Shown here piece after piece: positions 1-64,000 of a stretch of 64,000 bases of DNA. The number at the start of each line of letters is the position of its first letter. Positions within the stretch are counted from its first letter, which is position 1. A program made the position numbers and the translations under genes. A model generated the notes under the pieces. That model saw nothing but the letters and a program-made list of their open reading frames with translations. It made no database searches and was not told the origin of the DNA. This DNA is from Malacoraja senta (taxonomy: Eukaryota): the NCBI GenBank assembly GCA_038087875.1, contig CM075994.1:8186001-8250000 (forward strand). The letters run 5' to 3'.

Positions 1-494
1 GACGATGTCGTCCACTGGCCCGCGGCCGAACCTCCGAAGTCGGGTCGCCGCCGCCGGAACGCCGCCACAGCTCCGAGTCAGGTCGCCGCTGCCCCGAAGT
101 CAGCCAGCCTCGCGCTGGTAAGTCCTGGCTGGCTCTGCCTCCGGAGCCTCGAGGTCGGTCCCAGTTGGAGTCCGCCAGCTCCGCAATTAGGCCTCAGCGC
201 AGACGGAGACGGAGACCGAGGATACGACAAGAAAAAGTCGCATCCCCCCAAAGGAAGAGACTAAAACAAGTTTCTCCCCCCCACCCCACACATACACAAC
301 CCAATAACTAAAATCAACTAACCAAAACAGGACAAGAAAACATCAAAAAAAGAAAAAAAAGACGGACTGCAGGCGAGCCACAGCTGCTAAGGCAGCGCCG
401 CCCCTCCCAGTGATCACTGTGGTGGATGTTTATGTAAAGTTCTATCATTCTTTTAATTGTGGTGTGTTCTTTTAATTGTATGGCTGCATGGTAA

Positions 495-1005
495 AGGGCC
501 TGTCCCACCAGCATGCGATTGCACGCGTCTAGCGCGACCAAACGTGGTCGCTTGAGGCGTACGGCCGCGCGGGCCCGGGCCCACTTCCAAGCGCAGAGGC
601 GTATGGAGTTGTGCGGGGCTGGTCCCGACATCGCGCGGGGCTCCGAAAATCCTGCACTGTCCGAAAATTCCGCGCGCCAAAGGCGCATTGAGGGCGTACG
701 CAGCGTCTTGACGTCGTACGCAGGGTCTTGACGGCATATGCCTAGCGTGTGGCATTGCGCGATGACGTCACCGCCCGGCGTGCCGTTGCGTGATGACGTC
801 ACCGCCCGAAGCCATGCGACGTCCAAATTCAGTCTGCCCTCCTCCTGCCCAGCTGATTGGTGAGTATGACGTAAATTACGTCACGCGCGAACTTTGCGCG
901 TACTTACCGCATACTTAGCACGTACTTACCGCGAACTTAACGTGAAATCCACTTCCGTTTGGTTGCGCCAAACGCATGCAATCGCATGCTGGTGGGACAG
1001 GCCCT
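495..1005. mobile_element. PIF/Harbinger-type MITE
   Basis: ~28-bp TIR AGGGCCTGTCCCACCAGCATGCGATTGC with TAA duplicated on both sides. A short relative lies at ~51311-51420. Confidence 0.8.
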
Positions 1006-1345
1006 TAACTCAAATATCACTGTATCTTTGACATTTGCAGCAATGTTGCCATCATCCGACACTTTCTCCAGCTCCTGGCAGCAAGTGCTTCAACAGGAGG
1101 GGGAGGGTGAATTGGTATTGCAATTGGAAGTGCTGCAGGGGAAGTCCAATTGGAATTTTTTTGAAGTCCAGTGCTGGGGGAGGCAGGGGAGTGGTGGAAT
1201 CTTACATTGGGAATGGGTTGAGTTGGGGGACCACGCCTCCCATGGGGGCTATGGGTGAGTGGTGGAATAATGTGTTGGGGAACGGGTTGCGTTGGGAGAC
1301 CAGGCCTCCCATGTGACAGGGAGCCAACGGGTCCCTGTTGGTCTA

Positions 1346-1807
1346 TCTATCTATCTTCTATATACTTTTAAAACTCTCTGGCTGTCGTCCGTCTGTACGT
1401 CTGTACGTCTGTACGTCTGTACGTCCGTACGCCGCCTTTGATACCGCCCTTGGCCCACACGGCGCGCGGTTTAAAAAAAGCCAACTTGAACAAGATTTTT
1501 ACTGTTAAAATCCTTCCAGCCAGCTTCCCACAAACTTCGATACAAAGTTGCAATGCAGGAACTCTCTGCGCTTACACAAACTTTTCAACTGAATGGGATA
1601 TCACAGTCCTCCACCCGACATTTGCAACAATGTTGCCATCATACAACACTTACTCCAGCTCCATGAGGGGGGGGGGGGAATTGGTATTGCAATTGGGGAA
1701 GTGCAATTGGGATTTATTTTTAAGGTCCAGTGCTGGGGGAGGCAGGGACACGTTGGGGGACCATGCCTCCCGTGTGACAAGGACCCAACTGGTCCCAGTT
1801 GGTCTAG
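1346..1807 (+). mobile_element. Non-autonomous Helitron-like element, preceded by a tandem partial copy ending at ~1345
   Basis: TC start, subterminal hairpin and CTAG end followed by T. Its 5' part is homologous to 47374 onward. Confidence 0.6.
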
Positions 1808-1821
1808 TATATATATGTGTA

Positions 1822-1862
<41 letters not shown>

Positions 1863-2142
1863 TATATATGTATAGTATATATGTATGTATGTGTGTGTGT
1901 AAATATATATGTATGTATGTGTGTATGTATGTATGTATGTGTATATATATATTTGTGTGTGTATGTGTGTGTGTGTATATATATGTATGCATATATATAT
2001 ATGTATATATATGTGTGTGTGTAAATATGTATATGTATATATGTGTATGTGTATATATGTATATATGTGTGTATATGTGTACACATATACATATACATAT
2101 ACATATACACATACACATACACATATACATATACATATACAT

Positions 2143-2181
<39 letters not shown>

Positions 2182-2192
2182 TATATACATAT
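1808..2192. repeat. Compound (TA)n/(TG)n/(CA)n microsatellite
   Basis: Directly visible in the sequence. Confidence 0.95.
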
Positions 2193-2343
2193 AACTTTTC
2201 ATTTATTATATTGTTTACAGTATACTATGTTTACATATTCTGTTGAACTGCCGCAAGAAAGAATTTCATTGTTGTATGTGGGACTAATTTCAAAAGAACC
2301 CTCTTGCCCTTTTGACTAATGTTGTGCCATTCTGATTATCTAG

Positions 2344-2414
2344 TGCGATTCAGGACCGTTACCTTGGATCACGCAATGAAGGTTACCGGATGCAAGACCC
2401 CGCTGCAACTCATG
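2344..2414 (+). CDS. C4: C4-like gene 1, internal exon (MG2; equivalent of C4 exon 4): (V)RFRTVTLDHAMKVTGCKTPLQLM
   Basis: tctag acceptor and gttagt donor, phase 1 to 0. Resembles C4 VRYRVFALD / C3 VLYRIFTVNH. In frame with the next exon. Confidence 0.85.
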
Positions 2415-4341
2415 GTTAGTGGCTGCCTTTCCGTTCCACCAAGATGCTGCTCCAAGCCACTCTCATCCTCACCTGCCCCTCATCGATTACCGAAGATAGA
2501 CACAAAACGCTGGAGTAACTCAGCGGGACGGGCAGCATCTCTGGAGAGAAGGAATGGGCGACATTTCGGGTCGAGACCCTTCTTCAGATCTCATCGAGTT
2601 ACCCTTTCCTTCCCTTCAATTTCCAGTGCTCCCATTTTCCTCCCATATCCCAGTAGCGTCAAAACCTTCAGCTGTTTCAAAACATTGGTAACTTGGTGGG
2701 CGTACGGTGGCGCAACGGTAGAGTTGCTGTCCTACTGCGTTTATAGCTCCAGGGAACCAGGTTCGATCTCGACTTTGGGTGCTGTCTGTACGGAGTTTGT
2801 ACGTTCTCCCCGTGACCTGCGTGGGGTTTCTACGAGATCTTCGGTTTCATCCCACACTCCAAAGACCTGCAAGTTTGTAGGTTAATCGGCTTGGTATAGA
2901 AATATAGAAAAACATAGAAAATAGGTGCAGGAGTAGGCCATTGGGCCCTTCAAGCCAGCACTGCCATTCAATATGATCATGGCTGATCATTCACAATCAG
3001 TACCCCGTTCCTGCTTTCTCCACATATCCCATGATTCCGTTAGCCCTGAGAGCTAAATCTAACTCTCTCTTCAAAACATCCAGTGAATTGGCCTCCACTG
3101 CCTTCTGTGGCAGAGAATTCCACAGATTCACAACTCTCTGGGTGAAAAAGATTTTTTCCTCATCTCAGTCCTCGATGGGCTACCCCTTATTGTTAACCTG
3201 ATTTTTCAGGCAGAGATGGATAGATTCTTGATTAGTACGCGTGTCAGGGGTTAGGGGGAGAAGGCTGGAAAATAGGGTTGAGAGGAAAAGAATGATCAGC
3301 CATGATTGAATGGCAGAGTTGACTTGATGGGCTGAATGATCTAATTCTGCTCCTATCCCTTATGACCTTATGAGCCTTAGTCATAGAGTGATACAGCGTG
3401 GAAGCACGCCCTTCAGCCCAACTTGCCCACACCGGCCAACATGCCCAAGTTACACCTGCCTGCGTTTGGCCCATATCCCTCCAAACCTGTCCTTTCCATG
3501 TAGCTGACTGCTTCTTATACGTTGGGATGGTCCCTGTCTCAGTGTCAAAACATGTCAAAACATGCCAAAGGAGTGTCAAAACGTTCCTAACATAAGTAAG
3601 TAAGAGATAGTGGGCTACAAAGTAGCGCAGCCTCACAGCGCCAGAGACCCGGGTTCGATCGCGACCTCGGGTGCTGTCTGTATGTGTGTTGAGTACATAT
3701 GGTTTCCCTGTGACCGCGTGCGTTTTCTCCGGTTTCCTCCCACATCCCAAAGATGTGCAAGTTTGTAGGTTAATTGGCCCTCGATAAATTGCCCACTAGT
3801 TTAGGACTGGAGGAGAAAGTGTGATGAAATGGAACTAGTATGAACAGGTGATTGATGCTTGATGTGTAAGAAAGAACTTCAGATGCTGGTTTAACTCGTA
3901 GGTAGACACAAAATGCTGGAGTACCTCAGCGGGACAGGCAGCATCTCTAGATGAAGGAGCGGGCGATGTTTTGTGTCGAGACCAGCACCTCCATTCAATA
4001 TGATCATGGCTGATCATCCAGAATCAGTAACCCGTTCCTGCTTTCTCCCCATAATCCTTGATTCCGTTAGCCCTAAGATTCCGTTAACCCGTTACTAATC
4101 TCTGGAGAGAAGGACTGGGTGACGTTTTGGGTCGAGACCCATCTTCAGTCTGAAGAAGGGACTCAACCCAAAGCATTGCCCATTCCTCCTCTCCAGAGAT
4201 GCTACCTATCCTGCTGATTGACCTGGACACAGTGGGCCGAATGTAAATTGTCCCTTGGATAGTATTTAGTGTGCGGGGATCGGTGGTCGGCGGGGTTTCA
4301 GTGGGCCGAATGGCCTGTTTCCGACCTGGATCTCTGAACTC

Positions 4342-4657
4342 TAGGTAAGAAAATCATTTTTATAGCATTTATCCTACCTATTAAGGACATCGGAAGTGTT
4401 TTCCAAAATTTAATCAAATTATTTAATTTCTTAAGTAGGGGATTATAATTAGCTTTAAACATATCATGGTAATTTCTAGTAATCTCAATTCCTAAATATT
4501 TGAATTTTTCCATAGCTATTTTAAAAGGGAATTTCCTGAGATGTGTTGAGTCTTTTGGTTTAATCGACATAATTTCACTTTTGTTCCAATTTATTCTATA
4601 TCCTGAAAAGGATCCAAAGTCCTCAATTAAGTTTAATATATTTGGTATACTAATTTG
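4342..4657 (-). mobile_element. L1-clade LINE ORF2 fragment
   Basis: Translation KYLGIEI...NY.PLL...W..LP.SL.GRIN.IKM..LPR; AT-rich. Confidence 0.75.
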
Positions 4658-4759
4658 GATCTCTGAACTCTAAATTAAACTCTAAACTCACCAGGGAGAT
4701 ATTTTCTGCGCTCCTTTTAAACCCCTCTGCCTCATACGCTCCAAGGATAAAATACCTCA

Positions 4760-5448
4760 GGAGTGCAGGTGCGTGGTTCCTTGAAGGTCGAGTCGCAGGT
4801 AGATAAGGTGGTCAAAAAGGTCGCACATTGGCCTTCATCAGTCAGAGTATTGAGTATAGAAGTTGGGAGGTCATGTTGCAGTTGTATAAGACGTTGGTGA
4901 GGCCGCATTTAGAGTATTGTGTTCAGTTCTGGGCACCATGTTATAGGAAATATATTGTCAAGCTTGAAAGGGTTCAGAGAAGATTTACAAGGATGTTGCC
5001 AGGATTAGAGGGTGTGAGCTACAGGGAGAGGTTGAGTAGGCTGGGACTATTCCATGGAGAGTAGGAGGATGAGGGGTGATCATATAGAGGTGTACAAAAT
5101 CATGAGAGGAATAGATCGGGTAGATGCACAGAGTCTCTTGCCCAGAGTAAGGGAATCGAGGACCAGAGGACAAGGTGAAGGGGAAAAGATTTAACAGGAA
5201 TCTGAGGGGTAACGTTTTCACACAGAGGGTGGTGGGTGTATGGAACAAGCTGCCAAAGGAGGTAGTTGAGGCTGGGACTATCCCAACGTTTAAGAAACAG
5301 TTGGACAGGTACATGGATAGGACAGGTTTGGAGGGATGTGGACCAAGCGCAGGCAGGTGGGACTAGTGTAGCTGGGACATTGTTGGCCAGTGTGGGCGAG
5401 TTGGGCCGAAGGGCCTGTTTTGCACTGTATCACTCTGTGACTCTATGA
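4760..5448 (+). mobile_element. CR1/HER1 LINE 3' fragment (many more, e.g. 7400-7880 -, 17075-17582, 19335-20360, 21352-22195, 32480-32980, 33650-34285, 53135-53830, 55450-55840, 58845-59290)
   Basis: CR1 ORF2 C-terminal motifs LYKTLVRPHLEYCVQFW, VQRRFTR, TRGH..K and FF.QRVV..WN.LP. Confidence 0.9.
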
Positions 5449-5571
5449 CCCCAAAGCTATCCAGCATCTCCTTATAACTCATAGCCTTCAGATATGGACA
5501 CATGAATCCTTGCTGCATCCGTCCCAGCCGAATGTCGTCCCTCCTGAAGTTTGTTTCTTGTTCCGCTGCAG

Positions 5572-5660
5572 AAAGAATACGAGATGGTGATGGAAGTTGA
5601 GACTCAAGTGCACGGGTCAGACAATGTCTGCAGAGGCGTGATACAGCTTACACCATCAAT
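5572..5660 (+). CDS. C4: C4-like gene 1 exon (MG2): KEYEMVMEVETQVHGSDNVCRGVIQLTPS(M)
   Basis: ctgcag acceptor and gtgagt donor, phase 0 to 2. Joins the next exon as AT|G=Met. Position matches C3/C4 exon 5. Confidence 0.8.
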
Positions 5661-7256
5661 GTGAGTCTTCAATGTTTCCAACTGTGGCATCCGGTGGGGT
5701 GTTCGTAGAGTAGGCATACAGGCCCACTGAAACACACTTACTATCAAACTCACTTTAATAGGAAGCTGAGATTTAATAGGGACCTGAGGGGCAACTTTTT
5801 TCACATAAAGGGCGGATCGTACCCGGGTCTCCAGCGCTGCAAACGCTGTAAGGCAGCAACTCATCCACTTCGCCACCGTGGCCGTCCATAGGTTTAAGGT
5901 GAAGGGGGAAAAGATTGAATAGGAACCTGAGGGGCAACATCTTTGCACAGAGGGTGGTGGGTGTATGGAACAAGCTGCCAGAGGAGGTAGTAGAGGCTGG
6001 GGTTAGACAGGTCCATGGATAGGACAGGTTTGGAGGGATATGGACCAAGCGCAGGCAGGTGGGACTAATGTAGCTGGGATATGTTGGCCGGTGTGGGCAA
6101 GTTGGGCCGAAGGGCCTGTTTCCATGCTGTATCTTTCAATCAAACAAAATTAGCCGCTGGAAATATCCAGGCTTTATCTTTCTGGTTTATGACACGGACA
6201 ATACATTCGAAGATAGACACAAAAAGCAGGAGCAACTCAGCAGGACAGGCAGTATCTCTGGAGAGAAGGAATGGGTGACTTTTCAGGTCGAGACCCTTCT
6301 TCAGACTGAGAGTCAGGGGGAGGCAGACACAGTGATATGGGGAAGGTAAGGTGTGAGAACACAGATCAAAGGGGACGATGCTCATGGAAATGTGGAGGCG
6401 TTCATTATTAGCAATTTGATCTGCCTCTCTTAACAGAGCAAGGGTCTGTGTGTGAGTACAAGCAAAGGCAGCAAAAAGTTTTGTGGACAGACACTCAGTG
6501 GGACAGGCAGCGTCTCTGGAATAAAATGAATAGGTGACGTATCGGGTCGGGACCCTTTTTCTTTCGTCGCGCGCCAAATCCTGCGCCCCATCCAACTCAT
6601 GAGCCGATGATCGGCCATGAGAAGGAGGGGTGGTGGTGGTGTTGGCGGTAAGCGAAGGTCCGAAGGTCGGACAGCTGGCCGGGCTGCCGACCGACGGGGC
6701 CACGGGCTGCTGCTGCACTCCATGGGCTGCACTACGTCGGGACGGGTGAGGCGGGGCCGGACGCGGCGCTCCGACCCGACAGTCCCCTCGACCCGAGTAG
6801 TAGCAGTCAAATACGGGACAAGGGCGGTCCCGTACGGGACAAACCAATTTAGCCCAATATACACGATGTCCCGGCTAATACGGGACAGTTGGCAACACTA
6901 GTCGGGACCAACCTTCCGTGGGAGTGTATCTTTCGTGACCATCTTCCATGTTTCAAATGTTGCCGTCGCTGTGAATGGCAGGACTTGATCGGACTTTGCT
7001 GGCTTTATCTTGCACTAAACGTTATTCCCTTATCATGTGTCTGTACACTGTAAATGGCTCGATTGTAATCACGTATTGTCTTCCCGCTGACTGGTTAGCA
7101 CGCAACAAAAGCGTTTCACTGTACCTCGGTACACGTGACAATAAACTGAAACTGAAAAATGGAGACTCAATACATAAAGTTATATCAAAGGATTATAATT
7201 TGTCAATACACTTTGACTGTGTTGTGATTGGACTCAAATTTTCTTTTTGTTTCAAG

Positions 7257-7342
7257 GGTTGGAGACTATGAGATTCAGGCCGACTCCACACAGTTGTACT
7301 CGGAGTTCAACGGTCACAGGAAGTTCCGGGTCGAGGAACCAG
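7257..7342 (+). CDS. C4: C4-like gene 1 exon (end of MG2): VGDYEIQADSTQLYSEFNGHRKFRVEEP
   Basis: Polypyrimidine tract plus ttcaag acceptor, gtgagt donor, phase 2 to 1. Resembles the G-W-I-A...F-V-E-Y segment ending MG2 in C3/C4. Confidence 0.85.
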
Positions 7343-10300
7343 GTGAGTTCAGCTGCACACACCTTTATTTGTTCTTACCTGTGGCCCAGGTGAGCATTAA
7401 TAGACAATAGACAATAGGTGCAGGAGTAGGCCATTCGGACCTTCGAGCCAGCACCGCCATTCAATGTGATCATGACTGATCATCCCCAATCAGTACCCCA
7501 TTCCTGCCTTCTCCCCATATCCCCTGACTCCACTATCTTTAAGAGCTCTATCTAGCTCTCTCTTGAAAGTATCAAGAGAACCGGCCTCCACCGCCCTCTG
7601 AGGCAGAGAATTCCACAGACTCACAACTCTCTGTGAGAAAAAGTGTTTCCTCATCTCTGTTCTAAATGGCTTACCCCTTATTCTTAAACTGTGACCCCTG
7701 GTTCTGGACTCCCCCAACATCGGGAACATGTTTCCTGCCTCTAGCGTGTCCAAACCCTTAACAATCTTATACGTTTCTCTCATCCTTCTAAACTCCAGAG
7801 TATACAAGCACAGCCGCTCCATTCTCTCAGCATATGACAGTCCCGCCATCCCGGGAATTAACCTTGCACTCCCTCAATAGCAAGAATGTAGAGTCACAGT
7901 GTCAAAGAGTCATACAGTGTGGAAAGGGCCCTTCGACCCAACTTGCCCACGCCGGCCAACATGTTCCAGCTGCACTAGTCCCACCTGACTGTGTTAGGCC
8001 CATATCCCTCCAAACCTGTCTATCCATGTACCTGTCCATAGAGTCATACGGCGTGGAAACAGGCCCTTCGGCCCAACTTGCCCACGCTGACCAATATGCC
8101 CCATCTACACTTATCCCACTTATCAGGCAACTGAACCATCCTACCACAACCAGAGAGCAGTCCTGAACTGCTATCTACTTCATCGGACTATCCTTGATTG
8201 GCCTTTGCTGGCTTTACCTCACACGAAGCAATTTAGAACGTAGATGAGGAAAAACCTTTTCACACGGAGGGTTGTGAATCTGTGGAATTCTCTGCCTCAG
8301 AAGGCAGTGATGGCCAATTCTCTGGATGCTTTCAAGAGAGAGTTAGATAGAGCTCTTAAAGATAGCACAATCAAGGGGTATGGGGAAAAGGCAGGAACGG
8401 GGTACTGATTGTGGATGATCAGTCATGATCACAGTGAATGGCGGTGCTGGCTCGAAGGGCCGAATGGCCTACTCCTACAACTATTGTCTATGTAAATGGC
8501 TCAATTATAATCATATTGTCTTTCCACTGACTGGATAGCCGGCAACAAAAGCTTTTCACTGTACCTCGGTACAGATGACAATAAACTAACTGCCAGCTGC
8601 CCGCGCTTGGTCTGTATCCCGTTAAACTTTTCCTGTCCATGTACCTGCTCAGAAAGGTATAAAGTGATACAGTGTGGGAACAGGCCCTTCAGCCCAACCT
8701 GCCCACATCAGCCAACATGCGCCATCTACACTATTGCCATCTGCAAAGGGGAAGATACAGAGTGCAGAATCTAGTTCTCAGCATTGTAACGCACCAGTTT
8801 CAGAGACAAAGTCTGTCCTCAATGGAGGTAGAGGTGAATCAGACAGCACCCTAGCAGATTGTAGGACTGTACAGAAGCCTGATAATAGTGGGGAAGAAGC
8901 TGTTCCTAAGTCTGGTGGTGTGCGCTTTAAAGCTTCTGTACCTTCTGCTGGAAGGTAGCGGGGAGAAGAGGGAATGACCAGGGTGTGACGTCCTTGATTA
9001 TGTCGGCTGCTTTCCCGAGGCAGCGTGAAGTGTCGGAGTCGATGGTGGGGATTCTGGTCCGTGTAATGGACTAGGCTACAGCCACAACTCTCTTTGGGAT
9101 GAATTCCTTCCCACCCAAACCACCCGCTCCCCAGGTACCTTCCCCTGCAACCGCAGGAGATGCAACACCTGCCCCTATACCTCCTCCCTCGACTCTGTCC
9201 AGGGACCCCGACAATCCTTTCAGGTTAGGCAGAGGTTCACTTGCACCTCCTCCAACCTCATCTACTGTATTCGTTGTTCAAGATGCGGACTCTTATACAT
9301 CGGAGACCAAACGCAGACTGGACAATCGTTTCGCGGAACACCTTCGCTCAGCCCGCCTGAACCTACCTGATCTACCGGTTGCCGGACACTTTAATTCTCC
9401 TTCCCATTCCCACACTGACCTTTCTGTCCTCGGTCTCCTCCATTGTCAGAGTGAGGCTAAACGCAAATTAGAGGAACAGCATCTCATATTTTGCTTGGGC
9501 AGCTTACAGCCCAGTGGTATGAACATTGATTTCTCTCCCCCTGAGTTACTCCAGCATTTTGAATCTATCCACATTTCCTTCCTACACCGTTTCTGCACTG
9601 TATCTCCAAACTAAAGCTAACCTAAAGATACAATCGTGATGTTAAAGAGGCGTTTGCATCAGCACATGATATGCAGGGAATGGAGGGATGTGGATCGAGT
9701 GCAAGCAGAGGAGATGAGCCATCGTGTTTGGCACGCAGATTGTCAAGTCAAGTCAAGTCAAGTGAGTTTATTGTCATGTGTCCCTGGTAGGACAATGAAA
9801 TTCTTGCTTTGCTTGAGCACAACAGAACATAGTAGGCATTGACTACAAGGCATTCTATAAATATATACACAATGGTCAATATACTGATAAAGTGCAAATA
9901 ACAGTATTGGCTAATAAAGTTCAGTGTTATGTCCGAGCCAGGTTTAATAGCCTGATGGCTGTGGGGAAGTAGCTATTCCTGAACCTGGTCGTTGCAGTCT
10001 TCAGGCTCCTGTACCTGAAGGTAGTAGGGAGATGAGTGTGTGGGCAGGATGGTGTGGGTCCTTGATGATGCTGCCAGCCTTTTTGAGGCAGCGACTGTGG
10101 TAGATCCCCTCGATGGAAGGGAGGTCAGAGCCGATGATGGACTGGGCAGTGTTTACTACTTTTTGTAGTCTTTTCCTCTCCAGGGCACTCAAGTTGCCGA
10201 ACCAAGCCACGATGCAACCGGTGTGTGTGTGTGTGTGTGTGTGGGCGCATGCGCGGGGCCACCAAGGAATTAAGTTCATGTTCATTTATTGTCACATACA

Positions 10301-11478
10301 CTAGGGACATACACCAAGGGATTGTGGGCCAAAGCATGGGCGGAAATCCGGGGGTGACACGTCCCCTCCATGTTTCGCTTTGAGAGGGGGGGGACAATGC
10401 CCCCCCCCCCCCATGTTTTGTAATCCGGATTTTGAAATTCGGTGAAAATAATCTATTAAAATCTGCGTTTTCCACGAGACAGTGGGGGCGTCACTGTGAA
10501 ACGCTTGTTAAATGTCTCTATTAACATCGTATTAACACCATGTGTCACCAATTGTGTTTTGACCTTCAAGTATTACTGAAGGTATTCACAGAGAATTTCT
10601 TAAAGCTGTCTGATGCGGGTACAATTACCATTTGAACTAATTGGATGTATTGGTGGATGGGAAAGATTTAAACGGGTATCGGATTTAAACGGGTCAGGTG
10701 ATTAGGCTCCGGTCGAGCGGGTTTCCTGGCTGGCTTTCATCGCCCGGCGCGGCTTAAAATCAAACTGCTGCATCGAGGCGATCGAGGCTCCCGATGTTGA
10801 AGCCCCCTCCGGCCGATTTTAAGCTGCGCTGGGCGATGAAAGGCCTTGCGAACGGGCCGATTCAAGCCCCAGGATTCGGGGGCGGACGAAGCTGCTGTTG
10901 CTGGAGTTCGGAGTCGGTCACCAAGCAGGTCAGCTCCCGAAGGTAGACAAAAATGCTGGAGAAATTCAGCGGGTGATGGCAGCATCTATGGAGCGAAGGA
11001 ATAGGTGACGTTTCGGGTCGAGACCCTTCCTCAGATTAGGTCTGAGGAAGGGTATGAGGAAGGGTCTCGACCCGAATCGTCACCCATTCCTTCGCTCCTT
11101 AGATGCTGCCTCACCCGCTGAGTTTCTCCAGCATTTTTGTCTACCTTCAATTTTTCCAGCATCTGCAGTTCTTTCTTAAACAGGTCAGCTCCCGGTGTTT
11201 CCGTCCACAGGGCCCACGGCTGAAGCCTCCAAAGCCTTGTGTGTGTGTGTGTGTGTGTGTGTGGGCGCATGCGCGGAGCCACCGAGGAATTAAGTTCATA
11301 AGTTCATTTATTGTCACATACACTAGGGACATACACCAAGGAATTGTGTCCCCCCCCCCCCATGTTTTCATTGTGATTTCCGCCCGGAAGGGCCTGTTCC
11401 TGTGCTGTACTGTCCCATGTTCTAAGTTCCATGAGTTCCATCAACACTCTGACCCTCTTCCCTTTGTCCCTTTAGCAG

Positions 11479-11567
11479 GTGAGAAGGAGGAGGAGGTCCT
11501 ATCACAGATTGTCCACCTGACAAAGACGAGACGCTTCTTTATACCTGGATCACCTTTCCGAATCCAG
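11479..11567 (+). CDS. C4: C4-like gene 1 exon (start of MG4): GEKEEEVLSQIVHLTKTRRFFIPGSPFRIQ
   Basis: tttagcag tandem acceptor (start 11476 or 11479), gtatct donor, phase 1 to 0. Resembles C4 GEMEEAEL...LSKTKRHLVPGAPFLLQ. Confidence 0.9.
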
Positions 11568-12941
11568 GTATCTGTGAGATTATCGTGTTGAGATTATTAT
11601 ACTGTGTGGTTGGATGCAGGGTGGGGTGGGAGGTGGGGAGGTTCCTTGGTTCATCAGCCACACACGAGCACTACCGATTTTCCGGCACCCTTGGTTCCAG
11701 GGCCTTGCCGGATTATCCGCGTTGCCGGACCAACAGAGGTCCCGGCCTCCGAGAGGAGTCCAACGGCACCGGAATGTTCCGCCGGGGAGCCGAGGTATCG
11801 GCCCGCAAAGTCCGTCTTTGGAAGTCGGATATGGGAACGGATCTGCTGGCTCCAGCCGGGCCGGAGTTCCAGAGCTCCAGCCGCAGGGGTCAAATCCGAC
11901 CCGCTGAGCGGCCGCGGAAGTCCCGATGAGGTCGAGATCGGCCGCCTCACCCGGACTAGGGGCCACATTTTCGGGGGAACTTCCAGGGGGGATTTCAAGC
12001 GCACTCTCGTAATTTTGTCCGGATTAAAGGATTTGCCGGAACACCAGTTGCCGGAGAATGGGTGGTCGGCCTGTACATTCTCTGGAGCCTAGTTCCTCAG
12101 TGAACCTTACCGAATAGTGAAAGGCCTGGATAGAGTGGATGTGGAGAGGATGTTTCCACAAGTAGGAGAGTCTAGGACCAGAGAGCACAGCCTCAGAATT
12201 AAAGGACGTTCCGTTAGGAAGGAGATGAGGAGGAATTTCTTCAGTCAGAGGGTGGTGAATCTGTGGGATTCATTGCCACAGACGACTGTGGAGGCCAAAT
12301 CAGTGGATATTTTTAAGGCAGAGATAGATAGATTCTTGATTACTACGGGTGTCAGGGGTTATGGGGAGAAGGCTGGAGAATGGGGTTGGGAGGGAGAGAT
12401 AGATCAGCCATGATTGAATGGCGGAGTAGACTTGATGGGCCGAATGGCCTAATTCTGCTCCTATCACTGATGAACTAATGAACATAATAACTGCAAGCAT
12501 TAGCCTCCTTGAATCCAGGAGTGTTCCTGGTGAGTGAGGCCTAGCTTTCCAGTCGGCCTCGTAGGCCCGGCTTATCCACCTGCGTCATTCCCTGCGGCCG
12601 GGGCTTTGGAACTCCAGCCCGGCCGGACCCGGCAGATCTGTTCCCAAAGCCTTGACCTCCGAGGCCGATTTTGCGGGCCGGTATCTCGTAAATGATAGGA
12701 GGAGAATTAGGCCATTCGGCCCATTAAGTCTACTCTGCCATTCAATCATGGCTGATCTATCTCTCCCTCCTAACCCATTCTCCTGCCTTCTCCCCGTAAC
12801 CCCTGATACCCGTACTAATCAAGAATCTGTCTATCTCTGCCTTAAATATATCCATTGACAACCTTCACAGCCTAGTGTGGCAAAGAATCCCACAGATTCA
12901 CCACCCTCTTTGGTTGAAGATCGATCTTCAACTTCGACCTT

Positions 12942-13255
12942 AGGGCGGCACGGTGGGGCAGCGGTAGAGTTGCTGCCTCATGGCGCCAGAGACCCGGGTT
13001 CGATCCTGACTACGGGTGCTGTCTGTACGGAGTTTGTGCGTTCTCCCCGTGACCTGCGTGGGTTTTCTCCGAGATCTTTGGTTTCCTCCCACACTCCAAA
13101 TACGTGCAGGTATTCAGGCTAATTGGCTTTGGTGTAAATGTAAATGTCCCTAGTGTGTGTAGGGTAGTGTTAGTGTGCGGGGATCGCTGGTCGGTGCGGA
13201 CTCGGTGGGCCGAAGGGCCTGTTTCCACGCTGTATCTCGAAACTAAACTAAACTT
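12942..13255 (+). mobile_element. tRNA-derived HE1/V-SINE-type SINE (further copies e.g. 14073-14385 -, 23632-23945 +, 43325-43630 -, 44660-44985 -, 56570-56850 -)
   Basis: tRNA-like A box and B box (GGTTCGATCC), central V-domain-like core, 3' tail shared with the CR1/HER1 fragments, (CTAAA)n end. Confidence 0.85.
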
Positions 13256-13281
13256 TGCAATACCATGGGTTTATGTTACAG

Positions 13282-13455
13282 GCATTGGTTACCCACCCAG
13301 ATGGCACACCTGTTCCCATGGCACCCATCAAGGTCTCGATACTTATCTCCGAGAAGAAGTCCATACAGGAATCTAAACAAGGATTTACGGACAAACTTGG
13401 CGAGATGAGTATTTCCTTCGTTGTTCCAGAAGATGCCAGGGAGATGTATGTAACG
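13282..13455 (+). CDS. C4: C4-like gene 1 exon (MG4): ALVTHPDGTPVPMAPIKVSILISEKKSIQESKQGFTDKLGEMSISFVVPEDAREMYVT
   Basis: ttacag/gtgagt boundaries, 174 bp, phase 0-0. Resembles C4 ALVREMSGSPASGIPVKVS...TDGSGQVSI and C3 VTNPDGSP. Confidence 0.92.
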
Positions 13456-15265
13456 GTGAGTGTGGTTCCAAGGAGAAGACTTGTATGGTCAAAGGCGGAC
13501 AAAAATGCTGGAGAAACTCAGCGGGTGAGGCAACATCTATGGAGCGAAGGAAATAGGCGACGTTTCGGGTCGAGACCCTTCTTCAGACTGATGTGAGGGT
13601 GGGGGTAAGAAAGGAAGAGGAGGAGCCAGAGGGCCGAGGGAAGGCTGAGAAGGGGAGGAGAAAGTAGGGGCTACCTGAATTGAGAGAAGTCAATGTTCAT
13701 ACCGCTGGGGTGCAAACTGCCCAAGTGAAATATGAGGCGCAGCTCCTCCAATTTACGGTGGGACTCACTCTGGGCATGGAGGAGGCCCAGGACAGAAAGG
13801 TCGGAATCGGAATGGGAGGGGGGGAGTTGAAGTGCTGAGCCCACCGGGAGATCAGGTTGGTTAATGCGAACTGAGCGGAGGTGTTGGGCGAAGCGATCGC
13901 CAAGCCTACGCTTGGTCTCACCGATGTAGAGCAGCGGATGCAATAGATGAGGTTGGAGGAGGTGCAGTATGGCCAAACAAGTCTTGAATGAATAAAGCAT
14001 TCACTCACTCATTCACTCACTCATTCTTTCATTCACTCATTCACTCATTTATTCATACATTCATTCAAGACTTTAGTTTAGTTTACAGAAACAGCGTGGA
14101 AACAGGCCCTTCGGCCCACCGGGTCCACGCCGACCAGCGATCCCCGCGATTAGCACTACCCTACACACTCACTAGGGACAATTTTTTCATTTATACCAAG
14201 CCAATTTACCTACAAACCTGCACATCTTTGAAGTGTGGGAGGAAACCGAAGATCTCGGAGAAAACCCACGCAGGTCACGGGGAGAACGTACAAACTCCGT
14301 ACAGACAGCACCCGTAGTCAGGATCGAGCCCGGGTCCCTGGCGCTGTGAGGCAGCAACTCTACCGCTGCGCCATCGTGCTGCCCTTTTTTGATCTAAAGA
14401 TTGATCTCACAGAGATGTATTGATCTTATAGGAGGTTTCACACCAGTAGGGTCTGAAGAAGGGTCTCGACCCAAAACGTCACCCGTTCCTTCTCTCCAGA
14501 GACGCTGCCTGTCCCGCTGAGTTACTCCAGCATTTTGTGCATATATTTGGTTTAAACCAGCATCTGCGGTTCCTTCCTACACAGTGGAAACATTTAGTTT
14601 AGTTCAGAGCTACAGCGTTGAAACAGGCCCTTCGGCCCATCATGTCCGCGCCAACCTGTGCACTAATACTCTCGTACACACTAGGGGATAATTTACTGAG
14701 GCCGATAAACCTACAAACCCGCACGTCTTTGGAGTGTGCGAGCACAATGATCTATTATACATTCTCTTTGTACTTCCTCCCCTTTGATCTCTCCTTTTCA
14801 CACCTTACCCTTCCATATCTCTCACTTCCCTCTCCCCGTGACTCTCACTCTGAAGAAAAGGGTCTCGACCAGAAACGTCGCTCATTCCTTCTCACCAGAG
14901 ATTCGTTTAGTTTTTACAATCGATACAGCGCGGAAACAGGCCCTTCGGCCCACCGACTCCGCGCTGACCAGCGACCCCCCGCACATTAGCACTATCCTAC
15001 ACACACTAGGGACAATTTACACATATACCAAGCCAATTAAGGTACAAACCTGGAGTGTGGGAGGAAACCGAAGATCTCGGAGAAAACCCACGCAGGTCAC
15101 GGGGAGAACGTGCAAGCTCCGTACAGACAGCACCAATCGTCGGGTTCGAACCCGGGTCGCCGGCGCTGTAAGGCACCGTGGGTCACGCCAACGTTTTGTG
15201 TTTCTGCTGTTCCTTCCTGCACAGATTATCGTTAGCATCATCGTTTGCCTCCTCTATCTGCACAG

Positions 15266-15454
15266 GCTAGTGTCAACGACACCCGTGGCAATGAAGTGAA
15301 GAGTGAGATCGCCATTAAGCCCCATCAGAGTAACCAGGTCTACATGTACATCGATGTGCCCAATGTCCTACTGTACGCTGGAGACACCATTAACGTCACA
15401 CTGACAGATCTGGGCCCGGCTAACAGCAGCACTGTGGAACAATATTACTACATG
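15266..15454 (+). CDS. C4: C4-like gene 1 exon (MG4/MG5): ASVNDTRGNEVKSEIAIKPHQSNQVYMYIDVPNVLLYAGDTINVTLTDLGPANSSTVEQYYYM
   Basis: gcacag/gtgagt boundaries, 189 bp, phase 0-0. Has the GDT.N.L motif and ends in YYYM, as C4 does. Confidence 0.92.
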
Positions 15455-18400
15455 GTGAGTGATTGAAGACATTGTTTCAAAGTCAAAGTCAATTTTATTT
15501 GTCACATACACCCTAAGGTGCAGTGAAATGAATTTGCCAGCAGCGATACACTTAAAAAGAACACACAATACACAATAAGATTTGACACAAACATCCCACA
15601 GCATTCTTCACTGTGGTGGAAAGCACAAGGTTCAGCCAGCCCTTCTCCTTTGTTCACCCGTGGAGAGGGCTGACAGTTACAGATACCTGGGATTACAAGT
15701 AACATCAGATCTGAACTGGACTTTGAACACTGTTGCAACAGTGAAAAATGCCCAGCAGAGACTGTACTTCATCAGGCTGCTCAGAAAAGCTGGTCTGCAC
15801 TGTCGCCCTCTCACCCAGGTCTACAAAGGACTGATAGAGAGCATCCTCACCACAGGCATCACGGTGTGGTATGGAAACACCACACAGACAGAGAGGAAGG
15901 CTCTGCAAAGAGTCATAAAGACTGCAGAGAGGATTATCAGAATGGAACTTCCCTCCATGGAAACAATCTACACACAGCGCTGTCAAAAAAGAGCAGAGAG
16001 AATCATCAGAGACACACTACATCCAGCTCGCCTCCCTGCTCAAACACAAAAACTGCACATACAACCTCAGGCACAGACGAGCGGACAGCATCGCCACAAA
16101 CAGAACACGCTTCTTCAAGAGCTTCTTCCCTGCCACAGTGAGACTCTTGGCCAAAAACAAAATGAACTGATGTCCTGACCCACCTCATAACATATCATAG
16201 TATATGTGTTTATAGTTTATAGATTATGTGTTTTTCTGTGTGTCTTTTTAACTTGACTTGACTTGACTCTCTGAACAACCGCACAAGAATTCCTATGTGT
16301 GGAAGCACAAATGGCAAATAAAGTTTTTGATTTGATTTGATTTGATTTTGACCCGTGGTCGGGGCCAAGAACCCTCCATAGTCGCCGCTACGGACGGCCG
16401 GATGTACAGGTCCTCTCGTCGGGATGATTCAAACTCCGAAGTCGGGATGGTCAAACACACTCTGCGGCTTGGAGTGCCCGAATCGGCACTTTCTTACCGG
16501 AGACTCATTGGGAAGGCTGGCTCCGTCCCGAGGGTGGAGTTGGATTCACGGGAGGTTGGTCTTGGAGGGGGAGGATGCTCTTCAAATTGTGGAGCATCCT
16601 GGACAATAACAGCTCACCCCCTCCATGACGCACTGGTCAACCTGAGGAGCACCTTCAGCAACAGACTGGTCCCACCGAGATGCAGCACAGAACGCCACAG
16701 GAGATCCTTCTTCCCTGTGGCTATCAAACTGTCCAACTCCTCCCCCTTCTGTCGTGGGGTAGACTGAGACTGACTCCCCTCCCCCCTCCCCAATCTTTAC
16801 ACATCCCCAATCCTTTCCACTCGTCACTTGAATTTCATGTTTCATGTATTTTGTGTTTTTATGACTGTTGGCAGATCAATGTCCCTCCTGGGATCAATAA
16901 AGTTCTATTGTATCGTATGGTTTGGTTTAGTTCAGTTCTGTTTAGTTGATCGTCACGTGTACAGAGGTGCAGGGAAAAGCTTTTGTTGCGTGCTAACCAG
17001 TCAGCAGAAATACAATACATGATTACAGTCGAGCCATGCACAGTGTATGGATACATGATAAGGGAATACAATCAGGATAGAGGGAGTGCAGAGAAGGTTC
17101 ACCAGACTGATTCCTGGGATGTCAGGACTGTCTTATGAAGAAAGACTGGATAGACTTGGTTTATACTCTCTAGAATTTAGGAGATTGAGAGGGGATCTTA
17201 TAGAAACTTACAAAATTCTTAAGGGGTTGGACAGGCTAGATGCAGGAAGATTGCTCCCGATGTTGGGGAAGTCCAGGACAAGGGGTCACAGCTTAAGGGT
17301 AAGGGGGAAATCCTTTAAAACCGAGATGAGAAGAACTGTTTTCACACAGAGAGTGGTGAATCTCTGGAACTCTCTGCCACAGAGGGTAGTCGAGGCCAGT
17401 TCATTGGCTATATTTAAGAGGGAGTTAGATGTGGCCCTTGTGGCTAAAGGGATCAGAGGGTATGGAGAGAAGGCAGGTACGGGATACTGAGTTGGATGAT
17501 CAGCCATGATCATATTGAATGGCGGTGCAGGCTCGAAGGGCCGAATGGCCTACTCCTGCACCTAATTTCTATGTTTCTATGTTAGGAGGAGGAGCCATGT
17601 TGGGGAACGACTGCTAACCAGCAGCCGTCCGTTTAAATCACTTTTTAAAAATAGTTTTAGTGTGTCCATTGTCCAGTGTGTGGGAGTATTCTACTTTTAA
17701 GTGTAGGGTGAATGGGGTAATTATATCCTAGGTCCCTACCTGGTCGGTGAGGCAGCTTTTTCTCCGGGCTGCCCCGTCGACCCGTCCTCGTGGCCTACCA
17801 GCGGGCATGGGGCGCCGTTTCCTGACGGGGACCGCCCAGCACCTTCAGCTTCGGTCGGCGGCACAGCGCTGGAGCGCTATCGTGGAGCGTAGCGGGCGAT
17901 GCCTTGCCTGGGTCACCGCGCTGGATCGACGCGCTGGAGCGATGACCGCCGAGATCAACACCTCCGGGCTGCCGGTCTGCGGAGCGACCAGCCGCGGGCG
18001 GCGGCGCCGACTTTAACATCGGGAGCCTCGTGGCTCCAAATCGTGGCTCCAAATCGGCGCGGCCCTGTCGGCTTCAGGTGCCATGGACTCCGCTGGGAAA
18101 CCGGCCGTTCCAGCCGCTGCGAGGACTCTCCCGACGGCCAGGAACATCGGGCCTCCGTAGAGGCAACTGTGTCGGCCTCGATGGGCCTGACTCTGGGGAG
18201 AACTGGGGTTGGGGACTGGACATTGTGCCATCCCCCACAGTGGTATCCATTGTGGGGGGATGATTTTGTGTGTAGTGTTAAGTGTCTGTGTTAGTCTATG
18301 TCCAACATGGCGGTCGGAAGGGAGAGTATACGCTGGCGCGGTTTGGCTGCCGCTGCCCTCCTTTCATATTGTGTTTTCTGAATTTTGTTGTTGTCTTCTT

Positions 18401-20788
18401 TGGATCAAATTTCTGTTTTTAATTTATGTATTTGTAATGTCTTTATAACTTATTTTACTCTGATTATATGTTTATATGTTTCTTTGTTAAATTGTAAGGT
18501 TTTTTGTTTTTAATTAACTAGATTTTAATATTGATAAATGTATTGTGATTTTATGTCCTGTAAGGTGTCCTTAGGTGTCCAGAAAGGCGCCAGCAAATAA
18601 AATGCATTATTATTAGTATAATAACGTTTAGTGCAAGGTAAAACCAGCAAAGTCTGATCAAGGATAGTCTGAGGGTCACCAGAGAGGTAGATAGTAGTTC
18701 AGCACTGCTCTCTGGTTGTGGTAGGATGGTTCAGTTGCCTGATAACAGCTGGGAAGAAACTGTCCCTGAATCTGATGGTGTGCATTTTCACACTTCAGTT
18801 TAGAGATACAGCACAGAAGCAGAAGCAGGCCCCTTTGGCCCACCGAGTCTGCGCCTACCAGCGATCCCCGCACACTAACACTATCCCACACACTAGGTAA
18901 AATTTACATTTATACCAAGCCAATTAATATTCAACCCTGTATGTCTTTGGAGTGTGGGAGGAAACCAGAGCACCCGGAGAAAACCCACGCAGGTCACATG
19001 CATTTGAAAAAGTTCAAACGAAGTTCAGAAGAATTTTGTTTGAACTTAGGTTGAAATGACAACAAATAAATATCTATCTATATCTATCTATCAAAAATGT
19101 ATAGGGAAAGTTTAGAGGGATATCATCCAAATGCGGGCAGGAGGGACTAGTGTATATGGGGTATCTTGGTTGACATGGACAAGTTGTGAGGGGAAAGATT
19201 TAATAGGAACCAGAGGGGCAACTTTCTCACACAAAGGGGTGGTAGGTGCATGGAACAAGCTGCGAGAGGAGCTATGCAGTTGAGGCTGATGTGAAAACAT
19301 TTAAAAGACATGTAGACATAGATAGGAAAGGTTTTGTCCATTTGCAGTTGTACAGAGCCCTAGTGAGACCACACCTGGAGTATTGTGTGTAGTTTTGATC
19401 TCCAAATTTGAGGAAGGACATTCTTGCTATTGAGGGAGTGCAGCGTAGGTTCACAAGGTTAATTCCTAGGATGACAGGACTGTCATATGTTGATAGAATG
19501 GAGCGGCTGGGCTTGTATACTCTGGAATTTAGAAGGATGAGAGGGCATCTTATTGAAATAAGATTATTAAGGATTTGGATACGCTGGAGGCAGGAAACAT
19601 GTTCCCGATGTTGGGGGAGTCGAGAACCAGGGGTCACAGTTTAAGAATAAGGGGTAAGCCATTGTGAACAGAGACAAGGAAACACTTTTTCACACAGAGG
19701 GTTGGGAATGTGTGGAATTCTCTGCCTCAGAAGGCTGTGGAGGCCAATTCTCTGGATGTTTTCAAGAGAGAGTTAGATAGAGCTCTAAAGATAGAGGTCT
19801 TTAAAATTATGAGCGGGTTAGACAGAGTTGACGTGGATAAGCTTTTTCCATTGAGAGTAGGGAAGATTCAAACAAGGGGACATGACTTGAGAATTAAGGG
19901 ACAGAAGTTTAGGGGTAACATTAGGGGGAACTTCTTTACTCAGAGAGTGGTAGCTGTGTGGAATGAGCTTCCAGTGGAAGTGGTGGAGGCTGGTTCGATT
20001 TTATCCTTTAAAAATAGATTGGATGGGTATATGGACGGGAAAGGAATGGAGGGTTATGGTCTGAGTGCAGGTAGATGGGACTAGGGGGAAGTATTTATTT
20101 AAAAAAATAAAAAAATTAAAAAAAATGTTCGGCACGGACTTGAAGGGCCGAGATGGCCTGTTTCCGTGCTGTAATGGTTATATGGTTATATGGTTATATG
20201 GTTATATTAGAGCTCTTAAAGATAGCAGAGTCAGGGGATATGGGGAGAAGGCAGGAACGGGGTACTGTTTGTGGATGATCAGCCATGATCACATTGAATG
20301 GCGGTGCTGGCTCGAAGGGCCGAATGGCCTACTCCTGCACCTATTGTCTATTGTCTACATGGGCCAAATACAGGCAGGTGGGATTAGTGTAAATGGGGTA
20401 TCTTGATTGCATGGGCATGTTTGGCTGAAGGGCCTGTTTCCATGTTCTATGAATCTATTAGTTGACCATGTTCGGCATGGACATTGTGGGCCGAAGGGCC
20501 TGTCATAGTCATAGAGTGATGCAGTGTGGAAACAGACCCTTCAGGGCAACTTGCCACCATGTCCTAGCTACGCTAGTCCCACCTGCCTGCGCTTGGTCCA
20601 CATCCCTCCAAACCTGTCCTATCCATGTACCTGTCTAACTGTTTCTTAAACATTGGGATAGTCCCAGCCTCAACTACCTCCTCTGGCAGATTGTTCCATA
20701 CACCCACCACCCTCTGTGTGGAAAAGAAAGGGTGTGAACAGGGTCCCCGTGCTAACGTTCCACGTTCTCAGATGTTCCTTCCGTCTAG

Positions 20789-20983
20789 ATCCTGAGCAAA
20801 GGAAAGCTTCTCCACCACGAGAGAATTGAGAGATCGACCAACACATATGTCCAGGTTAACATCACGCAAGACATGGTCCCGTATTTCCGTATGGTAGCCT
20901 ATTACGTCACAGACGTCCACGGCCAAAGTAATCTAGTCTCGGACTCGGTGCGGGTGGAGGTCGAGGAGTCCTGTGACCTTCAG
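20789..20983 (+). CDS. C4: C4-like gene 1 exon (MG5): ILSKGKLLHHERIERSTNTYVQVNITQDMVPYFRMVAYYVTDVHGQSNLVSDSVRVEVEESCDLQ
   Basis: gtctag/gtttgt boundaries, 195 bp. Contains the A2M_N_2 family motifs ILSKG, P.FR.VAYY and V.DSV.V.V..SC. Confidence 0.95.
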
Positions 20984-23900
20984 GTTTGTGGTGGGTTTGC
21001 TACATATATTGGGGGGGTGGGGGGGTCCGTTAATTATCTTGTCCACGGATATCAACGATGCCCAAATCGGTAGGACTTTATGTTGGAAGGAACTGCAGAT
21101 GCTGGTTTAAACTGCAGATAGACACAAAAAGCCGGAATCTTCTTCTTCTTGCGAATGAAACATAAACCAAAGCGCTGGTTAGATCTCAAGCGGGTGTTGA
21201 GCAGCCAGGTTGTTGTCTCTGCGGCAATGTCTGCCAGGCCCTGACAGAGCTCCATTTGGTGGGTGGTTAGAATTGATGTGACATGGTTGACAGTCTGTTG
21301 TTCTGGTCCGCATTCACAGGCTGGGCTCTGGCGGAGTCCCCATCTCCACATTTTTGTGTGTGCAGTTTTGGTCCCCTAATTTGAGGAAGGACATTCTTGC
21401 TATTGAGGGAGTGCAGCGTAGGTTCACAAGGTTAATCCCCGGGATGGCAGGATTGTCATATGTTGAGAGAATGGAGCGGCTGGGCTTGTACACTCTGGAG
21501 TTNNNNNNNNNNNNNNNNNNNNNNNNNNNNNNNNNNNNNNNNNNNNNNNNNNNNNNNNNNNNNNNNNNNNNNNNNNNNNNNNNNNNNNNNNNNNNNNNNN
21601 NNNNNNNNNNNNNNNNNNNNNNNNNNNNNNNNNNNNNNNNNNNNNNNNNNNNNNNNNNNNNNNNNNNNNNNNNNNNNNNNNNNNNNNNNNNNNNNNNNNN
21701 NNGGAGTGCAGCGTAGGTTCACAAGGTTAATCCCCGGGATGGCAGGATTGTCATATGTTGAGAGAATGGAGCGGCTGGGCTTGTACACTCTGGAGTTTAG
21801 AAGGATGAGAGGATATCTCATTGAAACATATAAGATTGTTAAGGGTTTGGACACGCTAGAGGCAGGAAACATGTTTCCTATGTTGGGGGAGTTCAGAACC
21901 GGGGGCCACAGTTTAAGAATAAGGAGTAAGCCATTTAGAACGGAGACGAGGAAACACTTTTTCTCACAGAGAGTGGTGAGTCTGTGGAATTCCCTGCCTC
22001 AGAGGGCGGTGGAGGCAGGTTCTCTGGATGCTTTCAAGAGAGAGCTAGATAGGGCTCTTAAAAATAGTGGAGTCAGGGGATATGGGGAGAAGGCAGGAAT
22101 GGGGTACAGATTGGGGATGATCAGCCATGATCACATTGAATGGTGGTACTGGCTCGAGGGGCCGAATGGCCTACTCCTGCACCCATTGTCTATTGTCACA
22201 TGCTGGCATTGAAACACCCAACTCCAGCACCAAGTCAGTTGAGCTTCACCCATGCTCCTCTGGGGAGGTCAGACCCTGGACAGCTTTTACCTGGTAAAGC
22301 CATAGTAACACATAGTCATAGAGTAATGCAGTGTGGAAACAGGCCCTTTGGCCCAACTCACCCACACTGGCCAACAATGTCCCAGCTACACTAGTCCCAC
22401 CTGCCTGCGCTTGATCCATAACCCTCCAAACCAGTCCTGTCCATGTACCTGTCCAACTGTTTCTTAAACGTCGGGATAGTCCCAGCCTCAACTACCTCCT
22501 CTGGCAGCTTGTTCCATACACCCACCACCCTTTGTGTGAAAAAGTTACCCCTCGGATTCCTATCAAATCATTTCCCCTTCTCAGCGAGTGTGAAAAGGAA
22601 TGGGTGACGTTTCGGGTCGAGACCCTTCTGAAGAAAGGACTCAAACCCAAAAAGTCACCTGTACCTTTTCTGTGGGACATTGTATTGGCCACAATTTCAT
22701 GAATTGAGTTGAATGGTGGCATAGACTTGATGGGCTGAAAGGCCTAATTCTACTCTTATCACTTATGTCCTGTTGACAATTCGCTGCAATTTCTTGCGGT
22801 TTTGGATGGAGCTGTTCCCAAACCAAGTTGTGATGCATCCCGATAAATGATTTTCTGCAGTGCATCTGTTGAAGTTTGTGGTTCATTTATGAATTTGAGT
22901 TTGGTTTATTGTCACGTGTACCGAGGCACAGTGAAAAGCTTTTTGTTGCGTGCTAACCAGTCAGCGGAAAGACAATACATGATTACAATTAAGCCATTCA
23001 CAGTGTACAGATACATGATAAGGGAAAAACGTTTAGTGCAAGGTAAAGCCAGTAAAGTCCGATCAAGGATAGTCCGAGGGTCGCCAATGAGGTAGATAGT
23101 AGTTCAGGACTGCTCTCTGGTTGTGGTAGGATGGTTCAGTTGCCCAATAACAGCTGGGAAGAAACTGTCCCTGAATCTGGAGGTGTGCGTTTTCACACTT
23201 CTGTACCTCATGCCCGATGGGAGAGGGGAGAAGAGGGAGTGGCCGGGGTGCGACTGGTCCTTGATTATGCTGCTGGCCTTGCCGAGGCAGCGTGAGGTGT
23301 AGATGGAGTCAATGGAAGGGAAGCTAGACACAAAAAGCTGGAGTAACTCAGCGGGACAGGAAGCATCTCTGGAGAGAAGAAATAGTCTCAGGGTCTCCAA
23401 TGAGGTAGATGGGAGGTCAGGACTGCTCTCTAGTTGGTGAAAGAACAGTTCAGTTGCCTGATAATAGCTTGGAAGAAACTCTCTTGCCAGAGGGGAGAAG
23501 AGGGAGTGGCTGGGGTGAGACTGGTCCTTGATTATGCTGCTGGCCTTGCCGAGGCAGCGCGAGGTGTAGATGGAGTCAATGGAAGGAAGGAAGGGTCTCG
23601 ATCCGAAACGTTACCCATTCCTTCTCTCCAGAGCGGCACGGTGGCGCAGTGGTAGGGTTGCTGCCCTATGGCGAATGCAGCGCCGGAGACCCGGGTTCGA
23701 TCCCGACTATGGGTGCTGTCTGTACGGAGTTTTCACGTTCTCCCCGTGACCTGCGTGGGTTATCTCCGAGATCTTCGGTTTCCTCCCACACTCCAAAGAC
23801 GTGCGGGTTTGTAGGTTAATTGGTTTGGTGTAAATGTAAAAATCATCCCTAGTGGGTATAGAATAGGGTTAACGTGTGGGGATCGCTGGTCGGCGTGGAC

Positions 23901-24141
23901 CCGGTGGGCCTTAAGGGCTTGTTTCCGCACTGTATCTCTAAACTGAAAGATGCTGGCTTTCCCGCTGTGTTACTCCAGGTTTTTGTGTCCATCTTTAATA
24001 GAAGGGAGGTTGGTTTGTGTGACGGTCTGGGTGGCCGCGGGAGACTATATTGGAATAGGGGATAAAGCTGGAGTCGGGGCTGGGGCTGGTGACTCCGGGG
24101 GAGTTGGATACTGTCGTTGGAGAGCTGTCGACCCTTTGCAG

Positions 24142-24288
24142 ATCCAGATCCTGCCCAGCCTGTTCATGGAAGCTGACCGGGGGTACCTGCTCCTGACTAT
24201 CTTCACCAACCGCTCAGCAGATGTCCACGTGCAGGCGGTGGACAACCAACTGGCCAAAGCTCACGTCGACCTGGGGATCTACGAGCAG
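24142..24288 (+). CDS. C4: C4-like gene 1 exon (MG6-beta): IQILPSLFMEADRGYLLLTIFTNRSADVHVQAVDNQLAKAHVDLGIYEQ
   Basis: ttgcag/gtgaga boundaries, 147 bp, phase 0-0. Keeps the A.V...AVD motif. Confidence 0.88.
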
Positions 24289-24860
24289 GTGAGAAGGTCA
24301 TGAGTAGAATTAGGCCATTTGGCCCTTCTAGTCTAATCCACCATTCAATCATGTCTGATTTATCTCTCCCTCCTAACCCCATTCTCTTGCCTTCTCCCCA
24401 TAACCCCTGACACCTGTACTAATCAATCTCTGTCTTAAAAATTTCCCCTGACTTGGCCTCCACAGCCTTCTGTGGGAATGAATTCCACAGATTCACCATC
24501 CTCTGAAGAAATTCCTCCTCATCTCCTTCCTAAAAGAACGTCCTTTAATTCTGTGGCCATGGCCTCTAGTCCTTGACTCTCCCACTAGTGGAAACATCCT
24601 CTCCACATCCACTCTATCCAAGCCTTTCACTATTCTGTATGTTTCAATGATGTCCCCCACTCATTCTTCTAAACTCCAGCGAGTACAGGCCCAGTGCCGA
24701 CAAACGCTCATCATATGTTAACCCACTCATTCTCGTAAACCTCCTCTGGACCCTCTCCAGAGCCGGCACATGCTTCCTCAGATATGGGGCCCAAAACTGC
24801 TCACAATATTCCAAATGCGGCCTGTCCAGTACCTTATAGAGCCTCAGCGTTACATCCCTG

Positions 24861-27800
24861 TTTTACTTCGGAGTCACGTGAGTGACTACGTGAAGAACCT
24901 GCCAGCACGCATGTGCGTCATATCGTCTAACGCATTGTGCAACGACGGGCTCTGGATCGCTCTTCCACCAGCGGTCAAACCTGAAGGTAAGTTTTAAACT
25001 TTTTTCCAGGTCTGTTTTCTCTTTGCAGGAAGCTCTTTACAGAGTTCCTGCTGGAGACGTTCCGGGGTCGAAATCCTGGCTCCACCCGGCTCCCTTCTAC
25101 AGGGACCACGGGGGAATCCCGGCTGCGAGAACTGCGGGGATATCCGGCTCGGGGGAAGCCCGGGCACAGATATCGCAGGGAAGCCCTTCTTCAGGGACCG
25201 CGGGGAAATCCCCGGCTACGAGAACTGCTGGGATATCCGGCTCGGGGGAAGCCCGACCACAGACATCGCGGGGAGCCCTTCTTCAGGGACCACGGGGGAA
25301 TCCCGGCTGCGGAAACAGCAGGGACAACCGGCTTGGCGGGGAAACCCAACATCGCGGGGAATTCCTTCTACAGGGACTACGGGGGAATGCCGGCTGCAAC
25401 AACCGCGGGTATATGTGGCTCGGGGGAAGCCTGGCTGCGGTGACCACGGAACCCGGCTTCGGGGACCGTGGGAAGACCACGGGTAACCCGGCTCGGGGGA
25501 ACCTCGGCTACGGGGACCGTGGGAAAACACGGCTATGGACCGCGGAAATGCGGGTAGCCGGCGACGACTTCAGACTCCGGCAGCCCGCAGAGGGTAAGAG
25601 CCAAACGGAGTCTGAGAGGCCTAGACTGAAGTCAGGCCAGGAGTATTCCCCTCCGACATGGGTACGTCCTCGGACATTTTTACCCAGATGGAGCTTGGAT
25701 AGCGTCCGCAGGGCGTTCAGGTAATGCTCCATCCTCATATGGTCCAGGGAAATCTCCCTATCTGTGAAGGTGAGTGCGAGGGGTCAGTTGGTAACTGACT
25801 CCAAACTCAGAAGGTTGTCAGGGGAACATACTGGAGTACATGCGTGAGGTTCCAGAAATTTATGTCATTGCATCAAGGGTTGCGATATCCTCGCAAACGA
25901 AGGAGCTTCTGCTGGAAAAGTTTGCTTCCACCCATTGGCAGAAAAACCCGGAGGGGCCAGAGTTCCCCTGGCGGAGCAGCAGCTACCTCAAGTCACATCA
26001 TTATAGGAACATGTGAAAGGGTTCCTGAAAGTGCCAGCAGTGAACAGCGCTATCTGGGGTGATATTGGAGGCGGCATGAAAACCCAGGAAATGAAACTCC
26101 AACAACATTTTAAAGATTACTGGCCTGGTCTTGATATGCAAGGCACACTTCAAAATGAACATAGGAAGGCCAGTAATGTCCAGCCGCCGAATCCTCTCTT
26201 CACGGAAAACCTGTTCAAACAGGTAAGACCAGGATGAGGAAACAAAAGCTGTCGGACTAATCAAAGTACCAACGACGAGCAAAGCTTCATTGTGTCGGCG
26301 ACAACACACCCCACGCCTTCATCGGCAGGAAGCCGTTCACTGAAGCTGGTGGCAGGTTGAAAGCTGAGCGCAGGTCTTTTAGGCCAATGCCCAAAACCGG
26401 TCCTAAGGGGAAATATGGGATCCACGTACCCCAGCAGTCCTACTCTCCAAATCAAGGACGGAAATAGAACCCGCATCAGGGGCCTTTGGGCTTACCATAA
26501 AACCACCGATAACCATGAAGGTAGGTGGGTCTGGTTCTTTCCGAAACATGGGGTATGTGGACCATTTACAAGTGGGTAATATTTACACTTGTTTTTGTAC
26601 AGATGACAATGATAACATAAGATTCAGATCTGTTTATAAATTAAAATGATAACATGAGATAGTTTATACTGCACAGTATACAAGCGAGACAGGCGCAGAA
26701 TTTGGCCAGAGTGCTCGGAAATATGGCTGGAGTTGCCTTTCAAGGCAGGCTCGCAATTATGCTAGATGTGGCCTGTTCATTGTCAACAGGTTCAACTCAC
26801 ATGTGCAGTATAGACATTTCTGAATAAGAAACTTTGTGACTGTTTAACTTCCATGGGATCAGTTTCCATTCACGGGGCACCGGAGATATTTGAAATTTAG
26901 CTGGATGGGGCAATGATACAGTTAAAAGCGTTGCAAAATGGGCTAACTTCAGCTCCCAGGCTATTTACCAAATTACTAAAACCAGTGGTTTGGCTGCTCA
27001 GAGCTAAAAAACAATTGTTATGGCCAACTGGATGATATTCAAAATGCTGTATTTTGCTAAATTAGCTGTATCAGCCACCAAACTATATTGAGAAATTGGG
27101 GTTCTCATCCATCCAGTTACATTTAAGTTGATACCAACTGAAATTATTGATTATTGGGATTTACCTTTTTTATCTATTAATTTGTCTGGGACTCCGCCCT
27201 GAGGCAAGAGATTGGAATTAATTGAAGCCTGTAACAACCTTGTGGTTATCAAGCAGCCTTCTATTCATCAATTGTAATTGGCAATATATTGGCTTTCAGC
27301 TGTGCTATTTGGGCCTTTGCATTATCAGAACTATACAGCGTGCAAAAGAGTAAGCTCTCAAGTACCATGTAGGTGTTACCAGACCTATGCTATTCCCAGC
27401 TGAAACTAGCAAAGTCACCATGGTGGACGAACAGTATTCAGCATTGCTCCACTAACTTTTCATCAGTAAATCTTCAGTTAATTACAAACTGATGCTATTG
27501 CTCAAAGATGGAAAATTACTAATACCATCTCTAGTTACGGAGGCGGATGGGATTGCATGAGTTACCAATTCTTCAGTTATATGGTATCAACTACCTATAG
27601 ACACTAGGTGCATTCTGTGGATTAAAGGTTTTGTGCGAATATGCATGATCTGCATGCTCAAGTCCAAGTTGATGCACTTTGGTGGTGGTATATGTTAATC
27701 ACATGGGTGCAACCAAGTCAAAGTATCTGGTGATAGTTTACCTAACCTCATTTGGCACTGGTGTTTCATCATGTAAAATCAATGAAAACACAGAATGGAT

Positions 27801-29643
27801 GTTGGATCACAAAGTATTTAATGACTGTGGCTCGATGGAACACTAAAAGATCGAGATGTTTGCATCCAGGCTCAATCACCAGTTGCAAAAAATATATGGC
27901 ATATCAGTGGCGATGGATGCATTCTCGCTACACTGGGGAGGAATATTCTTTTATGTCTTCCTCCATATGGCCTCAAATTCAGCAAGTTCCCGCTTCAGGC
28001 ATTTTCCTAGTGCCTGACCGGCCTATACAGCCATGGTTCCCGCTGATGTTGGGAATGATAATAGAACCTTATATGGTTATTTTTAGACACAAAAAATTTG
28101 CTGGTTTAGGGAATCCATCCTCTGCATGATAACATCAATTCATTGACTTGCAGACTCTGAGAAGACCGTTCCTGCGGCTCGGGTTGTTTAACCAAACCAT
28201 GGACGTGCTCACTGCAGATTGCAGGGATAGCACCAAATAAGCAGTACTTTTCCTCATAAGGAGATGGGAAGTATTTTGTTTTATGCTAATATTACATATA
28301 ATTCGGCACGGATGACTGACGTCTTGAAGTTCAGTTTTATATGGGGTTTTGACAATCGTTAAGTTAAAGTGCCATTTACTAGTGCCTAACGTGTCTTCTC
28401 ATCATATTGGCTGCGGGGAGCAGAATCCACTCTGTTGGGACTCACCCTCTGATATCTAGATTATGAAGGGTATCTTCAACTCGAAACCTCCCAGGCCCAG
28501 GTACGCAGAGATATGGGATGTTAACTGTGCTATGTCACTTCGCCGGTGGGCTCCAGCTACATCCCTGTCCTTGGTCATACTCACTTACAAAGTGGTTATG
28601 CTCATGGCGCTGAGTTCAGCGCAACGGGTCCAGTCATTGCATAAGCTGTGACTGGACAGGATGACCCGTTGCGCTGAACTCTGTTGCAGGAAAATTAACA
28701 TTTTATGTTTATGACTTAGCCAAGCAGAATAGACCAGGGGCATCACGTCTTAAACTAGATTTGTTGGCATATCCCATGGACCTTCGGTTGTGTGTGGTCA
28801 TACATCTACACCAGTATGTTTAGGTCACTAAGAGCCTTAGAGGCTCTGAACTAGCAATGTTTGTTAGTTACATAAAGCCTCATAAGAAGGTATCACTACA
28901 GACCATCTCCAGGTGGTTAAAACGGGTTCTGGCTTATACAGGAGTGAACACTGACATTTTCAAGTCTCACTCGACCAGGGCTGCAACAACATCAGCAGCA
29001 GGGTTATGGACATTTCGCGGGACCACATCCTAGCAGCTGCAGGATGGTCAAACGAACGATCCTTTCAAACATTTTATAACTAACCCATGGCCAGACTGGG
29101 GCGATTTGCCAACTCTATGTTAGATTCTGTTTTATAGTTTCCTCCCTGTTGAGGGAGATTTATCATTATTTGTTCATTAAAAGCATCAACATGTCTATAA
29201 CTATGTCATGTCTGAATGCATTCTTAATGTTCACTCATCATTGGTCAACCGATGCAGTGTGTGACGCATGGACTCGTTTCCATGGCATGAAATCACAGAG
29301 CTTTGAAATCTTCACGTAGTCACTCACGTGACTCCGAAGTAAAATAGTAAGATTAAACGAGAAATTACCAGTTTGAAGTTTGATCTTTATTTTATGAGGA
29401 GTTACGTTGAAGGATTACGTGCCCTCCGCTCCCAACCCCCTATCATAAAGATCAGCTGGTATTCTAGTCTTCTCTAATCTTACTATGTTTAGTTCAACAA
29501 CTGTTATCTGTGATCTCACACCGCTGCTTTGAAGATTGACGCGCATGCGTGCTGGCAGGTTCTTCACGTAATCCCTCAACGTAACTCCTCATAAAATAAA
29601 GATCAAACTTCAAACTGGTAAGTTCTCGTTTAATCTTACTATT
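24861..29643 (+). mobile_element. DIRS1-type tyrosine-recombinase retrotransposon, full length but ORFs degenerate
   Basis: Inverted terminal repeats. Internal complementary region at ~29311-29421 matches both ends. RT remnant (GLTSAPRLFTKLLKPV, ~26940-26990). YR motif HSTR at 28968-28979, then AAGWS...F..FY. Interrupts a CR1 fragment at a T run. Confidence 0.92.
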
Positions 29644-30039
29644 TTTTTGTATACAAGCCCTCTTGAAATAAATGCTAACATTGCGTTTGCTTTCTTTACT
29701 ACCGATTCGACTTGTAGATTAACTGTTGGGGAATCCTGCACCAGCACTCCCAAGTCCCTTCCTTTGCACCTCCGATTTCTGGATTCTCTCACCATTCAGA
29801 AAATAGTCTATGCCTTTATTCCGACAACCAAAATGCATGAGTCCGCACTTCGCTACATTATATTCCATCTGCCACTTCTCTGCCCACTCTCCCAACCTGT
29901 CCAAGTCCTTCTGCAGAGACCATTGGGACAATGTCCAAATGATGGTCAAGTTTCCATTTGCAAATCCGTCGGGATGGCACTGCAAGGCAGTAACTGTGCC
30001 TCTGCGCCACCATGCCCCCCCCCCCCCCCCGTACCTCTA

Positions 30040-31010
30040 ACTCCATCTACGCCGCATCTGCGCCCAGGATGAGGTGTTCCAAACCAGGGCATCGGAGATG
30101 TCCTCATTCTTTAGGGAACGGGGATTCCCCTCTTCGATTATAGATGAGGCTCTCACCAGGGTCTCCTCCATATCCCGTAGCTCCGCTCTCACTCCCCATC
30201 CCCCCCACTCGTAACAATGACAGAGCCACCCCCCTTGTCCTCACCTTCCACCCCACCAGCCGTCACATACAACAGATAATGCTCCGACATTTTCACCACC
30301 TCCAACGTTATCCCACCACTGGCCACATCTTCTCATCTCCTCCCCTGTCTGCTTTCCGCAGAGACTGCTCCCTCCGTAACTCGCTAGTCAATTCGTCCCT
30401 TCCCACCCAAACCACTGCAGGAAATGCTACACTTGTCGCTTTATCTCCCCCCTTGACTCCATTCAAGGACCTAAGCTGTCATTCCAGGTGAGGCAGAGGT
30501 TCACCTGCACCTCTTCCAACCTCATCTACTGTATCCGCTGTTTCAGGTGCCAGCTGCTCTACATCGGTGAGACCAAGCGTAGGTTTGGCGATCGCTTCGC
30601 CCAACACCTCCACTCAGTTCACATTAACCAACCAGATCTCCCGGTGGCTCAGCACTTCAACTCCCACTCCCATTCCGAATCCGATCTTTCTGTCCTCCGC
30701 CTCCTCCATGGCCAAAGTGAGGCCCACCACAAATTGGAGGAGCAGCACCTCATATTTCGCTTGGGCAGTTTACACCCCAGCGGTATGAACATTGACTACC
30801 CCAATTTCAGGTAGTCCTTGCTTTCTCCCTCCTTCCCCTCCCCTTCCCAGCTCCCCCACAGCCCACTGTCTCCCACTCTTCCTTTCTTCTTATCGCCCCC
30901 CCCAACCCCAACATCAGTCTGAAGAAGGGTCTCGACATGACACGTCATCTATTCCTTCGCTCCATAGATGCTGCCTCACCCGCTGAGTTTCTCTAGCATT
31001 ATTATCCACC
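30040..31010 (+). mobile_element. Penelope-like element 3' fragment with GIY-YIG endonuclease (relatives at ~9110-9535, 13670-13970, 55010-55440, 56130-56300)
   Basis: ORF 30488-30814: NLIYCIRC..CQLLYIGETKR...RFAQH...E.HLI..L.SL.P.GMN. Followed by a hammerhead-like tail. Confidence 0.85.
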
Positions 31011-31603
31011 TTGTACCTCCACCTCTCACTCCACTAAATCTCAAAATTAAAGGGCCCTCTTTTAGTAAAGGCGAGGGGGAACCTCTTTAGTCAGAGGGTA
31101 GTTGAGCAGTGGAAATCATTGCCAGAGGGCAAGTCAATTCATATTTTTAAGGCAGAGATAGCCAAATACTTGATTAGAAGGTGCGTCAAGGGCTATGGGC
31201 AAAATGGGGTTAGGAGGCAGAGATCAGCCATGATTGAATGGCAGATTGGACGTGATGGGCCAAATGGCCTAATTGTACTACTATAACTTGTGAACTTGTA
31301 CACACTGTGGACATTAACTTTACTTTAGCTCGAAAACAGGCCCTTCGGCCCACCAAGTCCGTGCCAACCAGCCTACCAACCTTTAATTTTCAATTTTAAA
31401 GGCTAACTGAATCAAGAGATATGGGGAGAAGGCAGGAACGGGTTACTGATTTTGGATGATCAGCCATGATCATATTGAATGGCGGTGCTGGCTCGAAGGG
31501 CCCATACCTGTACCTATTTTCTATGTTTCTACTATCCCCATGCGCACCAGCACTATCCTGCACACACGAGGGACAATTTGAAGAAGCCTCGATGGCCCGA
31601 ATG

Positions 31604-32127
31604 TAGTGTTGCCAACTGTCCCGTATTAGCCGGGACATCCCGTATATTGGGCTAAATTGGGTTGTCCCGTACGGGACCGCCCTTGTCCCGTATTTGACTG
31701 CTACTACTCGGGTCGAGGGGACTGTCGGGTCAGAGCTCCGCGTCCGGCCCCGCCTCACCCGTCCCAACATAATGAAGCCCATGGAGTGCAGCAGCACCAG
31801 CAGCGCCTCGCCCGTGGCCCCGTCGGTTGGCAGCCCGGCCAGCTGTCCGACCTTCGGACCTTCGCTTACCGCCGACACCACCACCCCTCCTTCTCATGGC
31901 CGATCGTCGGTTCATGAGTTGGATGGGGTGCCGGACTTGGCGCGCGGCCCCCGGGCCAAAACTCCTCAGCTGGCCCCGCCGGCTGGGCTTTGTGTGCAGT
32001 CCAGCACCCGGGCCAACTCATCATTCACCCAGACATGGCCGAGTCGGTTAAGGAATTGCCGTTGAGAATTTGTCCTGTATTTTGACCTTTTGTCCCTTAT
32101 TTGGGAGTGAGAAAGTTGGCGACCCTA
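31604..32127 (+). mobile_element. hAT-like MITE (other copies at ~6570-6900 and ~42430-42945, minus strand)
   Basis: Ends TAGTGTTGCCAACT / AGTTGGCGACCCTA, imperfect 8-bp flanks (cccgaatg / gccaaatg), three homologous copies in the window. Confidence 0.7.
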
Positions 32128-32274
32128 GCCAAATGGTAACTCTACTCTGGTAACATGAACTTGCGAACTTGCCAAAAGCCTGGCGAGTGAGGGGAAACCA
32201 GAGCAGTAGAAGAGGGGAAATCTCGCGGTTACAGCTTCCTGGTGTCTGATGCCCGTTTCTTCTGACTCTTGCAG

Positions 32275-32401
32275 GTTTTTTACCGGAAGGACCTGTACGA
32301 TTTTGGCATCTCTTACGGAGGAGGCCGGAACGCCGCGGCTGTCTTCGAGGATGCGGGACTGCGCTACCTCTCCGATCTGTTGCCCTCGTCGGAACTGAGC
32401 A
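32275..32401 (+). CDS. C4: C4-like gene 1 exon (LNK): VFYRKDLYDFGISYGGGRNAAAVFEDAGLRYLSDLLPSSELS
   Basis: ttgcag/gtgagt boundaries, 127 bp, phase 0 to 1. Matches C4 VF....SYDLGCGPGGG.....VF..AGL, but the Cys is replaced by Ile. Confidence 0.93.
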
Positions 32402-34439
32402 GTGAGTAGGGGGAAACGCAACGGGAAACGGCGGAGAGAGTGTGTGCAGATGGACGATATAAGATAGGAAATAATATAGAAATGGTGTTGTCAAGCTTGA
32501 AAGGGTGCAGAGAAGATTTACGAGGATGTTGCCAGGACTAGACGGAGCTATTGGGAGAGGTTGAGCAGGCTGGGTCTCTATTCCATGGAGCGCAGGAGGA
32601 TGAGAGGTGATCTTATAGAGGTGTATAAAATCGTGAGAGGAATAGATCGGGCAGACGCACAGAGTCTCTTGCCCAGAGTAGGAGAATCGAGGACCAGAGG
32701 ACATAGGTTTAAGGTGAAGGGGAAAAGATTTAATAGGAATCTGAGAGGTAACTTTGTCACACAAAGGGTGGTGGGTGTATGGAACAAGCTGCCAGAGGAG
32801 GTAGTTGAGGCTGGGACTATCCCAATGTTTAATAAACAGTTAGACAGGTACATGGATAGGACAGGTTTGGAGGGATATGGTCCAAGCGCAGGCAGGTGGG
32901 ACTAGTGTAGCTGAGGCATGTTGGCCGTTGTGGGCAAGTTGGGCTGAAGGGCCTGTTTCCACGCTGTATCACTCTATGACGCTAAAGGACTGAAACATGG
33001 AAGCTAATTACCTGGATGGTGAGAGAGTGGGGAGAGGATGTTTCCACTAGTGGGAGAGTCCAGGACCAGAGGACACGGCCTCAGAATTAAAGGACGTTCC
33101 TTTAGAAAGGAGATGAGGAGGAACTTCTTTAGTTAGAGGGTGGTGAATCTGTGGAACTATTTGCCACAGACAGTTGTGGAGGCCAAGTCAGTGGGTATTT
33201 TTAATGAAGCGATAGATAGATTCTTGAGTTTAGTAGAATGAGGGGGGACCTCATTGAAGCGTATGGAGGGATGCAAGTCCGATCGGCCGCGGAAGTCCCG
33301 ATGAGGTAGAGATCGGCCGCCTCACCCGGACTAGGCGCCACATTTTCGGGGGGACTTCCAGGGGGGATTTCAAGCGCACTCTCGTAATTTTGTCCGGATT
33401 AAAGGAGTTGCCGGATCACCAGTTGTCGGAATAGATGTGTGGTGGGCCTGTATATTCTCTGGAGCCTAGTTCCTCATTGAAACTTCCCAAATAGTGAAAG
33501 GCCTGGATAGAGTGGATGTGGAGAGGATGTTTCCACTAGTGGGAGAGTCTAGGACCAGAAGTCACAGCTTCAGAATTTATGGATGTTTTTTAGGAAGGAG
33601 ATGAGGAGGAATTTCTTCAGTCAGATGAGTGCCCTCTGCTCTATTAGAAAGATGATGGCCTTCATAACAAGAGGAGTTGAGTATAGGAGCAAATAGGTCC
33701 TTCTGCAGTTGTACAGGGCCCTAGTGAGACCACATCTGGAGTATTGTGTGCAGTTTTGGTCTCCAAATTTGAGGAAGAACATTCTTGCTATTGAAGGAGT
33801 GCAGCGTAGGTTCACGAGGTTAATTCCCAGGCTGGCGGGACTGTCATATGCTGAGAGAATGGAACGGCTGGGCTTGTATTCTCTGGAATTTAGAAGGATG
33901 AGAGGCTATCTTATTGAAACATATAAGATTATTAAGGGATTGGACACGCTAGAGGCAGGAAACATGTTCCCGATGTTGGGGGAGTCCAGAACCAGGGGTC
34001 ACAGTTTAAGAATAAGGGGTAAGCCATTTAGAACGGAGATAAGGAAAAACGTTTTCACCCAGAGAGTTGAGTCTGTGGAATTCTCTGCCTCAGAGAGCAG
34101 TGGAGGCCGGTTCAAGGGATGCTTTCAAGAGAGAGGTATTTAGGGCTCTTAAAGATAGCGGTCAGGGGATATGGGGAGAAGGCAGGAATGGGGTACTGAT
34201 TGTGGATGATAAGCCATGATCACATTGGGTGGCGGTGCTGGCTCGAAGGGTCGAATGTCCTACTCCTGCACCTATTGTCCATTGTGAATGTGGGGAATTC
34301 ATTGCCACAGAAGGCTGTGGAGTCCAGGTCATTGGGTATTTTTAAGGCAGAGATAGATAGATTCTTGAGTTTATTAATAATTCAGGTATCTGAGGTTATC
34401 TCCCCGTAACCCCTGACACCCGCACTAATCACGAATCTA

Positions 34440-36052
34440 CAGTGGCTTGCAAAAGTTTTCATACCCCTTGAAATCTTCCACATTTTGTCACGTTACAACC
34501 ACAAACGTAAATGTATTTTATTGGGATTTTATGTGATAGACCAACACAAAGTGGTGCATAATTGTGAAGTGGAAGGAAAATGATACATGGTTTTCAAATT
34601 TTTTTACAAATAAAAAACTGAAAAGTGTCGCGTGCAAAAGTATTCAGCCCCCCTGAGTCAATACTTTGTAGAACCATCTTTCGCTGCAATTACAGCTGCA
34701 AGTCTTTTGGGGTATGTCTCTACCAGCTTTGCACATCTAGAGTGAAATGTTTGCCCATTCTTCTTTGCAAAATAGCTCAAGCTCAGTCAGATTGGATGGA
34801 GAGCGTCTGTGAACAGCAATTTTCAAGTCTTGCCAGAGATTCTCAATTGGATTTAGGTCTGGACTTTGACTGGGCCATTCTAACACATGAATATGCTTTG
34901 ATCTAAACCATTCCATTGCAGCTCTGGCTGTATGTTTAGGGTCGTTGTCCTGCTGGAAGGTGAACCTCCGCCCCAGTCTCAAGTCTTTTGCAGACTCTAA
35001 CAGGTTTTCTTCCAAGATTGCCCTGTATTTGGCTCCATCCATCTTCCCATCAACTCTGACCAGCTTCCCTGTCCCTGCTGAAGAAAAGCATCCCCACAGC
35101 ATGATGCTGCCACCACCATGTTTCACAGTGGGGATGGTGTGTTCAGGGTGATGTGCAGTGTTAGGTTTCTGCCACACATAGCGTTTTGCATTTAGGCCAA
35201 AAACATCAATTTTGGTCTCATCTGACCAGAGCACCTTCCACCACATGTTTGCTGTGTCCCCCACATGGCTTGTGGCAAACTGCAAACGGGACTTCTTATG
35301 GCTTTTTTTCAACAATGGCTTTCTTCTTGCCACTCTTCCATAAAGGCCCGATTTGTGGAGTGCACGACTAATAGTTGTCCTGTGGACAGATTCTCCCACC
35401 TGAGCTGTGGATCTCTGCAGCTCCTCCAGAGTTACCATGGGCCTCTTGGCTGCTTCTCTGATCAATGCTCTCCTTGCCCGGCCTGTCAGTTTAGGTGGAT
35501 GGCCATGTCTTGGTAGGTTTGCAGTTGTGCCATACTCTTTCCATTTTCGGATGATGGATTGAACAGTGCTCCGTGAGCTGTTCAAAGCTTGGGATATTTT
35601 TTTATAACCTAACCCTGCTTTAAACTTCTCCATAACGTTGTCCCTGACCTGTCTGGTGTGTTCCTTGGGCTTCATGTTGCTGTTTGTTCACTAATGTTCT
35701 CTAACAAACCTCTAAGGCCTTCACAGAACAGCTGTATTTATACTGAGATTAGATTACACACAAGTTGACTCTTTACTAATTAGGTGACTTCTGAAGGCAA
35801 TTGGTTGCACTGGATTTTATTTAGGGGTATCAGAGTAAAGGGGGCTGAACACTTTTGCACGCGACACTTTTCAGTTTTTTATTTGTAAAAAAATGTGAAA
35901 ACCATGTATCACTTTCCTTCCACTTCACAATTATGCGCCACTTTGTGTTGGTCTATCACATAAAATCCCAATAAAATACATTTACGTTTGTGGTTGTAAC
36001 GTGACAAAATGTGGAAAAGTTCAAGGGGTATGAATACTTTTGCAAGCCACTG
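34440..36052 (-). mobile_element. Tc1-family (DD34E) DNA transposon, 1613 bp
   Basis: Ends CAGTGGCTTGCAAAAG / CTTTTGCAAGCCACTG, with ~200-bp inverted repeats and TA target duplication (34438-39, 36053-54). Confidence 0.97.
34737..35675 (-). CDS. Tc1 transposase (312 aa; C-terminal ~27 aa lost to a frameshift)
   Basis: Paired-like HTH N-terminus plus WSDETK, QQDNDPKH and SPDLNPIE motifs. The expected tail SRCAKLVETYPKRLAAVIAAKDGSTKY* continues in another frame. Confidence 0.92.
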   Translation of the reverse strand: MKPKEHTRQVRDNVMEKFKAGLGYKKISQALNSSRSTVQSIIRKWKEYGTTANLPRHGHPPKLTGRARRALIREAAKRPMVTLEELQRSTAQVGESVHRTTISRALHKSGLYGRVARRKPLLKKSHKKSRLQFATSHVGDTANMWWKVLWSDETKIDVFGLNAKRYVWQKPNTAHHPEHTIPTVKHGGGSIMLWGCFSSAGTGKLVRVDGKMDGAKYRAILEENLLESAKDLRLGRRFTFQQDNDPKHTARAAMEWFRSKHIHVLEWPSQSPDLNPIENLWQDLKIAVHRRSPSNLTELELFCKEEWANISL

Positions 36053-36237
36053 TAAATCTCTTTTTTAAAAATATCCACCGACTTGGCCTTCTTTGGCAAT
36101 GAATTCCACACATTCACCACTGGACTATTTTATTCAATCATGTGAGGGGAGCATTTCTATAACGAGAGGGGCAGCCCAGACGTAAAATGCTGGAGTAACT
36201 CAGCGGGACAGGCAGCATCGCTGGAGAGAAGGAATGG

Positions 36238-36272
36238 GTGACGTTTCGGGTCGAGACCCTTCTTCAGACTGA
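36238..36272 (-). ncRNA. Minimal hammerhead ribozyme motif in a Penelope-derived repeat (also 13558-13590 -, 43803-43833 +)
   Basis: Minus strand reads gt-CTGAAGA-A-GGGTC-TC-GACCC-GAAA-CG-TC-ac: the conserved core, stem II and a palindromic minimal stem III. Confidence 0.6.
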
Positions 36273-36791
36273 GAGTCAGGGGAGAGGGAGACAAGGGATT
36301 TTGATGATGATGATATAGAACAATGAATGAAAGATCATACATCATTGTCTATATCTCTCATCTCCCTCTCCCCTGACTCTCAGTCTGAAGAAGGGCCTCG
36401 ACCAGAAACATCACCCAATCAGTCAATGAATCAGTCAATTTTTATTGTATAGCATATTTAAAAACAACTCACGTTGACCAAAGTGCTGTACATCAGTGCA
36501 TGTACTAATGTGCTACATACAATGGTACACAGACCTAACAATACATACATAAACTGTTTACAGCGCCCCCTCAGAGGGACTCAAAAATGCTAGGGAGTAG
36601 AAATAGGTTTTAAGCCTCGACTGAAAGGAGTCGATGGGAGGGGGCAGTTCTGATGAGGAGAGGGAGGCTGTTCCACAGTCTAGGTGCTGCAACCGTAAAA
36701 GCGCAGTCACCCCTGAGCTTAAACCTGGATCGTGGGATAGTCAGTAGCCCCAAGTCGGCCGACCTGAGGGACCTGGAGGTAGAATGGTGGG

Positions 36792-37379
36792 TGTTACGAC
36801 TCCCGAATGCAGGTACTTCAGAGCCGCGTAACATAATCCAAAAAGCAGGTTCAAGTTCAAAAATAGTTTTAATTATTCAATGGAACACAAAACCCAAACC
36901 TGATTCCAACAAACCAGTCAGGGATATGGATGGACTAAGAAACAATTTAACAGTGCTCCAGCCAGCCACGTGATGGACCGTCGAACCAGAGACTCTAAAA
37001 CATGCCTAAAGAGATATAACCCTGAAACAAAATACACGAAAACACTAAGGTCAGCCCTTATCCGTCCCAATTCAATATTTGTAATTAAGTAATTGTGAAA
37101 GTACACAAAGTTCTATGCCATGTGGCCAGGCCTTCCGCAGCTCACTCCAGCAGTCAGCTCACCAGTCAGGGTCGACGAAGAAGAGCGAGAATCCTGGGAA
37201 GGCTCTGGTATTTAAGCTTCAGATGAGTCACCCGTCACCTGACGCAGCTTGGCCAATCGGGTACAGGAGTCTTTTAACCCTTTGATTCCAGACTCACAGC
37301 CACAAGGCCTGCACTCGGGAAAGAAACAGAGAAAGGTAAGTACATAGCATTCACCAGGGGGGGGGGGGAGCACCTAACA
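36792..37379. mobile_element. Solo LTR (588 bp)
   Basis: Begins TGTTA and ends TAACA, flanked by an exact 5-bp duplication GTGGG. Interrupts an L2-like LINE fragment. Confidence 0.8.
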
Positions 37380-40235
37380 GTGGGCTAGAAGATTTTTTAT
37401 ATATTCCTTGTCTCTAGAGATGCTGCCTGTCCCGCTGAGTTACTCCAGCACTTTGTGTCTATCATTGAACACTGCTATATTCGGTTTAAACCAGCTGATC
37501 CCCATGCACTAGCTCGAGTTCTGCAGTCCTGACACTGCTATCATCTGTCTAAACAGCAGTTCCTTCCGACACGGTGGTAGAGCTGCTGCCTTTCATCGCC
37601 AGGCCAGCGATCCCCTATCCTACACACACTAGGGACAAGTTACAATTTACAGAAGCCAATTAATCTACAAACCTGCACAACTTTGGAGTGTGGGAGGAAA
37701 CCGGAGCACCCGGAGAAAACCCACGCTCGTCACGGAGAGAATGTACGGACAGCGCCTGTGGTCGGGATCATTCCCGGGTCTCTGGGGCTGTGAGGCAGCA
37801 ACTCTACCGCTGCGCCGCTGTGCTGGACCTGCCTAGATGACGGGACTAATTATTCATATGCCTCTCTCTAGCAAAGTTACAACATTTTGAGATTTAAAAA
37901 ATCAAGTCTGCAATTTATCCCATCAGATAAAGCATAAAAATAAGTTTATTTTGACACTTAATTCACTTTCATATCTTCAGTATTAAAAAGTTATGGCTAT
38001 TTTCATACTCGGAAATTAGCATCTTGTTCCCTATTGCTTTTCCATTGACTTAACACAAAAGCTGTGATCAAGGACAGTCAAAAGCCCATAACTTTCTTAA
38101 AAATCAAGAGAACTGAATGAAATGTTCAGTTATTATAGATTGAAGAATTCTGAAACAAATATAAAACATCTTACTTGGATGACCTGAAATTAAAGCATAT
38201 AATTAGTTAGTTAGCTAATTGTAATTAATTACAAAATTGACTGTTGTGACAGAAATAGTAATAAACACCCAGACTGCCTTGAAAATTCAAAAATGTGATA
38301 TTCTCAAGATCAGAACTTTAATATTATTGTATTATATGCTGTAAATCCGTAAGATAGGTAAATAAATTAAAATTTCTAGCAATAGACCAAGTCTTTATGG
38401 AGAAGATCAGTTGCTAGCTGGTACATTGGCACATCATAATCAGTAACATCATCATACTCCTCAGATTGTAACCAATAAGCAACTCTGTACACCTTGTTTT
38501 TCCACAACTTCAATTTTGGCATTGTAAACTACAAGTTTTTGCTCTTCAAACCACGCATGACATGCCTTTCTGCCCACTACTTTCCCATTAAGAATGTCCT
38601 GTAGATTCCATTTCTTACAAAAAGGATATTTTAGAAAAATAGGCTAAGTATCCAAATAACAAACTGATCCCATTCACACTAGAATTCACAATATAACATG
38701 ATTTTTAAATCTCACTGTCATGAATTTATATGCCAGATGGAAGGAATTTAATGTTTAATTCCCATAAATTAATCGAGAAACATCCACTCAATATAATTTA
38801 AATTATTATTTTTTGCACAATACATGGGACTAAAACTGATATTTAGTATAATAATATTGACGATGGATAGACAATAACACAAAATATTGACTATTTAGAT
38901 GCTCTTGTGACATGATTGTCCAAAAAAAAAGCATTTAAATCATCTAGCAAGTGGGTTTTTCTGGAACGCGATCGATTGGAACATTGTATTTGTGGTGAAT
39001 TTGAACCCCATATCGGCAAGAAAAACACTGCCGGTTCGTATGGGGCCCAAATCACATATTCGCATCGTAAAATTTGATTAAAGCCATCCCAAGAAACAAG
39101 TTTATATGTAAAATAAATTGACTTACATTTTGTTTTGTCCCGTTCATGTGATCCGTCACGTTGTAGGCATTGAGGGCGTTAGAAGTCGCTTTTTATTTTA
39201 ATGTAATTATTAAATTGTCTCGCGATTAAATAAATCGTGAACGGAAGTCCGATCGATTGTTCTTCAGCAGCTGGCAGCCCGAGAAAGTCCGCCTCCGACA
39301 GGCAGTAGAAAACTCAATTTTAATCCTCCCCCCCCCCAAAGGCGCCAAAGTCGTGCACACGGCCAGTGGCAGAACTGCAACGCCGCTGAAGGTAAGTTTT
39401 GTAACATTGCTACGCTCTCTCTCGAGCTGCACCTTGTTAAACCCCTTCATCCCTCTGCCCCTTATGTGAGACGGCCACAAGAAACACACTGATTGATCAG
39501 TTCAGTTTAGTTTATTGTCACGTGTACCGAGGTACAGTGAAAAGCTTTTGTTGGGTGCTAACCAGTCAGCGGAAAGACTATACATGATTACAATCGAGCC
39601 ATCCACAGTGTACAGATACATGATGAGGGAATAACGTTTAGTGCAAGGTAAAGCCAGTAAAGTCCGGTCAAGGATAGTCCGAGGGTCTCCAATGAGGTAG
39701 ATAGTAGTTCAGGACTGCTCTCTGGTTGTGGTAGGATGGTTCAGTTGCCTGATAACAGCTGGGAAGAAACCGTCCCTGAATCTGGAGGTGTGCTTTTTCA
39801 CACTTCTGTATCTCTTGCCCGATGGGAGAGGGGAGAAGAGGGAGCGACTGTGCGACTGTCGCCGGGGTGCGACTGGTCCTTGATTATGCTGCTGGCCTTG
39901 CCGAGGCAGCGTGAGGTGCAGATGGGATCGATGGAAGGGAGGTTGGCTTGTGTGATGGTCTGGGCTGCTGGACTTGCCGAGGCAGCGTGAGGTGTGGATG
40001 GAGTCAATGGAAGGGAGCTTGGTTTGTGTGATGGTCTGGGCTGCGTCCACAACTCTCTGCGATTTCTTGCGGCATGGAAGGTGTGGGAAGTTATGGGTTT
40101 GGGAAACAATTTCAAAGGATGTTGAGGGGGTGATGTTGCACCTGTATAAGAGGGCACATTTAGAGTGTCGTGTTCAGTTCAGGTGTCGATGGAGTCAGTG
40201 GAAGGGAGGTTGTTTCATCGTTTGATTATTTGCAG

Positions 40236-40286
40236 AGGTGTCGTCTGTTCCATGGCACAGAAGTCAGCTGCAGACACCGAGATATG
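40236..40286 (+). CDS. Candidate 51-bp linker exon of gene 1: (K)VSSVPWHRSQLQTPRY(D)
   Basis: tttgcag acceptor and G|gtgagc donor, open, phase 1-1, in non-repeat-looking sequence at the position of the C4 beta/alpha junction exon. No clear homology. Confidence 0.55.
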
Positions 40287-40331
40287 GTGAGCCACGATCA
40301 ATTTATTCAACATGGAACACATTGTGATCAT

Positions 40332-41461
40332 GATTGTGAGCGAGTGATTGGGCGAGTGATTGTGAATGAGTGATTGTGAGTGAGTGATTGTGAGTGATTG
40401 TGAGCGAGTGATTGTGGGCGAGTGATTGTGAGCGAGTGATTGTGAGCGAGTGATTGTGAGCGAGTGATTGTGAGCGAGTGATTGTGAGCGAGTGATTGTG
40501 AGCGAGTGATTGTGAGCGAGTGATTGTGAGCGGGTGATTGTGAGCGAGTGATTGTGAGCGAGTGATTGTGAGCGAGTGATTGTGAGTGATTGTGAGCGAG
40601 TGATTGGGCGAGTGATTGTGAGCGAGTGATTGTGAGTGATTGTGAGCGAGTGATTGTGAGCGAGTGATTGTGGGCGAGTGATTGTGAGCGAGTGATTGTG
40701 AGCGAGTGATTGTGAGCGGGTGATTGTGAGCGAGTGATTGTGAGCGAGTGATTGTGAGCGAGTGATTGTGAGTGATTGTGAGCGAGTGATTGGGCGAGTG
40801 ATTGTGAGCGAGTGATTGTGAGCGAGTGATTGTGAGCGAGTGATTGTGAGCGAGTGATTGTGAGCGAGTGATTGTGAACGAGTGATTGTGAGTGATTGTG
40901 AGCGAGTGATTGTGAGCGAGTGATTGTGGGCGAGTGATTGTGAGCGAGTGATTGTGAGCAAGTGATTGTGAGCGGGTGATTATGAGCGAGTGATTGTGAG
41001 CGAGTGATTGTGAGCGAGTGATTGTGAGTGATTGTGAGCGAGTGATTGGGCGAGTGATTGTGAGCAAGTGATTGTGAGTGATTGTGAGCGAGTGATTGTG
41101 AGCGAGTGATTGTGAGTGAGTGATTGTGAGCGAGTGATTGTGAGCGAGTGATTGTGAGCGAGTGATTGTGAGCGAGTGATTGTGAGCGAGTGATTGTGAG
41201 CGAGTGATTGGGCGAGTGATTGTGAGCGAGTGATTGTGAGCGAGTGATTGTGAGCGAGTGATTGTGAGCGAGTGATTGTGAGCGAGTGATTGTGAGCGAG
41301 TGATTGTGAGCGAGTGATTGTGAGCGAGTGATTGTGAGCGAGTGATTGGGCGAGTGATTGTGAGCGAGTGATTGTGAGCGAGTGATTGTGAGCGAGTGAT
41401 TGTGAGCGAGTGATTGTGAGCGAGTGATTGTGAGCGAGTGATTGGGCGAGTGATTGTGAGC
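40332..41461. repeat. Minisatellite with 14-bp unit GTGATTGTGAGCGA (~80 units), decaying to ~41930
   Basis: Directly visible, with recurring 10- and 12-bp variant units. Confidence 0.95.
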
Positions 41462-42256
41462 AATTGAGTGAATATGAGTGTGATCGTGGGTGCTACTGTG
41501 ATAGACTGATGGAATGGGTGTAAGTGACTATAAGTGATTGTGAGTGGGTGAATGCAAGCGTGAGTGAGTGAGTGAGTGCGAGTGAGTAATGGTGAGTGAT
41601 TGAATAAATGTGAGTGTGATAGTGAGTGCTAGTGTGATAGAGTGATGGAATGGGTGTGTGATTGTGATAGTGATTGTGATCATGAGTGTGAATGAGTGAT
41701 TGTGATCGTGGTCATCAGTGTGAAAGTGATTGAATGATTGTGAGTGAGTGATTGTGATCATGATTGTGAGTGAGTGTGAATAAGTGATTGTGATCATGAT
41801 TGTGAGTGGGTGATTGCGATCGTGATCATGGGTGTGAAAGTAATTGTGATCGGATAATTGTAGATGAGAGTGAGTTCTTGTGAGAGAGTGTGAGCGAGCG
41901 ATAGTGATAGTGAGTGATGGATTGACTGTGATATATTTAATTGCCTGCTTTAACAATGAAGTCGAGATAACATACACAAACCTGGATAAACCTTGGGCGA
42001 GGATAGACACAAAATGCAGGAGCATCTCTGGAGAGAAGGAATGGGTGACGTTTCGTGTCGAGACCCTTCTCCAGTCAACCTGAAACGTCACCCATTCCTT
42101 CTCTCCAGCGATGCTGCCTGTCCCGTTGAGTTACTCCAGCATTTTGCTTCTGTCTACGGTGTAAACCGGCATCTGCACTTCCTTCCTCCACATCTGTAAT
42201 AAATCGTTGCTGAAAGTCCTGTTGCTTTCCCCTTGTCTTTCCCCTTCCTTGTGTAG

Positions 42257-42353
42257 ATCTGGAGATGGAGCACCCTTTTCCTACCATACAGCCCTTGTAC
42301 GAGACGTCCTGGATGTGGGAAATACAGAATACCACGGGGAAAAAGACTTTTCG
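42257..42353 (+). CDS. C4: C4-like gene 1 exon (alpha'NT / MG6-alpha): LEMEHPFPTIQPLYETSWMWEIQNTTGKKTF(R)
   Basis: gtgtag/gtatga boundaries, phase 1 to 2. YETSWMW corresponds to the FPE[S/N]WLW motif, and the exon starts LE like C4 (A)LEIL. Confidence 0.85.
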
Positions 42354-45074
42354 GTATGAGAGCGGGGATACTGGCCTTGTGTGATCAGGGTTACACCTCA
42401 AAACTGAGGATAAGAGTTTGCTTAAGATTCGGGTCGCCAACTTCCTCACTCCCAAATAAGGGACAAAAGGTCAAAATACGGGAGAAATTCCCGACGGCAA
42501 TCCGTTGAGCGACTCGGCCGTGTCTGGGTGAATGATGAGTTGGCCCGGGTGCTGGACTACACACAAAGCCCAGCCGGCGGGGCCAGCTGAGGAGTTTTGG
42601 CCCCGGGGGCCGCGCGCAAAGTCCGGCGCCCCATCCAACTCACGAACCGACGATCGGCCATGAGAAGTAGGGGTGCTGGTGTCGGTGGTAAGTGAAGGTC
42701 CGAAGGTCGGACAGCTGGCCGGGCTGCCGACCGACGGGGCCACGGGCGAGGTGCTGCTGCTGCACTCCATGGGCTGCACTACGTCGGGACGGGTGAGGCG
42801 GGGCCGGACGCGGCGCTCCGACCCGACAGTCCCCTCGACCCGAGTAGTAGCAGTCAAATACGGGACAAGGGCGGTCCTGTACGGGACAAACCAATTTAGC
42901 CCAATATACGGGATGTCCCGGCTAATACGGGACAGTTGGCAACTCAAGTTATGATGTCACACAGATAGGGTGGAAGAACAAAATGTGCAGATGCAAGGAA
43001 CTGCAGATAGACACAAAATGCTGGAGTAACTCAGCGGGACAGGCGGCATCTATGGAGAGAAGGAATGGGTGACGTTTCGGGTCGAGACCCTTCTTTAGAC
43101 TGAGAGTCGGGGAGAGGGAAACGAGAGATATAGACGGTGATGTGGAGACATACAGAACAAATGAATGAAAGGTGTTCAAAAAAGTAACGATGATAAAGGA
43201 AACTGGCCATTGTTAGCTGTGGGCTAGGCTTGAAAATAGGATTAGGAGGAAGATCCGCTATGATGGAATGGCAGAGTAGACTCGATGGGCCGAATGGCCT
43301 AATTCTACCCCTTTAACGTGAACTTTTAGTTTTAGAGATACAGCATGGAAACAGGCCCTTCAGCCCACCGGGTCCGCGCCGACCAACGATCCCTGCACAC
43401 TAACACTATCCTACACCCACTAGGGGCCATTTACGTTTACCAAGCCAATTAACCGACAAACCTGTACGTCTTTGGAGTGTGGGAGGAAACCGAAGATCTC
43501 GGAGAAAACCCACGCAGGTCACGGGGAGAACGTGCAAACTCCGTACAGACAGCACCCGTAGTCAGGATCCAACCTGGGTCTCCGGCGCAGCATTCGCTGT
43601 AAAGCAGCAACTCTACCGCTGCGCCACCCTGACAATGAGATGACTTTGAACCTGGTACAACTTGGGTGGGGGAGGGACGGAGAGGGAGGGGGTGAAGGGT
43701 TTACTTGAAGTTAGAGAAATCATTGTTCATACCTTGAGGTTGCTGAACTCTCGTCGGAGAGAGAGACGAGGAGAACCTCTTCAAAGTAGACATACCGTGA
43801 GCCTGAAGAAGGGTCTCGGCCCGAAACGTCACCCATGCCTTCTCTCCAGAGATGCTGCCTGTCCCGCTGAGTTACTCCAGCTTTTTATGTGTATCTTCAC
43901 TATTCATACCGCTGGGTCGTAAGCTGCCCAAGCGAAATATCCAAATTCCGTACAGACGGCACCCATAGTCAGGATCGAACCCGGGACCCGGGTCTCTAGC
44001 GCCGTGAGGCAGCAACTCTACCGCTGAGCCGCTGTGCTGTCCCTGGTGTAGGCTGATTACGTTGGCTGCTTTCCCGAGTCAGCGTGAAGTGTAGATGGGG
44101 TCAATGGAGTGGAGGCTGGCTTAATTCAGTTTAGTTTAGTTTAGAGATACAGCACGGAAACAGGCCCTTCGGCCCACTGAGTCTGCGCCGACCAGCGATC
44201 CCCGCACACTAACACCATCCCACACACACTAGGGACAATTTACATTTACACCAAACCAATTAACCTACAAACTTGCACGTCTCTGGAGTGTTGGAGAAAC
44301 CCCCGCAGGTCACGGGGAGAGGGGGGACCTCATTGAAACGTACAGAATAGTGAAAGGCCTGGATAGAGTGGATGTGGAGAGGATGTTTCCACTAGTGGGA
44401 GTGTCTAGGACCAGAGGTCACAGCCTCAGAATTAAAGGACGTTCCTTTAGGAAGGAGATGGGGAGGAATTTCGTCAGTCAGAGGGTGGGGAATCGGTGGA
44501 ATTATTTGGCACAGAAGACAAAGTCAGTGGAAATTTTTAAGGCAGAGATAGATAGATTCATGAATAGTACGGGTGTCAGGGGTTATGGAGAGAAGGTTGG
44601 AGAATGGGGTTAGGAGGGAGAGATAGATCAGCCATGATTGAATGGCGGAGTAGACTTTTTACTTTAGTTTAGTTTAGAGATACAGGGTGGAAACAGGCCC
44701 TTCAGCCCACTGACTCCGCGCCGACCAGAGATCCCCACACATTAACACTATCCTACACACACTAGGTACAGTTTTTACATTTACACCAAGCCAATTTATC
44801 TACAAACCTGTACGTCTTTGGAGTGTGGGAGGAAACCGAAGATCCTGGAAAAAAGCCACCCCGGTCATGGGGAGAACGTACAAATTCCGTACAGACAGCA
44901 CCTGTAGTTGGGATTGAAGCCAGGTCTCCGATGCTGCAAGCGCTGTAAGGCAGCAACTCTACCGCTGCGCCACCGTGGCCGCCCGTTTATTTGAACACAT
45001 CTGGTTTGTGTGCGGTTAGTGCTTCGAGTCGATAAAACAGGAACAAACCTTTAAATGTGTCTCTCTTCCTGCAG

Positions 45075-45142
45075 GTTAACATCAGCTGTCAATCCACCAA
45101 AAGTGTGGGAGATATCTGCATTTAGTGTCTCCGAAAACAAGG
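45075..45142 (+). CDS. C4: C4-like gene 1, last recognisable exon (MG6-alpha): LTSAVNPPKVWEISAFSVSENK(G)
   Basis: ctgcag/gtaaga boundaries, phase 2 to 1. Resembles C4 [24 protein letters not shown] and C3 TWEILAVSMSDKKG. Confidence 0.88.
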
Positions 45143-45501
45143 GTAAGACCTCTGTCTAAACTTTATCATTGATAACGTAGACAATAGACAATAGGTGCAG
45201 GAGGAGGCCATTCGGCCCTTCGAGCCAGCACCGCCATTCAATGTGATCATGGCTGATCATCCACAATCAGTACCCCGTTCCTGCCTTCTCCCCATATCCC
45301 CNNNNNNNNNNNNNNNNNNNNNNNNNNNNNNNNNNNNNNNNNNNNNNNNNNNNNNNNNNNNNNNNNNNNNNNNNNNNNNNNNNNNNNNNNNNNNNNNNNN
45401 NNNNNNNNNNNNNNNNNNNNNNNNNNNNNNNNNNNNNNNNNNNNNNNNNNNNNNNNNNNNNNNNNNNNNNNNNNNNNNNNNNNNNNNNNNNNNNNNNNNN
45501 N

Positions 45502-47110
45502 CACTCTGTCCCCCCTCCCTTCTACCCCCCCACTCCCCCTCCACCTCTTATTCTCCCCCTCTCCACCCTCCCCTCTCCTCCACCTCCTCCTCACCCCCTC
45601 CTCTGCCTTCTTCCCTCCACCTCTCCCCTCCACCTCCCCATCCTTTTCTCTCCCCCCTACAACTCTCGCCCTCCTCTTCTCTCCCCTCCAACTCTCCCCC
45701 TCCCCTCTCCTCCCCTCACACCCCCTCCTCCCTCTCCACCTCCCTCCCCCCTCTCTCTCTCCCCTCTAATCCTCCTCTCCACCCCTTCCCCTGTCCTCTC
45801 CCCTCCCCTCCCCTTCTCCTCCCGCACCCTTCTCTACCCCCCTCACTCACCACTCTCTCCACCCTACCCCCTCTACCACACCCCTTCCCCCTACCCCTCT
45901 CACCCTTCACCCTCCCCGCTCTCCTTCCCTCCCCCCATCCTCACCCCCCTCACTCTCCCCCCCTCCCCTTCCCCTCTCCTCTCCTTCCCACTCTATCACT
46001 CTCCCCCTCCTCACCCCCTCCTCACCCCCTCCTCACCCACCTCCTCACCCCTCTCTCCTCACCGCTCTCCTCACCTCTCTCTCCCCCTCTCTCTCCACCC
46101 CCCTCCCCCTCTCTCCTCACCCATCTCTCCTCACCCCTCTCTCACCCCTCTCTCATCTCTCCCCCCTCTCTCCCCAATTCCCTATTCTCCTCACCCCTCT
46201 CCTCACCCTCTCTATTCACCCCTCCTCACCCCTCTCCCACCCCTCCCTCCTCCCTCCCCCTCTCCCCTCTCTCCCCATCCTTCTCTCCCCTTCCACCCAC
46301 TCCCACCCATCTCTCACCCCTCCCCCTCCCCCTTCCCCCTATCCCTCTCTCCCGCTTCCCCATCCCCTCTCCACCCTCCCCCACCACTCGCACATCCCCT
46401 CCCCCACCTCTCCCACCCCCTGCCCCTATCTCCCCTTCCCCCTCACTGCTCTCCTACCCTTCCCCATCCCCCGCTCTCTACCTCCCCCCTCTCCTCCCTT
46501 CCCCAATCTCTCCCCATCTCCTCCCCCTCCTCCCTCCCCTCTCCCCAACTGCTCCTGCCTCCCCCTCTCTCCCCCTCCTCATTCCTCCATCCCCCCTCCT
46601 CCTCCCTCCACCCTCCTCCTCCCTCCCCCTCTCTCCGCCCCTGCCCCTCCCCGCTCTCCTCCCCCTCACCCTCCCACACCCTCTCTCCCTTCCACCCCTC
46701 TCTCCCTCCCCCTTCCCCTCCGCACTCTACCCCGTCTCCATCTCCCCCTCTCCTCCCTCCCTCCCTCCCTCTCCCCTCTCTCCGCCCCACCCATCTCCCC
46801 TCCTCCACCCTCCTCCAACCCCCCTCTACCCCTCTACCCACCACCAACCCCCCTCTCCCCCTCCAACCCCCTCTCCCCTCCTCCAACCCCTCTCCCCCTC
46901 CAACCCCTCTCCCCCCTCCCCTCTACACCCTCCCTTTCCCCCCTCTACACCCTCCCTTTCCCCCTTCTCTTTCCACCCACTCCCCCTCCTCTCTCTCCCC
47001 TCATCTCTCCCCCTCCTCTACCCTCTACCCTCTTTCCCCCTCCTCCCCACCCCTCTCTCCTCTCTCCCCTCTACTCCCCTTTCCCCCTCCTCTCCCTCTC
47101 CCCTCCCCCT
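45502..47110. repeat. Long C/T-rich polypyrimidine tract (others at 47880-48380 and 49630-51120)
   Basis: Directly visible. It generates the spurious Pro/Ser/Leu and Gly/Glu/Arg ORFs. Confidence 0.95.
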
Positions 47111-47373
47111 CAACCCCCGCCGTGTGAATGGCAGGTGGTTAGTGTGCGTGTGATGCCGCAGCCCACCCCCCCCCCCCCGGGAACCGCACGTTGAGGGAAC
47201 GGGACCCAGCGGTCTCCCCTCCCTCCCATCGCCCACCCCCTTCCCCTACCACCCTCTCACCCCCTACCCCCCCCTGTGTGTGTGTGGGGTGGTTAGTGTG
47301 CGTGTGAAGCTGCATCAACCCCCCCCACCGCGCGTTGTGGGAAACAGACCCAACGGGTCTGCACTTGGTCTAG

Positions 47374-49171
47374 TCTATTCTATCTATTATATAAAACTCT
47401 GTGGCTGCCATCCGTCCGTCTATTATATAAAACTCTGTGGCTGCTATCCGTCCGTCCGTCGTCAAAATTCACCTTTGATACCGCCCTAGGCCCACACAGC
47501 ACGCGTAAACGCCGATATTTTTTACCATTTCTAAAGAGATTACATTGATCTTTATGAATAGACACTCCTGATTAAATTTGGTCGTGTTTGTGTACACTTT
47601 ATTAAATAAAATACTTCTCCTCCCCCCCCCACCCCAACATTTCAAAATGTTAAACAAACAGCTCTCAGCAATAGAATGTTAATGAAGGTTCCGTTTTGTG
47701 ATGTCACAATGCCCAATGCTCACAGATGTCCAATCGGAATGAATCAGTTTACATATGCCTTGCAGCAGCCCCAGCCCCAGCCCCTCCCCCCCACCCCGCA
47801 GCCTGTGTCGAAGGCGTCGTCACGTGTGTGGGAATAGAGAAAGAGGATTGGGGGTGATAGGGAATGGGGAACAGATGGACTGTCCCTACCCCTCCTACTT
47901 CCACTCTCCCTCCCCACTCTTCCCCCTCTCTCCTCTCCCCCTCCCTCCCCTCCAACACCCTCTCTTCCCCCTCCACCACCCCTCTTCACCCCCATCTCCC
48001 CCCCACCCCCTTCCCTCTCTCTTGCACCACTCCCCGCTACCCCTCTGCCCCTCACTCCCCACTCTTCCCCTCTCCCTCCCCCACCTCTCTCCCTCCCCCT
48101 CCCTCTCTCCCTGTCTTCCCCCTATTCCTCTCACCTTCCCCTTATCCCCTCTCTCCACCTCTAACATCCACTCCCCCCCTCTCCCCCCTTCCTGCCCTCC
48201 CCGCTCTCCTCCCACTCCCCACTCTGCTCCCACTCCCTCTCCCCCACCCTGCTCTCTTCTCCCTCACCAATCTCTCCCCTTTCCTCCTCACCCTCTCCCC
48301 TTTTTCCCCCTCTCCTCTTCTCTCCCCACCCCGTCTCCCTCTGCCCTCTTCTCTCCCCACCCCGTCTTCCTCTCCCCCCGAGTGTGTTTGGGGGGGTGGT
48401 TAGTGTGTGTGATGCCGCAGCACCCCCCCCCTCCCGCAAACGCGCGTTGGGAAAACATCCCGCCAATCGTCTCTCTGTCTTTAAAACGGAACTGCAGATG
48501 CTGGAAAATCGAAGTTACACTAAACTGTATAACCTCAGCGGGTGCAGCAGCATCTATGGATTGAAGGAAATAGGCAACGTTTCTGGAGAAAACCCGTCTG
48601 AGGATGGGCTTCGGCCCAAAGCGTTGTCTATTTCATTCGCTCCATAGATGCTGCTGCACCCGCTGTGTTTCTCCAGCTCTTTTTTGTGTACCAGTCTCTC
48701 TGTCTCTCCACTCTCTCTCTCTTTCTCTCTGCCCTTCTCTCTCACAGCCCGCGGCACGACTCATGCAAGCCCGCTCCAAACCCCCCCCTTCACCTCTCTC
48801 CCCCATCCTCTCCTTCCTCTCTCCACCCCTCTCCCCTATCCCTCTCCTCTCTCCTCACCTTCCTCTCCCCCCTCCTCTTCAAATTTTTTTTTGCTAACAT
48901 TAAATTTTCTCACTCTGCCCCCCCCCCCCTCTAGACGCACCTGAGAGGTGAGGGCTATTCGTCAGTGGATAGGGTGGAGATGGCATAAAAGAAGCAAATT
49001 AAAAAAATTAAGATATTATCAAGGGGTGTGATGATTGTGTGTGTTTGTGGGTGCCGGATTCCGTGCTTTGGAGGAAAGGGGGTGGTTAGTGTGACGCCAC
49101 AGCCCCCCCATCCCCCTCCCACGCAAACGCACGTTCGGTGTCCAGACCCAACGGGTCTGCACTTGGTCTAG
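47374..49171 (+). mobile_element. Non-autonomous Helitron-like element within a head-to-tail array
   Basis: Starts TC directly after another CTAG end (47370-47373). Ends with hairpin GACCC-AAC-GGGTC followed by CTAG (49168-49171). Confidence 0.65.
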
Positions 49172-51705
49172 TAACTATTAAAAGTCGTTCGTCAGTTTGT
49201 TTGTACAGGTTCTATTTCGCGAAAATTTGTTTAAGCCGTTTGTGAATTTCATCCTCCAATATTTGCAAAAACTAAACAATTTTTACATATTCCGGTAGAG
49301 TTTTTCCTCCTTCTCTTAGTGTTTGTAAAATTAGAACATTCGGTTCAACCTTTCCCTGCTTTTTTAGTAAAAAAACATCAAAACAATTTAAAATCAAGCT
49401 CCTGCATGAGTCACATGGCCATCTCACACATGTCCAATCACAATGGATCTCATTTACCTATGATATGACATCACAATGGGACAGGGCTGGGAGATTGGAA
49501 CCTTCACGTGAGCCCACTAAAATCAAACAGCTGCTGCACGAGTCACAGAGCCATCTCACACATGTACAATCACAATGGATCCCACAAATGCAATCAACCT
49601 GGCGTGCACAATCAAATAGAGCAAGTTGTCCTACCCCCTCCCTATCTACCCCTTCCCTATCTACCCCCTCCCTATCTACCCCCTCCCTCTCTACCGCCCA
49701 CCACGCCCCCTCCCCCCTCCACAGCTACCCCTCCTATCATCCCCCCCTCTCCTCTCCTCCAACCCCCCTGTTCTCCACCTCTCCCCTCCACCTCTCCCTT
49801 CCTCTTCTCTCCCCATTCCAACTCCCCTTCTCTCCCCTCCCATCTCCTCCACCCCCTCACTCACCCCCTCTCTCTCATCCTCTCCCTCCACCCTCTCCCC
49901 TGTACTCTCCCCTCTATTCTCTCTCTTCCCTCCCTCCCTCCCCGTGCCTTTCCCCCTCACCCCTTCTCTCTCCCCCCTTCTCTCTCCCCCTTCTCTCTCC
50001 TCTCTCTCCCCCTGCCTCTCTCTCTCCCTCCACCCTTCTCCCCTTCCATCTCCCTCTCTCTCCCTCTCCGCTCTCCCCCTAATCTCTCTCCACCTCCCCC
50101 TCCCCTCTCCCCCCCACCTCTACCATCCTCTCTCCTTTCTCCTTCTCCCTCCCCCTGCCCCCTCCCGTCTACCCTCCCCCTCTACCCCCTCTACATCCTA
50201 TTCTCCTCCCCCTCTCCACCCTCCCCTCACCCCCTCTCCACCATCCCCTCTCCCCCCCCTCCACCCTCCCACCTCCTCTCTCCCTCCGCTTCTCTCCCCC
50301 ACCTCCCCCCTCCACCTCTCCCCCTCCCACCTCTCCCTCTCCTCTTCACTCCACCCTCCCTCCCTCTCTCCCATCTACTCGCTCTCCTCCCCTCTATCTC
50401 TCTGCCTCTCTAATCTCTCTCCCCCATCTGTCTCTCCACCCCCATGCTTTTCTCCACTCCCCCTTCTCTCTCCCACTCCCCCTTCTCTCTCTCCCCCCTT
50501 CTCTCTCTCCCCCCTTCTCTCTCCCCCCTTCTCTCTCTCCCCACTTCTCTCTCTCCCCACTTCTCTCTCTCCCCCCTTCTCTCTCTCCCTCCCTCTCTCT
50601 CCCCTCTCTCTCCCCCTCCTCTCTCTCCCCATCCTCTCTCTCCCTCCTCTCTCTCACCCTCTTCTCTCTCCCCCTCCACTCCCTCATTCTCCTCTCTTCC
50701 CCTCCAATCTCTCTCCACCTCCCCCCTCTCCCCCACCTCTACCACCCTCTCCTCCGTCCTCGCTCCCTCCCCCACCCCCACTCTTCCCCACTCCCTTCTA
50801 CCCCCCTCCACTCCCCCTCCACCCTCCACCTCTTATTCTCCTCCCCCTCTCCACCCTCCCCTCTCCTCCCCCCTCCCCCTTCACCTCTCCGCCTCCTCTT
50901 CTCTCCCCCCTCCACCTCTCCCCCCTCCCCCTCCCTCCTTTTCTCTCCCCCTCTAACTCTCCCCATCCTCCTCTCTCCCCTCCCCTCTCCTCCCTCCCCT
51001 CACCCCCCCTCCTCTCTCCCCCCTTCCTCCCCCTCCACTCTCTCTCCCCTCTAATCTCCCTCCTCTCCCCATCCCCTCTTCCTCTCTCCCTTCCTCCCCT
51101 TCCCCTTCCCCACCCTTCTCTTCGGTTTAGATGCTGTATGACCCGATGAAATCTATGAGCCCACGCCGACCAGCGATCATCCGCTTTAGATTTGAGACAC
51201 AGCATGGAAGTAGGGCCCTTCGGCCCATCGAATCCGTGCCGACCATCGATTCCCCGCACACTAGCACTATCCTACACCAACTCTACCGCTGCGCCACCGT
51301 GCCGCCCTAATGGGCCTGTCCCACTTATGTGATTTTTTCGGTGACTGCCGGTGGCTAACAAAGGCGACAGCGTAGTCGCCTGTAGTCGCCTAAAAAATCG
51401 CCAAAGTGGGACTGGGGCATAAGTCTGAAGAAGCGACACGACCTGAAACATCACCCATTCCTTCTCTCCAGAGATGCTGCCTGTCCCGCTGAGTTACTCC
51501 AGTATTTTGTGTCTGTCTAAATAGTTTTTCTTTGTGGCCAGGTCTCTGATGCAAAGACAGGTTGATAAGTTCAACCTCAATCTAACCTCCCTTCCATTCA
51601 TGGACACAAAAAGCTGGAGTAACTCAGCGGGCGGGACAGGCAGCATCTCGAGAGAAGGAATGGGTGACGTTTCAGGTCGAGAACCTTCCTTCCATTGACT
51701 CCATC

Positions 51706-53115
51706 CAAGTCAAGTCAAGTCAAGTCAAGTTTATTCGTCACATACACATACGAGATGTGCAGTGAAATGAAAAGTGGCAATGCTCGCGGACTTTGTGCAA
51801 AAAACAACCAACCAACCAAAACAAACTACAAACAGAATGGAACAGAATCACATCTTCTTTTACATATTAATTATTGTGGGCGGAAGGAAAAAGGGAAATA
51901 AATACCAGCAATTTAAAAAAAAAAAAAAAAAAAGCATTCGAGTGGTCCAGTAAAGTTAGTCCCTGGTGAGATAGGAGTTTACAGTCCTAATGGCCTCTGA
52001 GAAGAAACTCCTTCTCAACCTCTCCGTTCTCACAGCATGGCAACGGAGGCGTTTGCCTGAACGTAGCAGCTGGAACAGTCCGTTACAGGGGTGGAAGGGT
52101 TCTCCCATGATCTTATTGGCTCTGGAGTTGCACCTGATGTATAGTTCCTACAGAGGGGCGAGTGAAGTTCCCATTGTGCGTTCGGCCGAACGCACTACTC
52201 TCTGCAGAGCCTTCTTGTCCTGGGCAGAGCAATTCCCAAACCAGATTGTGATGTTTCCGGACAAGATGCTTTCCACAGCCGCTGAGTAGAAGCACTGCAG
52301 GATCCTCGGAGACACTCTGAATTTCCTCAATTGCCTGAGGTGGTAAAGGCGCTGCCTTGCCTTACTCACCAGTGTTGCGGCGTGTGATGTCCATGTCAGA
52401 TCCTCAGAGATGACTCCCAGGTATTTAAAACTGCTCACCCTATCCACAGTATCCCCATTTATCCTCAATGGTGTGTACGTCCTCGGATGATGTGCCCTCC
52501 TAAAGTCCACGATCAGCTCCTTAGTTTTTTTGATGTTCAAGAGGAGGCTGTTGTCCTGACACCAGAGTGCCAGATCAGCCACCTCCTCCCGGTAGGCCTT
52601 CTCATCGTTGTCTGAGATCAGGCCCACCACCACAGTGTCATCAGCAAACTTGATTATCGAGTTGGAGCTGAACCTGGCCATACAGTCATGTGTGTACAGG
52701 GAGTACAATAGGGGGCTGAGGACGCAACCGTGGGGCGATCCTGTGCTCAGGGTGAGGGACTTTGATGTATTCCCTCCCATCTTGACTACCTGGGGCCTGG
52801 TGTGAGAAAGTCCAGGGCCCAGGCCCACAGGGGGGTGTTGAGCCCTAATTCCAGTAGCTTCTCGGCCAGTCTGATGGGGACTATCGTGTTGAAGGCTGAA
52901 CTGAAGTCTATGAACAGCATCCTCACGTAGCCCCCCTTCTGGCTGTCAAGATGAGAGAGAGTGGTGTGCAAAACCTGGGAGACCGCATCGTCCGTGGATC
53001 TGTTCGGACGGTATGCGAATTGTAACGGATCCATGTTGCGAGGGAGGTAGGCGCAGATGTGTTTCTTCACCAGCCTCTCAAAGCATTTCATGACTACCGA
53101 GGTGAGGGCCACCGG
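51706..53115 (-). mobile_element. Rex1/Babar-like non-LTR retrotransposon, 5'-truncated RT
   Basis: Motifs [35 protein letters not shown] and FKYLG across frameshifted ORFs, with an (ACTTG)n tail. A related 3' fragment lies at ~15660-16345 (+). Confidence 0.85.
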
Positions 53116-56100
53116 ACATCCAAAGAACATCTATAGAAGTTGGGAGGTCATGTTGCAGTCGTATAAGACGTTGGTGAGATCGCATATATAATATTCAGTT
53201 CTGGGCACCGAGTTATGGGAAAGATATTGTCAAGCTTTAGTTAATATCACTGTTGAATATAGTAACTCTACTGTACATTTTACACTTTCACAAACTGCTG
53301 ATATAGTTTGCATGTTTGAATATATGTCTGAATTAAAAAATGAGTTCAAAGAAGATTTACGAGGATGTTGCCAGGACTATCGGGTGTGAGCTACAGGGAG
53401 AGGTTGAGCAGGCTGGGTCTCTATTCCTTGGAGCGCAGGAGGATGAGGGGTGATCTTATAGAGGTGTACAAGATCCTGAGAGGATTTGATCGGGTAGATG
53501 CACAGAGTCTCTTGCCCAGAGTAAGGGAATTGAGGACCAGAGGACATAGGTTCAAAGTGAAGGGGGAAAGATTTAATAGGAATCTGAGGGGTAACTTTTT
53601 CACACAAAGGGTGGTGGGTGTATGGAACAAGCTGCTAGAGGAGATAGTTGAGGCTGGGTCTATCCCAATGAGTGGTAACTTTTTCACACAAAGGGTGGTG
53701 CATTTATAATATTGTGTTCAGTTCTGGGCACCATATTATGGGAAAGATATTGTCAAGCTTGAAAGGGTTCAGAGAATATTGACGAGGATGTTGCGGGTGT
53801 GAGCTACAGGGAGAGGTTGAGTAGGCTGGGTTTTTAAGGGACTGCTCTTTCATCTTGCTGCATCAGCCCCAACCTCATGAATGGATTGTTTAAGAAGGAA
53901 CTGCAGATGCTGGAAAAGTTAAAGAGACAAAAATGCTGGAGAAACTCAGCGGGTGAGGAAGCATCTATGGAACGAAGGAATGGGCAACGTTTCGGGCTGA
54001 GACCTGAAACGGCGCCTATTCCTTCGCTCCTAGATGCTGCCTCGCCCGCTGAGTTTCTCCAGCATTTTTGTCTGCATTCAGGAATGGATTGGTGCCCTGT
54101 GTGTGTGTGATGGGCAGTGAGTGTTGAACTTGGCATCGGTGAGGGAAGCTTGCTGAACTTTACCCGCTCTGCTTGTTGACACATGTTGTGAAACTAACGA
54201 TGTCGCATTGCTCTTGGGAAAGTCTTGGCCGAATGATTGGAGCATTGTGCGTGATGTTATTATCTGTTATCCGCAAAAACAACACAGATGTCTGTAAGAA
54301 GGGAAAATGTTCCCCATGTTGGGCGAGTCCAGAACCAGGGGCCGCAGACTAAGAATAAAGGGGAGGCCATTTAAAACTGAGATAAGACAAACTTTTTTCA
54401 CAAAAAAAGAGTTGTGAATTTGTGGAATTCTCTGCCACAGAAGGCAGTGGAGGCCAATTCACTGGATAAATTTAAAACAGAGTTAGATAGAGCTCTAGGG
54501 GCTAGCGGAAACAAGGGGTATGGGGAGAAGGCAGGCATGGGTGACTGATTGTGGATGATCAGCCATGATCACAATGAATGGCGGTGCAGGCTCGAAGGGC
54601 CAAATGGCCTCCTCCTGCACCTATTTTCTATGTTTCTAAGGAACAGTAGATGCTGGCTTAAACCGAAGATAGACACAAAATGCCGGAGTAACTCAGCGGG
54701 ACAGGCAGCATCTCTGGAGAGAAGGAATGGGTGACGTTTCGGGACGAGATCCTTCTTCAGACTGATCAGGGATAAGGGAAACGAGAGATATAGACAGTGA
54801 TGTAGAGAGATAAACATAGAAACATAGAAAATAGGTGCAGGAGTAGGCCATTCGGCCCTTCGAGCCTGCACCGCCATAAAGAACATTGAATGAAAGATAT
54901 GCAAAAAAGTAACGATGATAAAGGAAATAGGCCATTATTAGCTGTTTGTAGGGTGAAAATGAGAAGCTGGTGCGACGGATGGGGGAGGGATAGAGAGAGA
55001 GGGAATGCCGGGGCTACCTGAAGTGTGAGAAATCAATATTCATACCACTGGGCTGTAAGCTGCCAAAGCGAAATATGAGATGCTGTTCCTCCAATTTGCA
55101 GTTAGCCATACTCTGACAATGGAGGAATGGGAAGAAGAATTAAAGTGTCCAACAACCAGGAGATCAGGTAGGTTCAGGCGAGCTGAACGAAGGTGTTCCA
55201 CGAAACGATTGCCCAGTCTACGTTTGGTCTCGCCGAAGGATAAAAGTCCACATCTTGAACAACAGATACAGTAGATGAGGTTGGAGGAGGTGCAAGTGAA
55301 CCTCAGCCTAACCTGAAAGGACTGTCGGGGTCCCTGGACAGAGTCGAGAGGGGAGGTATAGGGACAGGTGTTGCATCCTCTGAGGTTGCAGGGGAAGGTA
55401 CCTGGGGAGGGGGTGGTTTGGGTGGGAAGGGATGAGTTGATTATTATTAGCATTCTTATAGAAGCATACAAAATTCTTAAGGGGTTCGACAGGCTAGATG
55501 CAGGAAGATTGTTCCCGATGTTGGGGAAGTCCAGGACAAGGGGTCACAGTTTAAGGATTAAGGGGAAATCCTTTGGGACCGAGATGAGAAAAACATTTTT
55601 CACACAGAGAGTGGTGAATTTCTGGAACTCTGCCACAGAAGGTAGTTGAGGCCAGTTCATTGGCTATATTTAAGAGGAAGTTAGATGTGGCCCTTGTGGC
55701 TAAAGGGATCAGGGGGTATGGGGAGAAGGCAGGTATAGGATACTGATTTGGATGATCAGCCATGATCATATTGAATGGCGGTGCAGGCTCGAAGGGCTGA
55801 ATGGCCTACTCCTGCACCTATTTTCTATGTTTCTATGTTGATCAGGGAGTTTTCTTCATACCGCTGGGGTGCAAGCTGCCAAAGCGAAATATGAGGTAAA
55901 CATTTACCGATTATGAGAAAAAACATTTTATTGGCTTTAACCCACCCTGAGGTCAAATCCCAGAGAGCAGATTCCCGCAAGTAATTGGCCAATCCACATT
56001 TAATTTAAATAAAAACTAAAATGGACTGAACCTTATCGACGCAGGACAAGGTCGACTGATGTTAATAGTTAGCAAATTGCTTACGGTGGTACCAAACTAT

Positions 56101-57059
56101 GTTTATTTGGCAAGACTTGTGGCCAGCTCTTCCCATCTCCTGCGGTTGCAGGGGAAGGTACCTGGGGAGGGGGTGGTTTGGGTGGGAAGGGATGTTAACC
56201 AGGGAGTTGCGGAGGGAACGGTCTCTGCGGAAGGCGGAAAGGGATGGAGATGGGAAGATGTGGCCAGTGGTGGGATCCCGTTGGAGGTGGCGGAAATTTC
56301 AGAGCATATCTGTCTCTTTGTGCGTGATGTTATTATCTATTATCATTCTCTGTTATATTATCTGCCTCAACTATGTACAGGTCTGAGTAATGTAATTTAG
56401 GCGCTTTCCATCAAATCGTAACTCCCTGACTAAGGTGTTTAAGGAACTCAGATGAGGGCTAGTCCACACGTACACGTTTGTTCGACAGTATATATACCCG
56501 TCCTGTGTATTCTTGACGAACTGTCTCCCAGGGCAGTTTCTCCGTGATATCACATAATAATCCCTCACTCTTCAGGCCCTTCGGCCCACCGAGTCCGTGC
56601 CGACCAGCGCTCCCCGCACAGTAACACTATCCTACACACACACCAGGGACAGTTTACATTTACACCAAGCCAATTGACCTGCAAACCTGCACATCTTTGG
56701 AGTGTGGGAGGAAACCGGAGATCTTGGAGAAAACCTGCGCGAGTCACGGAGAGAACGTACAGACTCCATACAGATAGCACCCGTGGTCGGGATCGAACCC
56801 GGGTCTCTGGCGCTGTGATGCAGCAACTCTGCCGCTGCGTCACCGTGCCGGCCTGATCATTGTTGGGATAAAACCACTCCTGAACCTGGTGGACACGGTT
56901 TTCAGACGTCTCGGTGACAGTAGTGAGGGGGAGAAGGCAGGAGAATGGGGTTGGGAGAGATAGATCAGCCACGATTGAATGGCAGAGTAGACTTGATGGG
57001 CTGAATGGCCTAAATCTGCTCATAAAACGTGTGAACATGATATGAGAGTGTGAGTACCT

Positions 57060-57312
57060 GTGATGGATCTTCGATGGTGGGGAGGTCAGTATCTGTGTCC
57101 ACCACTCTCTGGAGATACATTTGATGATGGGATGTCAGTATCAGTGATGGATCTTCGATGGTGGGGAGGTCAGTATCAGTAATGGATCTTCGATGGTGGG
57201 GAGGTCAGTACCTGTGTCCACCACTCTCTGGAGATACATTCGATGGTGGGGAGGTCAGTACCTGTGTCCACTACTCTCTGGAGATACATTTGAAGGTGGG
57301 GAGGTCAGTACC
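57060..57312 (+). repeat. Short tandem repeat (~50-bp unit) upstream of gene 2
   Basis: Recurring unit GATGGTGGGGAGGTCAGTA(CCTGTGTCCACCACTCTCTGGAGATACATT). Confidence 0.85.
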
Positions 57313-57506
57313 CGTGAAGGACAGAGTAAACACCACGTCTACACAAGCATCTACTGTCAATTAGTAACGGTAAGTCAATATCGGTGAGGGTGAGCTGCTA
57401 AAAGCCACGGGAAGGCACTCTGAGAGTGCAGTTGGGTGGTGAGATCGACCCCCCTTCCCCTCGTCCTCCTCGCTCACACAGACCGAGGGGACCTCTCCTC
57501 CCAGCC

Positions 57507-57571
57507 ATGGACAGGGTGACCATCCTCGTTTGGTTCTGCGCCGTTGTACCGGCTACAGGACAGGACATGTC
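57507..57571 (+). CDS. C4: C4-like gene 2, exon 1 (signal peptide): MDRVTILVWFCAVVPATGQDM(S)
   Basis: gccATGG Kozak context, hydrophobic core with an A-T-G|Q cleavage-like site, gtaagt donor in phase 2 matching exon 2. Confidence 0.85.
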
Positions 57572-57641
57572 GTAAGTAGATGGTTTCTCACCCACCGCTG
57601 GGTAGCGTGTTATGTGAAGGGAAGGGGGGAGCAGAGGCATG

Positions 57642-58521
57642 GCACACACGCCAGGCACACACACACGCACGCATGCACACGCACGCACACATACACACAC
57701 GCACACACATACACACACACACAGACACACACGCACATGCACACACGCACGCACACACACGCACACACACACGCACGCACACACACACTCCCACATGCAC
57801 ACACACACATACCTACACACACGCAAACACACACATACCTACACACACACACGCGCACTCACACACACACGCACGTGCGCACACACACAGACACGCACGT
57901 ACGCATGCGCACACACACACACACGCACGCATGCACACAGATGCACACACACACGCGGGGTGTGCTGGAGAGAGGAAGTGCGTGTGAATGTTTGTGTGTT
58001 TCAATGTGTACTTGAATGTCTACGTTTGTGTGTGTGAGTGTGACTATATGTGTGAGTGTGTCAGTGTGTGTTTGAGTGGGTGTGTGACTATGTGCATGTT
58101 TGAGTGGGTGTGTGACTGTCTGAGTGTGTGTGACTGTGTTTGAGTGGGTGTGACTGTGTGTGATTGTATGCCGCATACAACACACGCACACACACACACA
58201 CACAGACACACGCACACAGACACACAGACACACACAGGCGACTGAGTCCTGAAAAGTGCCATATAAATAAAATCTATTATTATTATACACACGCACATGC
58301 ACACACACACGTAAACACACATACATACACACTCACTCCCACACACACACAGATTCACACAGATACACACAAACACACATGCATACACACACACACACAC
58401 AGACATGCACACACACTCACATGCATACATACAGACAGACACACACAAACACACATACACAAACACACACACACTGATATACACACACAGATCTACACAC
58501 ACACACACAAACAGACACACA
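57642..58521. repeat. Alternating (CA)n/(TG)n blocks filling intron 1 of gene 2
   Basis: Directly visible in the sequence. Confidence 0.9.
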
Positions 58522-58575
58522 TTGACAGAAGTGTAGGGTGTCACAGTTAATTGTTTTGTCTTCTCCTGTTGCCAG

Positions 58576-58768
58576 TTACCTGATCACTGCACCAAGCATC
58601 ATTCATGTTGATGTGCCAGAGAGCGTAACCGTTCAGCTCCACGGAGTCGCCAAGACGCTCAACGTCAAGGTCTATTTGTTCGATGAAATAACACAACAAA
58701 AAGTATCCGGAGACGTGGATTTTTCTCTATCGACGGAGAATAATCACCAAGAGATTAAAGACATAGTT
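58576..58768 (+). CDS. C4: C4-like gene 2, exon 2 (MG1): YLITAPSIIHVDVPESVTVQLHGVAKTLNVKVYLFDEITQQKVSGDVDFSLSTENNHQEIKDIV
   Basis: gccag/gtaagt boundaries, phase 2 to 0. YLITAP..I.V...E.V.VQ is the typical C3/C4/C5 N-terminus. Confidence 0.93.
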
Positions 58769-60698
58769 GTAAGTACATGCCTGCAGTTTCTTCCCAGCTG
58801 TTATCAGGCAACTGAACCATCCCATCACACAGAACCACACAGAGTCTGAGCTATAGGGAGAGGTTGAGCAGGCTGGGACTCTATTCCATGGAGTGCTGGA
58901 GAATGAGGGGAGATCTTATAGAGGTGTATTAAATCATGAGAGGAATAGATCGAATAGACGCACAGAGTCTCTTGCCCAGAGTAGGGGAATCGAGGACCAG
59001 AGGACATAGGTTCAAGGTGAAGAGGAAAAGATTTAATAGGAATCTGAGGGGCGATCTTTTCACACAAAGGGCGGTGGATGTATGGAACAAGCTGCCTGAG
59101 GAGGTAGTTGAGGCTGGGACTATCCCAATGTTTAAGAAACAGTTAGACAGGTACATGGTTAGGACAGGATTGGAGGGATATGGGCCAAGCGCAGCAGGTG
59201 GGATGAGTGTAGCTGGGACATGTTGGTCTGTGTGGGCAGGTTGGGCTGAAGGGCCTGTTTCCACACTGTCTCACTCTTATGACTCTACAACTTGCAAACT
59301 CCATGCAGTCAGCACCCCTAGTTGGGATCGAACCCGGGTATCTGGCGCTGTGAGGCAGCAACTCTACCCGCTGTGCCACCGTGCTGCCCTAAATGATGCA
59401 GTGTACGGCATCTTGGTGGCACGGTGGCACAGGAGTAGAGTTGCTGCCTCACAGCGCCAGAGACCCGGGTTCCATCCTGACTGCTGTCTGTACGGAGTTT
59501 GCACGTTCTCCCGTGCCCTACTTGGGTTTTCTCCGGGTGCTCTGGTTCCCTCCCACACTCCAGAGACACACAGGTTTGCAGGTTAATTGGCCTTGGGTCT
59601 GAATGTAATTTGACCCCAGTGTGCGTCGGGTGGTGTTAGTGTGCGGGGATCGCTGGTCGGCACGGACTCGGTGGGCCGAAGGGCCTGATTCACGGGAGGT
59701 GCTCTTGGAGGGGAGGATGGCTCCTCAAACTGCGGAGCATCCTGGACAATACAGCTCACCCCCTCCATGACACACTGGTCAACCTGAGGAGCACCTTCAG
59801 CAACAGACTGGTTCCACCAAGATGTAGCACAGAACGCCACAGGAGATCCTTCTTCCCTGTCGCTATCAAACTGTACAACCCCTCCCCCTTCTGTCGTGGG
59901 GTAGACTGAGTGACTCCCCTCACTGCCCCCCCTCCCCCCTCCCCCCCAATTCTTTCCACTCATCACTTTAATTTCATGTTTCATGTATTTTATGTTTTAT
60001 GACTGTTGGCAGATCAATTTCCCTCCTGGGATCAATAAGGTTCTATCGTATTGTGTTGTATGGTTTCCACTCTTTCTCCAAACTAAGCTAAACTACACAT
60101 TTTAAGTCGGAAATAAGATTAAATATTTAAAAGATCGAGGAGATGTCGGTTGTGGCACAGGATGGGGGTGCAGTCTGGGGCAGATCAACCATTGGTTCAT
60201 AAGTTTATTAGTGATAGAAACAGAATGAGAGCATTCGGCCCATCCAGTCTACTCCGCCATTCAATCATGGCTGATCTATCTCTCCCTTCTAACCCCATTC
60301 TCCTGCCTTCGCCCCATAACCCTTGACAAACCATGATCATGTTGAATGGTGGAACAGGCTCGAGGGGCTGAGTGGCCTTCTGCTGTTCCGATCTCAGAGG
60401 CACAGTACAGCACGGGAACAGGCCCTTCGACCCATCTGTGAGAGGGTTAGGGGAAGGAGTGTCATAGAGTCATACAGTGTGGAAACAGGCCCTTCAGCCC
60501 ATCTGTGAGAGGGTGAGGGGGATGAGTGTCATAGAGTGATACAGCGTGGAAACAGGCCCTACGGCCCATCTTGCCCGCACCGTCCAACATGTCCCAGCTA
60601 CACTTGTTACTCCAGCATTTTGTGTCATATCGTTGATTTAACCCAGCGTCTGCAGTTCCTTCCTGAACTAAACTAAACATGGCTTGTACACCACACAG

Positions 60699-60879
60699 GC
60701 ACCCTCCACCAGAGTGAAGCAGTTGGACTTGTGGCATCGCAAGACAGCATATCTCTCGTTAGCGGCAGAGTGCTCCGACCTCTTCAGTGGGAGGAGGGTG
60801 ACTCAGGTCCTGCTCTCCTCCAGGAAGGGCTACATATTCATCCAGACCGACAAGCCGATATACACCACCGATGAACAAG
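60699..60879 (+). CDS. C4: C4-like gene 2, exon 3 (MG1/MG2): APSTRVKQLDLWHRKTAYLSLAAECSDLFSGRRVTQVLLSSRKGYIFIQTDKPIYTTDEQ
   Basis: acacag/gtgagt boundaries, phase 0 to 1. Contains the family signature GYIFIQTDKPIY; LLSSRKG is C4-like. Confidence 0.95.
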
Positions 60880-61087
60880 GTGAGTGGGGCAGCGACGCAT
60901 GCCTTTTCTTGCGGTTTGCATTGCGCTAGGGCGGCGCGGTGATGGGAGACAAAGTAGGCCATTCATAAGGTCATGAAGGAAAGGAGCAGCATTAGGCCAT
61001 TCGGCCCATCGTCTACTCCGCCATTCAATCATGGCTGATCTGTCTCTCCCTCCTAACCCCATTCTCCTGCCTTCTCCCCATAACCCC

Positions 61088-64000
61088 TGACACCCGTACT
61101 AATCAAGAATAGTAAGATTAAACGAGAACTTACCAGTTTGAAGTTTGATCTTTATTTTATGAGGAGTTACGTTGAGGGATTACGTGAAGAACCCGCCAGC
61201 ACGCATGCGCGTCAATCTTCAAAGCAGCGGTGTGAGATCACAGATAACAGTTTATTGAACTAAATATAGTGAGATAAGAGAAGACTAGAATACCAGCCGA
61301 CCTTTATGATAGAGGGTTGGGCGTGGAGGGCACGTAATCCCTCAATGTATCTCTTCATAAAATAAAGATCAAACTTCAAACTGGTAAGTTCTCGTTTATT
61401 CTTACTATTTTACTTCGGAGTCACGTGAGTGACTACGTGAAGATTTCAAAGCTCTGTGATTTCATGCCGTGGAAACAAGTCCATGCATCACTCACTGCAT
61501 CAATTGACCAATGATGAGTGAACATTAATAATGCAGTCAGACATGACATTGATATAGACATGTTGATGCTTTTAATGCACAATTAATGATAATAGTAAGC
61601 CTGAAGCGGGAACTTGCTGAATTTTTTGCAAGACCCGTCTGATGAGGCAAAATAGAGGGAGACATAAAAGAACATTTCTTCCCAGTGTAGCGAGAATGCA
61701 TCCATCGCCACTGATATGCCATATATTTTTTGCAACTGGTGATTGAGCCTGGATGCAAATATCTCGATCTTTTAGTGTTCCATCGAGCCACAGTCATTAA
61801 ATACTTTGTGATCCAACATCCATTCTGTGTTATCATTGATTTTACATGATGATACACCAGTGCCAAATGAGGGTAGGTAAACTATCACCGGATACTTTGA
61901 CTTGGTTGCACCCATGTGATTAACATACCACCACCAAAGTGCATCAACTTGGACTTGAGCATGCAGATCATGCATATTCGCACAAACCTTTAACCCATAG
62001 AATGTACCTAGTGTCTATAGGTAGTTGATACCTTATAACTGAAGAATTGGCAACTCATGCAATCCCATCCGCCTCCATAACTAGAGATGGTATTAGTAAT
62101 TTTCCATCTTTGAGCAATAGCATCAGTTTGTAATTAACTGAAGATTTACTGCTGAAAAGTTAGTGGAGCAATGCTGAATACTGTTCGTCTACCATGGTGA
62201 CTTTGATACTTTCAGCTGGAATAGCATAGGTCTGGTAACAATGACCTACGTGGTACTTGAGAGCTTGCTCTTTTGCATGTTGTATACTGATAATGCAAAG
62301 GCCAAATAGCACAGCTGAAAGCCAATATATTGCCAATTACAATTGATGAATAGAAGGCTGCTTGATAACAACAACAAGGTTGTTACAGGCTTCAATTAAT
62401 TCCAATCTCTTGCCTCAGGGCAGAGTCCCAGACAATTTAATAGAGTTAAAGGTAAATCCCAATAATCAATAATTTCAGTTGGTATCAACTTAAATGTAAC
62501 TGGATGGGTGAGAAACCCAATTTCTCAAATATAGTTTGGTGGCTGATAAAGCTAATTTAGCAAAATACAGCGTTTAGTATATCATCCTGGCTGTAAAGGC
62601 CAGTCGATAGGTCATAACAATTTGTTTTTTAGCTCTGAGCAGTCGAAGCACTGGTTTTAGTAATTTGGTAAATAACCTGGGAGCTGAAGTTAGCCCATTT
62701 TGCAACGCTTTTAACTGTATTATTGCCCCATCCAGCTAAATTTCAAATACCTCCAGTGCCCTGTGAATGGAAACTGATCCCATGGAAGTTAAACAGTCAC
62801 AAAGTTTCTTATTCAGAAATGTCTATACTGCACATGTGAGTTGAACCTGTTGACAATGAACAGGCCACATCTAGCATAATTGCGAGCCTGCCTTGAAAGG
62901 CAACTCCAGCCATATTTCCGAGAACTCTGGCCAAATTCTGTGCCTGTCTCGCTTGTATACTGTGCAGTATAAACTAATCTCATGTTATCATTTTAATTAT
63001 AAACAGAACTGAATCTTATGTTATCATTGTCATCTGTACAAAAAACAGTAAATATTACCCACTTGTAAATGGTCCACATACCCCATGTTTCGGAAAGAAC
63101 CAGACCCACCTACCTTCATGGTTATCGGTGGTTTTATGGTAAGCCCAAAGGCCGCTGATGCAGGTTCTATTTCCGTCCATGATTTGGAGAGTAGGACTGC
63201 TGGGGTACGTGGATCCCATATTTTCCCTTAGGGCTGGTTTTGGGCATTGGCCTAAAAGACATGCACTCAGCTTTCAACCTGCCACCAGCTTCAGTGAACG
63301 GCTTCCTGCCGATGAAGGCGTGGGGTGTGTTGTCGCCGACACAATGAAGCTTTGCTTGTCGTTGGTACTTTGATTAGTCCGACAGCTTTTGTTTCCTCAT
63401 CCCGGTCTTACCTGTTTGAACAGGTTTTTCCCGTGAAGAGAAGATTCGGCGGCTGGACATTACTGGGTTCATGCTGCCACCAATATCACCCCAGATAGCG
63501 CTGTTCACTGCTGGCACTTTCAGGAACCCTTTCACCTGTTCCTATAATGATGTGATGTGAGGTAGCTGCTGCTCCGCGAGGGGAACTCTGGCCCCTCCGG
63601 GTTTTCTGCCAATGGCTAGAAGTCAACTTTTCCAGCAGGAGCTTCTTCGTTTGCGAGGATATCGCAACCCTTGATGCCATGACATAAAGTTCTGGAACCT
63701 CACGTATGTACTCCAGTATGTTCCCCTGACATACTTCTGAGTTTGGAGCCAGTTACCAACTGACCCCTCGCACTCACCTTTACAGATAGGGAGATTTCCA
63801 TGGACCATATGAGGATGGAGCATTATCTTAGTGGGATGAACGCCCTGTGGACGCTATCCAAGCTCCATCTGCGTAAAAACATCCGAGGACGTACCTATGT
63901 CGGAGGGGAACCCTCCTGGCCTGACTCCAGTCTAGGCCTTTCAGACTCTTAGGCTCTTACCCTCTGCGGGCTGCCGGAGTCTGAAGTCGCCGCCGGCTAC
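61088..64000 (-). mobile_element. Second copy of the same DIRS family, internally deleted, runs off the window end
   Basis: Reverse complement of the right ITR, ICR and RT region of 24861-29643. Jumps near 61597-61600 from the 3' region to the equivalent of ~27998, so the recombinase region is lost. Confidence 0.9.

Follow-up and report, generated by a model that had tools for sequence, protein, structure and literature searches.

An ancient MG3 deletion marks an apparently undescribed miniature C4 family in sharks and rays

A short C4-related gene and its C4-like neighbour

The window, the whole 64,000-nucleotide stretch of Malacoraja senta DNA analysed here, carries two genes on the plus strand: a short C4-related gene and, downstream of it, a second, C4-like gene that starts at about 57.5–58.6 kb. 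Using models from Amblyraja radiata and Pristis pectinata as guides for exon finding, we located 12 exons of the first gene between positions 2344 and 45142. All are bounded by AG/GT sites, and they splice into an open frame of 458 aa with 0 stops, which encodes, in order, MG2, a 10-residue linker, MG4, MG5, MG6a, LNK, a short spacer and MG6b. Signal-peptide and MG1 exons fall upstream of window base 1.

The first exon in the window (2344–2414) was identified by tblastn with P0004; it encodes part of MG2, runs from phase 1 to phase 0 and matches the skate model P0025. MG2 continues in 5572–5660 and ends in 7257–7342, which closes on a phase-1 donor. Beyond a repeat-rich intron of 4136 nt (7343–11478), the place of the MG3 exon block in C4, lies exon 11479–11567, in which the last MG3 strand has turned into a charged linker that leads into the start of MG4 (weak Pfam MG4 match); an alternative in-frame acceptor lies at 11476, and the 11479 form aligns with ray orthologues. 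MG4 continues in 13282–13455 and ends in 15266–15454, where MG5 begins. The next MG5 exon (20789–20983) ends at a Cys that corresponds to the beta-chain partner in the beta-alpha disulfide and is 95% identical to the Amblyraja radiata ‘C4-B-like’ model (P0003) and 71% identical to the 651-aa Pristis pectinata model. MG6a is encoded by 24148–24288, and the LNK region, the best-conserved part of the family, by 32275–32401, where conservation adds to the tblastn evidence. A 51-nt exon (40236–40286) occupies the place of the C4 furin site and anaphylatoxin (ANA), 42257–42353 carries an alpha′-NT-like stretch and the start of MG6b, and 45075–45142 extends MG6b to a phase-1 donor. Apart from the MG4-start exon and the 95%-identical MG5 exon, with the evidence given above, all exons were placed by tblastn matches. 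The window protein is identical to the Amblyraja model at 307/346 positions.

A search of 45143–58500 for the last coding exon did not recover it. This exon, which should span about 15 codons and include both the second disulfide Cys and the stop codon, probably lies within the assembly gap at 45302–45501. The gene very probably belongs, as an intact copy, to a chondrichthyan family of miniature C4s of about 630 aa, whose layout runs from a signal peptide through MG1, MG2, a short charged linker, MG4, MG5, MG6a, LNK and a short spacer to MG6b and the stop.

Besides MG3, the gene has dispensed with the furin site, ANA, thioester domain, MG7, CUB, MG8 and C345C. We found no ANA remnant in 32402–42256 and, upstream of 57500, no trace of an alpha or gamma chain; the thioester domain left no remnant in window positions 1–57500, and MG7, CUB, MG8 and C345C left none before the next gene. 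The orthologues likewise stop just after MG6b. A CGEQ-type thioester motif is present in 0/16 short proteins, and an RxK/RR motif is absent near their beta-alpha site. An RIRR motif in four sharks sits inside MG5 and does not mark a chain junction. The Cys pair that links MG5/6a to MG6b is kept, with both residues invariant in 12/12 orthologues and aligned to the C3 positions, which suggests that the corresponding disulfide bond forms.

For the downstream C4-like gene, we recognised an MG1 exon at 58576–58768 (tblastn match), an MG1–MG2 exon at 60699–60879 (sequence match) and a candidate signal-peptide exon at 57507–57571, one of 8 heuristic candidates and chosen by eye. The two clear exons are identical to the full-length C4 P0027 at 62/123 positions, the best among the proteins compared. 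We considered a transcript that fuses the 45142 donor (phase 1) to the exon at 58576 (phase 2) and rejected it, as the junction is out of frame.

Absence of MG3 in the interval and across the family

The first-pass annotation of this DNA had proposed a clean loss of the MG3 exon block in 7343–11478, and the flanking exons are as it described them: 7257–7342 (VGDYE...FRVEEP) with its phase-1 GT donor and 11476/11479–11567 (GEKEEEVL...FRIQ) with a tandem CAG-CAG acceptor. Its statement that the interval is gap-free also holds, since 7343–11478 contains zero Ns and the only gaps in the window are 21503–21702 and 45302–45501. The search that it had suggested, of C4 MG3 against the interval, was negative, as was one with paralogue MG3: neither the MG3 of the four closest paralogues (best E 0.053) nor that of eight C4 proteins (best E 0.24) found a remnant in 7343–11478, and the same eight C4 proteins do match the next two exons at E of about 1e-5 to 1e-3, a positive control. 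Exon-sized MG3 HMMs run over 5400–13600 gave best E values of 1.1 or worse, a test of limited power because only 2/4 control exons were recovered. In C3 and C4, exactly three exons (exons 7–9) fill the block between MG2 and MG4, as we take it; two unnamed C3-like models skip the same block, which fits this layout.

The interval had further been described as almost entirely CR1-, Penelope- and Rex-like debris. This holds less strongly than was stated: 63% of the intron is covered by repeats present elsewhere in the window, and its ORFs resemble these three classes by motif, but Pfam named 0/10 of the repeat ORFs, an 11th ORF being the MG4 match at the exon. These repeats are ordinary filling, and the data imply no causal role for them in the loss of MG3. 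The conserved Tyr before VLP is indeed changed in the window protein (VEEP), as had been pointed out, but as a mark of the deletion it was rejected: the Heptranchias orthologue, which shares the deletion, still reads FQVKDY, so the change is later drift.

Stronger proof of MG3 loss than local remnant searches comes from the orthologues. Of 7998 candidates scored against the sawfish protein, 20 matched: 12 near-complete orthologues, four partial models and four longer paralogues. The near-complete orthologues measure 586–659 aa and come from 11 species (4 rays, 7 sharks); the window protein is 48–64% identical to them, with all gaps ≤15 aa. In 12/12, MG2 is joined directly to MG4 and the protein ends just past MG6b. 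Pfam detects MG3 in 0/12 near-complete orthologues, compared with 29/29 controls, which were long C3/C4/C5-type proteins hand-picked from 150 listed representatives. The linker at this junction spans 10–20 aa in 13/13 proteins vs 123–127 aa in the four MG3-bearing proteins measured. It begins within the exon that carries the last MG3 strand in C4 and is a charged stretch, 14–20 residues long in the 12 orthologues and 10 in the window protein. It is the least conserved part of the protein, with ray–shark identity of 0.20 vs 0.45–0.63 in the folded parts, where identity peaks in LNK (0.63) and reaches 0.58 in MG5. MG5 also has the most invariant columns among the MG domains (39/105). Hydrophobic N-termini in 11/12 orthologues, the remaining model starting later, suggest that the protein is secreted.

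The loss thus stands, as a deletion common to sharks and rays in a C4-derived gene and not as the local event in a C3/C4-like gene that had been envisaged. It is not an assembly fault because all 12 near-complete orthologues join MG2 to MG4 via a short linker, and these data support an MG3 absence that is real and old, with no collapsed assembly. Across 127 proteins spanning MG2 and MG4, 15 have under half of MG3: 11 belong to this family and four are other C3- or C5-like models, which may be prediction errors or parallel losses.

Those four models speak for an artefact, in which gene predictors skipped the MG3 exons or assembly collapsed them, possibly along with the remainder of C4. Predictors can produce such skips, because P0085 and P0129 skip exactly this block, and the two gaps elsewhere in the window and the incomplete recovery of control exons by the HMMs point the same way. 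We nevertheless regard an artefact as very improbable: the interval is gap-free, the same junction recurs in 12/12 near-complete models, whose 11 species were each assembled separately, as well as in two partial models from catshark (P0020, P0022), the MG3 of the sister paralogue is predicted normally in four of the same species as the MG3-less orthologues, and the linker has its own length history. It is also improbable, if less so, that a partial C4 duplication left behind a gene that is transcribed but no longer needed and is slowly decaying. Every known C4 effector part is lost, the skate models split at this intron (P0025 reads through the 7342 donor and P0003 starts in the next exon), and the catshark model P0020 drops an MG5 exon, all of which speak for decay. 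Against it stand an open frame with canonical splice sites kept through 12 exons and 43 kb of introns filled with repeats, the existence of full-length models in 11 species, the contrast in ray–shark identity between folded parts and linker, and six cysteines that are invariant in the orthologues.

Origin from C4 and the likely order of events

The closest relatives of the MG3-less proteins are MG3-keeping short paralogues, a sister clade that shares the end point after MG6b and the absence of ANA and the thioester but differs by having kept MG3. These are P0017, P0018, P0019 and P0021 (‘complement C3-like’, 758–846 aa) plus the unnamed P0023 and P0024, for an overall range of 758–899 aa. They are 35–40% identical to the window protein and retain about 120 residues of MG3, which Pfam matches weakly, in 2/6 and under the cut-off, and which folds in an AlphaFold2 model (pLDDT 74–92). 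A 321-aa Callorhinchus milii model (P0081), a chimaera fragment that falls within the clade of short proteins, also ends at MG6b without ANA, with a basic site kept.

Phylogenetic analysis covered 603 columns and 55 sequences, namely the window model and 54 proteins chosen from about 165; most distant representatives, like the partial models, were left out, and C3/C4/C5 labels were taken from Pfam CUB sub-families, with 7 tree rows unlabelled. The short proteins form one clade (support 100/100), which is joined with C4 (100/100), and within it both the MG3-less branch (99.8/100) and the MG3-keeping branch (100/100) are monophyletic. Under three model and alignment settings, AU tests rejected a placement as sister to C3 (p 1.2e-5, 1.5e-4 and 2e-9) and as sister to C5 (p 1e-36, 2.3e-6 and 1.2e-4), the latter despite single exons and folds scoring slightly higher on human C5. 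A position of the short clade as sister to all C4 was not rejected (AU 0.14–0.27). The short proteins are also not closer to the A2M, CD109 and insect TEP branch than to complement proteins, with E of about 1e-14 for CD109 and about 1e-8 for TEP1 vs 1e-36 to 1e-51 for C3/C4/C5. By this sequence evidence, the window gene is derived from C4. With jawed-vertebrate C4 it shares ancestry, MG1, MG2, MG4, MG5, a split MG6, LNK, the beta-alpha Cys pair and a C4-like neighbour; C4 differs in being a protein of about 1700 aa in three chains, where miniature C4 is a single chain of about 630 aa.

The likely order of events, as judged from the sequences, is truncation, then duplication, then MG3 loss. In the chondrichthyan ancestor, a C4 copy would have been severed between MG6 and MG7 and would also have lost ANA; this cut copy would then have been duplicated, and before the shark/ray split one of the two would have lost the phase-1-to-phase-1 MG3 block and the other kept MG3. 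The reading frame survived the loss because the block sat between two phase-1 junctions. MG3 may have been dispensable by then, as its C3-type partners ANA, MG7 and MG8, and the protease reading of MG3, would already have been gone. The splits in this proposed history (chondrichthyan ancestor; sharks and rays) presumably took place some 400 and 280 million years ago. The order is less firm than the C4 origin because the root inside the short clade rests on the chimaera fragment, whose position has support of 46/79.

A predicted open ring and its possible functions

An AlphaFold2 model of an MG3-less shark protein (pLDDT 78.8, pTM 0.79) has ordered domains, with the MG2–MG4 linker (pLDDT under 50) and the spacer at the former ANA site disordered. 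It overlays the C4 beta chain (5jpm_A) over 511 residues at an rmsd of 3.8 Å (Z 37.6), and the model of an MG3-keeping paralogue does so over 616 residues at 3.7 Å (Z 36.2). The C4 ring is thus predicted to be preserved with the place of MG3 empty, a prediction that may reflect C3/C4/C5 structures in the program’s training. C3c, C3* and cobra venom factor resemble miniature C4 as MG rings without an active thioester. C3c and cobra venom factor differ in that they arise by proteolysis of a full-length precursor, where here the reduction is in the gene; we also take both to keep MG3, MG7, MG8 and C345C. In the C3* intermediate the ring stands without an ordered MG3: in the accessible part of a cryo-EM preprint (bioRxiv 10.1101/2024.04.15.589532), MG1, 2, 4, 5, 6 and LNK are ordered and MG3 is without density, ANA lies between MG3 and MG8, MG7 and MG8 lock MG3, and the helices of LNK sit on the ring’s MG3 face.

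A new job is needed because all C4 parts for activation and microbe attachment have been lost: without them, C4-type cleavage, covalent attachment and convertase assembly are all impossible for this protein. As far as the available portions of PMC12922740 and PMC12847986 describe, C2 binds C345C, the protease reads MG3 of its substrate, and C4b makes two contacts with C3, one through MG4-5 and a second through an MG3/6/7 site that requires MG7, MG3 and the alpha′-NT. Miniature C4 cannot bind C2 because C345C is absent, and any binding to C3 would rest on one site because MG7 and MG3 of the second contact are missing. We put a decoy function first because MG4-5 is the remaining known C4 interface, and tentatively read miniature C4 as a secreted, single-chain, non-activatable ring that acts as a complement decoy or regulator. 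It retains the MG4–MG5 face with which both C4b and C3b dock substrate, and would occupy that docking site on C3/C5 or on a convertase and so damp complement in the manner of compstatin. The same two sources, in the parts available, place compstatin- and CRIg-type blockers on the C3 surface needed by the convertase; these are unrelated molecules, and the likeness lies in the proposed principle of occupying that surface. At the positions of human C4 P383 and P478, proline is retained in 12 and 11 of 13 proteins, respectively; these two prolines are the only ones kept among nine human C4b MG4-5 contact residues, but the charged ones are absent also from non-mammalian C4s, so the comparison does not discriminate. 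Complex prediction for MG4–MG5 of P0008 with MG4–MG5 of the unnamed C3 P0057, run with alignments not used, scored 0.04 and 0.08 vs a mark of 0.34.

With the same anatomy and history, the protein could also have a new job away from the convertase step, in which the opened ring, LNK and spacer bind some other ligand, such as a plasma protein, a receptor, matrix or the surface of a microbe, and serve as a carrier, adaptor or non-covalent opsonin; we give this possibility about the same weight as the decoy, at somewhat below even confidence. Half of LNK is invariant (25/50 columns, 7 of them not shared with C4), as are 6 columns of the former ANA spacer (4 not shared with C4), and these new invariants point to another binding site, on present sequence comparisons. 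Two extra Cys pairs, in MG1 and MG2, are invariant as well, and much of the surface has been remodelled, with identity to C4 of 0.17–0.39 per folded domain. The position of the LNK helices on the MG3 face of the ring, in the same partly available preprint, also speaks for such a role. Such a reading comes with no candidate ligand, the invariants may instead serve the fold, by helping LNK and the spacer pack where MG3 used to be, and the gene has stayed beside a C4-like gene. Miniature C4 as a decoy or regulator, taken together with the family and the history proposed above, is the best explanation that we can offer overall, held at a little short of even confidence. A bolder form of it, that both branches are unrecognised soluble complement regulators made from C4’s own ring, with the MG3-less branch a permanently open five-domain ring that has shed its mobile gate and blocks the docking of convertase and substrate through MG4–MG5, seems to us rather unlikely. 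If true, it would describe a regulator family at least as old as the chimaera–shark split and an endogenous counterpart of compstatin-class drugs.

The anatomy is firm, and two branches that differ by one domain, both without the alpha chain, make a natural test of the idea that MG3 is a detachable gate of the macroglobulin ring. Should miniature C4 prove to be a complement regulator, it would be of a kind not listed for vertebrates in the literature searched and would offer a minimal scaffold for the MG4–MG5 docking site. Neither a short C4 nor one without MG3 is described for cartilaginous fish in the literature searched, with Nonaka et al. 2017, Goshima et al. 2016 and the Smith and Nonaka chapter as places that could mention one; the accessible portions of PMC9207270 and PMC6795676 make no mention of short C4 forms. 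In the part of PMC10751288 available, elasmobranch c4 comprises three genes, c4a-D, c4b-H and a third c4, all defined by the catalytic residue, and in that of PMC7768046 whale-shark C4 matches of 721 and 445 aa are treated as incomplete. Fish complement surveys count full-length C3/C4/C5 and set short matches aside; here the short form is a conserved two-branch family. NCBI lists its members as automatically generated models under the labels ‘C3-like’ or ‘C4-B-like’, and 8/12 orthologues are named complement C3 in their annotation.

Missing domains and a probable merger in other protein models

The chimaera (Callorhinchus milii) fragment in the short C4 clade, P0081, terminates at MG6b and lacks the anaphylatoxin domain (ANA), with a basic furin-like site retained after the LNK region; it possibly represents an earlier, two-chain stage of C4 reduction. 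ANA is also absent from P0071, a C3-type model of 793 aa in which MG3 is present, and ANA loss is therefore found outside the miniature C4 family as well. Two C3-like models, P0085 and P0129, skip exactly the MG3 block, with the same junction as in miniature C4, reflecting either prediction error or parallel loss. In P0072, the MG5-LNK portion of the MG3-keeping paralogue is fused to a stretch that, by its motifs, resembles a PRY-SPRY (TRIM-type) domain. This is probably a merged gene model, and it hints at a neighbouring gene.

Additional gene copies

Both Mustelus asterias (P0011 and P0013) and Scyliorhinus torazame (P0010 and P0016) carry two copies of the MG3-less type, and the MG3-less branch has therefore undergone further duplication in some sharks. 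In the skate window, the start of a second, C4-like gene lies at 57507-60879, on the same (+) strand as the miniature C4 gene; its best match is a full-length C4, P0027, which has CTEQ at the thioester site in place of the usual motif. Between the two genes lie several kb of C/T-rich, low-complexity DNA (45511-51100), beginning directly after the second gap of the window.

Intronic repeats and the linker exon acceptor

Within the 7343-11478 intron, a 108-bp direct duplication (10221-10326 and 11241-11348, 95% identity) brackets ~900 bp and may mark an insertion. At the end of this intron, the linker exon has a CAG-CAG tandem acceptor (11476-11479), either site of which preserves the frame, with a one-residue difference in the MG2-MG4 linker. 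Another intron holds a tandem array of ~84 copies of a 14-bp unit (40331-41461).
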